Below are positions 1-64,000 of a stretch of 64,000 bases of DNA, one piece after another (the stretch's first letter is position 1; every line of letters starts with the position of its first letter). The DNA is taken from positions 99,634,001-99,698,000 of the forward strand of contig NC_091480.1 of NCBI RefSeq assembly GCF_036971445.1, written 5' to 3'. The DNA is from Narcine bancroftii. Taxonomy: Eukaryota. A program made the position numbers and the translations under genes. Below the pieces are notes generated by a model that saw nothing but the letters and a program-made list of their open reading frames with translations, had not been told where the DNA came from and did no database searches.

Positions 1-213
1 GGCGGGGGACGGCGGGGGGCTGGCGGGGGGACCGGCGTGGGGCCGGCGGGGGGCCGGCGGGGGGACCGGCCGGGGGACGGCGGGGGGCCGGCGGGGGGCC
101 GGCGGGGGGCCGGCGGGGGACGGCGGGGGGCTGGCGGGGGACGGCGGGGGGCCGGCGGGGGACGGCGGGGGACCGGCGGGGGGACGGCGGGGGGCCGGCG
201 GGGGACGGCGGGG
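1..213. repeat. G-rich ~11-12 bp minisatellite (ggcggggg-gac/gcc), runs off the window edge
   Basis: Tandem GGCGGGGG(G)AC/CC units are directly visible; G-quadruplex potential on the + strand. Confidence 0.9.
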
Positions 214-479
214 AGATGCCAGGTACCGAACCGAGATATGAGGAGGTGGCGAGGGGCTCCCGGTTTCCTGGTCGGTTCGGATCTGGAGCTGGGTTGCCGA
301 TGCTTTGGACTGGACTCTGTGGGGGCTGCGGAGGGGAATCCACGGACACGGAGACTCCGTGGGACTCGCTTTTGCTTCTCTCTCGCTTCAGGCGAATCTG
401 TCCGCCATCCAGCAGACGAAAGCAATTTCGTGTAATATGCCACTGTTTCATTACATGACAATAAAGTAAACCTTGAGTG

Positions 480-720
480 GACGGACCGAATGGCGGCTCT
501 CTGGGCACTCACCCCTGTCCGCTCTTTGCATGCCCTCTCCGGCCGGCACAGCCGCAATGCGCATGCGGGTGTGAAAACCTCTGCCGGCACGACCGCGACG
601 CGCACGCGCCTGGAAACAGTCGACCGGTCGGGCGGAGTCGGCGGGTGAGATCGGGAGCAGGGGAGAAGCAGCGGGCCGCTGCCGGTGGGTGTTACCGAGA
701 ATCGGTGGGGCCTCTGGCGG
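480..720. promoter_or_regulatory. CpG-island promoter of TACO1 with NRF1-type motifs
   Basis: CpG-dense; TGCGCATGCG at 558-567 and CGCGCACGCGC at 599-609 (NRF1 consensus, typical of nuclear-encoded mitochondrial genes); GC box GGGCGG ~630; YY1-like AATGGCGG ~489; candidate non-coding exon 1 donors GTGAGA (645) or GTGGGT (685). Confidence 0.7.
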
Positions 721-732
721 CCGGCCTAGCCT

Positions 733-1042
733 TGGAGCGGGGCCTGAGAATGGAGCTGCGGCCCCGGGGTGGAGCGGGGCCTGGGAATGGAGCTGCGGCC
801 CCGGGGTGGAGCGGGGCCTGGGAATGGAGCTGTGACCCAGGGGTGGAGCGGGGCCTGGGAATGGAGCTGTGACCCCGGGGTGGAGCAGGGCCTGGGAATG
901 GAGCTGTGACCCCGGGGTGGAGCAGGGCCTGGGAATGGAGCTGTGACCCCGGGGTGGAGCAGGGCCTGGGAATGGAGCTGTGACCCCGGGGTGGAGCAGG
1001 GCCTGGGAATGGAGCTGTGACCCCGGGGTGGAGCGGGGCCTG
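733..1042. repeat. 37-bp minisatellite, ~8 copies
   Basis: Unit ggaatggagctgtgaccccggggtggagcagggcctg; period measured 821->858. Confidence 0.95.
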
Positions 1043-1470
1043 GATGTTGTTTCCTCAGCACAACTGCAGGTTGAGGGTGAGCTGATAGACGTTTATAAAC
1101 CAGACAAAGGTCCCCTGAAATGGAGTGGACAAGATCCGAATGGAGCACCTAGAACACTGCACTCAACCACAGTGCTGTTGCGAAGACTCGAACTGCAGCC
1201 CAGGGACACCAGAGTCTGGAGGCTCTGGAACCTGCAGCAAAGACAGATGCACTGGGGTTTGTGGTGGAATAGTCTTCACTGGTCTGGGTGTGTACTATCC
1301 AGCATCTCTCAGGGAGCCTGACACCATCTCGAGAAAGCACCCAGCTTGATTACAATCATGTGATCTTGATTATTTTTTCCACTGATGCTACAAAACGTTC
1401 AGCAGTTACTCAAGCTACGCTGACAGAACTTCCGCTTTGATTCAGGACTTGAATCACTGGTGAAACACCA

Positions 1471-1626
1471 GTCTTTCATCCACACTGGATCTAAATGTCA
1501 GAGTGTCTGCCCACAGGACAAATCTTTCATCCTGACTGGATCTAAATGTCGGAGTGTCTGCCCACAGGACAAATCTTTCATCCTGACTGGATCTAAATGT
1601 CGGAGTGTCTGCCCACAGGACAAATT
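1471..1626. repeat. 51-bp tandem repeat, 3 copies
   Basis: Unit aaatctttcatcctgactggatctaaatgtcggagtgtctgcccacaggac. Confidence 0.95.
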
Positions 1627-1654
1627 TAGGCATACAGCACCATGACACCCATGC

Positions 1655-1800
1655 TGCCCAATTACACCTAAATGACTGACGACTCCCGTGCAATTTGAAG
1701 GTGGGAGGAAACCCATGCAGACACCAGGACAACATACAAACTGGTTACAGACTCGAACCCGGATCGCTGGCGCTGTAACAGCATTGCTCTAACTGCTCTA
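1655..1800 (-). mobile_element. tRNA-derived V-SINE (HE1-like) copy
   Basis: Reverse complement of the B-box GGTTCGAGTC and the GGGTTTCCTCCCAC core shared with many copies in the window. Confidence 0.65.
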
Positions 1801-1934
1801 CCCTCACATTTGTTAAATATATCCCAAAACCTTTAATCTGCTCCATTTGTTCCACATACCATCAGCAAAGGAGGATCGATTCTCTATCAGAATCGTTCAT
1901 GAACCTCAATTTAACCCCTTTTATTCCAAGAAAA

Positions 1935-2240
1935 ACGATCAGAATCAGGATTTATTGTCATGAACGAGTCATGAAATTCAGTGTTTGCAGCAGCGTCTTA
2001 GTTCAAACATTCATATAACCATCTTATGACATTATTATAAAAATAAAATAATAACAGGGCACGAAAAGTCAGGCTGCGGCTTGGGTTCATTGATTGTTCA
2101 AGAATCTGATGGCGGAGGGGAAGAAGCTGTCCTTGTGCTGATGAGTGTTCGTCTTTAGGCTCCTGTACTTTTTCCCCAATGGTAGCAGAGTGAAGAGGGT
2201 ACGGCCTGGATGGTGGGGTCTTTGAGGATAGAGGCTGTTT
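1935..2240 (-). mobile_element. Rex1/Babar-like LINE 3' fragment
   Basis: Homologous to 31300-31600 ([18 protein letters not shown]-type C-terminus, ATGACAATAAA tail on the minus strand). Confidence 0.65.
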
Positions 2241-2426
2241 TTAAACTCAACTGGTCCAATCTAATCTTGGATGTTTTGAAATGATTGTATTTTGATAATA
2301 TTGTCCTATGCATATGACCACATTTTTTACTTGTTGCAGCTGAACGCTAACACACCTTTAGTAAACTTGCTGTATTCATTGGCTTTGTGTGTCCATTTTT
2401 GCAGTTGATCGATAAGATTTGTCACC

Positions 2427-2733
2427 ATGGCCAGAGCTGCTACACTTCGAAGTGTTTGCTTGTGGAACAGAAGTCACTCCCTGCTGTCACTGTGGAAACC
2501 AGCCAATTGTGTGGCAAAGCACAGAGTTCAGTTGTTGGCCTCTATTCCCATCTGCCTCCAGGCAAGCTGCTACCACTGTCTCCCAGTGCCACGTGCTGAG
2601 ATCCATTTGTCTGCAGCCAGCTGTGCAGGGCATAACAAGTGGTCAAAGGTGAAACACATCAAAGGGCCAAAAGATTCTGCCAAGAGTCAGATGTTTGCCA
2701 AGCTTTCCAACATGCTTCGCTTCGCTGTGAAAG
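2427..2733 (+). CDS. TACO1: TACO1 (translational activator of cytochrome c oxidase 1, YebC/PmpR family) coding exon 1
   Basis: Kozak gtcaccATGG; acceptor tttttgcag ends at 2404; presequence-like N-terminus followed by the signature AGHNKWSKVKHIKGPKD...RFAVK; donor G|gtaaca (phase 1). Confidence 0.95.
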
Positions 2734-2779
2734 GTAACAAGGGAATAATGGTGAATTTTCATTTCACTTTTTCTTTATT

Positions 2780-3005
2780 TTTGAGATACAGCGTGGTAAC
2801 ACGCCCTACCAGCCAATGAGCCTGTACCCCCCAAATACACCCACATGACCAATTAACCTACTAATCCCATACATCTTTGGAATGTAGGAGGAAACCGCAA
2901 CACTGCGGACACTAGGAGATTGTACAAGCTCCTACCAGACAGCAGCAGATTTGAACCCAGGTCGCTGGTGCAGTAACAGTGTTGCACTAACTGCTATGCC
3001 TACTG
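2780..3005 (-). mobile_element. V-SINE (HE1-like) copy
   Basis: gatttgaacccagg (reverse-complement B-box) and family core. Confidence 0.65.
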
Positions 3006-3049
3006 TGTCTCTCGTTGATTTGGATTTACTTCATTTGCTGATGGAAATC

Positions 3050-3625
3050 AGTTGGTCCTGGAGGTTTATTTTGTTCATAAACTGAATGGCAACAATAATT
3101 CGAGGAAACATTTCTTACTAATATTTGTTAAAGTTTTCTTAGTACAGTATAAAATTTATGAAAATATTTGTTTCTCGAGATTGAATGACCCATTATTGTG
3201 TTCACTGGGTTATACTACTACATTAACAACCAGTTTACGATTAGAGAAATTTCAAATTACTTTTATATGTCTGGTGTTGGCTGTAGCTAGAAAATGGAAA
3301 AACGTCGTGGAATTGAATATACAAAGATGGCATAATGAATTAAAATGGTGTCTTTATTTAGAAAAGATAACTTATAACTTACGGAATAATTTTTTTTTCT
3401 CAAAATGTGAACTCCATATTTGAAATGTATGGAGTTGGATATATTGTAAATGTTTTAGGATGTAAAGGGTTGGCACACTCCACAGCAACTGATAATTACC
3501 TGAAATATGTATTTTGCTCCGACATGAGGGGAGGGGGGGGGGGATAAGGGTTAGTAAGGGTATAGTTTTTAGTGAGTTTTTTTTGTATGTATTTTTAAAA
3601 ATTTATAAATAGAGTTTTAAAAAAG
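3050..3625 (+). mobile_element. Old L1-like 3' fragment
   Basis: LAVARK..W...LEKITY motif shared with the L1 C-terminus at 40358-40530; G-tract and A-rich tail. Confidence 0.6.
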
Positions 3626-3714
3626 ATTCTAAGAATTTTTGCTTAAGGCTTTTATTGCTCAGTATTAGCTGCTGCTTTTGGTTGAGGAGAGCACTTGCTA
3701 TCTCTCTATGGATG

Positions 3715-3940
3715 GATGGCACTGTTAGTGTAGCAGTTAGTACAACACTATTACCACACAAGCATCCCAAATTTCAATCCAGCGCTGTCTGAAAGGAGTT
3801 TGTACATTCTCCTCATGTGTTCGTGGGTTTCCTCTGGGTGCTCTGGCTTCTTCCCACATTCCCAAGACATATGGTGTTGATAGGTTAATAGTCACATGGG
3901 TGTATTTGGGTGGTACAGGTTTGTGGGCCGGAAGAGCCAT
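3715..3940 (+). mobile_element. V-SINE (HE1-like) copy
   Basis: GGAGTTTGTACATTCTCC...GTGGGTTTCCTCTGGGTGCTCTGGCTTCTTCCCAC V-domain-like core. Confidence 0.7.
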
Positions 3941-3996
3941 GATGTATTAAACTGAAGACAGCAGGTGTGGATTGATTTTGTTCTGACTTTTTGCAG

Positions 3997-4103
3997 AAGG
4001 AGGTTCAAATCCTGAGTTTAACTCTCAGCTGGCAAATCTCATTGAGCAGTGCCGAGCTAAGAACATGCCGAAAGCATCCATTGAAGCTGCAATTAAAGGT
4101 GCA
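3997..4103 (+). CDS. TACO1: TACO1 coding exon 2
   Basis: tttttgcag| [36 protein letters not shown] |gtaagt; 107 nt; phases 1->0. Confidence 0.95.
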
Positions 4104-5527
4104 GTAAGTATTGCATTGCCATCTCCCAACCAGTCCAACTCAGGTTTTAAAGAATCTTTACTCTACCTTTCCACTTCATGCTCCATTCTTCAGAAGTTTA
4201 TTGTAATCTACAGTTGTATGACAATATTTCTGACATCATCAATTATTTGTCATAGTTTTATGGAGCTGTTAAAGAGAACCTAAGGCCATTGCCAAACTTG
4301 CCCAGTAACCTGGTCTGAGCCAAGAAATGCATAATTTGGACAGAATTCCTATAATTGGCCACCAAACGGTGGCGCCCATCTAGAAGACACTAGAATTGTC
4401 TTTTGGCACTCATTTATAAAAGTCCTTTAGGAGTTTTGATCATACATTTTGGAGATGCTTCATAGATTAAATACACTGATGTCAAGGGTAAAATTATTAA
4501 ATTAGGTGCACTGGTTGTGAGATCTTGGCTTATTTTTCCTTGAAAGAATTCTCAAGGGTGAATATGACGTTCAGCTGCAGTTAGTGTATTGTGTGCAGTC
4601 TGGTTGCTAAAGAGAAGGATGCAGTGGCGCTGAAGAAATCCATCAGATATTGCCTGGATTGGTTGACTTTCATTATGGGGGGGGGGGGGGGGGTTGCTTA
4701 GGCTGGCTTGCTTCCCCTCGAATGAAGAAGGTCGAGGGGAGACCTGAGAAATTAATGTAACTTTATAAGAGGCATCAGTAAGGATAGAAAAGCAAAATAG
4801 TTTTCCAGTGGTCGGAAGTATCAAAAACGAGGGCATAGTTTTGTGAGAGCCTGCAGATATGAAGAGGATCTTGCAGGTAAGAAAGTGGTTGATGCTGCCA
4901 GAGGAGGTGGTGGAATCAGATGCAGTTCTTATGTTTAAGAAGCAAGTAGCCAAGGCAGTGGAAAATATGGTCCTAAAATGGACAAATGAGAATCGGAGCG
5001 GCTGACCAAAAGTGGATCGAAGTTTCTGAAATATCTTGCACGTCACGCAGTAACTCTGGGAGAGGAAATGGGTTCATATTTCACGTTGAAGACCTTTCTT
5101 CAACATCTCAAAAGGCTCTTACTGCTGAAGATCAATTGATACTTTCAAGTATGGGATTGCTAGATTTTGTTATGGGATTTCAGAACAAATTGGAGTTTTG
5201 CTCTTTGGTTTGTCCACTGGATTAGAATTTGTAAGTGGACAGTTATGACTGGAAAGCCAGTAATCTGTGGGGTTCCAGGAGATGCAGCACTTTTCCCCCT
5301 GCTTTATGCAATGTATATTCGTGATGAAAAACTTAAATGCAGGCAGCACTTAAGTCAAAGCTGTTAGTGGGGTGGAAAATTTGAGATTGCAGAAAAATGT
5401 AGAAAGTCTGTTCTATGGAGCGCCAACGTGGCAAATAGAATTTAATCCTGAGAATTGTGGAATAATGTATTTGTGGTGTACAGCAAAGGAATATGAAATG
5501 AATTGGAGGATATTGAATGGTCTGGAG

Positions 5528-5862
5528 CAGGGTTTCCCAACCTTTGTCTTTCCACTCACATATCACTTTAAGTAATTCCTAAGCCATTGGTGCTCTGTGA
5601 TTAGAAAAGGTGAGATGTGGGTGGGAAGGGAAGGTTAAGAACCACTTCTCTTGACCCAATTGTTACTGAAGTATTTTGCTTGAGATTGGAGTTCTGAAAG
5701 CGTGCACGAGTCAATGAGGTTCGATTAAAACAGTGGTTTTCAAACTTTTTCTTCGCATTTACATACCACTTTATGTAATCCCTTACTAATCACAGAGCGC
5801 CTTTGGCATAGGGATTACTTAAAGTGGTATGTGAGTGGAAAGAAAAAGGTTGAGAACCACTG
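5528..5862. mobile_element. hAT/Charlie-type MITE (two hairpin units)
   Basis: Termini CAGGGTTTCCCAAC / GTTGAGAACCACTG, internal CAGTGGTTTTCAAAC at 5731; flanks gtctggag / atctatag resemble the NTCTAGAN Charlie target. Confidence 0.75.
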
Positions 5863-5889
5863 ATCTATAGTCAAGAAAGTGCTTGAAGC

Positions 5890-6225
5890 TATCATTAAGG
5901 AAGAAATAACAAGACATCCGGATGGAAATAGTCCCACCAGATAGACAGAGAATGTGTTGAGGGGGAAAAATTTTAGGAGAAACATTAGAGGAGGTTTCTT
6001 CACGCAGAGAGCGGTGGCTGAATGGAATAATCTTCCGGAGGAAATAGTTGAGGCAGAATCAATTCTTTCATTTAAGAGGATATATACATGGATAAGAGGG
6101 GGTTGGAGGGTTATGGGCGGAGAATAGGCAGGGGAATCTAGTGGAGTTGTTTGAGGAACTGGCGTGGACTTGAAGGGCCGAGGTGACCTGTTTCCATACC
6201 ATAAACTGTTATATGGTTATAAGGA
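5890..6225 (+). mobile_element. CR1 LINE 3' fragment
   Basis: FFTQRAVAEWNNLPEEIV-type CR1 C-terminus with gttata tail. Confidence 0.7.
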
Positions 6226-6971
6226 AGGTAGGCCGCTTTTGACAAATTTACTGACCGAGTTTCTTTTATTGTCATGTACATAATGTCCGTGATGTGCCAC
6301 CTCTACACTCCTGTAACCTCTGTAGCCTCAGGCCCTCCTCTCTGTTCCACTGGTGAACCTGAATCCAGGAATCTGTCATCCTCCACAGCCCCTCATTCCA
6401 ACCCCTAATACCACAAGGAAGTCATCAACACCCAAGGCCCTTAAAGAATCGCGTTCGCCATTAGTACCATCACAAATAAAAGATCAAGTTCAGATTTATT
6501 ATCAGAGTACATGTTGTACATGTCATGTGTTAATCCCTTTCCTTGATGGAGATTGGAAAAGAATGTCTGTTTCAGGACTCCAAATTGCATGGGCTGTACA
6601 GTGTAGCTGTCAGGATGTAACTCTGCTTTGGTATGAGGGATGTTTCACTTGACAATCCACCGAATTGTGAGACAGGATTGGTGGGAGTTTTTGAGTTCCG
6701 TGAGATGTCTGCTGTAGGTTTTAGAGGCATTTGGGAGGATGGTGATGACTCTGGTTAACATTTTGAGTTCTTGATCTTCAAATCTCCGTACTTCAGTTGT
6801 CCAAACCACAACACAAGAAAGGTGTGAATGCACTGCGGAGGAGAGCTGCAAAGATCTAACCACCAAGGAAAAATGCAGATATTGGATCTGAAATAAAAAC
6901 AGAAGATGGTGGGAGCAATATCCCTGAGGTGGATTGTCCTCTCAGAACCTCTTAGTCGTTGGTATTCATTT

Positions 6972-7205
6972 AGGGCGGCTCAGTTAGTGTAGCTGTTACA
7001 GCACCCACAACCATGGTTCAAATTGGATGGTGTCTGTAAGGCATTTGTACCATCTCTCATGTCTGTGTGGGTTTCCTCCAGGTGCTCCAGTTTCCTCCCA
7101 TCGTTCAAATCGTACCATGAGTGTTGGTTAATTGGGTGTAATATGGCAGTTTGGGCTGGTGGGCTGAAATGGCTTGTCACCGTGCTGTCTGTCTAAATTT
7201 AAACT
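6972..7205 (+). mobile_element. V-SINE (HE1-like) copy
   Basis: ggttcaaatt B-box; GGGTTTCCTCCAGGTGCTCCAGTTTCCTCCCA core. Confidence 0.7.
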
Positions 7206-7579
7206 ATAAATGTGCAGGACTCTGTCTTTGTTGAGAATGGAGGATTTCCTTCCATTTATATGGTGCCTTTCATGGCTTCAAGATGTTCTCAAATACTTGG
7301 CCAATTAAATCATAGAACATTACAGTATTAGGCCCTTCAGCCCACGATGTTGTGCCAAACTATGCAAACGTACTCCAGTACAATCTAACCCTTCCTTACT
7401 TCACACCCATATCCTTCTATTTTTCTTGCATCCATGCTCCTTCTGAATATACCTTTTGAATCAGCCTCCACCACCACCTGACGATGCATTCCATCAACCA
7501 CCACTCTCTGTAAATAAAAATTATCTCTGACATCTCCCCAAAACTTTTCCCACTCACATTAAACCTTGTATTTGCTCTT

Positions 7580-8179
7580 CTCTCTTTGGCTTGGCTTCGC
7601 GGACGAAGATTTATGGAGGGGGTAAAAAGTCCACGTCAGCTGCAGACTCGTTTGTGGCTGACAAGTCCGATGCGGGACAGGCAGACACGATTGCAGCGGT
7701 TGCAGGGGAAAATTGGTTGGTTGGGGATGGGTGTTGGGTTTTTCCTCCTTTGCCTTTTGTCAGTGAGGTAGGCTCTGCGGTCTTCTTCAAAGGAGGTTGC
7801 TGCCCGCCAAACTGTGAGGCGCCAAGATGCACGGTTTGAGGCGATATCAGCCCACTGGCGGTGGTCAATGTGGCAGGCACCAAGAGATTTCTTTAGGCAG
7901 TCCTTGTACCTTTTCTTTGGTGCACCTCTGTCACGGTGGCCAGTGGAGAGCTCGCCATATAACACGATCTTGGGAAGGCGATGGTCCTCCATTCTGGAGA
8001 CATGACCCATCCAGCGCAGCTGGATCTTCAGCAGCGTGGACTCGATGCTGTCGACCTCTGCCATCTCGAGTACTTCGACGTTAGGGATGTAAGCGCTCCA
8101 ATGGATGTTGAGGATGGAGCGGAGACAACGCTGGTGGAAGCGTTCTAGGAGCCGTAGGTGGTGCCGGTAGAGGACCTTA
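7580..8179 (-). mobile_element. RTE-clade (RTE-1/BovB-like) LINE, 5'-truncated, inserted in an older CR1 fragment
   Basis: QLRWMGHVSRMEDHRLPKIVLYGEL...GAPKKRYKDCLK and C-terminal C2H2-like CNRC...SH; 7-bp TSD tgctctt at 7573-7579 and 8180-8186. Confidence 0.85.
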
Positions 8180-8435
8180 TGCTCTTATCGCCATGGGTAA
8201 AAGGAGCTGGCTGTCCACCCAAAGTCCCTTACAGTTGAGTTTACCTCTGTTAAGTCACCTCTCATCCTTTGTCACTGCAAAGAGGAAAGCTGGTTAAATC
8301 ATTTCAAAGTTACCATAATTATAGGAAACAGGAGTTACTGTGCAAACAGCACAAACTTGCAAAATAGCTAGATGTAAATGACCAGATGGAGGAATAAATG
8401 CAGGTCAGATCACTGGAGATAAAGTAAATTCAGAA

Positions 8436-8620
8436 AAGTGCCCGAGAAACTCAACAGGTCCTGCAGCGTCCACAGGAGGCAAAAGTATATAAGCAATGTT
8501 TTGGGCCCAAACTCTTCATCAAGGTATGACAAAGCCTTAACAAAGGGCTCAGGACTGAAATGTTTGTTATATATCCTATGAATACCGCGGGGCTTGTTGA
8601 GTTTCTCCAGCACTTTTCTG
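8436..8620. mobile_element. Palindromic pair of Penelope-like terminal repeats
   Basis: gagaaactcaac...gttgagtttctc inverted arms; same family at 11690/12190, 18443-18615, 23768-24385, 57285 and 62700. Confidence 0.65.
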
Positions 8621-8750
8621 AATTTACTTTACTCCAGTGATCTGACATACAGGTGTTAATTGATCTACTTTGGGTTTTTTTGGGGGTGGGGGGAGAAACG
8701 GACTCATGGGCTGGAAGGGTCTGTAACCGTGCTGCACGTCTAAATTTAAG

Positions 8751-9826
8751 GAAGATAACAAGTACAAGAGTTTGTTCAATCTGGTTGCTTTGCAATCAAA
8801 CAGGGACCCGAGAGATGGAAGCAGGTATCTCTCCCACATGGTAATACACTGAACTAAGCCCCAACACCCCACCAACCGGTGTACAGCTCTGGAACCAGAC
8901 ATTGATTGGGGTTTGTCAGGCAAATCCTGCAGACTTCTGTGTTTCACTCCACTGGAGTAAAGTACCCTGCTCTTCTTTGAGATAGAATTGATATTTTCCT
9001 TGTGAAGTTTCTTCCAGCTTTTCACTTTCTAGAAACACAAGTCATAGACATTTTAAGCAGGGATGCTTTTAATCAGAAAACCTATGACACAAGAGACAAT
9101 TTAACCCATCAAGAGAAGCAGTCAGAAAAGAACTGCCCAGCCTGATTCCACCTCCCTGTATTTGATCTGTTCCCCCTGCCGCACCTTTCCAACTCCTGTT
9201 CAATGTGATGTCCCTCATCTCTTTTCTAATTCCTCTACCATTTATTTTAAATTGAAGCCCCTCTGTTTCTTCTCATTTCAATCTCCCCTCAACCATCACT
9301 GTTCCAAAAATTCCAGTCCTGGCACTCTCCTCTGCACCCTCTACAGAGTGCTCACCCTTTCCTGCGATGTGGTGACCAGGACCCTTGGGAAGTGGAAGGA
9401 ACCAGTGCAGTGACAACCTGTGCCATTGTTGTGTCGCGCTGGGTATTGTTCACAGTACTTCTGTCAGTATTTCACTGGTAGCTTTACCTCTTTAAAATGC
9501 TGCACTTTATTTGCCAGAAATCCAAGGCTTCAATCTATTCGCTGTATGAAGCGAGAGGTCCAGGAGGGTCATCCCTGCTCATTGAGGTTCTCACGGACAG
9601 CAACACCCGAACACTTCAGCAGCTGAAGAGCATTCTGAACAAAAACGGGTAAGTATAAGCCAAGGGCCAGTCTTTGCGGATTTCCCTGACAAGTCCCACT
9701 CAGTGCTGTGGGGTGGGGCTTAGTTCAGTGTATTACCATGTGGGAGAAATACCTGCTTCCATCTCTAGGTTCCCCATTTATTGGCAAAGCAACCAGATTG
9801 AATGAACTCTTAGACTCATATCTTCA
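8751..9826. repeat. Inverted duplication (arms ~8751-8935 and ~9668-9826) flanking TACO1 exon 3
   Basis: agagatggaagcaggtatctctcccacatggtaatacactgaactaagcccc (8811-8862) is the reverse complement of 9715-9766 with one mismatch; homology extends on both sides. Confidence 0.9.
9518..9648 (+). CDS. TACO1: TACO1 coding exon 3
   Basis: tttgccag| [44 protein letters not shown] |gtaagt; YE.RGPGG YebC motif; 131 nt; phases 0->2. Confidence 0.95.
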
Positions 9827-10680
9827 TTAAATTTAGACCTATGGCATGAGAACAGACTCTTCCAGCCCATGAGCCCGTGCCCCCCCCCAAATATCACAAT
9901 TACCCTACAACCCCGGTAAATTTTGAACAGTGGGAAGAAATCAGAACACTTGAAGAAAACCAATGCAGACATGGGAAGGATGTACAAACTCCTTACAGGC
10001 AGTTCTGGATTCCTACCCGGGTTGCTGGAGTAACAGGGTTGCATTAATTGCTAAAAGAATCTTTTCAGTTTTTATTTCCGTATTAGGTCTTGGGATTTGC
10101 CCATCTGGGAGCTGCTTGTGATGAGTCAAGGTGTAATGAATATGGGATAGCCCTTGATTTCTGTAGTTTGAGATGAATTTCCCATCTCTGCAAGGATCCT
10201 GCTGTTGTCTGATGTTATTGAATGACAGAGCAGGCTTGATGGGCAAGAAGGCTGACTCGTGCTCCTAGTTAATACCTCTTGTGCTACCTTCGCTCTCTGC
10301 CAGGGTTAAATGTAGAGCTTGCAGTATGGATTCAAGTTTGGATTTCCTTGCATGGCTGGAGATATGCTGAGAATGCTGATAGCTGAGTCCATGCCTGGCG
10401 CTTATAGCCTGCTACTGATAACACCAAGACACAGTAAACTGTTCCTACCCTCATCCCAAGCATACTTATCCCAATGTCTGACCCCATACCTTTGTACTCA
10501 CAACATTAACCGTCCACCCTCCTGTCATCACGCCACATGTATCCTTGACACCATCACACTTAACCCCTCGTATTCAGCTAATGGTCACAACTTACACTTG
10601 GTATCCACTTGTTGATCACACACGAGCGTTTCTAGACAATTACACCCAACACCATTTAAACCCTGTGCTGCTCATACTTT

Positions 10681-11156
10681 AATCTGTTTGTTCGAATCAC
10701 ATCTGGTACTTGTGTGCTCTTTTATCAAGAAATCCTGTTAAAACTGGAACCATTTCACATCAAACAGATGGTGTTCAATCTGTTCGTTCGAATCACATCT
10801 GGTACTTGTGTGGTCTTTTATCAAGAAATCCTGTTAAAACTGGAACCATTTCATATCAAACAGATGGTGTTCAATCTGTTCGTTCGAATCACATCTGGTA
10901 CTTGTGTGGTCTTTTATCAAGAAATCCTGTTAAAACTGGAACCATTTCACATCAAACAGATGGTGTTCAATCTGTTCGTTCGAATCACATCTGGTACTTG
11001 TGTGGTCTTTTATCAAGAAATCCTGTTAAAACTGGAACCATTTCACATCAAACAGATGGTGTTCAATCTGTTCGTTCGAATCACATCTGGTACTTGTGTG
11101 CTCTTTTATCAAGAAATCCTGTTAAAACTGGAACCATTTCACATCAAACAGATGGA
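10681..11156. repeat. 96-bp tandem repeat, ~5 near-identical copies
   Basis: Unit aatctgttcgttcgaatcacatctggtacttgtg...caaacagatggtgttc. Confidence 0.95.
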
Positions 11157-12423
11157 GCCTGCAAATTACTCATTCACTCCAGACCCTGGTGTTGAAACTG
11201 TTCCCTTGATCAGACCTGACCATATTTCACCTTCACGCTGACTTACTGACCGGTTGTGCTGGTCAGTCCTCCAACATTTCATACCATCGTCCCCATTGCG
11301 CCTGACGGTGTGGATACTTCCCCTAATCACTTGTGGCTCTACCTTTGGACCTGTCACACAGGAAACCACTGCTTTTAGCCAATCTCTCTCAGTGTCTGAT
11401 TCCTCATTGGTGTCATTCTTCATACTTTGTACCCAGTTATGATCCCCCTGACAATATTTAACCGTCGGCCTATTACATCGAACACGTTTAATCCCTGGTG
11501 CCTGTTTTGTGTACTGGTGAGTGGACCTGCCAATATTTGCACCCCTTGAACCAATGACCTCACCCTATTTGTCCTGTCTTGTCCATTACACCTGATACTA
11601 CATCAATTCACCAATTACATCTAACTGAACAAACAACCCTGAAGGGGTAAAACAAGTCTGGAGACATCATGGCTGAAGTAGAAATACAACGCTGGAGAAA
11701 CTCATCAGGTCAAGCAGTGTCCTTTATGTAGCAAAGATAAAGATACATAGAACATTACACCACAGCACAGGCCCTTTGGCCCTCAATGTTGTGCCGATCT
11801 ACATATTCCTACCAAAAAAAAGTACTAAACCGTCCCTACCCCATGACTCAATATTTTCCCTTCATCCATGTGCCTGTCCAAAAGTCTCTTAAATTCCCCC
11901 AATGTTCCAGCCTCCACCACCATCCCTGACAAGGCATTGCAGGTACCCACAATTCTGTGTTTTAAAAAAAAAGAACCCCTGACGTCTCCCTAAACTTCTC
12001 TCCCTTTACTTCGTACATATGTCCTCTAGTGTTTGCTCCTTCTGTCCTGGGAAAAAGCGCTGGTTGTCCACCCTTTCTATGCCTCTTCATCAAGGTATGA
12101 GCAACATGTAGGCAGGCAGTCGATGAAGGGATCAAACCTGAAACGTTGGTTCTGTATCCTTTCTCTGTAAAGGACACTGACCTGCTGAGTTTCTCCAGCT
12201 TTTTTTTAATTAAAACATTCCTGAAGGCCTTTACTACCCTGAGCCCAACACACCTGTCACTTGCATTTCATGCATGTACTGTTAGTACTTACCTGATCAC
12301 ACTGAAGCATAGTCAGACACAGAACCTTGAGCCCCTTTGGGAATGGCAGTTTTGAATGCGTTTAGTTAAATCTGACTCTTGTTTCATTATTTAAAAACCA
12401 TGATGATGCGTTATTGTTTCCAG

Positions 12424-12601
12424 GGGAGTGATGAGTGATGGAGCCCGCCACTGCTTTGAGAAGAAAGGAGTGGTGACAGTGAATGGCTGGGATCAGAACG
12501 GTCAGGATATTCAGCTGGAACGTGCTCTGGAGTTGGCAATTGAATCTGGAGCAGAAGATGTTAAACAGGTTGAGGATGAAGAAGATAGAGTCCTGCTGAA
12601 G
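12424..12601 (+). CDS. TACO1: TACO1 coding exon 4
   Basis: gtttccag| [17 protein letters not shown]...[13 protein letters not shown]...LLK |gtgaga; 178 nt; phases 2->0. Confidence 0.95.
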
Positions 12602-12837
12602 GTGAGAAAACAATGTCACTCCTAACTCTACGTCGGGCCTCCACCTGCAGCCCTCTGGGAAGATTGAGTGACATGTACTGTCCTGTTTGTGTCTAACCAT
12701 TTAATAGCCATGCAAAGGTAGTGGATGAGCAGAGCTTCTCTTCAGACACTTTCCATGCCAAGTACAACATGAATTAAAGCTCCAGGGCAGAACAAGAGAT
12801 TTAGGAGAACTAGAAGGGGACATGAGAAGCCTCGACA

Positions 12838-12990
12838 TGTTACAGCACCAGCATCCGGGGTTCGAATCCGCCATTGTCTATAAGGGGTGTGTGCGCTCTC
12901 TCCATGTCTGCATGGGTTTTCCTTGGGTGCTCTAGTTTCCTCCCACCATTCAAAACATACCAGGGACACAAGGGACAATTTAACCCATCT
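12838..12990 (+). mobile_element. V-SINE copy with intact Pol III B-box
   Basis: GGTTCGAATCC at ~12859-12869 followed by the family core. Confidence 0.7.
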
Positions 12991-12999
12991 TTTTAAAAA

Positions 13000-14260
13000 G
13001 AGGCCTTGGCAAGTAGGATTACGGAAAATCTTAAGGCATTCTATATGTACATGAAGAACTGGAGGATTACCAGATGGAAGATAAGGCCACTTGGGATAAA
13101 GGGGGAACTGTGCCTGGCAGTAGCAGAAGTTCTCATTGAATACTTTACTTCATTGTTCACCAGGGATAGGGACCTTGACAAATGTGAGGTCACCATAGAA
13201 CAGGTTAATGTGCTGGAGCACGCCGAGGCTAAGAAAGAGAAAGTTTTGGAACTTCTGAAAAAATTTGAATAGACAAGTACCAGGACCGGTCCCTGATATA
13301 GAGATATCCCTGATATCTTTGTCTCATATCAATGCTGAATAAACCCACTGAGTTCCTCCAGCATTTCAGTGTTTTTACTGTCCTTGATATAGCCAAAGTT
13401 AGTACAGGGAATGAGGGAAGACATTGATAGGGGGTTAACAATGATCTTTGTGTCCTCTCTGGACATTGGAGAGGTGCCAGAAGATTGGGGGGAGGCAAAT
13501 TTTGTCCTGTGGTGTAAGGTAATTGGGGTAATCCTGGGAATAATAGAACAGAGAGTCTTGTGTCATTGGTAGAAAAATTATTGGAGAGGATTCTGAAGGC
13601 CTGGATTTACAGACAAGCATTTGGAGAAGCATAGTCTTATCAGGGATAGTCAGCTTGTGAGGGGCACAAGCCTAATTGAGTCTTTCAAGAAAGTAACATT
13701 GATGATGAATGTGGTGTATCTGGATTTTAGGTTGGCACTTGACAAGGCCCCCCATGGTAGATTCATCCAGAAAGTCATGAGGCATGGGATCCACGAAAAC
13801 CGGGCTGCATGGCTTGCTCACAGGGAGGATGGTGGTCGATGGAAAGTTGAACCTTTGAGCAGTACATTTGCAGTAATCAACCTTCCACATCAAATGGAAC
13901 CGGAACAATGTGAGAAATATGCTCAAGCACAGAACAGTTAGTTTTCCAAATCCCATCCGATCTCTTCCACTTAATAGAAGTGTATAAAATTATGAGGGGC
14001 TTAGATAGGGTGAACAGCCAGCAGCTTTTCCTGGGGTGACAACAGCAAATCCCAGAGGACACGTGTTTCAGGTAAGGGGTGGAAAGTTTAGAGAAGATGT
14101 CAGAGAGTGATGGAATGCTTTGCCAGAGATGGTGGTGGAGGCTGGTGCAATAGGGACATTCAGAAGACTCTTGGATAGCCTCAAGGATGAAAGAAAAATA
14201 GTTGTGGGTTTAAGATAGGGAAGGATTCAGTTTACATTGTGGGCCAAAGGGCCTGCTGCA
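13000..14260 (+). mobile_element. Degenerate CR1 LINE ORF2 fragments
   Basis: KAFYMYMK, VVYLDFRLALDKAPH and LIEVYKIMRGLDRV-type CR1 motifs. Confidence 0.7.
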
Positions 14261-14399
14261 GTGGTCTTTTGATAAAAGAGTAGGATTGTATTAATATGTG
14301 GAAAACTAGGACATGGGAGAAAATTACTACTCTTTGGGTAAAATTAAAAAAGGTACATGAGCCATATGTCATCTGTGGTTTTTTTTAATTGTTTTTCAG

Positions 14400-14603
14400 T
14401 TTGTTTGTGACTTGTCCTCATTGCAAGAGGTGTGGGAGAGGTTGAATGCACATGGACTGCAAATTGTTCATTTTGGACCTGAATTTATCGCCACCACAAC
14501 TGTCCAGCTAACCGAGGAAGATTTGGAGGCAGCATTTTGCCTGATTGAGCTGATCAATGAGAATCAGGACGTTATGAAAGTCTACGATAATGTCAATAAC
14601 TGA
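14400..14603 (+). CDS. TACO1: TACO1 coding exon 5 (last)
   Basis: tttttcag| FVCDLSSL...DVMKVYDNVNN*; typical YebC C-terminus; total CDS 927 nt in frame. Confidence 0.95.
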   Translation, partial: FVCDLSSLQEVWERLNAHGLQIVHFGPEFIATTTVQLTEEDLEAAFCLIELINENQDVMKVYDNVNN

Positions 14604-15171
14604 GGAGGAGAAGTCTTTGTGCACATTGTGAACCATTATCACCGAGTTTGTACTGAGACTCTTTGAGGACTATTTCAACTCATGGAGCCCTCTCCATTCT
14701 GCCAACAACGTGTTGCAGCAATGACCTTGTGGTTGTGTGATGAATGGTAATGACTAATTATGAATCTTTATCCATTGGTTTTCATCCTCTCCCTGAAGCC
14801 TTTGAGGGTGCAGTTTCATAACCACAACCTGCTTTGCAGCCCCTTATCTGAATTCCTCTTCTTTGTGCAGACAAGGGGTTTTTATGACCACACTTTCTTA
14901 TCTGTTCACCAACTGAAGATGGGATCGATGACTCCTGAGTTAGATCGGACTACTGCAGACCTTGTCTGATCATGAAGAAAGGTCCCCTGGTTGGTAGGGT
15001 GACCTGTTTCCCCCATAGCCTCGTCCTCCAGAGGAGGAGGAAATCGGCCGTGATTTTAAAAATTTCTGAACTGTCTAATCCAATTTCAAGTGGGATTTTT
15101 GTGCGTGACCTGAACATTACTTAAGATATTAAACCCCAGGTGGGACTCAAGCAAAGCTCTGAAGTCCCCCA

Positions 15172-15177
15172 AATAAA
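15172..15177 (+). terminator. Candidate TACO1 polyadenylation signal
   Basis: First AATAAA I found downstream of the stop, with U/GU-rich sequence ~40 nt later. Confidence 0.5.
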
Positions 15178-16924
15178 GAGCAAGATATAATAGTAACCAA
15201 ATATCACCAATATTTGTTTCCCTGGTCTAGTGTTGCTCACTCAGATGACATGTTTACGGGGAACTTCATGCAGATAGTGGTGAGAGTGTGGCGGATGCAT
15301 GTTCGATTTCAACATTTAAGGAAAGATTGGACAGGTGCATGGATGAGAGGTGTATGGAGGCCTATGGTCTGGGTGCATGTTGGTGGGACAAGATGGATTA
15401 AATAGTTTGCTATGTACTAGATGGGCTGAAGGGCCTATCGTGCTCTTTGGTCTAAGAACAGCAATATATTTTTAATCAGGATGATGTCATGGTCTTCCCA
15501 TGTGCCTACTGGCCTTGATGTTAGAGGCTCGTGAAGTAAGAATGGCCCAGACAAGTAACGCAGTGCATTTTAATACTCAGTGCAAATACAACGAAAGGGG
15601 TAGTAGATGATGTATGTACGTCCTGCCTGTTAGTTTTTCTGAAAGTCATTGGAGCTTCACTCATCCAAGCTAATAGAATGTTCAGTCACACACCTGATTT
15701 AGACATATGGAGATGTCCAGACAGTCCAACGTCTTCACTGGCTAGTGAGCACCTTTCTGTATTAACCCCATTGCCCGGAACTTGGTCCATAACTCTCTGT
15801 GTCTAAACAATTCAGGTGATCATCTGGATACTTCTTGACTGCTGTTTGCAACTGACCTTCCAGGTACGAACCACTCTCTGGATGAAAAAGGCCCCCAAGT
15901 ATCCGCCTGAACCTCTTTCACCCCTGCCCTAAAACTATGTCCACTAGTTTTATAGGGTAGATGGCAGGAAACTTTTCCCAATCTATATAGCTCACAATTT
16001 TGTATGCCTTAATCATGTCCCCTCTTAACCTCCTCTGCTGCAGGGAGAGAAGACAACTTTAAAAAAAAATTTTTAGACATACAGCGCAGAAACAGGCCCT
16101 TCTGTCCCACAAGCCTGTGCCACCCAATTAACTGAAAACCCCAGAATGTCTTTGAACAGTAGGAGGAAACCAGAGCAACCAAAAGAAACCCACACAGACT
16201 TGGGGAGAATGTACAAACTCCTTATAGACAGCACCGGATTCGAATGGTCGCCACCGCTGTAAAATCATTGCACTAATTACCACACTAAACATGCAGCCCA
16301 AAAGACTACGGACTTCTCCATTCTCTCCTAAATGTTCCATCCCATCCCTGGCCACATCCTAGTGAATCTTTTCTACACTTGCGGCTTGCAGCGGGAGGAA
16401 AGGGTTTGGGTTGTCAGAAGGTGCCTCCCTCGCCAGTGTACCCAGCATCTGACCTGCTCTTGTCACCACTATTGGTTCCAGTGAAGTGTCTGGACATTCG
16501 TGACCCCTGGAGTGTTGACGCTGGTTTGGGATAGTATTTCCATTAATGTTGAGGCTGGGTGGTTGGACACCTCCTCTTGGAGGTGAGCACTGGCCAGCAT
16601 TTCTGTGGTGTAAATGCTAATTTTCCAATTCTCACTTCGTGCCTGAAGGTGGTTCATGTCTTGGATGTGAGTGCAGTCCTCTTTATTGTGGGTATCATGC
16701 AGACGCTAGTGAACATCCACACTCCCTTCTGTCCATTGGAAGAGATGCCATGGGAGAGGCAGCCAAATGATTGGGCCTGGACGCTTCTCCACGGAGCTCT
16801 CACTACCAATGTCCAGTGGCTGGGACGAATGACCACAATTACATTCCATTGTACAAACTATGATTGCAATCAGTCAATGATGGCGACTTGATTGGTCTAC
16901 TCCAGAAAGTCATCCCACTTTCTC

Positions 16925-18615
16925 TAAGACAAAGGGGTAGCCACGGGCACCATATACCTGTCTTTTTGTTGGCAATGCGGAGCAACACATGCTGCCAGCC
17001 TACACAGGCAAGGCTCCTCAACTCTTCCTCCACTACATTGATGACTACATCAGTGCTGCCTCATGCACCCTCGATGAGCTTGTCAACCTTATTCACTTTG
17101 TTGCTAACTTCCACCCTGACTTCAAATTCATGGTCCATTTCTGGCAACACTCCCCTTTCTCAATCTCTGTCTTTATCTCAAGAGATGACCTACCTCCGTT
17201 CCCTTTTCACACAGTCCCCATAAGGATTCTTTTGTTTTCTTTCAATTCCTCTGCCTCCATTGCATCTGCTCCCAGGATGTGGTCTTCCATTCCACAACAT
17301 CTGAGATGTGATCCTTCTTCAAAAGATGTGGCTTCCCTTCTACTGCCATCAACTTAAACCTTACCCACATTTCCCGCACCTCCACCTCCTCAAGATGCGA
17401 CAAGGACAGGATTCCCCTTATTCTCACCTACCAGCCTCTGCATCCAACATATTATTCTACACTATTACCACTAGCAGACATATCTCCTTCCCTTTCTGTT
17501 TTCCACAGGGACTGCTCCCTCCAGGACTTCCTCATCCACTCATCCCTCAGTACCTACTCCTGTGACTGCAAGAAATGCCTCACTTGTACCTGTGAGAGAT
17601 AATAGATTATAGGAAGTAAAGTTAGTATGAATGAAATAAAGAATAATAGACTAGAGGAAGTTAAGTAAGTGCTGAATAGGGATGAATTCCGATAGAGTGT
17701 GAGGAAGGGTTACGCAAGTATAATAGAAGAAGGGTCTTGTACTAATAGAAAGAATTAGCAACTTCTGGGGGTTGAGATGTTTGAATAAGAACAAAGGCAG
17801 ATTCATGAATAAGGCCAATGACATGATGGGACCCAGACAGGATACCCCCATGGTCTTTCAAGTTTACAGAAACTGCACGTAGGCAGACAGAATTACCAAA
17901 TGCCAAACCAATCCAGGAGGCAGAAGAATGTTAAGGGGGGGGGGGGGGGATATCTCTACACTGAAATGAACTGTATAAAAGTTGGGTGAGCCCCAGTATG
18001 TGTGTGTATTCCCATGGTAAGGGGAAGCACCCAACTTTGCACTATTGTACACTAAATGTTCTCAGTTTTTGTCTCGAGCGAAATCTGTGAAGGTACTTCT
18101 GTCTCTCACACACCCACACCTTGACCCCCCACAATTGGGATCTCGAAACAGTTCCTCCAAATAAAGCAGCATTTCATCTGTGAATCTGCAGAGACCTCCC
18201 AGTAGCCAACCTTTCAATTTCACACCTCATTCCTCTACCAACATGACTGGCCATGGCCTTGTGCAGTGCTAAACGGAGGCTACCTACAAACTGAAAGAAC
18301 AGCCAGATGGCATTAACGTTGACCTCCAGTTTCCGTTAAACCTCTCCCCCCATCACTCGCTTTTTTCTCCTACCTTCCTACCTGATTCCATGTATGACCT
18401 GATGGCCTCTCCTTCTCCCACCTTATTATTTAGATGAAACCAGGATGCTGGAGAAACTCAGCAGGTCAAACAGGGCATCTTGTGTAGCAAAGATAAAGAT
18501 ACATCACCATCGATTCGGGCTTGAGCCCTTCATCAAGGTCACCTTTATCTTTGCTCCATAATGGACACCGTTTGACCTGCTGCATTGCACGACAAGCCCC
18601 AGCGTCTGCAGACTT
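16925..18615 (+). mobile_element. Penelope-like element remnant (RT, GIY-YIG end, terminal repeats), interrupted by a solo LTR
   Basis: KGVA.G...AYTGKAPQLFLHYIDDYI (YIDD RT motif); PVANLFNF..KLKEQ..GIN GIY-YIG tail; palindromic terminus at 18443-18615. Confidence 0.75.
17591..18110 (+). mobile_element. Solo LTR (Gypsy-like), 520 bp
   Basis: TGTGAGAGA...TCTCTCACA inverted termini; 4-bp flanks tacc/cacc; TATAAAA at 17974; interrupts the Penelope sequence cleanly. Confidence 0.75.
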
Positions 18616-18839
18616 TCCTGTGGAAATGCAAGCCCCTTCTCCATTCTTATCCTGTCTATCCATTCATAGGGCCATTGCTTGGACCTAATACGATCTCTCT
18701 GGGTCTTTTGCACAGCTGGGCGTGCAGATGATCACGGCCCGGACCCCCTCCAACCTGCTCTTCACCTCTGCCAGGGTCAATTTGCGGGCAGTGCTGGAGT
18801 TGTGGATCTGATGGGTTCCAGTTTCTGTCAATTAATAGG

Positions 18840-19438
18840 ATCCAACCAATACGAGTGCTCAGCTGTCAGGTTCTTCAAAATGATTGGCGATCTTCGGTCC
18901 GTTATTGAGATGTTGGTCACCAATTAAATCTCAAGGTCCCACACTAGACCCGCCCCGTTCATGCATATTCATTCCGTTGGCCTCCATCTTCTTGAAATCT
19001 AATTGGTGAATCTCATAGTCCGTGAATATATTTTGCAAATTGACGAATCAGATGCAAGGGTTTGACAGCGAGGCTGCATGCCATTGTTCCAAATCGTTGT
19101 CATTCACCCAACGGACCAACCCCAATTATTTCTGTTCAGATGTAATTGGCTACTGGACCTGTCCATCCGCTTGAGGCTCAAACCAGTCGCAACGTGCCAA
19201 CGGTCCGCCCGGCCACCCAACGCCTGCATTTGATTGGGTTATCTCCGACGTCGATCTTGGCACCCACTGGCCCGCCCTCCAATGCGCCGCCGCGATTGGC
19301 TGCGACCACTGTCAGTCGCCGGCCGGTTTCCGCTGTGAGTTTGAGCGGGTTATTGTTGTGAGCGGCGGCAGCGGGTTGACGGTGAAGGCCGGGCCGGGCC
19401 GGGGCAGGTGGGGCGTCGAGCAGGCCTCCCCTCCCAAG
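18840..19438 (+). promoter_or_regulatory. DCAF7 CpG-island promoter/5' UTR with clustered CCAAT and GC boxes
   Basis: CCAAT/ATTGG at 18846, 18883, 18920, 19002, 19122, 19145, 19233, 19279, 19295; CCGCCC ~18950, 19205, 19272. Confidence 0.75.
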
Positions 19439-19735
19439 ATGAGCATGCACGGCAAGAGGAAGGAGATCTACAAGTATGAGGCGCCGTGGACGGTGTACGC
19501 CATGAACTGGAGCGTGCGGCCCGACAAGCGCTTCCGCCTGGCGCTCGGCTCCTTCGTGGAGGAGTACAACAACAAGGTGCAGGTGGTGGGCCTGGACGAG
19601 GACAGCTCCGAGTTCATGTCCCGCAACACCTTCGACCACCCCTACCCCACCACCAAGATCATGTGGATCCCTGACACCAAGGGCGTCTACCCCGACCTGC
19701 TCGCCACCTCCGGCGACTACCTGCGCGTCTGGAGG
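19439..19735 (+). CDS. DCAF7: DCAF7 (WDR68/HAN11, WD40 scaffold) coding exon 1
   Basis: MSMHGKRKEIYKYEAPWTVYAMNWSVRPDKRFRLALGSFVEEYNNK...LATSGDYLRVWR |gtaagg; 297 nt. Confidence 0.97.
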
Positions 19736-19794
19736 GTAAGGCCAGGCCGAGGCCCCGCCGCCTAGGGAGGGGGGAGGTGCTCAGGAGGGAGACA

Positions 19795-20170
19795 GGGGGT
19801 GGGGTGGGGTGGGGGGAGAGAGAGTGGGGGTGGTGGGGAGAGGGTGGGGGTGGGGAGAGGGTGGGGGTGGGGAGAGGGTGGGGGTGGGGAGAGAGTGGGG
19901 GTGGGTGTGGGGAGAGAGTGGGGGTGGTGGGGGGAGAGAGGGGGGGTGGGGGGAGAGAGGGGGGGTGGGGGGAGAGAGGGGGGGTGGGGGGAGAGAGGGG
20001 GGTGGGGGAGAGAGAGGGGGGTGGGGGGAGAGAGGGGGGTGGGGGGAGAGAGGGGGGGTGGGGGGAGAGAGGGGGGTGGGGGGAGAGAGGGGGGGTGGGG
20101 GGAGAGAGGGGGGTGGGGGGAGAGAGGGGGGGTGGGGGGAGAGAGGGGGGTGGGGGGAGAGAGGGGGATT
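19795..20170. repeat. G-rich ~18-19 bp minisatellite (ggggtggggggagagagg)
   Basis: Tandem units at the start of DCAF7 intron 1; strong G4 potential on the sense strand. Confidence 0.9.
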
Positions 20171-20489
20171 GGTGGGGAAGAGGGCTGGTGGGGGCAGGTG
20201 GAGAGAAAAGAGGTGAAGAACAAAGTTGAGGATGGTTCAACACTTTTTTGTTTCTGTCTATTGTCTGGTTGTGAGTCTTTATGTTTTGCACTGAGGACTA
20301 GAGAATTCTGTTTCATTGGATGGTACTTGTGTATTTGGAGGCCATTTCAACTCTTGTGCTTGTTTCCAGACCTGTATGAATTATCCCTGAAGTACATTTT
20401 TTCATCTTCCACTTCCACCTGCACACTGGTGTTGATTTACAGTAGCCAATTAACTCATCTTTGATATGAAATGGGGATAAACGAATGAA

Positions 20490-21360
20490 AACTACAGTGA
20501 GAACGTGCTTACATCACAGACTCTGCTGGAGCTCCAAACTGCATGTGATCCCATCTCCTTCCCCTCCTCTCTCTCCACCTTCTGCGAGGACTGCTCCCTT
20601 TCTGACTCTCATGTCAACTCCTCCCTCCCCACCAATCATCCTCTTGGTACCTATCCCTGTGACTCCACTTGTGCCCACACCTCTTCCCTCACCAACATTT
20701 GGGGTCCAAAACAGTCCTTCCTAGTGAAACAGCATTTCACTTCTGAATCAGCAGGAGTCATTGCACCCCGTTCTCCCGTTGTGGTCTCCTACGTTTGAGA
20801 GAGTGGACACAAACTCTGAAATGTAGGCCATGAACAGATGTCAGCAAGGAAATGGAATGGAGAATTGAAGTGGGTGGCCACTGGGAGATCCATGTTGTTA
20901 AAGTGGACAGAGCAAAGGTGCTCAACGAATCGATCTCCCGTGGCCACCCACTTCAATTCTCCATCCCATTCCTTTGCTGACAGATCTGTTCACGGTCTCG
21001 TGCACTGCCAGACTGAGACCACCTGCAAATTGGAGGAACAACACTTCATCTTCTGATGGCATCCTCCAACCAGATGGCATTAACATTGACTTCTCTGGTT
21101 TCAGTTAAACCCTCTCTTCCCCCATAATCTTCATCTCCATGTCTCCTCTAGTTCTGTCTGTAACTCTCTTCCCTTTGCCCTATCTCCTTTCACAGAGCGA
21201 AAAACAATCTCATTTTTCTCTTTTGTCTGTTGGTCTGAACTCCTCCCTCTCCCGGTCTTTAATTCAGACTGCCTGCTTTTTGCTTATACTCAAGTCTGAA
21301 ACATCAGTAATATATCATTACCTCCTAATGAGAATGGCTGAGTTCCTCCAGCGTTTATCG
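20490..21360 (+). mobile_element. Penelope-like element 3' region (GIY-YIG endonuclease end) with internal inversion
   Basis: PVATHFNSPSHS.AD.SVHGLVHCQTETTCKLEEQHFIF...QPDGINIDFSGF. Confidence 0.75.
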
Positions 21361-23158
21361 CTTTCTGTAGCTGGAGCTGTGAGGCAGGAAATTTACTAAC
21401 TATGCTGTTGTGGATCATGGTTCACTTCAGTACCCTGTACTCACTTCCTCATTCCCTTTGAGCTTAGTTTTGCAAATTGTATCTTCCACCCAGATTTAAT
21501 GCTTGTTGCCTGCTGTAGTGGAGAATTCTTCTGGTTCATTGCATTTTGGCCAAAGAAGTGCTTTTCATGGTATACCCCTTGTCCAGAGGCTGTGACCTAG
21601 GTCCTCCCTGTATCCAGAGGAAGCAGAGGGATGCTGGAGGAACTTGTTGAGTCAGACAGTATTTATGGGGAGAAATGGTCAGTGAATGATTTTTTTTATT
21701 CAGACTATTTTATAGACTTCTGTGAACTTCATTCTCCTATACCCCAACGAATATAGTCCTAACCAATCCAGTTATTCCTTGTGTGTCAATGAAGATAAAC
21801 GTTCCATTATTGTCATGTAATGCTACATTTAGAATGTAACAGTGCAACTCCAATTATCCAAAGTGTTCAGGATTAGATCTATATCGGATAAAGTTTTTTT
21901 GGGAGAACTGGTCAATTTTTAAAAACAGCCCAGTGGCAAAAGCAAATCACTTATATCAATGTTTAAACAACAAGGGAAGGCTTTTTAAGCATTAAAATAA
22001 TGTTTAATTCTCACCTGGAATTCATTGCTGGGGTGGTGGTGGAGGCTGAAACGTTAGGGGAATTTAAGAGACTCCTAAGAGTCTCATGGATGGAAGAAAT
22101 ATAGAGGGTTTACAAGGTAGGAAAGATTTAGTATTTTTATATGGGTCAGCCCAACATTGTGGGCCAAAGGGCCTGTGCTGTGCTGTAATGTTATATGTTG
22201 TAAGGAGGGACAATCCAGTAATTAAAAGTGTGCTATCTTTCATTTAAAAGGTTTATCAAGGATGGTCAGCAAAGACTTGCTAAGGGAACTTTGTTAATGT
22301 CAAATTTGGAATGCAAAGCATGTTTGATGGAGGCAGTCTGTTAGATCTTGGACAGGATTTTAATAAAGTCCAATGTGGTCGGGTGCTCAAAAAAGTAATT
22401 GCTGAACAAATCAGTTGGAAAGTGATGGCAAAGGTGCTCTGTGGTTAGTAAGGGTATGAGAAAATAAGGTTGAGAAGCACTGGTTTAATCCTAAATAGAA
22501 GATTGCACATGAAACAAAATTTCAGAGGTTTAAAAAAACTTTCAACTGCAGAAAAAAATCCAGGGCACGATCAGATGGGCAGAAGATTGTTGAGTGGTGT
22601 TTAATCCAGTGAAGAAAGGGACCGATGTGGAGGAACAGGATGATCTTGGATTGTATATCTAGAAATTACCAGAGGTAACAGGAAAGGTCAAAAGGGTAGT
22701 TAACAAGCCATGAGAGTTGATTTCTTGTAGCCAAAGCATGCAGTACAAGAGAAGGAACTGCACATTTTGGTATTCGTACTAAAGCTTAACCACTGTTTGA
22801 AGTTCTGATCACAGGAACGATGTGATTTGATTTTGGTGCAGAGATTTATGAAGGTAGCCAGCACTGAAAGCTGTAGGGTAATCTGGGGATTTCTTTCCTA
22901 AGAGAAACTGAACTGAGTATAAAATGGGAAGAATTAATTCCCAGGATGGGTTAAAAACCAGGGGGCATGATTTTAACTTGGTAAATTAGATGGGAGGAGG
23001 AGGAGTCGAGCTCAGCCTGAAAGGGAGAGATATCATCCTTGCATTGAGGCAGGACTAGTGGAGAAAAGTGGGATGAGGTGCAGATCTAACTGGCCAATCA
23101 GCCTCCACTGATGTCGTTCTCATGATTTGATTCTATAATGGCTGCTTTTTAAAAAAAA

Positions 23159-23162
23159 TATA

Positions 23163-23199
<37 letters not shown>

Positions 23200-23200
23200 C
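23159..23200. repeat. (AT)n microsatellite
   Basis: atatatat run with a short gtgtgt interruption. Confidence 0.9.
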
Positions 23201-23431
23201 TATCAATATTTGTTCATACTTTGGATTCGACCTCATTCCAGCATTGGATATGGTGATTTCTCCAGTTAGCAAATTGCCTGCTGATGCTCAAAATTCACTG
23301 GAGGCAATTCTGTCTCTGATTCAGAAGGAGCCTTGGACTCGAGGATGATTTGGGGGTTAGACAGAGGAGTGATGGCATTATAAGATTGGGACAAGTTGTG
23401 CAAGTGATGAATATTTTCTTAAATGTTCTAG

Positions 23432-23543
23432 GTGAGCGACACCGAAACCCGTCTGGAATGCTTACTAAACAATAACAAGAACTCCGACTTCTGTGCACCT
23501 CTGACGTCATTTGACTGGAATGAAGTGGATCCAAATCTCTTGG
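23432..23543 (+). CDS. DCAF7: DCAF7 coding exon 2
   Basis: ttctag| [38 protein letters not shown] |gtaagg; 112 nt. Confidence 0.97.
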
Positions 23544-23767
23544 GTAAGGAAGAGCTGCACACTAAGTACTGCCTTTCAGCTAATTACACATCTTCTGGAA
23601 ATTTTGGTGATGGCTGGTTCAATTTTGTGCAACTTGATCGACAAATGTTGGTGTCTTTCCACAGTTTTTGGGTAGAACCTATGTAGTGATGCCAGACAGT
23701 CTTGCAGAGCAGACAGATGATTGCCCAGGGGAGATCTGTAGCTGTGAGTGAACAGAACTCCCTTGAG

Positions 23768-24385
23768 GTCTGCAGAGACCATGAAGTAAAAACATAATGC
23801 TGGAGAAACTTAGCAGGTGAAACACTACTTTATGGATAAAGATAAAGAAGCAGAACCAACTTTTTGGGCTTGAGCTCTTTATCAAGGTATGATGAAGTGT
23901 AGGCAGGCTCCTGTTCAGGACAGAACAAAAATCAACAGAAATCCCCACCACCAGACACACCTTCCACTCCCCTCCCTTCTCAGCTTTCCAGAAGGAATGC
24001 ACCCTTGTCCACTCATCCCTTCCCAGATGACATTGATATCGATTTCTCCAAATTCCGTTAGCCCCTTACCCTGGTTTCTCTCCCTACCCTTTTTATCTCA
24101 TACCCTCCAGCATTCCATCCCCTTCCTATCAGAGAACTCCCCTTAACCTTCTGTCTTCCATCACTTCTTTCTCTACTGTCCTCTCACATATCCACCTCTC
24201 ACCTATTAGTCTGTGCTCCTTTCCTCTTCTCTCCTTCCCTCTTCATCTTCCCACTCCCCACCTTTTTATTCAGGCATCTGTTTTTCCACATTCTTGATGA
24301 ATAGCTCAGGCCCCAAACGTCGATTGCTTTTTACTTCCTATGGATGCTGTGTGACCTGCTGAGTTTGTCCAACACTTTTGTGCAT
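23768..24385. mobile_element. Penelope-like terminal region, inverted ends around a pyrimidine-rich tract
   Basis: atgctggagaaacttagcagg ... cctgctgagtttgtccaacac arms; hammerhead-like TTGATGA..AAACGTC at ~24294. Confidence 0.65.
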
Positions 24386-25679
24386 TACATGGACTGTTGT
24401 AACTGAGGTTGGAGCGATATTGGTTGCGGAGTAGAAGTGATGTAGATTAGTTCATTCCTGTGGAGAATTTAGTGGCTGTGAAGAGCAATATTGCATTTAG
24501 AAAGATTGTAAAGATGTTTGGAGTGGAATCAATTTATTTGATAGCCTGACTACAATTGAGTCTCTGGCCTGTTGATTAAGATCATGGCTTGCATGGTGTC
24601 AAGTAGCAGATATAGGATAGAGGTGAATTTCTGAAGGCTGCACAATTTGAGGATTCTGTCCATGGGTCTTGATTGATGGTCAGGTTTTATAAGGTCAAGA
24701 GGCCTTGTGTAGTGATGGCTGCCCATCACTAGGTCCTGCATGACAGTTATTTAAAATGGTAACAGAATGAGAGTAAAAGCTATTTTTTTCAAGGTGATTA
24801 AATTTTACTTCTACAATTTTATATATCCTGATTATATACAATACCATTTAAAATCTAGTTGTTTGTAAGTGTGCTTCTGCTACTTTTGAGGTACAGTCAT
24901 GTTTTTCTGCTTCCTGTGAAATTGTTTCTAGTGTTTGTCTAGGTTCCAACATTCTTTGAAGAACCCATTTTCTTGTCTTGACTGGTCATAACTGCAGTGT
25001 ATTAGAATGCAGTCCTTAACCCTCTGGGTCAACTTACTGGAAAAGATCAGTTACATAACTTGTATCGGTAGGCCACAATTCTGTCCATGTGCTTTTAAAA
25101 TCCAGATAATCTCTACCTTCTGTCCATGGAAAAGCAGGCATAATTCATCTTCAACATCTGGATTTTGTTCTGCAGTTTTTAACCAGCTTTTGTTGTTTCA
25201 CTCGCAAAATATGTTGAGTGTCTGGTGGGCTTGGAGCCATGGACCGCCATACTGTCCACATAAATTAATTCTGCAGTTACCTGTTCTCAGTGAACCATGT
25301 GTTAGAATGGGGATCCCGATATTTTTTGTTTAATTGTGCTTTATCTGAAGTAATGCAATGGTAATTACATTTTGGGAAGAGTCACTTTGATCTTCGCTGC
25401 AATTCTGATATTCCTCGTCTACAAGTCGCTTCATTTGCCACTTGATTCATTATCAGTTCATGTTTACAGTAAAGACTGAAGAATAGTCACGAGGGCAAAA
25501 CATCTGGAGAAAACGGGAAGGACTACAATGTGATGGGTTTTTTCCTGTACTTGACGTTGAAGTCTCAGAGGATGCTTGCTGAAATGTGCAGCATTTTGTA
25601 ATGCTGCTCCAAAGTTTGATGCTTTAGTGTGAAATTCTTCCAATGTGAGTGCAGTGCATACTGTTCAACCTGAGTTCTT

Positions 25680-26545
25680 GTTGAGGCAACCGTGAAGAAG
25701 GCACACCAATGCCTATATTATTTCCTTAGGAGCCTGAGGAGATTTGGCAGCTTGTGAATATTCTATCCAGCTTCTACAGGTGAATACCCTATCCAGCTCA
25801 ACACCCCACTGGATAATTTGATCATGGATTTCCTCACCTCCAGAACACACTCAGTAAGAATTGGCAAGAACATCGCCACAATTTCCATCAGTACTGGAGC
25901 ACCACAGGGCTGTGTTCTTAGCCCCCTCTCTACTCACTTTACACCTATGTCTGAATGGCAGCAGGGAAGAACCTGTCCTTGTGCCGCTGAGTGCTCATCT
26001 TTAGGCTCCTGTACCTTTTCCCTGATGGTAGCAGAGTGAAGAGGGCACGGCCTGGGTGGTGGGGGTCTCTGAGGATAGAGGCATTCTCAAGTTTACTGAC
26101 GAAACCACGAGAGTGGGTTCACTTTTCTGATAAAATTCAGTAGTGATCTGAATAATGTCTCGAAGGTTGTAAAAGTAATTGAATAAAATTAATCCAACAA
26201 GATGGTGAGTCCGCATAGAGGAGGGAGATTGAAAACTTGGCTGAATGGTGCACCAACAACAACCTCACACTCAATGTCACCGAAAACTAAGGAGCTGATT
26301 GTTGACTTCAGTAAGGGAAAGCCAGAGATGTACAATCCAGTGATGATTGGGGGATCAGAGGTTGGAAGGGTGAGCAAATTGAAGTTCTTGGGAGTCGCTA
26401 TCTGCCTCCCCTGCAGGAAAAAGAATCTTGAGGTTGTATGTGATGCCATGTATGTACTCGGACAATAAATCTGAACTGTGGAAAGTATATTGACTGGTTG
26501 CATTGCACCCTGGTTTAGTAATTGAAATGCAGAAGGATTCACCAT
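25680..26545 (+). mobile_element. Rex1/Babar-like LINE fragment, rearranged, with two templated insertions
   Basis: [21 protein letters not shown] and LNVTKTKELIVDF-type RT motifs. Confidence 0.7.
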
Positions 26546-28004
26546 ACACTAGTATAACTTGAATGTGGTATAGTATAAAGCCACATATCTAGTTTTGCTG
26601 CAGATTCAAAACAGCTTGCATTAGCTTGGCTGAAACCAACCTGTAAAATTCTTACAAAGATATTTTCTCCTTGTTCTCAACTGGTTAGCAGACCTCAATG
26701 TATTCCTGTTCCATACAATATGGTTGACCTTGTATTCATGTTCTGTACAGCTTGGTTGACCTTATATTTGTGTTCCATTCTACGCTGCTGTCTAGTTAAT
26801 GCTTGCTGATTTTTACTTCCTCTCTGTCCAGTTGGAGCCAGAGGAACATTTGTATTGATTTTTTTTTTCCCATATCTTTGCTGTTATCTAGCTGAACAGC
26901 TAGATGTCGGCTCAGAGAAGCAGGCTGGAATCTCAAGGCATCAGTGAGCAACTGGAGGAAGTAGGCGGGTCAGGCAGTGCAAGGGGAGAAATTAAGTCCA
27001 AGGATCAGCCCTTAAACCAAAGGGCATGAATGCTGAATGTCCTCGTTTCTGTTAACTCCCTCCCTGCTCTTTCCATTTCTTCTTTACCTATTCCTATTAT
27101 CATTACTCTCTTTCCTGTATCCCCACCTCTCCTACCTGTCCTGCACCCTCTCACCTCATGGCCCTCACCACCTTCTTTCCCCTTACATATTGGCAATATC
27201 ATCCATCCCCTTTTACTTGATGTAGCCTCCTGCCCTGCCCTCAGACGCTGTCTGAACCATGGAGTCCATCTAGCTGCTCATTGATGTCAGCCCAGGGAAT
27301 GAACTGTGTTCTCCGGTTTAGTTGCGCCCTCGGTTTGGTTTACAAACTGAGTGCAGCTGTCTCCCAGCCACAAGGGGTCAGAAGAATTCTTAGTCCTATA
27401 TCATCAAAGACCAGGTCTTCAGTGAGAGCATTAGAATTGAAAAAATTTAAAAGTGATTATATTGTGTGAAAAAGGTGAATTTTTCACTTTTCTGATAAAA
27501 TTCAGTAGTGATCTGAATAATGTTTCGAAGGTTGTAAAAGTAATTGAATAAAATTAATCCAACAAAATGATTCATTCTCAACTCCCCAGGGTGTAATTTA
27601 AAATAAATTATGTTGAATGAAATGCAAACTATTTTGTGTGGAACCCTGAAAAGTTTATTTTTATATAAATGAGACAATTTAATGTTTCTTGGGATAGTAA
27701 AATTGGGTGAAGATTTCAAGGATTGTTTTTATTTACACAAACTAGTGGGTATCTGGAATGCATTTGGAGGGGAGGGGGGTGGTGATAGGGACATGAATAT
27801 AATAAAAAATGGAGAGGTGGGGGATTATGGTCTGTTTAGGAGGGAAGGATTGGATCAATCCTAGAAAAGGATTATATCGGTCAGCCCAATGATATGGGCT
27901 GAAGGGCCTGTACTGGTTTAAAAGGATTGAGCAATTATTTAAAAAGACTGTTCAGATTACCAACTCCATCCTGTTTTTCAGACCTCTGCTTGTTTTCTCC
28001 ACAG

Positions 28005-28123
28005 GTACTTCCAGCATCGACACCACTTGTACAATCTGGGGTTTGGAAACAGGTCAGGTGCTTGGAAGAGTCAATCTGGTCTCTGGTCACGTGAAAACAC
28101 AGCTTATTGCTCATGATAAGGAG
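28005..28123 (+). CDS. DCAF7: DCAF7 coding exon 3
   Basis: ttctccacag| (G)TSSIDTTCTIWGLETGQVLGRVNLVSGHVKTQLIAHDKE |gtaatg; 119 nt; not in the ORF track. Confidence 0.97.
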
Positions 28124-28124
28124 G

Positions 28125-30785
28125 TAATGAATCTCCATCTCATCCATCACAGTTATAATGAAGTCTCCATCTCATCCATCAGTTATAATGAATCTCCATC
28201 TCATCCATCACAGTTATAATGAATCTCCATCTCATCCATCACAGTTATAATGAATCTCCATCTCATCCATCACAGTTATAATGAAGTCTCCATCCCATCC
28301 ATCACAGTTATAATGAATCTCCATCTCATCCATCACAGTTATAATGAAGTCTCCATCCCATCCATCACAGTTATAATGAATCTCCATCTCATCCATCACA
28401 GTTATAATGAATCTCCATCTCATCCATCACAGTTATAATGAAGTCTCCATCTCATCCATCACAGTTATAATGAAGTCTCCATCTCATCCATCACAGTTAT
28501 AATGAAGTCTCCATCTCATCCATCACAGTTATAATGAATCTCCATCTCATCCATCACAGTTATAATGAATCTCCATCTCATCCATCACAGTTATAATGAA
28601 TCTCCATCTCATCCATCACAGTTATAATGAATCTCCATCTCATCCATCACAGTTATAATGAAGTCTCCATCTCATCCATCACAGTTATAATGAAGTCTCC
28701 ATCTCATCCATCACAGTTATAATGAATCCCCATCTCATCCATCACAGTTATAATGAATCCCCATCTCATCCATCACAGTTATAATGAAGTCTCCATCTCA
28801 TCCATCACAGTTATAATGAAGTCTCCATCTCATCCATCACAGTTATAATGAAGTCTCCATCTCATCCATCACAGTTATAATGAGTCTCCATCTCATCCAT
28901 CACAGTTATAATGAACCTCCATCTCATCCATCACAGTTATAATGAAGTCTCCATCTCATCCATCACAGTTATAATGAAGTCTCCATCTCATCCATAACAG
29001 TTATAATGAAGTCTCCATCTCATCCATCACAGTTATAATGAAGTCTCCATCTCATCCATCAAAGTTATAATGAAGTCTCCATCTCATCCAACACAGTTAT
29101 AATGAAGTCTCCATCTCATCCATCACAGTTATAATGAAGTCTCCATCTCATCCATCACAGTTATAATGAAGTCTCCATCTCATCCATCACAGTTATAATG
29201 AAGTCTCCATCTCATCCAACACAGTTATAATGAAGTCTCCATCTCATCCATCACAGTTATAATGAATCTCCATCTCATCCATCACAGTTATAATGAAGTC
29301 TCCATCTCATCCATCACAGTTATAATGAAGTCTCCATCTCATCCATCACAGTTATAATGAAGTCTCCATCTCATCCATCACAGTTATAATGAAGTCTACA
29401 TCTCATCCATCACAGTTATAATGAATCTCCATCTCATCTATCACAGTTATAATGAATCTCCATCTCATCCATCACAGTTATAATGAATCTCCATCTCATC
29501 CATCACAGTTATAATGAAGTCTCCATCTCATCCATCACAGTTATAATGAATCTCCATCTCATCCATCACAGTTATAATGAAGTCTCCATCTCATCCATCA
29601 CAGTTATAATGAATCTCCATCTCATCCATCACAGTTATAATGAAGTGTCCATCTCATCCATCACAGTTATAATGAAGTCTCCATCTCATCCATCACAGTT
29701 ATAATGAATCTCCATCTCATCCATCACAGTTATAATGAAGTCTCCATCTCATCCATCACAGTTATAATGAAGTCTCCATCTCATCCATCACAGTTATAAT
29801 GAAGTCTCCATCTCATCCATCACAGTTATAATGAAGTCTCCATCTCATCCATCACAGTTATAATGAAGTCTCCATCTCATCCAACACAGTTATAATGAAG
29901 TCTCCATCTCATCCATCACAGTTATAATGAAGTCTCCATCTCATCCATCACAGTTATAATGAAGTCTCCATCTCATCCATCACAGTTATAATGAAGTCTC
30001 CATCTCATCCATCACAGTTATAATGAAGTCTCCATCTCATCCATCACAGTTATAATGAATCTCCATCTCATCCATCACAGTTATAATGAAGTCTCCATCT
30101 CATCCATCACAGTTATAATGAAGTCTCCATCTCATCCATCACAGTTATAATGAAGTCTCCATCTCATCCATCACAGTTATTATGAAGTCTACATCTCATC
30201 CATCACAGTTATAATGAATCTCCATCTCATCTATCACAGTTATAATGAATCTCCATCTCATCATCACAGTTATAATGAAGTCTCCATCTCATCCATCACA
30301 GTTATAATGAAGTCTCCATCTCATCCATCACAGTTATAATGAAGTCTCCATCTCATCCATCACAGTTATAATGAAGTCTCCATCTCATCCATCACAGTTA
30401 TAATGAAGTCTCCATCTCATCCATCACAGTTATAATGAATCTCCATCTCATCCATCACAGTTATAATGAAGTCTCCATCTCATCCATCACAGTTATAATG
30501 AAGTCTCCATCTCATCCATCACAGTTATAATGAAGTCTCCATCTCATCCATCACAGTTATAATGAAGTCTCCATCTCATCCATCACAGTTATAATGAATC
30601 TCCATCTCATCCATCACAGTTATAATGAAGTCTCCATCTCATCCATCACAGTTATAATGAATCTCCATCTCATCCATCACAGTTATAATGAAGTCTCCAT
30701 CTCATCCATCACAGTTATAATGAAGTCTCCATCTCATCCATCACAGTTATAATGAATCTCCATCTCATCCATCACAGTTATAATG
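28125..30785. repeat. 30/31-bp minisatellite, ~87 copies
   Basis: Unit taatgaa(g)tctccatctcatccatcacagtta, highly homogeneous, starts at the exon 3 donor. Confidence 0.98.
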
Positions 30786-31299
30786 CTACTCAACTGAAGG
30801 CAGATCAACAGTAAAGAGCATAGGGCCTGTTTTCAACTCTGGTTCTGCTCAATTAGTTCATCATGGTTAGAATACTGCAATTCTCAAATATTTTCATGGA
30901 CCTATTTTGTGAGGGAAGATTACGAGTAATGAGATTGTCATGTTGCTGGTGTCGTTCTGCATTTAAAGGGAGTCCTGTCATATTGGTGCAAAGTTGATCA
31001 TAACTAGGGTTATTCTTGCAACTCGTACAATTATTGTCAAAGTCATTGCACTTTAACTGTAGTAATTATTTTAATAATAGTATGTTATTCTATAATGGCC
31101 AAGCATTCCCTCATCAGATTCTCACTTGCATGGCACAGCAAATAACATGACGAATGATCACTTATATCTGGGATGTAAACTTTTTAAACTGAGTATTCGT
31201 TAAAGATGCAGAGAGTATTTGGTTTAAACCAAATTATGTTCTGATAAATTTGGATCATTTAAGATGTTAAGAATATGATTATGGAATAAGAACTTACGA

Positions 31300-32405
31300 T
31301 TTCAGATTCAGAATTTATTGCCATGAACAAGTCACGAAATTCGGCATGAATAGTGAAAACATTCCTATACGCCATCTTCCAACAATGAAGAAAAAAAAAG
31401 TGCACAAAAAGAAAGACGGTGTCTTGGGTTCATGGATCATTCAGGAATCTGATGGCAGCAAGGAAGAACCTGTCCTTGTGCCGCTGAGTGCTCATCTTTA
31501 GGCTCCTGTACCTTTTCCCTGATGGTAGCAGAGTGAAGAGGGCATGGCCTGGGTGGTGGGGGTCTCTGAGGATAGAGGCTTCTTTTTTAAGATCCTGTCT
31601 CTTGTAGATGTCCTTGATGCAGTGAAGTCTGTTGCTTGTTATGTGATGAGTTAACAACCCTCTGGAGTTTTTCTTGCCCTGAGAGTTCGTGCCTCCATGC
31701 CAGGCAGTGATATAACCAGCCAGATGCTGTCCATGGAAGTTTTCGAGAGTCTTCAGTGATATATTGAATCTCCTCAAACACAAAGTATAACTGCTGGCAA
31801 GCCTTCTTTGTGATTGCATCAATATGGAGGCTTCAGAACAGATCCTCAGAGATGTTAACACCCAGAAATTTGAAGTTCTTGACCCTCTACTACTGAACCC
31901 TTGCTGAGAACTGGGTCGTGTTCCCCTGACTTCCTCCAGAAGTCCAAAATCGTCTTGGTTTTGCTAACGTTGAGTGCAAGGTCATTGGCATGACGTCGCT
32001 CAACCAGCTGATCTATCTCCCTCCTGTACGCTTCCTTGCCGTTTGTGATTCTGCCGACAACTGTGGTGTCATCGGCAAGTTTGTAGATAACATTTGAATT
32101 GTGCCTGGCCACACAGTCATGGGGCATAGAGAGTAGAACAGTGGGCTAAGCATGGATCCTTGAAATGTGTCTGTGTCAATAATTAGGGAGAAGACATTTC
32201 CAATTCAAACTGACTGTGGTCTTCCAATGAAAAAGTCAAGGATCCAGGGATGGGTGGAGGGGGTGCCGAGTCCCAGAGATGGTAACCTCTTGACCAACAC
32301 TGACGAAATTATGATGAAGGCTGAGCTGTAGTGGATGAAGAGCAGCCATGTGTATGAGTTGCTGTTTTCAAGGTGATCCAGAGCTGAGTGGAGAGCCACC
32401 ATTTG
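31300..32405 (-). mobile_element. Rex1/Babar-like LINE 3' portion
   Basis: HDCVARHNSNVIYKLADDTTVVGRI...ALNVSKTK; LFIHYSSAF; [21 protein letters not shown]. Confidence 0.8.
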
Positions 32406-32720
32406 GTGTGAAGTAATTGTGAATGATGAGTGAATTGCAGTGGGTCCAGACCTTTGCTTATTTACAGCCTTTTCCACACTAGTCACTGTTTCCTCCAGGA
32501 AATGTATAACGCCAATTTTTCAGGCTTGAGCCCTTCTTCAGAGAATAAACTAACCAATGCCTTGATTCAGGTCAATAAGATCACTGGTTTTGGGAATTGA
32601 AGCAAGGCCTTTCTTGACTTTTCAAATGTTTTTTCTCAATTTGCATCAATTCATTGGCTTCAATTGTGAAACTGCTGATGGTTGACCACCACATTGAATC
32701 TTGTTCTCTCCCTCCTGCAG

Positions 32721-32930
32721 GTATATGACATTGCTTTCAGTAGGGCAGGAGGTGGCAGGGACATGTTTGCATCCGTGGGTGCAGATGGCTCCGTGCGTAT
32801 GTTTGACCTTAGACACCTGGAACACAGCACCATCATTTATGAAGATCCCCAGCACCATCCATTACTTCGACTGTGTTGGAACAAGCAAGATCCTAATTAT
32901 CTGGCCACTATGGCAATGGATGGCATGGAG
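32721..32930 (+). CDS. DCAF7: DCAF7 coding exon 4
   Basis: ctcctgcag| [41 protein letters not shown]...ATMAMDGME |gtgagc; 210 nt. Confidence 0.97.
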
Positions 32931-34409
32931 GTGAGCCTAGAAAAGCAAGGGTGCATGCATAAGTGGTGCAGTAATTATAACATTTTCAGGACCATTGCAG
33001 GACTGAATTCAGCAAACCAGGTCTGTTCCTAATTCCAAGTGTCAGTGTGTCAATGAGTGATCTGTGAGAAGGGGAAATGTCAGGCAGGCATTGTACTGGT
33101 GGCTATCCAATGAGTGCAGTTAAAGCCAATGTTGTACAGCCTAGAAGTTTCATTTGCTTGTGTTTGGCCCATATTCCTCTAAATCATTCCTATCCACGAA
33201 CTTGTATAAAAATCTATTAAACATTGCAATTGCGCCTGTCTGGGGCCTTTTTTACCAGTTGTTCCATATACCCATTGCCCTCTGTGTAGAAAATTGTCCC
33301 TCATTTCCCTCTTTCAAATCTCCCTCTTGCTATAAATCTGTGCCCTTTAGTTATAAATTCCCCTACCATGGGATAAAGATTGTGACCATCCAACTTGTCT
33401 CTGTCCCTTAAGATTTTAGAAACCTCCTGATCTATGTTGTCTTGTAACAGGCTGGGGTCGTTTAATTGAATGGGTAAAGACAAACCAAAACGATAGATGA
33501 AGGAAAAAGACAAACAGAAAGTACTCAGCAGGCCAGGCCGCATCCGTAAGGAAAGAAACAGTTGACGTTTCAGGTTGTGCACCCTTTGATAGAACTGTAA
33601 GGTAGATGAGAGATTTTTGAAGCTGCAGGGAGGGTTGTGGAGGGGGAGAGAATGTCTTTGTTAGGGTAGATCTGGGGCTGGCCATGGGGATAAACTGTAA
33701 ACAAGTTATCTGGTCACTGATCAGCTTCTCCAGATTTCTGCATCTCCAATCTGTTGTCCCAAGAGATGGATGTTTAAAGATTCAAGGGCATTAGGTAAGT
33801 AAAACTAAGCTCTGATTAGTTACAACTTCTGCATAAATATTAAAGCATGAATGGGATAAAATGTACCTTTTATTGGTAATGTGCTGCCATTATTTAACAT
33901 CTGAAGCCAATGTATAAACCAGCTGTTAAGTATTTAATCTCATGATGACCCCTGTGTTTTAATTATTGAGACCTCTCTTCCTAATATTATAGGATGTCAC
34001 AAGAATTACAAATCACTAATTCAGCACAGTTTTACTTGAATTACTTGCCAGGCTCTTGGGGTTTGGAAAATGAATGTCATTGCTGAGACGAGCATTTTCT
34101 TTTGACAAAGGTTGTAGTTAATTTGTGCTTTGAAATCCAACAAGACCTTAATTTGAAAGGGAGCCAATGGCAGCTCCTGCCATCCTGTCCATTGCTCTTG
34201 ATTTTAATATCAGAATATTGACTGTTTTAGGAGAGACTTCCTCTCAAGTCAGACTTCTGTGAGCCAGCTAATTAGCAGAGTCCTGAACAGTTTCTTTGGT
34301 AATGTGGGCTTATTGCAGACTTAACCAGACCTATTCAGTTAAATATATTTTTTAAAATAATTTCAACATGGATCCTATTCATGTTGTCAAAGCAGTTTCA
34401 AAAAAAAAT

Positions 34410-37400
34410 CCCATTGGAGTCACGTGATGGAGTAGTGGCCGGTCGGGTAAAACCAGCCGTCTCCAGAAAAGAAGAAAAAAAAGTCAAAAAAAAGACAAAG
34501 TTCAACAAATATAAAATATAAGAAATAAAAGATAAAGTTGCAGAGAAGAGAAAGAAGATGGCACCCAAGAAGGAAAAAGTAAAAACAACAGGGAAAAGAA
34601 GACGAAAAGTCATCGGAAAAGAAAGAAGGCCTTACCTGCATGAAGGAACAGGGAGCTGTGGTGGCGAAGAACGCCCTTTCTCCAAGGTTGGTGTTGACCC
34701 TGTGGAGTCGCGACTCCCTGACTGGTGGACTGCAAAAATGGTTCTCTGAGCCAAACAAAAGTGCGCATGTGCGAGGAGTCGCGCATGAGCAGTGCGCAAT
34801 CTAAGGTAAAAGAAAACACCGATGGGAGGGGGCTCAGCCAAGGAGCGGGCAACCACGGCGCGACCAGCTGAGGGACGCCCGACACCAGGGCTCTCAGCTG
34901 GAAGATGAGGAAGGCAGCAGGAGCGGGAGTGAAGTGCCAGGTGAGAAAGAAAGTCGACGGGGTGAACGGCAAGAGGACCAACAGCAGGAGGCTCGACAAA
35001 ATGAGACAAGCAACTCATCAGGAAAGTCAGAAGAGACACAGATACAAAGAAGAGAAGAAGACGACACAAACACAGATACAGACACAGAAGAAGAGGAAGA
35101 AGACCAAGATCTTCACAGAGAAATAAAAGGTAAAACAGATGGACAGAATATAGATAAAGCTTTTTTTGAAGAACAAATGAGATCACTAAAAGAATGGTTG
35201 TCATTAGAATTTAGTGAAATTAAAAGAAAAATGAAAAGAACTGAATATAAACTGCAAAGATTAGAACTAGTCATGACAGAAATAGGGAAAACAGTAGAAA
35301 ATGTGTAAGAACGAGAAACGGCTGTAGAAATGGAAGTGAACAACTTAAGAGGAAAATTGGAAGAAAATTATAAAAAAATTAAAGAGACACAAGAGTTGTT
35401 TGCTCAGAAAATTGATATGTTGGAAAATTATAGTAGGCGAAACAACATAAAAATAGTGGGCCTGAAGGAAGATGAAGAAGGCACAGATATGAAAGAATTT
35501 ATAAAAGGATGGATCCCGAAGGTCCTGGGAACGACAGAAATTCAGGAAGAAATGGAAATAGAAAGGGCACAGAGAACACTAGCTCCGAAACCAGACACAT
35601 CAAAATCCAAGATCTATCTTAGTAAAATTTTTGAGATATACGACAAGAGAAAATATACTGGAGCGGGCAAGGAATAAAATTAGAGAAGATAATAAACCAT
35701 TGGAATACAAGGGTCAAAAAGTATTTTTTTACCCAGGCATAAGTTTTGAACTCTTAAAGAGGAGGAAGGAGTTTAATACAGCAAAATCAATCCTACGGAA
35801 AAAAGGTTTTAAATTCATGTTAAAACATCCAGCTATGCTTAAAATATTTATCCCTGAGGAGCAAAACAGACTGTTCTCAGATCCGGAGGAAGCACGAGAA
35901 TTTGCAGAACGCCTGCAGGACAGAAGGAGAGATGAAGAGATATAATAAGAATGAAGAATGTCGATAAAGTATATATAAAGATGTAAAAACAATGTATATG
36001 TAAAGAACTAAAGAAGGAAAAGAGAAGGGAAAGAAGGAAGTAAGGGCGGAAAAAGGAGAGCTTTGTTATGTGTTTTTTTTTTAAAAAAAGTTTTCTGGGG
36101 GGGAGAGAATAACCATCATTGCGAAATCAGTTGATGCTTGCGAACAAGATCGCAATCCAAATGGAAAGGGGAGTTGTGGTTGCCCGGCAAGGGATAAGGG
36201 GCAACTCAGAGGGGGGGGGTGGCATTTGGGGTTAAGATTAATATTCGATGTGGGAGTTGTTGGAGTATTTTATGTTTTAAATGTTGTCAAACATTGAGTT
36301 TGAAAAGGGAAAACTGAGAGATGAAAATGGGGAAAAGTGGTTGTGAGGAAGTGGAAATGAGGTGTAAACAGGATATGAGATGGCCACGTTGAACTATCTG
36401 ACTATAAACATTAATGGAATACATAGCCAAATTAAAATGGATATTAAATTTACTGAAAAAAGAAGAAAATAGATAGAGCATTTGTGCAGGAAATTCATCT
36501 AACTGAAGTGGAACATAACAAATTAAAGAGAGACTGGGTAGGACACGTAACGGCAGCATCATATAATTCAAAAGCCAGAGGTGTCGCTATATTAATCAAT
36601 AAAAATGTACCAATCAAAATAGAGGAGGAAATAATAGATCTAGCAGGGAGGTATGTAATGATAAAGTGTCAGATATATTCAGAATTTTGGAATTTGCTCA
36701 ATATATATGCACCTAATGAGGAGGATCAAAAGTTTATGCGGTATATTTTTTAAGATTGTAGATACACAAGGAAATATATTGAAAGGAAGGGATTTTAACC
36801 TTAATTTGGATCCAATGTTGGATAAAACTGGACAAAAGACAAGCAAAAAGAATAAAGTGGCCAAATTTATGGTTAAATCAATGCAGGAAATGAAACTTAT
36901 GGATATATGGAGGAGGCAGCACCCAAGAGAGAAGGAATACTCATATTATTCGAGAAGGCATAAAACATACTCAAGGATTGATATGTTTTTGTTGTTGGCC
37001 CATATTCAAGGGAGAGTTATGAAAACTGAGTATAAAGCTGGACTACTATCTAATCATTCACCCCTGTTATTAGTAATAGAACTGGAGGACATCCCACCAA
37101 GAACCTGTAGATGGATATTAAACTCCATGATACTTAAAAGGCAGGAATTTAGAGAGTTTATTGAACGCCAAATTAAAACATATTTTGAAATAAACATGGA
37201 ATAGTGAAAGACAAATTTATATTATGGGACGCAATGAAAGCCTTCATTAGAGGGCAGATAATAAGTTATGTAACTAAGATTAAAAAGGACTACAGTTGGG
37301 AAATAGAGCAGTTGGAAAGGGAGGTAGTAAGTACAGAAAAGGAACTAGTAAAAAGGATGATTTTACAGGGAGAGATTGGGCAGATTAGGTCTTTATTCTT

Positions 37401-40400
37401 TGGAGCGTAGAAGGTTGAGAGGGGATTTGATAGAGGTATTTAAGATTATGAAAGGGATAGACAGAGTGGATGTGGATAGACTATTTCCGTTAAGAGTAGG
37501 AGAGATTGAAACAAGAGGACATAAGTTAAGAGTTAAGGGGCAGAGGTTTAGAGGTAACATGAGGGGGAACTTCTTTACTCAGAGAGTGGTAGCGGTGTGG
37601 AACGAGCTTCCGGGAGAAATAGTGGCGGCAGAGTCCATTTTATTATTTAAGAAAAAGCTGGACAGGTATATGGATGAGAAGAAGGTGGAGGGTTATGGTC
37701 ATTGTGCAGGTAGGTGGGACTAGAGAGGAGTGTTTGGTTTGGTGCGGACTAGAAGGGCCTAATGGCCTGTTTCCGTGCTGTAATTTTTATGTTATATGTT
37801 ATGTTATGTTATATAACAAAAAGGAGAGAATTGGCAGACAAAAAAAAATAAAATACGGAACATTACAAACATACAAGGTGGAGAAGAACATAATGAAAAT
37901 AAAGCAAAAGTTTTACGAACTGGGAGAAAAAACACACAAAATATTAGCCTGGCAACTTAAAACAGAACAAGCTAAAAGAACTGTATTGGCATCAAGGAAA
38001 AAGTACAAACAAATTACATATAATCCAACAGAGATTAATGAGAACTTTAAGGAATTTTATGAACAATTAGACCAAACTGAGAACGAGCTAAAATTGAACT
38101 GCTGAAATTGCAAGAAGAGGAACAAAACAAACTGATAAAACCATTTGAAATGGAGGAAGTACAGGGTATATTTAAAAAAAAAAGCTGCCAAACAATAAAA
38201 TGCCAGGAGAGGATGGATTCCCAATAGAATTCTATAAAACATTTAAAGAGTTATTAATTCCTCCTCTCCTGGAAATAATGAACCAGATAGAAGAAACACA
38301 AAACTTGCCAGAATCATGCAAGACAGCAATAATTACAGTAATACCAAAGACAGGGAAGGATCCACTCGCACCAGCATCATATCGACCAATAACTCTACTT
38401 AACTCAGATTATAAGAAAAAAGCGAAACTATTAGCAAACAGATTGGCCGATTGTGTACCAAAAATAGTAAAACTAGATCAAACTGGATTTATTAAGAAAA
38501 GATGAACAGCGGATAATGTCTATAAACTTATTAATCTAATTCATGCAGTTCAAGGAAATAAGAAGCCAACAGTGGCTGTTGCTTTAGACGCAGAAAAAGC
38601 CTGTGACAGAGTAGAATGGAAGCATTTATTTAAAGTATTAGAGGTTCAGTCTACCAGAAAAATATATTGATTGGATTAAAGCATTATATAATGGACCGTT
38701 GGCAACTGTAACAGTAAATAGATATGTATCAAACCAATTTCAATTAAGTAGGTCAACTAGACAGGGATGTCCATTATCCCCCTCATTGTTTGCCTTAGCA
38801 ATAGAAATATTGGCAGAACTGATAAGAACAGAAAATAAAAGGGATAAAAATAAAGGAGAAGGAGTATAAAATCAACTTATTTGCAGATGACATCATAGTA
38901 TACTTAACAGAACCAGAAATATCAATAAAAGAACTACATAAGAAATTGAAGGAGTATGGAGAAATATCGGGGTACAAAACGCAAATAAAAGTGAGGTGAT
39001 GCAAATGAGTAACGCGGATTATACAGAATTTAAAAAAAGAATCACTATTTAAATGGCAAACACAAGCAATCCGATTCCTAGGTATCAGGTTAAATAATAA
39101 CTTTAGCCACCTGTACAAACTAAATTATCAGCCATTAATAAAGAAATTGCAGGAAGACTTAGAGCATTGGAAAGAATTACTGCTAAAGTTGATAGGGAGG
39201 GTAAATTGTATTAAAATGAATGTCTTCCCAAGGATACAATACTTATTTCAATCGTTGCCAATTCCCTTAACTGAGAAATTCTTTAATGAACTAAAGAGAA
39301 TAATAAGGAAATTCTTGTGGAAAGGGTGAAACCAAGGGTAGCGTTGGATAAATTAACAGAGGTGTATAACCAAGGTGGTTTGCAGTTAACAAACTTTAAA
39401 AATTATTATAGAGCAGCACAATTAAGGTATTTATCAGATTTTTACCAGACAAGGGAAAAACCAGACTGGACTAAGATAGAACTAGATAAAATAGGGGAGA
39501 AGGTACCGGATGTACCGGAAGGTAAGTGGGATGTAAAGCTGGTGCAATATAAAAGCTCACCAGTATTGCATCATTTACTTAATATATGGAAGAAGATCCA
39601 CTTAGAAAGGAAAAAAAATGAATTATCAAATACTAAAATTGTTCTTGACACAAAACCCACTAATCCCTTTTAAAATAGATAACCTTTCCTTTAGAGAATG
39701 GGAGAGAGAAGGAATCAAAAGAATAGAAAATTGTTTTTTGGGAAATAATTTATTTACATTTGAACAGTTGAAGTACAAATATGGAATAACTCACGGTACA
39801 ATGTTTGCATATCATCAATTGAAAGCTTATTTAAAGGATAAATTGGGAAACAGACTGAGATTACCAGAAGGAAGCAGCTTTGAATATGTGATTACAGACA
39901 CAATGATAATTAAAAGATTTATAACAAACATATACATTAAGCTGCAAGATAAGGAAAATGATGAAATAAGCTGTAAACCTAAAAAAAGTGGGAAAAGGAT
40001 TTAAACATAAAGATAAAAAATGAAGCATGGGAAAAGTTATGTTCCGGAACTATGAAGAATACAATAAACACATGATTCAGTATAATTGGTTACACAGGTT
40101 ATATATCACTCCTTAAAAGTTAAAAGAATGGGACCCAACAGTATCAGATAGATGTTTTCGCTGTAAGAAGGAAACGGTAACAACAGTACATGCAATTTGG
40201 GCACGTACGAAAGTGAATACTTTTTGGGAAGAACTAAATCAGATATTAAATAAAATTACAAAAAAAAACTTACCAAAAAATCCAGAGATCTTTCTTCTAA
40301 GCAACATAAGTAAAGAATTAGGCCTCAAACTGGATAAAGTGCAAAAAAAGATTTATTTTGATAGTCTTAGCAGTTGCAAAAAAATGTATAATGTCAACTT

Positions 40401-40690
40401 GGAAAATGGAAGAGAGCCTGAGAGTACAGCAATGGTCCATGGAAATGAATAAATGTATTCCATTGGAAAAAATAACATATAATTTAAAAAATAAAGTCAC
40501 ATTATTTGAACAAATTTGGGAACCGTACATGGAACATCACAGAGATGACCCATTTTTCTTTATTTTTCATTGTGTGATGACATTGTTTAATGGTTTTATT
40601 GTATTGTATATGTTGAATATTTATTGGTTTTGGAGGGGTGAGGGAGGGGGGGGGGAAGGGAGAAAATGCCACTGTGTATATTTAATGAGA
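34410..40690 (+). mobile_element. Near full-length L1-clade LINE (ORF1 ~34558-35945; ORF2 EN+RT ~36380-40560), inactivated
   Basis: ORF1 DMLENYSRRNNIKIVGL, FFYP.ISFEL; EN QE.HL, GVAILINK, YAPN, SRIDMF, S.HSP; RT PGEDGFPIEFYK, YRPITLLN.DYK, DQTGFI, LDAEKA.D, RQGCPLSP, LFADD; multiple stops and frameshifts. Confidence 0.92.
37362..37812 (+). mobile_element. Young CR1 3' fragment nested in L1 ORF2
   Basis: LGLYSLERRRLRGDLIEVFKIMKG...FFTQRVVAVWNELP intact; (ttatg)n tail; L1 sequence resumes after it. Confidence 0.85.
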
Positions 40691-41151
40691 AACCCGTTTC
40701 TTTTTTTTGCTGTGGCAGCAAATCAAAGGTGCATTTGGGAGATGCTGACATGTTCATTGCCCAGATAATGTGGATGATAATTGTATGAACTTCTGGATGT
40801 TGGTAACGGGTATAAAAACTGTAATCAAAATTTTCTGTTCTAGATGAAGCCTTTAAGTTGAGCAATTAGTAAATTGCGGAAGATGTTTCCCATGATGTGA
40901 GGCTGGCAGTGTAGCTTCTGACATTTTCCATCTCAGAAAACAAAATCAAAACACTTGATGTCCATTGTTTCCAATGGCACAAGGCCCATCTGGATCTTAA
41001 CTATTATGGTTAAAAATAGAGAGGAATCGGATGCAGTTGCTTGGTTTTGCATTGCAGTGGAGGTCCAGTGAAGTGCTAATTGCTTTACTTTTGCTGTAGC
41101 AGATTTTCCTTCGAATCTGTTCAGCTGAAAGCATCTCCGTGTCATTTGCAG

Positions 41152-41269
41152 GTGGTGATTCTTGATGTCCGAGTACCCTGCACTCCTGTGGCCCGATTAA
41201 ATAATCACCGAGCGTGTGTGAATGGCATTGCCTGGGCTCCACACTCATCCTGTCACATCTGCACTGCAG
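41152..41269 (+). CDS. DCAF7: DCAF7 coding exon 5
   Basis: atttgcag| [39 protein letters not shown] |gtaagg; 118 nt. Confidence 0.97.
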
Positions 41270-41304
41270 GTAAGGTCTTTGTTCCTTTAAATTTAAATTT
41301 TAAA

Positions 41305-41510
41305 TTAAATTTAGACGTGCCACATGGTACAGGTCATTTCACCCCGTGCCATCCAAATAATCTATAACCCCCAGTACATTTTGAATGGTAGGAGGGAACC
41401 GGAGCCCCTGGAGAAAACCCATGTAGACACGGGGAGAATGTACAAACTCCTTACAGAAGCACAGGATTTGAACCCAGGTCCTGATCGTTGGTGTTGTAAC
41501 TGCTGTCTGT
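41305..41510 (-). mobile_element. V-SINE (HE1-like) copy
   Basis: ggatttgaacccagg and tgtacaaactccttacag reverse-complement family motifs. Confidence 0.7.
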
Positions 41511-43217
41511 GATTTGAAGAGATCGAGTCATCTAATGACTTGCTGAGGATAGAAGGAGATTATACCCATTGTAGTTTTTAAGATTCTCATTTTTATTTTC
41601 AGGACATTAATCAGATTGTCAAATTAACTTCTGTTGCCATTTAAAACCAAAATTTCATATCCATAGAACACTACAACCAAAGAAACAGGCCCATCTTGTC
41701 CATGCTACGTTGTTTTTTCTACTGATTCCCATTGACCTGCACCCAGACCAAACTCCCCCACACCTCTCCCATCCATGTACCCATCAGAACTTTTCTTAAA
41801 TATCAAAAGTGAACCCTCATCCATCACTTCCACTAGCAGGATCATTCCACACTCTTACTGCCATTTGAGTGAATAAGTTCCTCCTAATGTCCTCTTGTTC
41901 TTGTCTCACCCAACCTCTGGCAGGGTTGGGGGAGAAAGGGAACCTGCTTGCATCTACTCCTTATAACTTTGACTACCACACTATCTGTTCATTTGCCACC
42001 ATTCCAGGAATAAAATCCCTATAACTGCTCTCAAAGTCCCAGCAACATCCTTGTAAATTTTCTCTGCATTCTGAATCTTATTGATATCTTTCCTGTAAGT
42101 AGGTGATCAAAGCCAGGTACAGATGAAATCCAGGATATGTAGACTTAGCAATAACTTGTAACTTTTTCATCCTTTCCATAAAATCTGAATTCTATTTCCT
42201 TTTACTTGTTTTCTCAACTCTTATCTGACCCCTTGGGTTTTTCTTTGTCCAGTGTTTTAGGAAGATGTTATAATTTCCTTTTTTTTTCTATTTCCTATTA
42301 CTTAACCCGCCTGCCTTTAGTTAATGGATCCTTTTAAATTCTTGTGCTGTCGACGTTTGTTGCTGTTGCACTCTGTACTTGCCCAAGATTTATTAAAGAC
42401 CAGTGTTCACTGTGTTCCCGCAGTGAAGCCACTGAGCCCATACTGTTGTGGTTTTTTAAACTGACTTTTTATATGATTGGCCCCTTTGTTTAAATTTTGT
42501 TTGCAACTATTGATCTTTAAATTTATCATAACTTGTTCATATTATAATTTAAATTTCTCAGCACACTAAGGAATTTCTTGTCACCTCTCAAGGGAAGGTG
42601 TCCAGTCATTAACCCAGTATTCTCAATGGATTGGTTTCCTCTCATTCAGTCTTATCTGTAAATGTCCGTGGTCGTTCGTCTGTGGATATTCAACATGGTG
42701 AAATTGGCTAGTGAACCGAAATACTGTTACCATGTCAATATACAAACTGAATCTAGTGATCCTAAGTCAGCAGATTTGGTGACTTCTACTCCATCATTCC
42801 AGCCTGAATTTGAAGAGGCAGAACTTGTTTCCTTTCCTGTGGAATGGAGTGGAAGTCTTCCTGAATATCTTTTTTACCAACTGGTAGATTCTTGTTGCCA
42901 TCCATGAGCCTCAGCTCTCTGCCATGGCCTTCAGCACTGAGTCTTCCTGTAGAGTTTTGATAGATCTCCCTGGCCCCTGTCCATTCCTGTGTCATAAATG
43001 GAGAAGAAAATTAGGCTATCAGCAGATTTGAACCTTTATTCGTAGGTAAATATTTCCTTTAAGTACTTTGAAGTGTTATGTGAATTCTCCACAAAATGGG
43101 AGATTTCTATGATTCTAAAGGGTGTGATAAGAATGTCACCGGAGTTGTGTCTTGCTTTTAACACTTTGAAGGTTGATGCCCTTATTTTTAACTAAATCAA
43201 CACTTTTTTGTTTGAAG

Positions 43218-43390
43218 CGGATGACCACCAGGCACTTATTTGGGATATTCAGCAGATGCCACGTGCCATTGAAGATCCCATCTTGGCATACACAGCGGAG
43301 GGAGAGATCAACAACGTCCAGTGGGCATCAACCCAGCCTGACTGGATAGCCATCTGCTATAACAACTGTCTGGAGATCTTGCGGGTTTAG
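43218..43390 (+). CDS. DCAF7: DCAF7 coding exon 6 (last)
   Basis: ttttgtttgaag| (A)[56 protein letters not shown]; total CDS 1029 nt = 342 aa. Confidence 0.97.
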
Positions 43391-46300
43391 TTCTGATGAC
43401 TGACACTAGATGAGGGAGGGCTGATGGGGGCTGTTGTGTGTGAATGGGAGAAAAGAGTTAAAGTTGAGAATGTGCAGATTGTTAGTATATTCTGAGTGCA
43501 ATTGGCTGCTTCTGGGTCCAAATCAACTCTTTGGATCCTTAACCCATCCTCACCTTAAAGCAAATAACTGAACCAGTTAGGAGAGCATATTTTCATTTGA
43601 TCGGCTAACCCTCTGGTAATGTACATGTATCACAGTAGAAATGTTTTCTAAAGAGTTACTAATAACATGACCATATTTTTATGACTGAAATAGCTCAGTC
43701 TGGGTTTAACTAGTTATGGAACAAGCTTGTTCCCTAATTCGCTACATCAGATGATGTGCTGTGTGCCAGATGGAGACTGTATTCCCATATTCCAAGCTGG
43801 GCTTGTAACAATGGTTTTCTTTTGACTTCAAAAGATTAGGATCCTTCTTTTCAGGAATAATTTGGCAGCTTGAAGCCAATTTGGCCCATAATGAAGTTCC
43901 CAGATTGGAGTGAAGCACCTCTGGAATATCTCGTGAATTTTGTTGTACGAGGTTTTAGGGACATGTTTGAAATGGTCCTGGTACGTAGCCCTCATTTGTA
44001 GGATGAAACAAGTCTACAGGGCATTATTGTGCTTTTGGTGGGTTTGCCTCTCCAAGTCTAGCCTTGTGGCATTATTGGCTTTTGCGGTGCCCACAAGGTA
44101 TTGTTTTGCCATTGAAGTAGAGACAAAACTATATAATGTGATGCAGGAAAGAGAACTTTTACTACAACGACTGACACCAGAGTCACTTGTCATTTTAATT
44201 TGGTTGCATCAAATGTCTCCAGTTTGTTTAATCAAAAGTGAAATGAGCTTTCCTTTTCAATGACCCATTCACCAAGCCACCACCAACTTTCCTATAACAG
44301 AATTATGAAACTATGAATGGACTTTGAAATCCTGTGTGCCAACTTTTGGAATCTGTTGCGATTGTTGCCCTTCTGTTTGCTTTCTAATATAAACGGGCTG
44401 AATTTGGAGCATGTGATTCCAGTCTGAGGAACACAGTTCTGTTCTGTGCAGTACGAGTCATGCTGAAGTCTAGCATCCTGAATGCAAGAACTTCTCACTC
44501 TCCCTCAAGATCATAGCTTTTTTTTTACTGTACCTGCTTTGTACTTTGGGGTGGAAGGGGTTTGGTGATTACAAGGATGTTTGGTATTCGCTGCTCTAAC
44601 GTTGTGCTTCAGTGAGAGGCGATTAATTAAACTTCACTGCAAGTAGATGCAGCAATATGTCGGACAGCCACTTGAATCTGCCTTTCTGCTGATTGTCCAT
44701 GCTAAAAGTCGGTCCTTTTAGGAAATGGTGTATTGTCAGGCAACTGGTCTTAACATGCAACCTTTTCAGCTGCTCTGTTTGCACCCCCCTAATGAGAAGC
44801 AGTGTTTGATATTGACTAAAAGAGGTACTGTGATGAAGTACAATTGAAAAAGCAATTTAAAAAAAACTAGTGGCTTTAGGCTCTGCAATCCCGGCAAAGC
44901 TTTATTCATTGTCACAACTCATGCAGTTGGTCTAATTTGTCATCACCTAGAATGTAACTTGCATTTGTGAGTTTGATGGGGTCGTTCTGCAGCAGGAGTT
45001 GTGAATTCTTGATGTTGCATCTTGGCCTGGGTATAGAGTGAGGGAGGTAAGAGTGGGCTTGTGGATTGATGTGCACTGTACATGCAGACATTAAACAGCT
45101 CGAGTTAATTAAATTGAGGGAGAGGAATACCCCATGTTCTCAGACATGGAAGAACTGGCAGTGAGACATCCTGACATCCTTTATTCAGTGGATGCCTCGT
45201 TCCTGTTCATTTTTTTACCTGGTATAGTAATCTTTTTTTAAAAAAAAATGGAAGGGCACAGTGTGTTCTGTTTGTCGTGCAGTCAGACTGGGTGTAAAAT
45301 GCTAGATGCCTCTACCTTGTATGGTGCAAAACGTACTTTGGAAATTGAGTTACTAATTACTGATTTGGGGCATTCTATATCTAGATCTGAAGCTGGTTCT
45401 GTTTGTGTAGTGAATGCTTCTCCCAGAGGGAATGTAACTGGACTTTTCTACCAGGGCAGCAGATGGAGCAATGAGGTTTGCTTGAGTCAGCACATGAAAA
45501 CTTAATATAGCTAAACTCTTCACATGACCCTCCCTGGATTCTGGTGTATTTTATGAACATCCTGTACACTGCAGCATTGCGTGAGCTGAGCAAAGCCAAC
45601 GATTTGTGCTCAGTCTATCCAGGCCCATTTTCATTTTCCTGACTGCAGAAACGTTATGGTGGTTTCAGACTGAGGCAGATTTCTCTGTAAAATAGACTAC
45701 GGGATCCTGCTTAAACAATTGGGTTTCCAATTCAGTCAGTGGAATGGAGTTGTTGCCATTTGAAGGGAAAAATGCTGAAGTGCAAGTTCATGCCTTTCAG
45801 TAGTTGTACTCGAAAGTTAATAAAACTGCAGAAGAGGAAAATCAGAAATGAAAATAAGGAATGCTGGGAACACTGGGAAAGGCAGGAAATGGTAACCCTA
45901 TTATCTTTCCACAGATGCTGTCTGACCTGAATGTTTCCAGTATTTTCTGATTTCATTCTTGGCATAATGCTGATGAGTACAAACTCTGGCAGGCTTTAGA
46001 GAGTGACCAGCTCGTGTGAAGTTGGCATAACTAAAGCTTTGACATTCAGCCTTGTGCTGCAATCTCCCTTCAAACCTTGGTTAGCCAGTTATTTAAAATG
46101 TTTGATCCCCTTTCTCTGACCATTTTAGAACTGCAAGTAGAGACATACAGGTTATTGCAGGTGCTGGAATCTCGAGCAGACAGAATTATTTGAGGAACTC
46201 ATCAGGTCAGGCAGTATGCATGGGTGGAAATGGTCAGTCAAGGCTTTGTGTCAGAACTCTTTGTCAAGGTTTTCACTCTGTCCCTAATGAATTCTTCCAT

Positions 46301-48680
46301 TAATTCTTTGCCCGAGTCAGAAAAAACACCCGAGGGAAATGGGTTTTTTTTTGCCAATCATTTCATTCTTAAAACACTTTAATTGTTTGATGTTGGCAAA
46401 AGGTTCCCGTCCTGGTAAATGCCTCAGCAGTTCTGATATTTTATGACACAGGAGGCCACTTGAGCCCTTTGCTACCTCACTGAGCAATCTTGGTGCTCCA
46501 CTAATCTTTCTCTAACCTCTTCTGCCCACTCCCCATCAACCCCTCTCCCTGCCCCCTTCCTTCTACCACTCTCACACCAGAGCCAATTTATCATGTCTAG
46601 TTAACGTAGCAACCCACGCATCTTTGCGAGTTGGGAGGGAACGAGGGCTGATGGGGAGAAAGTACAAACTCCACACAACAAGACCGGATTTGACCCTGGA
46701 CTCTTTTTAGTTGAGGCAGAATTCTAGCTATGCCACGACCAGGCTTTTACTTTAAATCTCTTTTCCTCACTCAGCTGTTGCAAAGTTTCACATCACCATA
46801 TCCCAAATGACAAGGAGCACTGACTATGCTCATCGAGTCCTTCCTTGCTAAAGAGCATCAGTCTCTTGCAGTTCTGAGAAGTCCATGTAAAAATAAATTG
46901 GTTCATGGATGTGTTAGTGACAAAAAGCTGATGGCTTTGAAGATTGCCTTTGTGTAATGAAAGCTAAAAGACACCTGGGTTGAGAGAGACAAAAAGCAGT
47001 CTGCCAAAATCCTTGCCCCATGGTAACTTTGCTATCTTCTCTGGATGCAGTGCAGATGAGTTGGAGTAATACTGGCCTGAATAAGGAGGGAATCGGTCAG
47101 GAAAATGCTGATTTTTGTTAAATTAAAATCCTTTTGGAAAATGTATGAATGAAACTGTCATACAGTTATGGTTACCAGGCCTACACCTTCCCGCTTGGTT
47201 CACATTGACTCTGGGATAAGGTGGGAGAAGGGTTTTGTAATATTGGGGATGCAAGTTTGAAGATTCAGTTACATATGTAAGCGTGTGTGACATGAAGATG
47301 CTACTTGGTTCATCTTGTACAGTGTTGTGGCATTTTTCTATTGTGATTTTAATGGAATTCAGAGCTGTTTGGCATTTGTTCAGGAAGAAACCAGCAACTT
47401 TACTACAGTCATCTTGAAGTCTGATAAATGGAATAATCCATTATAAATATGTTATAATACTACAGGGAATTCTGGAGAGATGTAGGGTAAGGAGTGAAAT
47501 ACTCATGGTTACTGAGCAGAGATGCAAGAATCAAAGCTGATTTGAACATTTTTAAAAGAGTATTCTAATACTTTAGTTTGTAGTTGTGGAGGGATACAGT
47601 GCCAGAAACTGGCTCCTCTGCCCACAGAGACTATGCTGACCATCAACCATTTGGTTTTTACACTGATCCGAGCTCGCACATTTTATTCTCTACATTGCCA
47701 TCGGCTTCAGCTCTCTAACCACTCATCTACATACGATGGGCAAAGTGCAGTGTCCTCATGAACTCACTGACTGCAGATTTTGGATATGGCAGGTGTTAGG
47801 AGGAAATGCAGTGGATCACCACCAGAACATGTTAAGGCCACACACAGTATGGGCAGTCAAACTGCAGGTCACAAGCTGGGTCTGCATTGCTGCAAAGATG
47901 CTGACAGATTGCAGACTGCACATCATAGCTATTTGTAAACACCCCACCTCCTGGCCCCCTTCCACCACCACCAAGCACATCAAACCTCAGTTTTGTTTCC
48001 TTTTCCAAGTCTGAATTTATTTCTTTCCCTCGCTGGGGCTAACGGCACTGAACTATATAAACTGGAAAGCCCAAGTCAGTTGAGTGACCAGTGCTGGCTA
48101 GTTGAACCATTGCTGTATGATGCGCATCATGTGGTCATAATACTTGTGCACTGTGTGTGCCAATGCGAGACCATGGCACAGAAATTCAAAATGAGAAATT
48201 GGCATTAAATTGACCTTGATCTAATCTTAATGGAGAATGGCATGTGGAAGATTGACTCTTCCTACCTGAATAGGAAAATTCATTTCCAATCTTCACTGAC
48301 TTTCATTGTAGAAAGATGTTTCCACAAAGTCTTAAACAACTGGTTGATTAAACCACTGACAAACTGACCTGTGTAGTTGATTTGCATGGGTTTATTTTAA
48401 TGAGTTGTTCCTTTACAGGGAGAGTTTTAATTTGCTGCCTTGGCCCATGTGCCTGCTGTGTTTGTGCACAGTGTTGAACCTTGCTCTAACAATCACAAGA
48501 ATTCTAGCCCAGCTCGTGGGTAGGTGGGAGTATCGCAGATTTGTTTTGCTAGTGGCTTGATGCCTTTATGGTCATTCTTCCAGGCAGCAGCTGCAGAATT
48601 GTGAGTGCATATTTTACCTCGAGCTACTGGCCTTTAGAGATGATTCCAGCCTGATGGTTACCATATAATTTCTACCAGGC

Positions 48681-48848
48681 CAGTGGTTCTCAGCCTTTTT
48701 CCATTCACATACCACCTTAAGTAATCCCTTACTACTTACTAACCACAGGGCACTGATGCCTAAGGATGCATAGATTAGTAAGGGATTACTTAAGATGGTA
48801 AAGCGGGGTGGGGGGGGGGGGTGTGGGAGGAAAGGTTGAGAACTACTG
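48681..48848. mobile_element. hAT/Charlie-type MITE
   Basis: CAGTGGTTCTCAGCC ... GGTTGAGAACTACTG termini; same family as 5528-5862. Confidence 0.75.
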
Positions 48849-49772
48849 ACCTACACGATTAATTTTCATTAGCTGCTCCAGGCAAGTTTCCAGCATGACC
48901 TGAGTTTTAAATCTGTTGATGTATTTAATGTATTAGTGCGTGTGTGAAGGGCAAAGCAGTGTTTGTTAGAGGGGGTAATATTCAGTCTGTTACGGCTACT
49001 ACCATTTGCTTGCCCACCTTGATGTGGTTGGGGGCTTTTGTTTTGAGGAGATTGAACGTGCTTGGCTTCAGACGCAAACAGCTCACGTCTCAGCACCCAC
49101 AACTGGGCTTCCACTGTCAGTATAGCACTTAGGCAGTCAACCACAAGCCTGGACGTTCCCACTCCACATCGTGCACTGTACCTGTAAACTTAAGCCTTTC
49201 CTTGTCTTGCTGTTGTAACGTTATAATCTGTGTTACCTCCAATCCATTCACCTTTCCTCCTGTGTTCATTTTTCCCTAGAGTTAGATGTAACTCTAAAGG
49301 CCTCTTCATTTTAATGTGTTACAGCTGATTAAGCTTAGCTGTTGTATATTAGTTTATTCAGATGTGTACATGGGAGAGAGGCAGGGATCTTTATTTTAAT
49401 TCCTTGTATATTGACCTTGTTAAACAATACGAGCTAGGTATGTTTGTACTGAATTCTTCCTTGCTATCTGAGGGTTTCAGTGTTGACCCAATGCTTACAG
49501 CTGATCCCCAACATCTAATTTCAACAACAATCTAGTTCTGATTGGAAGTAGATTCCATCTTGCAATGAAGGAACAATTCCTCTTTCATTTAAAATGTCCG
49601 CAAATTTCTACGTGTCCACTTCTGTATGCTGTAAATGGCACTTTTAGTATTTATATTGTGATTTTTTTTTTGTCTGATTTCTGTTAATTATTGAATGCAT
49701 AGCTGAGTGCTTTCTTAGATCTCTAGGATGTTTGTTTACATTGGAATATATAGAAGATGTTAACTTTTTCTT

Positions 49773-49778
49773 AATAAA
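49773..49778 (+). terminator. Candidate DCAF7 polyadenylation signal
   Basis: AATAAA with U-rich upstream sequence and gtgttgtttg downstream. Confidence 0.6.
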
Positions 49779-51199
49779 AATATTGAAGCGTGTCAAGTGT
49801 TGTTTGCTCTTCTATCTCTTTTTCTGTTATCTTTCTTCCACTTTCACAAAATGACCAAGTATTCCAGAGAAGAAGCAGCAAATTCCATCACTGATGACCA
49901 TGGTGAGTACTTGTTCAGGCACAATTATTTGCTGTGTCCATTTAAAGTAAAAATGGCCGTGGCTGATTTCCAGTGGACTGTTTTATTCAACGATTTTGAA
50001 TCCCACTGTGTACATTTCTGTGATTGGGTGGATGCTCTCTGCTCTGGGGGGCTCCTCGAGCAATTCTTTGCTGAAGATGCCAGCATCTGCAGTGCTTGAC
50101 CAAATCTTTGCTGCATTGGCAAGTATTAGCTGTAAGCAAAGGTTATTTATCCTGGAGCGTTAGGGACTCAAGGGAATCTGTACTACATAGGCACATGGAT
50201 GATTTATATATCTATATACACCATGGGTGGCCAAGCCACGGTTCACAAGCCACACACAAAATGCGCAGCTCCTGAAGAAATGTCGGCTGAGACAGGAATT
50301 GTACGAGCTGGTGCTCACAGTTGTGTTAGTGGGTATGATTATGGCGCAAGTGTGGTGGGCAGTGAAATTAGTAGAGTGCAAGCGTGATCCGGGCCACCTG
50401 CCCTCCAGAGTTCCCCAACCCCTCCCATGGACTCTTAACTAGGTTCCCGACTGCTCTCCCATCCAAGCTTCTGATGCCCTGAATGCAGACTTGCTATCCA
50501 GTCACAGCTGCTCAACCATCCGAGCTCCTGAATTCCCAGATTCACCACCCTCTGGCTGAAGAATCTTCCTATCCCTGTTCTAAAGGGATATCCTTTTATT
50601 CTGCCCTCTAGTCTTACTCTCCCTGCTACTGGAAACATCATCTCCTTGTCCACTATCCAATTCTTTCAATATTCAGTATATTCCAAAAAGACACTCCAGC
50701 AAGTACAGGCCCAAATCCATCAAATGGTCCTTGTACATTAATCCTCTCATCCCACTGATCATTCTCATAAACCTCCCTGAACCCCCTCTCCAATACAGCA
50801 TATCCTTCCTTGGATGCAGAGCCCAAAACTGCTCACAATACTCTGTGCTCTGACCAACCCCTTGTAATATCCCCTTAGCTTAATATCCTTGCTTTTATAG
50901 TCTCATCTTGTTGAAACGAATGCTAAAATTGCATTTGTCTTCCTTACTACTGACTCAACCTGCATATTAACCTTGGGGAATCCTGCACAAGGACTCCCAA
51001 GATCTTTGGACCTCCACTTTCTCTTCCGATAGAAAATAGGCCTGCTCTTTACTCATTACACCAAATTCTTTGTTTACAATTTCTCCAGCATTTACATTTT
51101 TTAGAGCTTTTATTTTTATTGTATGAATCAAAAACTGAAGTTCTGACTGTCAGAACTTGTTCTCATTCCCAGTAACTTCTTTGGCTCATCCCACTTGCC

Positions 51200-51585
51200 C
51201 CAAGTCAAAGGGGTGGCCATGGGGCCCAGCTTGGCCTGTCGTCTTGTGGGCTCTGTGGAGCAGTCTATGCTACATGCCTACACAGGCAAGGCGCCTCATT
51301 ATTTTGTGTTACATTGATGACTACATTGGCACTCCCTCTTATATCCATGGTGAGTTCGTCAACTTCATCCATTTTGTGGCCACACCTCCACCCTGATATC
51401 AGATTTACTCTTGGTCCACATCTGCTAGATCTCTCCTCTTTCTTGATCTCTCTGTCTCCATTTTGGGAGACAAACTATCTGCCGGCATCTTTCATAAACC
51501 CATTAATTCCCACACTAACCTCAACTACACTTCTTCACACCCTGCCTCCTGCAAGGATTCTACTTTCAATTTCAGTCACATCTGC
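51200..51585 (+). mobile_element. Penelope-like RT fragment
   Basis: QVKGVAMGPS...EQSML.AYTGKAP...YIDDYIG. Confidence 0.75.
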
Positions 51586-52379
51586 TTCCAGGAGGAGGTG
51601 GGTTGTGGGACCCAGGGAACGTTGGCAGCTTGGGTTCTGAGTTGGCTTGCTGCAGAAAGCAGATGGAATGTCATTCTGCCTGGAGGTCAGTGACCAGTGG
51701 AGTTCCGCAGGGATCTGTTTTGGGAGCCCTGTTCTTTGTGATCTTTATAAATGTTGCATGAAGATGTGGAGGGTAGGTCTGCAAGTTTGCAGATGATACA
51801 AAGGTTGGATGTGTTGCAGGGGTCCTTGATTTGGCACATCACAGGGCTGTAGGTGTGGGAATGGCATGTGGAATAAAAGAACATGTCAGCTCAGGCCCAA
51901 AACATTGACTGCCTTTTATGTTGCGTGGCCTACTGAGTTCCTCCAGCATGTTTGTGCACGGTTCTCAACCCTAGCATCTGCAGTGATTCCTGTTTAACTT
52001 CATTTCCTAAACTGTGGTTTGATGGTGTCCGTGTAGACATTCCACTGCAGGTGGATGTTGTGTGGAACAATCTGTGCAAATTGCTCACCCTGCCACCAGA
52101 TGGACAGCGGAGTGGGTGCCTGCTGCACCTGGCCATACATGGCTGGGACTTCCAGTGGAGTCCCTGACACACTGTAGGTTCATTCTCAGCTCAGTGGAAG
52201 TGACAACAGGTCAAGTTTATTATCATCTGATTATACAACCTGACAAAACAGCATTAATGTTCACAGACAGAAAATGCAATCATGGGACAGGCTGGAAAGG
52301 ATGCAGAAAAGGTGAGAAAGTTCCCGGGGAGGGTGCGGCGGTACGACCTGCTGACCTGCTGTCCTGCTTGAAGCGAGAA

Positions 52380-53235
52380 ATGTGGACAATACCGTCATCT
52401 GGTGTCTGAGTCCGCAAACTGCAAGTGCCTACATGTGGACAATACTACCATCTGGTGTCGGGGTCCGCAAACTGCAAGTGACTACTTGTTGGGAACAATA
52501 CCGCCATCTGGTGTCCGAATGAGCAAATTGCAAGTGTCTTCATGTTGGGGACAATACCGCCATCTGGTGTCTGAATGAGCAAATTGCAAGTGCCCACATG
52601 TTGGGGACAATACCGCCATCTGGTGTCAGAATGAGCAAATTGCAAGTGCCCACATGTTGGGGACAATACCGCCATCTGGTGTCACAATGAGCAAATTGCA
52701 AGTACCCACATGTTGGAGACAATACCGCCATCTGGTGGCAAGGTGAGCAAATTGTCAATGCCCTCATGTTGGGGACAATACCGCCATCTGGTGTCAGAAT
52801 GAGCAAATTGCAAGTGCCCACATGTTGGGGACAATACCGCCATCTGGTGTCAGAATGAGCAAATTGCAAGTGCCCACATGTTGGGGACAATACCGCCATC
52901 TGGTGTCAGAATGAGCAAATTGCAAGTGCCCACATGTTGGGGACAATACCGCCATCTGGTGGCAAGGTGAGCAAATTGTCAATGCCCTCATGTTGGGGAC
53001 AATACCGCCATCTGGTGTCAGAGTGAGCAAATTGCCAATGCCCTCATGTTCCGGACAATACCGCCATCTGGTGTCAGAGTGAGCAAATTACAAGTGCCTA
53101 CATGTTGGGTACAATACTGCCATCTGGTGTTGGCGTCAGGAATCTTCAAGTACCCACATGTTGAGGGCAACACCGCCATCCGGTGGCGGGGTGGGCAAAC
53201 TGCAGCAGCTGTAAGGTGCTGCCATCTCGTGTTCT
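52380..53235 (-). repeat. 56-bp minisatellite, ~15 copies, each with a CTCF-like motif
   Basis: Unit acaataccgccatctggtgtcagaatgagcaaattgcaagtgcccacatgttgggg (period 52551->52607); minus strand reads (A/C)CACCAGATGGCGG. Confidence 0.92.
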
Positions 53236-53689
53236 AACATTGTACTACATGTTGATCTATTTAGACATTCAGGCCTTTCAGCCCACAAAGTCGTGCCGAA
53301 TATGTCCCTACCTTATATTACTAAGCTTTCCTATAGCCTTCTATTTTTCTAAGCTCCATGTACCTATTAAAAACACATCCACCTCTACCTCCGTTGCCAG
53401 CTGTCAATTCCACACGCCCAACACTCTCTGCAGGAAAAACCTGCTTGTATTCTCTTGTGACCATCATTTCAGCCCCTGGGAAAATCTCTCCACACAATCA
53501 ATGCCTCATCATCATGTCACCTCTCATCCTCTGCAGCTCCAAGGAGAATTATTTTCTCTGCCCTGCTTGGAATCTCTACTTTGGAACATGGAGTGGGAGT
53601 CTGGTGTCAGACATGTGAAAGATGTAGTCCTCCCACCTGGAGGGTCAGTGCTTTGCATGTTGCTTTAGGAGATAGTGACATTGGTTCAC

Positions 53690-56225
53690 TTACCCTGCCA
53701 ATGGATCTGGAGGACTTGGTGTTCTCTGTTTCTGTTCTGAGAAGATAGCTGTAATTTGGTAAAAATATACAGGAGACTTGTATATCCACAACTGAAATGA
53801 AGAAGTTTATGGATTCTTTCCAACAAACTTTGTCACAGTTAACAATAGAAGTTTAAAATTGAAAATAACGGTTCTACGAAGAAGGTTGTCTCAAATGGAG
53901 CAAAAATTTGAAGTGAGGTAATGAATTTGAAATTCAGCATGTTAAAGAGCAAATGAAGAAAGTTAACTCAAAATTGATATGTTAGAAAATTTTAGAAGAA
54001 GAAATAATATAGAAATTGGTGGACTTCAGGAAGGTGACGGAGTGGAAGATATGAAGAGATTTTTATAACGTTGGATTCTGCAAACTTTGGGGGTAACTGA
54101 ATTTCAAGGAAATATTGAGATTGAAAAAGCTCATCAAGCATTTTGACCTAAGCCACAGCCAAATCAGAAGCCACGTTCAATTCTGGTCAAGTTGCTTCAT
54201 TATGAAGTGAGGGAGAAGATCTTGGAGCTGGCTGCAAAGCAAACGAAGGAGAGACAATCGCCATTGATTTATAATGATAAGGTTTTCTTTTATCCTGATA
54301 TAAGTTTTGATTTGTTTAAAAAAAGAAATGAATTTAATGCTGTTAAAAAATGTGTTCTGGAAAAAAGGCTACACTTTTGTTTTAAGGCAGTGTTAAAAGG
54401 TTTTGTTCCAGAGGGCAAAAACAGATTTTTTTTACGGAACCCAATGAAGTAAAAGTGTTTGCAGGTTCGTAGCCTGAGAAAATGAGATGAGAACTGGGAG
54501 ATATTTGAAGAGAGAGGAAGTGGAAAGATTGCAGTTGGGGATGTATAATGAAATTATATAAGTTTAGGAGGAGAGAGAATATTAGAGAGGACAATTTCTA
54601 CCCAATAGATCTGTTTTTTTTTTAAATTGATCATTGTAAGTTTGAGGAATAAGAGATAGTAAAATTTTGGGGGAGTTGGGTGAGAGAATGAGCCTGGCCT
54701 CCGCTGAATCTAGTGAGTGGGTGTGGTTTTCAATCACAACTCTTATAGATCAGGGGTGTAAAGACACACTGTTAATAACATGGGGGGAGGGGAATGGGGT
54801 TTCAGTTATTTTCTTTGTTTCCTTTCTTTTTTCTCTTTAATGCACCTAAATTTAATGATTGATTTATGAAATATTTAGTTCATATTTTGGATGTAGGAGG
54901 AGTGGAGATGGAAAATTGGATGGTTATTGGATTTTATGAGAGTTTAGATGGCTGATAAATTGAATTTTATTAGTATTAATATTAATGGGATTCAGAATCA
55001 AATAAAGCAGAAAAAATTATTAGTTTATATGAAAAAAATTAAAACAGACATAGCTTTTTTTACAAGAAACACATTTTTTTTTAAAATTTTTTATTTTTCA
55101 CACCATAAACCACATTAACCATGATACATACTTTTTCCTTTTCAAATATATACAGTGCCATTTTCTCCCCCCTCCCTCCTCCCATCCCACCCTCCCTACC
55201 TCCCCCCTCCCGTCCATTTAAAGTACAAAATCTAGGATACATTTGATGGAAAACGAACATCAAAAATTAAAGAGATTGGGTAGGGACAGTAATAGCATCA
55301 TCTTTTAATGCTAAGGCTAGAGGCATAGTAATATTAATTAATAAATATTTACCAGTTAAAATATCAGATATTAGTATAGATGTAGCAGGAAGAAACATTA
55401 GGGTAAATTGCAAGATTTATTTGCAACAATGGACCTTAATAAATGTACATGCACCAAATGTAGATGATGGCAAATTTATGCAATGTCCTTCATGAATTTA
55501 TGAAATGCCAAGGGAAAAGTTATATTGGGAGGGGATTTTAGTTTTGCTTTGGACCCAAAATTAGATCAATTGGGAGATAAAACAGTGAAAAATAAGGTAG
55601 CAAAATGGTAACAGATTTGATTAAAGCTATGGATTTAGTGAATATTTGAAGAAAAATCCACCCAAATGAAAGAGATTATTCTCTTTCTTCTTTTCGATTT
55701 AAAGCATATTCATGGATACATACGTTTTTAATTTCTGCACAATTTCACGACGAAGAGTGGAATATCAAGTGAGGGTTTTATCAGATCATTCACCTTTAAT
55801 TTTGTTTATTTCATTTGGAAGAACAAAAGATAAGTTATAGATGGAGGTTAAATACCACTTTGTATATGAGGCAACAGATAAACATTTTTCTAGATAGTAA
55901 TGAAGATTCAGTTGTGAGTAAGTTTACATCATGGGATTCTATGAAGGCATATTTGAGAGGTCAAATAATAAGTTATACTTCAAAAATAAAGAGAATATAT
56001 GAAAGTAGTTCAATTAGATAAATAAAGAATGAAGCTGGTGAAGGAAATTCAAGTACATAAAGATGAGAAGAGAAAATTGTTGAAGAAATTAAGCCAATAC
56101 TGTGCAGACTTATAAAGTGCATGGCAACTAAAAATGGAACAGATTTCTAGGACAGTAATTGCAACTAAGAAATTATCAGGTCCGATAACATAAAATGCAG
56201 AAAATAAATGATAATTTTAAAGACT
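53690..56225 (+). mobile_element. Second, older L1-clade LINE (ORF1 + endonuclease), 3'-truncated
   Basis: IDMLENFRRRNNI, FFYPDISFDL, ININGIQ, QETHL, SDHSPL, WDSMKAYLRGQIISY. Confidence 0.8.
55077..55238 (-). mobile_element. Short L1 3'-end insertion (poly-A tail) in antisense inside the older L1
   Basis: Minus strand ends in AATAAA and an A-tail; shares gggagaaaatg.cactgt.tatattt with 40658-40683; TSD acattt at 55071-55076 and 55239-55244 splits the QETHL codons. Confidence 0.8.
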
Positions 56226-56261
56226 TGATCGTTCAGAGTCTATCCCCCTCATAATGTTAAA

Positions 56262-57796
56262 TGTAGTCACATCCAAATATCTCACAGATCAGACTTCACC
56301 CCTCCACATTAAGAAGAACTGGGTCTCTATTACGTTGTGTCTAAACAGCAATCCAGGCTGACTCCATGAACCAAGACACTTCAGTGTGTAACACTGTGGA
56401 GGGAGTGGGAGCTGTGATCTCAACCCATCTGGCAGGGGATCCTTCTGGAACACTTTAAAGATGAAGAATGGGCTGGAGACAGAAAGATTGAGGTGTTCCA
56501 ATTGCCTTGGGTACTGCAGCCAGCAAGGGAACAAAGACTGATCTGTGAATTGAACTCTGAAGGAAAATGCCGTGTTGTGGGAATATGTCACTTGGGGCTG
56601 AACAAGAACTGTGTATTTTCCGGCTGGAGAATCATAACACCAAACACAAAGTGTCACGGTCTTGGGTTGGGTTTGCAATTTGAGCATCAACAATGAGGGT
56701 CTGTAACGCACTCTGGTGAATCAGATCCAGCCTGTGAATACCAGGGCCAATGTTAAATGAAAGGTGAAAGTCTGCAGATGCTGTAATTGTAGCAGAAACG
56801 CTGGAAGAACTCAGCAGCCATTGGAGGTAAAGATTTCTTTCTGACGTATCCGGTCTGAGCCCTTGTTGTTAAATTCTCCCTTCGTGATTGGTTCAACGCT
56901 GAAACTAGGAGGGTGACTTAATGAGGATGCTTTTCAGACTGGCTTTAATCTTTCAGCTTACTCATCAGTGGGCAGGGGCGATTAATGACATGCCTCTTTG
57001 CAGCAGATGCAATTGCATTTAATTAAAGTAAATGCAGTAATTCCACCAACAGACGGGAAAGGGTAGCTGCTGGGAGCCAGACAGCAGTGCCCGCCAGCCA
57101 CTATATTCAGTGCCACCCAACCACAGTGCAAGGGAACTGCTCCACAACATGTGACACAGACCATGACATAGGCAGAGATGTGCACCCCACGCGTCACATT
57201 CAGTGACACACATTGTGCAAAGGCAATTCTGTGCAGCATTCTCAGTCCCTCCAGCAGGTTTCACTTTGAACAGCTAACAACCGTGCTGGAGAAACTCAGC
57301 CGGTCACACAGCATCTATAGAAAGTAAAGGGTCACCAACATTTCAGCCTTGAGCCCTTCAACAAGGTATGAGGAGAAAGCAGGCCGGCACTTGGATAAAA
57401 TGGTGCAGAGGGATGAGGGGAGGGGCACAGGCTAATGGGTAAGAGGTCATAGGTGGATACAGATGGGAGGGCAGCTCTGACAGGAGAGGGAAGGGGGTGG
57501 GAGCTGGAAGAAAGAAGACAGGAGAGGGAAACAGGGACTCGGGGGAAGTTGGAGAAGTTGATGTTAATGGTGTCCAGTTGAAGAGAGTCTCCAGCTTGTA
57601 GTGACGTCCAAATATCTCACAGATCAGACTTCACCCCTCCACATTAAGAAGAACTGGGTCTCTATCACGTTGTGTCTACACAGCAATCCAGCCTGGCTCC
57701 TTGAACCAAAACACTTCAGTGTGTAACACTGCAGAGGGAGTGGGAGCTGTGATCACAACCCATCAGGCAGGGGAGCCTTCTGGAACACTTTAAAGA
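56262..57796. repeat. Dispersed ~200-bp direct duplication (56262-56461 and 57597-57796)
   Basis: tccaaatatctcacagatcagacttcacccctccacattaagaagaactgggtctc...ggaacactttaaaga occurs twice, roughly 90% identical by eye. Confidence 0.9.
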
Positions 57797-59729
57797 CAAA
57801 GAAAGATTTATGGCCGAAGAAGGAGGATGAAGTGAACATGGGGTGCCCAAGAGGACAGAACTGGAGGAATGGTATGTTCCTGTGGGCTGGAGAGAGCAGG
57901 TGAGGGGGTGGGCGGGGGAAGAGAAACAGAAAGGGTCAAGGTCATGGGAGCTGGAGGAAGTGGGGAACTGAGAGGATCAACACCATGAAAAAACTCCATC
58001 ACAATAATGAACATTTTAAAACTGAGTTGGTGACAATCGGGATGAAACATGCCAACAAGGTCAGTGGGAACGGTGAATGGGGCGAGGATGTGTTTACATG
58101 GAAGGTGGAACATGGTCAGTTAGCCACAGGAGAACTAGAACAGTCTTTAATCAAATGAACTTTCCAAGCACAAGTTCGTCAGTTGATACTATTTCTCTTG
58201 TGTAAACCTTGACGAGGTCCTCTGTGGCCAAGCATTAATCTCGCATTATGTTTCTACATTTTTTAATGACATTGTATATTATTTGTATATGACCAGGACT
58301 TGAATCTACTCAATCATTGAATATCTGCTCTGCCTTCAGACTAATTTAACTAGGTTTCAGTATGTTTAAAATAAAAGATTCCTGGAACAATTGGCAGGTC
58401 TGGCAGTGCCTGTAGCTCGGGGAACAGAATAAATCTTTTGGGGAGACAAACTTTATGGATGAGCTGAAATGTTATCTGTGCTTCACACTTCAGGGAGCCG
58501 GATGACTCAATATGTCCTGTTTTATATCAGTATGTCCTGTCCCTGGTCCTTAATGGGATTCTTTTACAGTCTGTCATGTTTAGAGGAATAACCAAAACAT
58601 TTGTGGAATGTGAGAGAGTGAGTTGTGTCGTGGAATTGTAACAAATTGCAAGGACATAGATTCCAGCCTAAGTTCATTTTTAATGGTGTGGACTCTGCAC
58701 ATAAAAATCCAGCGACCTGTTGCTGAAGAAAGAGGAGGGCCTCGAGAAAGGGTCCTGAGCCACAAGGTTGCCTGTTCATCTCTCTCTCCACAGATGCTGC
58801 CTGACCCGCTGAGGCCCTCCTGCTTCTTGTTGCTGTTGAAGAAAGGTTCAGACAGTGGGCTGAGACCCAGTCATCCTGGCCCTAACTCTCAGCACAAACT
58901 GGAAGAGGTCTTGTCTTCATTGTTAGCATCAGAGGGAAGTCTGACCTGGACCCCTGTGCAGCATCAGGAGCTGGTGGGCTTTGCAAACACGGACATATCA
59001 GCCATGGGGACCACCATCAAAGATGTGGTCTTCAGCAGAAGGATATTGTTAGCATCAGTCTACCCTTAATTTTCAAACCTAGTTTTTTATCATGGTTGAA
59101 GTTCTGTTTGGATTCACTTTGTGGAATCTGGGCAATGCTAACCACATTGCCCATCTCTTATTGCCCTTGGGGAGGGGGTGTACACTCACACAGTCATGTG
59201 GAACAAAAGCAAGCCCTGTCTGTGCCAAGCATTAAATGTCCCTCTAATACTCCCAGTGACCAGCACTTGATCTGTAAATTTCTATTCTGTGTTGATCCCT
59301 GGGCCAACTCCCTCCCTGACAAGTTGATTCTTCTGCTCAGTGGGCAATTCCCAGCAGCCAATTCACCTCCAAAACCAGCACATCCTTAGGAGGCATGAGG
59401 GAACCGGAACAGCTGGGGACAGCACCACAGAACTGATGCTGGCTCTTGAGTCGTGAGACAGCAGGATTAACTGCTCCACATGTCCAGGCTACTCTGTGCC
59501 TTAATGAAGATTTACACTGTCCACCAGTGAAGGTAAATGCATTGGCCACGATTTCTACATTCTCCCTTTTTATGCAATGGTCCTTCCCTCAGCCACCACA
59601 GAGGAATGTTGTGAGAATCTCAGCAATTGACTTCTTTGCTCTTTTTAACAACATGGAGAATATTTTATCTGGATCTGTTTTGAGGATAGGAGTTGGGAGG
59701 TTGTGGTGAAGTTGAAACTATGAGGCCAA

Positions 59730-60145
59730 ATGTGGAGAATCGTTTTGGTCACCGAACTACAGGAAAGATTTCAATAAGATAGAAAGTGCAGAGAAGATTT
59801 ACTAGGATGTTGCCTGGACTTCAGGAACTGAATTACAGGGAAAGGTTAAAAGAACTTTATTCCCTGGAGCCTACAAGAATGAGGGGAGATTTGGGAATAG
59901 AGGTATTTCGATTTGTGAGGGGGACAGACAGAGTAAATTTAGGTCGGCTTTTTTCACTGAGGGCAGGTGAGATACAAACCAGAGGACATGAGTTAAGGGT
60001 GAATGTGGGCTCAATTTTTTACATTAAGAAAAATTTGGGCAGGTACATGGATGGGAGGGGTGTGGAGGGCTAAGGTCCAGGTGCTGGTCAGAGGGACTAG
60101 GCATAATAGGCCTGAAGGGCCTTTTTCTGTATTGTAATGTTCTAT
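59730..60145 (+). mobile_element. CR1 LINE 3' fragment
   Basis: VQRRFTRMLPGLQELNYRERL..LYSLE..RMRGDL. Confidence 0.8.
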
Positions 60146-61209
60146 GTGAACTCTCACTCCATTTACCTTCTCATGGTGCTGGTAATGTACCCAATTCACG
60201 TCTTTTGTTGAAAATTTGACTCCTTTTCAAAGATCTCAGCTGGCTTATTCTGAATTCTCTTCCCATCTTGCTAACCATCCTTTACTGGCTCCAACAATCC
60301 TCAGCAATTTTATTTAATTTTTGTGGCCAATTGCACAGCACAATCCAATCCTTTTCTCCAGAGAAACGAACATGAAAGATTCCTTTCGCTTTGAAACAAA
60401 AAAAAAATTACAGTTTGGATCTCAATTCCATTTTGAAGGTTATCATTGAATCTGTCTCAACAACAATTCTGGCAGTTTATTCCAGATTAAAGCAACCAAT
60501 TATTTTTTAAAAATACATCTATCCTTTGCTTTTATTTTAGCCAATTATCATCTTTTTTTTTCCTCCAGCTTCCACTGAAAAAATTTTTCCCCTCAAAACC
60601 TCATGTTCTGGAGTTCCTCGGTTTTTGAAGCTGTTTAACTTTGTGGAAGATACCCTGAGAAAGAAAACACGTCAAAGGAACTGTTCACACTAACCATCTG
60701 AGGCTCTCATATTCACAAAACAATAGTTATTTAACTGTATAGATGAATACTTGTCCTGTGTGTGTATTATGTCTGGTTGTGTGTCTCTGTGTTTTGCACT
60801 GAGGACCAGAGAAAGCTGCTTTGTTGGGTTGTACTTGTACAATCAGATGACAATAAACTTGTCTTAAAGTGACAATTAGTGTTTGATCGGTGGGACCAAA
60901 GGCAAAGTGCCGGAGGTGGGAAGGTCTTAGGTAGAGGTTTTATGAATTTTGAGTACATCAAAAGTATTAATAAGGGATTGAAGCAAAATGTTGAGTAGAA
61001 ACAGGAGCACGAATTTCCGCACTCCTCTTCCACCACAGCTGATTACCACAGCGCTGGTACCTTGCCTTACCCCTTCATTCCCTTAACATTTACAAACCTA
61101 TTGATCTCTGTCAAATATAGTACCTCATTTAGCCCAGCTCAACCATGCTGACTGCAGTGTCATTCCACACCGAGCCACTTACATTCAATCCATATCCCTC
61201 TGCTCCTCT

Positions 61210-61710
61210 CAGATTCAGATTGATGGTCAGAGTACATACATCACATACAACCCTGAGATCCTTTTTGCCGTAAGCCAGGCAGAATTACCACTATTGGCAA
61301 TGCAAAAAAAACATGACTTAGTGTACATGTAAACAAACTGCAATACAGAGAAAAAAAAATCAATAAAGTACAAAAGTATGAGTCCTTAAATGAGTCCCTG
61401 ACTGAGGTGGTTGTTGAAGAGTCTGATGGTGGAGGGGGAGCAGCTGTCCCTGAACCTGGTGGTGCGAGTCTTGTGGCACTGATCCCTTTTTCCTGATGAC
61501 AGCAGCGAGAACAGAGCGTGTGCTGGGTGTGGTGGGTCCTTGATGATTTCCTGCTGCTCTCTGACTGTAGATATTCTTGATGGTGGGGAGGGATTTTCTT
61601 GTGATGTTCTGGGCTGTGTCCACTACCTTCTGCAGGACTTTACACTCAGGGGTATTGGTGTCCCCAGGTGATGCAGTCGGTCAGCACACTTTCCACCACA
61701 CATCTGTAGA
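61210..61710 (-). mobile_element. Rex1/Babar-like LINE 3' fragment
   Basis: DTAQNITRKSLPTIKNIY C-terminus and aatctga-type tail. Confidence 0.65.
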
Positions 61711-62010
61711 AATCTCCTACCCATTACCTGTCCAAATGGTCTTTAAATATTGCTACAGTACCTGCCACCACCACCCTACAGCATGAGACACTTACCCTTC
61801 AGACCTTATTTAAGTTTCTGACCCTCACCTTAAACCTGTGCATCTCGTTCTAGACTTCCCTACCTCAGGGAAAATATTGACAACCTCATCTTCATGTGTA
61901 GTGACAGAGAGTGCAAAAGCCCTGACAACTTAACCCACACAAAGGTATAACAGGTGGTGTGAAGTAAAACTAAAGTTTTTCCAGAGAAAATGTTAAGTTG
62001 AGGTAAATTA

Positions 62011-62602
62011 CACCAGACCATGAAAATTTTGCTTCCCGAACACTCTGGGATTTATTTTATGGATTTTTGGCTGCTGATCATGAAAAACATTTTAAGGTTT
62101 TTCTATCATGTACCTTTTTTTTAAAGATATAACCTATTTTTGTGATTTCTTGTCATATTTTAACTCTGTCAAGCAGACAAAACTACAAAGTGCGACCCAT
62201 TTTCTGCGTTCGCCCTCGGACCTCATCCCTGCTGATCTTGGTGCCGTCAGTGACGAGCACGGTGAAAGGTTTCACCAGGACGTCGTGACCATGGAAAAGA
62301 GGGATCAGGGCAACTGGAATTCATCAATGCTGGCTGACTATTGTTGGACACTGACATGAGAGGCATCAGATGCCGAGTACAAATGAAAATTGTCGTTCGG
62401 TCATTTGAACTAATGTAATGTGTCCACATCATTATGCAATTAAAGAGGCTAAATTCAATACAAGTTGATTTAATGTTTCTCCAACTTTCGACGTGATCCA
62501 GGAAACCTGAAATTATCTTTGTGTTCAGCTTGAAATCATCTATCATAATTCCCGATTTTTTTCAGGAAGCCAAACCATTTGAAATAACATTGCTATTCAG
62601 TG
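62011..62602 (+). mobile_element. Chapaev3-type (CMC superfamily) DNA transposon, internally deleted
   Basis: HFLRS..D..PADLGAVSDEHGERFHQD..TMEKR.QG.W...MLADYCWTL transposase tail; CAC...GTG termini with a shared gcttcc.gaa subterminal motif; flanks tta/ttg. Confidence 0.7.
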
Positions 62603-63099
62603 TTGTCGGATAACGTCGGGAGAGAAAGGGTCTTGGAATCTGGCGGTGAAAGTTGTCACGTTCCCAGAGCCTTTCAGCACTGACCAGACCCGACTCGTCT
62701 TTACCTCTTGTGGACGCTGCGAGTCCGGCCGATTCCCCCAGCATTTCTGCGCTTCGACTCCAACCGCAGTGACTGCAGACTTCACTCCTCGTAGAAACTC
62801 AACGACTGAACCCTCAGCCTTCCCGCATTGAGAATTTAAAAAGATTTACTGGTCTCAAGGGGAGGACATTTCCCCTCATTGCAAGGCTGACAAAGCTTTT
62901 CTCTGGAGCAACAAAGATGAGGGATGGCCATGGAAGTGTAGGAGATGCTGAGGGGCAGCGCGAATATCAGAGGGCATCTGGTTTGAGGTGAGGGAAGGAA
63001 GATGGAGGGGAGATTTTCGAAACAGAGGGGTGGGGGCCTGGGATGGTGGTGGAGGCCAGGGTTACAAAGGTCAGCACAACATTGTGGGTTGAAGGGCCT

Positions 63100-63700
63100 G
63101 GACTGTATCTTGAGACCCCAGCGCCTGGGTCGACCCCCGCCCAGGGGAGACCTCAGCTGAGCAGCAGTGAATGTGAATGGGAGCGTTGAGGGGGGGGGGA
63201 GACGGGACCGGATGAAATTACTTTCATTCCAACCTCTCCTCATCTGGGACCGGCCCCTCCTTATAGAGAGTTGGGCGAACGAAAGCGGCCGGGTTAGAAG
63301 TAGCGGGCGGGGGCAGTTTGGGCGAGTGAGTCAGTCCCAGCTCCGACTCAGTGAGAGGAAGGAGCGGCCAACGCGGCCCCCAGCCCCGGCCCCCAGACCC
63401 CCGGCCCCGGCCCCCAGACCCCCGGCCCCGGCCCAGACCCCCGCCTGCAGGACCCAGACCCCGGCGCCGGGGTGCGGGAAGAAGGACTATGATCGGCAGC
63501 AGGTCCCGAGGATCGGAGGCCCGGGAGCAGGACGGAGACGTCGGCAGAATCGCCCTGAAAGCCTTCCAGAAAGTCGGTGAGAGCGGTCGTGTCGGGAGCG
63601 GGGAGGGAGAGATCGTCTCCGTGGAGCAAAGAAGGGGCTTCCCGGCACGTTTCCCCGTGACAGCTTCATCCCTGCGGCAGGCTGCGGGGCTTGGAGCTGA
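63100..63700 (+). promoter_or_regulatory. CpG-island promoter of a third, unidentified gene
   Basis: CpG-dense; GC box GGGCGGGGGC ~63305; AP-1 TGAGTCA 63327-63333; short 21-bp GC repeat 63378-63470. Confidence 0.65.
63489..63576 (+). CDS. Candidate first coding exon of an unidentified gene (MIGSRSRGSEAREQDGDVGRIALKAFQKV)
   Basis: ATG with A at -3 inside the CpG island, followed by donor-like G|gtgaga; protein not recognised. Confidence 0.3.
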
Positions 63701-63704
63701 GGAG

Positions 63705-64000
63705 CACCCCCCCACCCCCCCGACCCGGTCCCCACCCCCCCGACCCGGTCCCCACCCCCCCGACCCGGTCCCCACCCCCCCGACCCGGTCCCCACCCCCC
63801 CGACCCGGTCCCCACCCCCCCGACCCGGTCCCCACCCCCCCGACCCGGTCCCCACCCCCCCCCCGACCCGGTCTCCCCCCCACCCCCCGACCCGGTCCCC
63901 ACCCCCCCCCCGACCCGGTCTCCCCCCCCCCCCCGACCCGGTCTCCCCCCCCCCCCCGACCCGGTCCCCACCCCCCCCCCCCCGACCCGGTCCACACCCC
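63705..64000. repeat. C-rich ~20-bp minisatellite (ccccccgacccggtccccac), runs off the window edge
   Basis: Tandem units directly visible; G4 potential on the minus strand. Confidence 0.92.

Follow-up and report, generated by a model that had tools for sequence, protein, structure and literature searches.

A 56-bp minisatellite of candidate extended CTCF sites, all facing one way, between DCAF7 and a PLCD3-like gene in Narcine bancroftii

Introduction

The window, as the whole 64-kb stretch of Narcine bancroftii DNA analysed here is called, contains a minisatellite whose 56-bp unit carries an extended CTCF motif and is repeated about 15 times in a single orientation. On balance, we lean towards reading this array as one local CTCF site that was amplified, is probably bound by CTCF, and would act as a one-way stop to cohesin facing DCAF7. 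The units score as good extended CTCF motifs, with the core and the upstream module at the correct spacing. Core conservation among the units is suggestive, and the array can be explained without invoking selection on copy number.

Genomic setting

Gene order in the window, between positions 2427 and 63577, is TACO1, DCAF7, and PLCD3-like, all on the plus strand, and the array lies in the gap between the last two. TACO1 exons occupy 2427-14600 (+); in a protein comparison, the last of them shares 98% identity with Narcine bancroftii TACO1-like, followed by 74% for the next species. The gene that runs from ~19.4 kb to a stop at 43390 (+) is one that we take, from its translation, to be DCAF7. 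The human arrangement is presumably different, with TACO1 coming after DCAF7 and PLCD3 far away. The PLCD3-like start is embedded in a CpG-rich island (CpG o/e 0.68) ~10 kb to the right of the array. The gene landmarks on either side of the array are as follows:

43196..43390, plus strand: open frame in which DCAF7 ends, with its final coding exon and stop codon (gene named from the translation)
49773..49778, plus strand: candidate DCAF7 poly(A) signal AATAAA, after which comes T/G-rich sequence (0.69)
63440..63577, plus strand: PLCD3-like 5' coding stretch, 100% identical to the Narcine bancroftii PLC-delta-3-like protein

The first-pass annotation of this DNA placed the array beyond the DCAF7 poly(A) site. 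The signal at 49773 is plausible for that purpose, but from the DCAF7 stop up to the array there are ten poly(A)-like hexamers, of which it is one.

The window has further features of its own. A 32-bp minisatellite at 28125-30785 (84 copies, 97% matches) starts from the second base of a DCAF7 intron, in the splice donor, and has no CTCF core. The first ~100 DCAF7 codons lie in one open frame (19175-19765, +); mammals presumably split them into two exons, and the intron may have been lost or gained. A 96-bp array in a TACO1 intron (10681-11155, 4.9 copies) has stop-free frames of 193 and 170 aa, probably due to 96 being a multiple of three. Next to each of the three CpG-rich gene starts (1-213, 19806-20194, and 63377-63977) is a tandem repeat of short units with a strong skew to G or C. 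Broken copies of what we take to be non-LTR retrotransposons occur at ~34800-40500 and 53700-56100, with ORF1-/ORF2-like pieces in several frames. A direct repeat of ~190 bp was also seen by eye at ~56270-56460 and 57605-57795, its copies ~1.3 kb apart.

Architecture of the array

TRF delimits the repeat at 52384-53204 with a period of 56, 14.7 copies, and 87% matches, and an nhmmer profile search recovers 15 full-length units with one core in each. The CTCF-core-like words number 16, have their first bases from 52405 to 53232, and are all on the minus strand. These counts bear out the earlier description of a uni-directional array of ~15 motifs whose sites point left, toward DCAF7/TACO1. The components of the array are:

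52382..53218, minus strand: 56-bp minisatellite of 15 complete units, each with CTCF core and upstream module at 6-bp spacing
52724..52738, minus strand: variant-type unit with a perfect core (15/15) and a damaged upstream module (6/10) by consensus scoring
52948..52962, minus strand: second variant-type unit, 224 bp from the first (core 15/15, upstream module 6/10)
53218..53232, minus strand: partial 16th unit, reduced to its core (13/15), which lies 46 bp from the one before

The units are arranged head to tail, their length falls within 10-100 bp, and a motif is present in each. The inner 11 are homogenised, and the two units at each end have diverged. Across all lags tested within this one haplotype, inner units are 90-94% alike, which is consistent with recent turnover. 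Identity at lag 224 is 0.936, compared with 0.899-0.926 at the other four lags, and the distance of 224 bp between the variant units suggests duplication of a four-unit block. The homogenised centre, the diverged edges, and this probable duplication support the proposal that the array originated by tandem amplification of one site. Beyond a single inverted copy, discussed below, blastn and nhmmer found no further copies of the unit in the 64 kb. An Rfam scan of the whole window returned 0 matches to structured RNA at the gathering threshold. A coding role was rejected, as the frames over the array (78-121 aa) consist of the unit repeated in rotating frames.

Match to the extended CTCF motif

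Units were scored against a composite consensus from the supplement of PMC12885311, which is a degenerate consensus rather than a PWM and whose alternate-base row was aligned by inference from the PDF text. All 16 cores match at least 13 of the 15 positions; 13 of them reach at least 14/15, including two at 15/15, and the other three stand at 13/15. The upstream module matches at least 8/10 at 6-bp spacing in 11 of the 16 units, and nine units combine such a module with a core of at least 14/15, in agreement with the earlier claim that both modules are present at the right spacing. The exact wording of that claim was too strict: the unit pattern as first written is exact in only 4/16 units (by eye), and only 2/16 cores match the strict core consensus. 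Among the inner units, the two with a perfect core (52724-52756 and 52948-52980) are those whose upstream module is most damaged, whereas good upstream modules go with a mismatch at core position 1.

The rest of the 64 kb contains 0 sites at 14/15 and only three at 13/15, and the best cores in nine other tandem-repeat regions scanned reach 9-12/15. For a random 56-mer, the chance of such a core is P ~1-2e-4, and that of core plus upstream module P ~0.5-1.5e-5; the upstream-module match alone is weak (P ~0.06). Because the copies descend from one unit and are not independent, this per-unit probability is the fair figure and is preferred here, and a shuffle count (13 matches vs 0.26 expected) was set aside.

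Two departures from the consensus fall at bases whose relation to the zinc fingers is described. Core position 1 is A instead of C in 13/16 units, and this base lacks direct contact with ZF7 in the account of PMC10484683. According to the same source, ZF9 reads a C in the upstream module, where the array has T, an allowed alternate. The two-part CTCF motif itself is described as conserved to lamprey (PMC5504073).

The CpG content of the core runs against the initial suggestion that the array might be methylation-sensitive. Methylation is reported to inhibit CTCF at core positions 2-3 and to enhance binding slightly at 12-13 (PMC10484683). In the array, positions 2-3 are CpA in 16/16 units and the CpG falls at 12-13, the tolerant position, in 13/16; the motif therefore predicts methylation tolerance, the opposite of the earlier guess. 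Given the lack of a CpG at 2-3 in any of the 16 cores, a methylation-switched CTCF element of the H19 ICR or DXZ4 type was rejected. Chromatin packing could still exclude CTCF.

Mutation pattern across the units

Changes were counted by parsimony over the 15 complete units; the partial unit and the inverted copy were excluded, and three columns of the unit at 52405 were gapped. The core shows 0.40 changes per column, the upstream module 1.00, the linker 1.67, and the sequence outside these elements 1.23. The core makes up 15 of the 56 columns and would be expected to hold 15.5 of the 58 changes, but it holds six (p=0.002 with independent columns). No 15-column window of the unit has fewer changes than the core, and only those shifted by +1 to +4 have as few; the conserved block runs 4-5 bases past the core. 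Among the inner 11 units, the core holds one of 21 changes (p=0.012), located at position 1, and no CpG has decayed.

The strength of this signal depends on how mutations are assumed to arise. Under rate heterogeneity, the core p is 0.009-0.045. Since mutations are visibly clustered, the signal weakens to 0.01-0.12 under clustered-mutation nulls, and to 0.03-0.21 for the inner 11 units, whose variation is patchy and leaves three blocks invariant, of which two lie mostly beyond the core. No constraint was detected on the upstream module (1.00 vs 1.04 changes per column, p=0.54). Core conservation is thus suggestive, and the core may be under weak purifying pressure.

The first-pass annotation hinted at constraint and called for a comparison of divergence in motif and spacer. 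Its expectation is supported for the core, where changes are fewer than in the remainder of the unit, with the reservation that clustering weakens the result; it fails for the upstream module. The cores of the diverged edge units had also been described as still recognisable, but all four of those cited (52386, 52439, 53167, and 53216) carry a non-consensus base at core positions 5-12.

CTCF binding, orientation, and insulation

The favoured reading proceeds from one extended CTCF site in the DCAF7-PLCD3-like gap, which a 56-bp duplication would have captured. The usual turnover of minisatellites would then have amplified the duplicated site in place to ~15 copies. CTCF would bind several units, ZF3-7 engaging the core and ZF9-11 the upstream module, and we consider such occupancy of several units quite likely. 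A CTCF footprint of 34-40 bp would fit the 56-bp period, a nucleosome would span 2.6 units, and a methylated CpG at positions 12-13 should be no obstacle to CTCF. Because all cores face left, the orientation rule (PMC12885311; also established knowledge) predicts that CTCF, once bound, would halt cohesin that approaches from DCAF7/TACO1, and that loops would be anchored to the left. The array would then serve as a one-way anchor or the base of a stripe rather than as a boundary with two sides. If the array is bound, an anchor or stripe of this type might be visible in Hi-C, an expectation that we hold tentatively.

Lamprey and skate have kept both the CTCF motif and loop extrusion. CTCF orientation bias is described at skate TAD borders (PMC10115646), and CTCF barrier function has been inferred for the vertebrate ancestor (10.64898/2026.10.19.759930).

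On the comparisons available, insulation would not follow from CTCF binding alone. Known insulators tend to bear the upstream module (PMC12885311), and CTCF is described as binding synthetic arrays built from 6 or 15 non-boundary sites with no resulting insulation (10.1101/2020.07.07.192526). In reporter assays and in models, insulation grows as sites are added (10.1101/2024.08.01.606065; 10.1101/2020.07.07.192526), and the gains are reported to shrink beyond two sites (10.1101/2020.07.07.192526). TAD borders are typically formed by divergent CTCF pairs (10.1101/2024.08.01.606065; 10.64898/2026.10.19.759930). No divergent pair was found within the 64 kb, where the sole plus-strand homologue lies left of the array, faces inward, and has a core of 11/15.

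Neutral persistence and selection

An array of real motifs could also persist as an inert passenger. The repeat would then be methylated and packed in nucleosomes, CTCF occupancy would be low, genome folding would be unaffected, and core conservation would stem from patchy mutation and gene conversion. This explanation, which we consider rather unlikely, draws on the patches and invariant blocks of the inner 11 units, on clustered nulls with p up to 0.12 for 15 units and 0.21 for the inner 11, and on the unconstrained upstream module. A neutral estimate of array numbers points the same way. It takes 41,421 CTCF sites from lamprey (PMC5504073), of which 14% are extended by the proportion given in PMC12885311, together with an array density of 3 per 64 kb, as in this window, or ten-fold lower. 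The expectation per genome, valid as an order of magnitude only, is ~0.6-6 extended-site arrays and 8-80 core-site arrays. As a few such arrays (of order 1-10 per genome) are expected neutrally, the existence of one is by itself no sign of selection. The core CpG at a methylation-tolerant position, the coincidence of the least-changed window with the core, and the binding of similar human arrays in vivo (PMC5007689, PMC4032850) weigh against an inert array.

Selection could, conversely, have maintained a super-anchor of tunable copy number, of the kind that the first-pass annotation envisaged, in which more sites give a stronger barrier between TACO1/DCAF7 and PLCD3-like. The low rate of change in the core, with p=0.002 for independent columns and 0.009-0.045 under rate heterogeneity, agrees with this explanation, as do the restriction of core change in the inner 11 units to the non-contact position 1 and their lack of CpG decay. 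The rise of insulation with site number (10.1101/2024.08.01.606065; 10.1101/2020.07.07.192526) and the retention of CTCF motifs by DXZ4 and ICCE while the remainder diverges (PMC6125249) provide precedents. However, the upstream module, described as needed for insulation in reporter assays (PMC12885311), is unconstrained, the edge cores are damaged, and returns diminish past two sites (10.1101/2020.07.07.192526). Selection for copy number is judged quite unlikely.

A bolder proposal, for which we see only a slim chance, is that a lineage-specific extrusion barrier, maintained by selection, arose in a cartilaginous fish when a minisatellite was amplified in an ordinary gap between genes. CTCF molecules would sit on methylation-tolerant sites every 56 bp (5.33 helical turns), too close for nucleosomes to fit, and the strength of the barrier between TACO1/DCAF7 and PLCD3-like would depend on allele length. 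If true, the locus would offer a natural dose series for the effects of site number and ultra-short spacing on boundary strength, and would hint that minisatellite turnover makes and erases boundaries across vertebrate genomes.

The inverted copy and possible transposon ancestry

The description of the array as one-directional is correct for the array itself, but it overlooked a homologous copy on the opposite strand:

52075..52103, plus strand: inverted homologous copy with upstream module, spacer, and core positions 1-11

This copy lies ~300 bp left of the array and faces into it; its core scores 11/15, with a broken 3' end. It aligns with the two variant units over 27 nt at 93%, and nhmmer assigns it an E-value of 4.7e-7, the next match having 0.62. 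A further search pattern was derived from the array's own sequence, which makes its chance figure circular; the pattern serves for listing copies only. The likeness of the inverted copy (ungapped) covers almost exactly the extended CTCF motif and spacer and nothing outside. Copy and array have the spacer in common at 6/6 positions (chance 0.0017) and the wider linker at 9/10 (P=2e-4), and the 6-bp spacer of the unit at 52724..52738 is identical to that of the copy. CTCF is reported to bridge this spacer without base contacts (PMC10484683). Because a non-contacted spacer is shared in full, common descent of the copy is indicated, not convergence. An old inversion or a short template switch may have produced it, which is a guess.

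The same homology invites a further explanation, in which a decayed, non-autonomous DNA transposon that carried CTCF-like sites is represented by its two subterminal inverted repeats, the copy being the left one and the array the right one, which expanded. Precedents for both steps are described, with CTCF peaks on lamprey hAT elements (PMC5504073) and frog minisatellites that come from transposon parts (10.1101/2021.10.18.464293). The shared non-contacted spacer and wider linker agree with such an origin. So does a 9-bp direct repeat that brackets copy and array (52034 and 53262), but a common 9-mer is found in ~5% (0.054) of random window pairs, which is chance level. Comparison of the two ends yielded no inverted match of at least 10/12, and transposon termini, in the form of terminal inverted repeats with a target-site duplication, were rejected. 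Moreover, the right flank of the array opens with sequence repeated elsewhere in the window, an unrelated repeat fragment (52212-52238) sits between copy and array, and no other copy occurs within the 64 kb. Transposon ancestry is therefore improbable.

It is very improbable that the array serves another binder, either YY1, which is CpG-sensitive, or a bHLH protein on an E-box (the site of such proteins) that overlaps the core: the first six YY1-consensus bases occur in 12/16 units, an E-box occurs in 14/16, and the conserved block extends 4-5 bases beyond the core, but the full nine-base YY1 consensus is found in 0/16, and neither protein accounts for the 14/15 core match or the upstream module. 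The ninth-position T required for YY1 binding (PMC1904287) is missing from all 16 units, which rules out a YY1-site array.

Significance and comparison with known systems

The array has the sequence features of a CTCF-motif minisatellite and lacks those of a methylation-switched element, a divergent boundary, a transposon, or a YY1-site array. It is a single candidate locus in a non-model species, with housekeeping-type neighbours and no known enhancer to block. Among the literature matches listed, no report of a CTCF-site minisatellite in a cartilaginous fish was found. Hara 2018 is reportedly a shark CTCF ChIP-seq study, the data of which could bear on the array. If bound, the array would extend CTCF-carrying minisatellites beyond mammals and provide a natural test of whether sites closer than a nucleosome strengthen a barrier or saturate after two or three. 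Work on barrier strength and site number is described for synthetic or modelled inserts at 139-180 bp spacing (10.1101/2024.08.01.606065; 10.1101/2020.07.07.192526). A genome-wide question is also raised, namely whether the core is consistently spared from mutation across motif-bearing minisatellites.

CTCF-bound minisatellites are a kind already known (PMC4032850, PMC5007689). Human subtelomeric 61-mer arrays, described as lying under CTCF/cohesin peaks with 2-4 copies at most subterminal sites and 7.3 beside an internal telomeric repeat (PMC4032850), resemble the ray array in being minisatellites of similar period. In contrast to the 61-mer, which adjoins telomeric repeats and a CpG-rich, Pol II-bound element, the ray array is intergenic, has ~15 copies, and is known from sequence. 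A weaker precedent than PMC4032850 is found in the 17p-family subtelomeres, with two tandem motifs ~35 bp apart (PMC5727389). In human cells, ChIP identified 171 repeats, mostly tandem, that bind CTCF and BORIS (PMC5007689); elasmobranchs also possess CTCFL (PMC7471279). These repeats are likewise uncharacterised and VNTR-like, and their tandem units yield clustered CTCF sites, but many of the units hold a short staggered signature, whereas the ray unit holds a full core and an upstream module.

More distant comparisons are the superloop anchors DXZ4, ICCE, and FIRRE (PMC6125249), which share with the array a tandem organisation and one or more CTCF motifs per unit. They keep these motifs as the rest diverges, a pattern that is suggested for the core of the ray array too. 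As described there, however, their units are 3-5 kb long, bound on the inactive X, gated by methylation, and conserved in position among mammals. The ray array measures 0.85 kb in total.

The 3' Igh CBEs, another more distant comparison, are not known to form a minisatellite and extend over kilobases. Like the ray array, this super-anchor places many CTCF elements just downstream of a locus; it differs in that its ten elements have an insulator function established by deletion (PMC7826415), whereas the ray array is characterised at the level of its motifs. The lamprey hAT-Tip100 and hAT-Charlie elements (PMC5504073) provide a parallel in a non-mammalian vertebrate, in which CTCF motifs are likewise spread by repeats. 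Their sites are dispersed rather than tandem, and they reside in transposons, whereas the ray array, in which no transposon ends were found, is a tandem series of CTCF motifs in a gap between genes.
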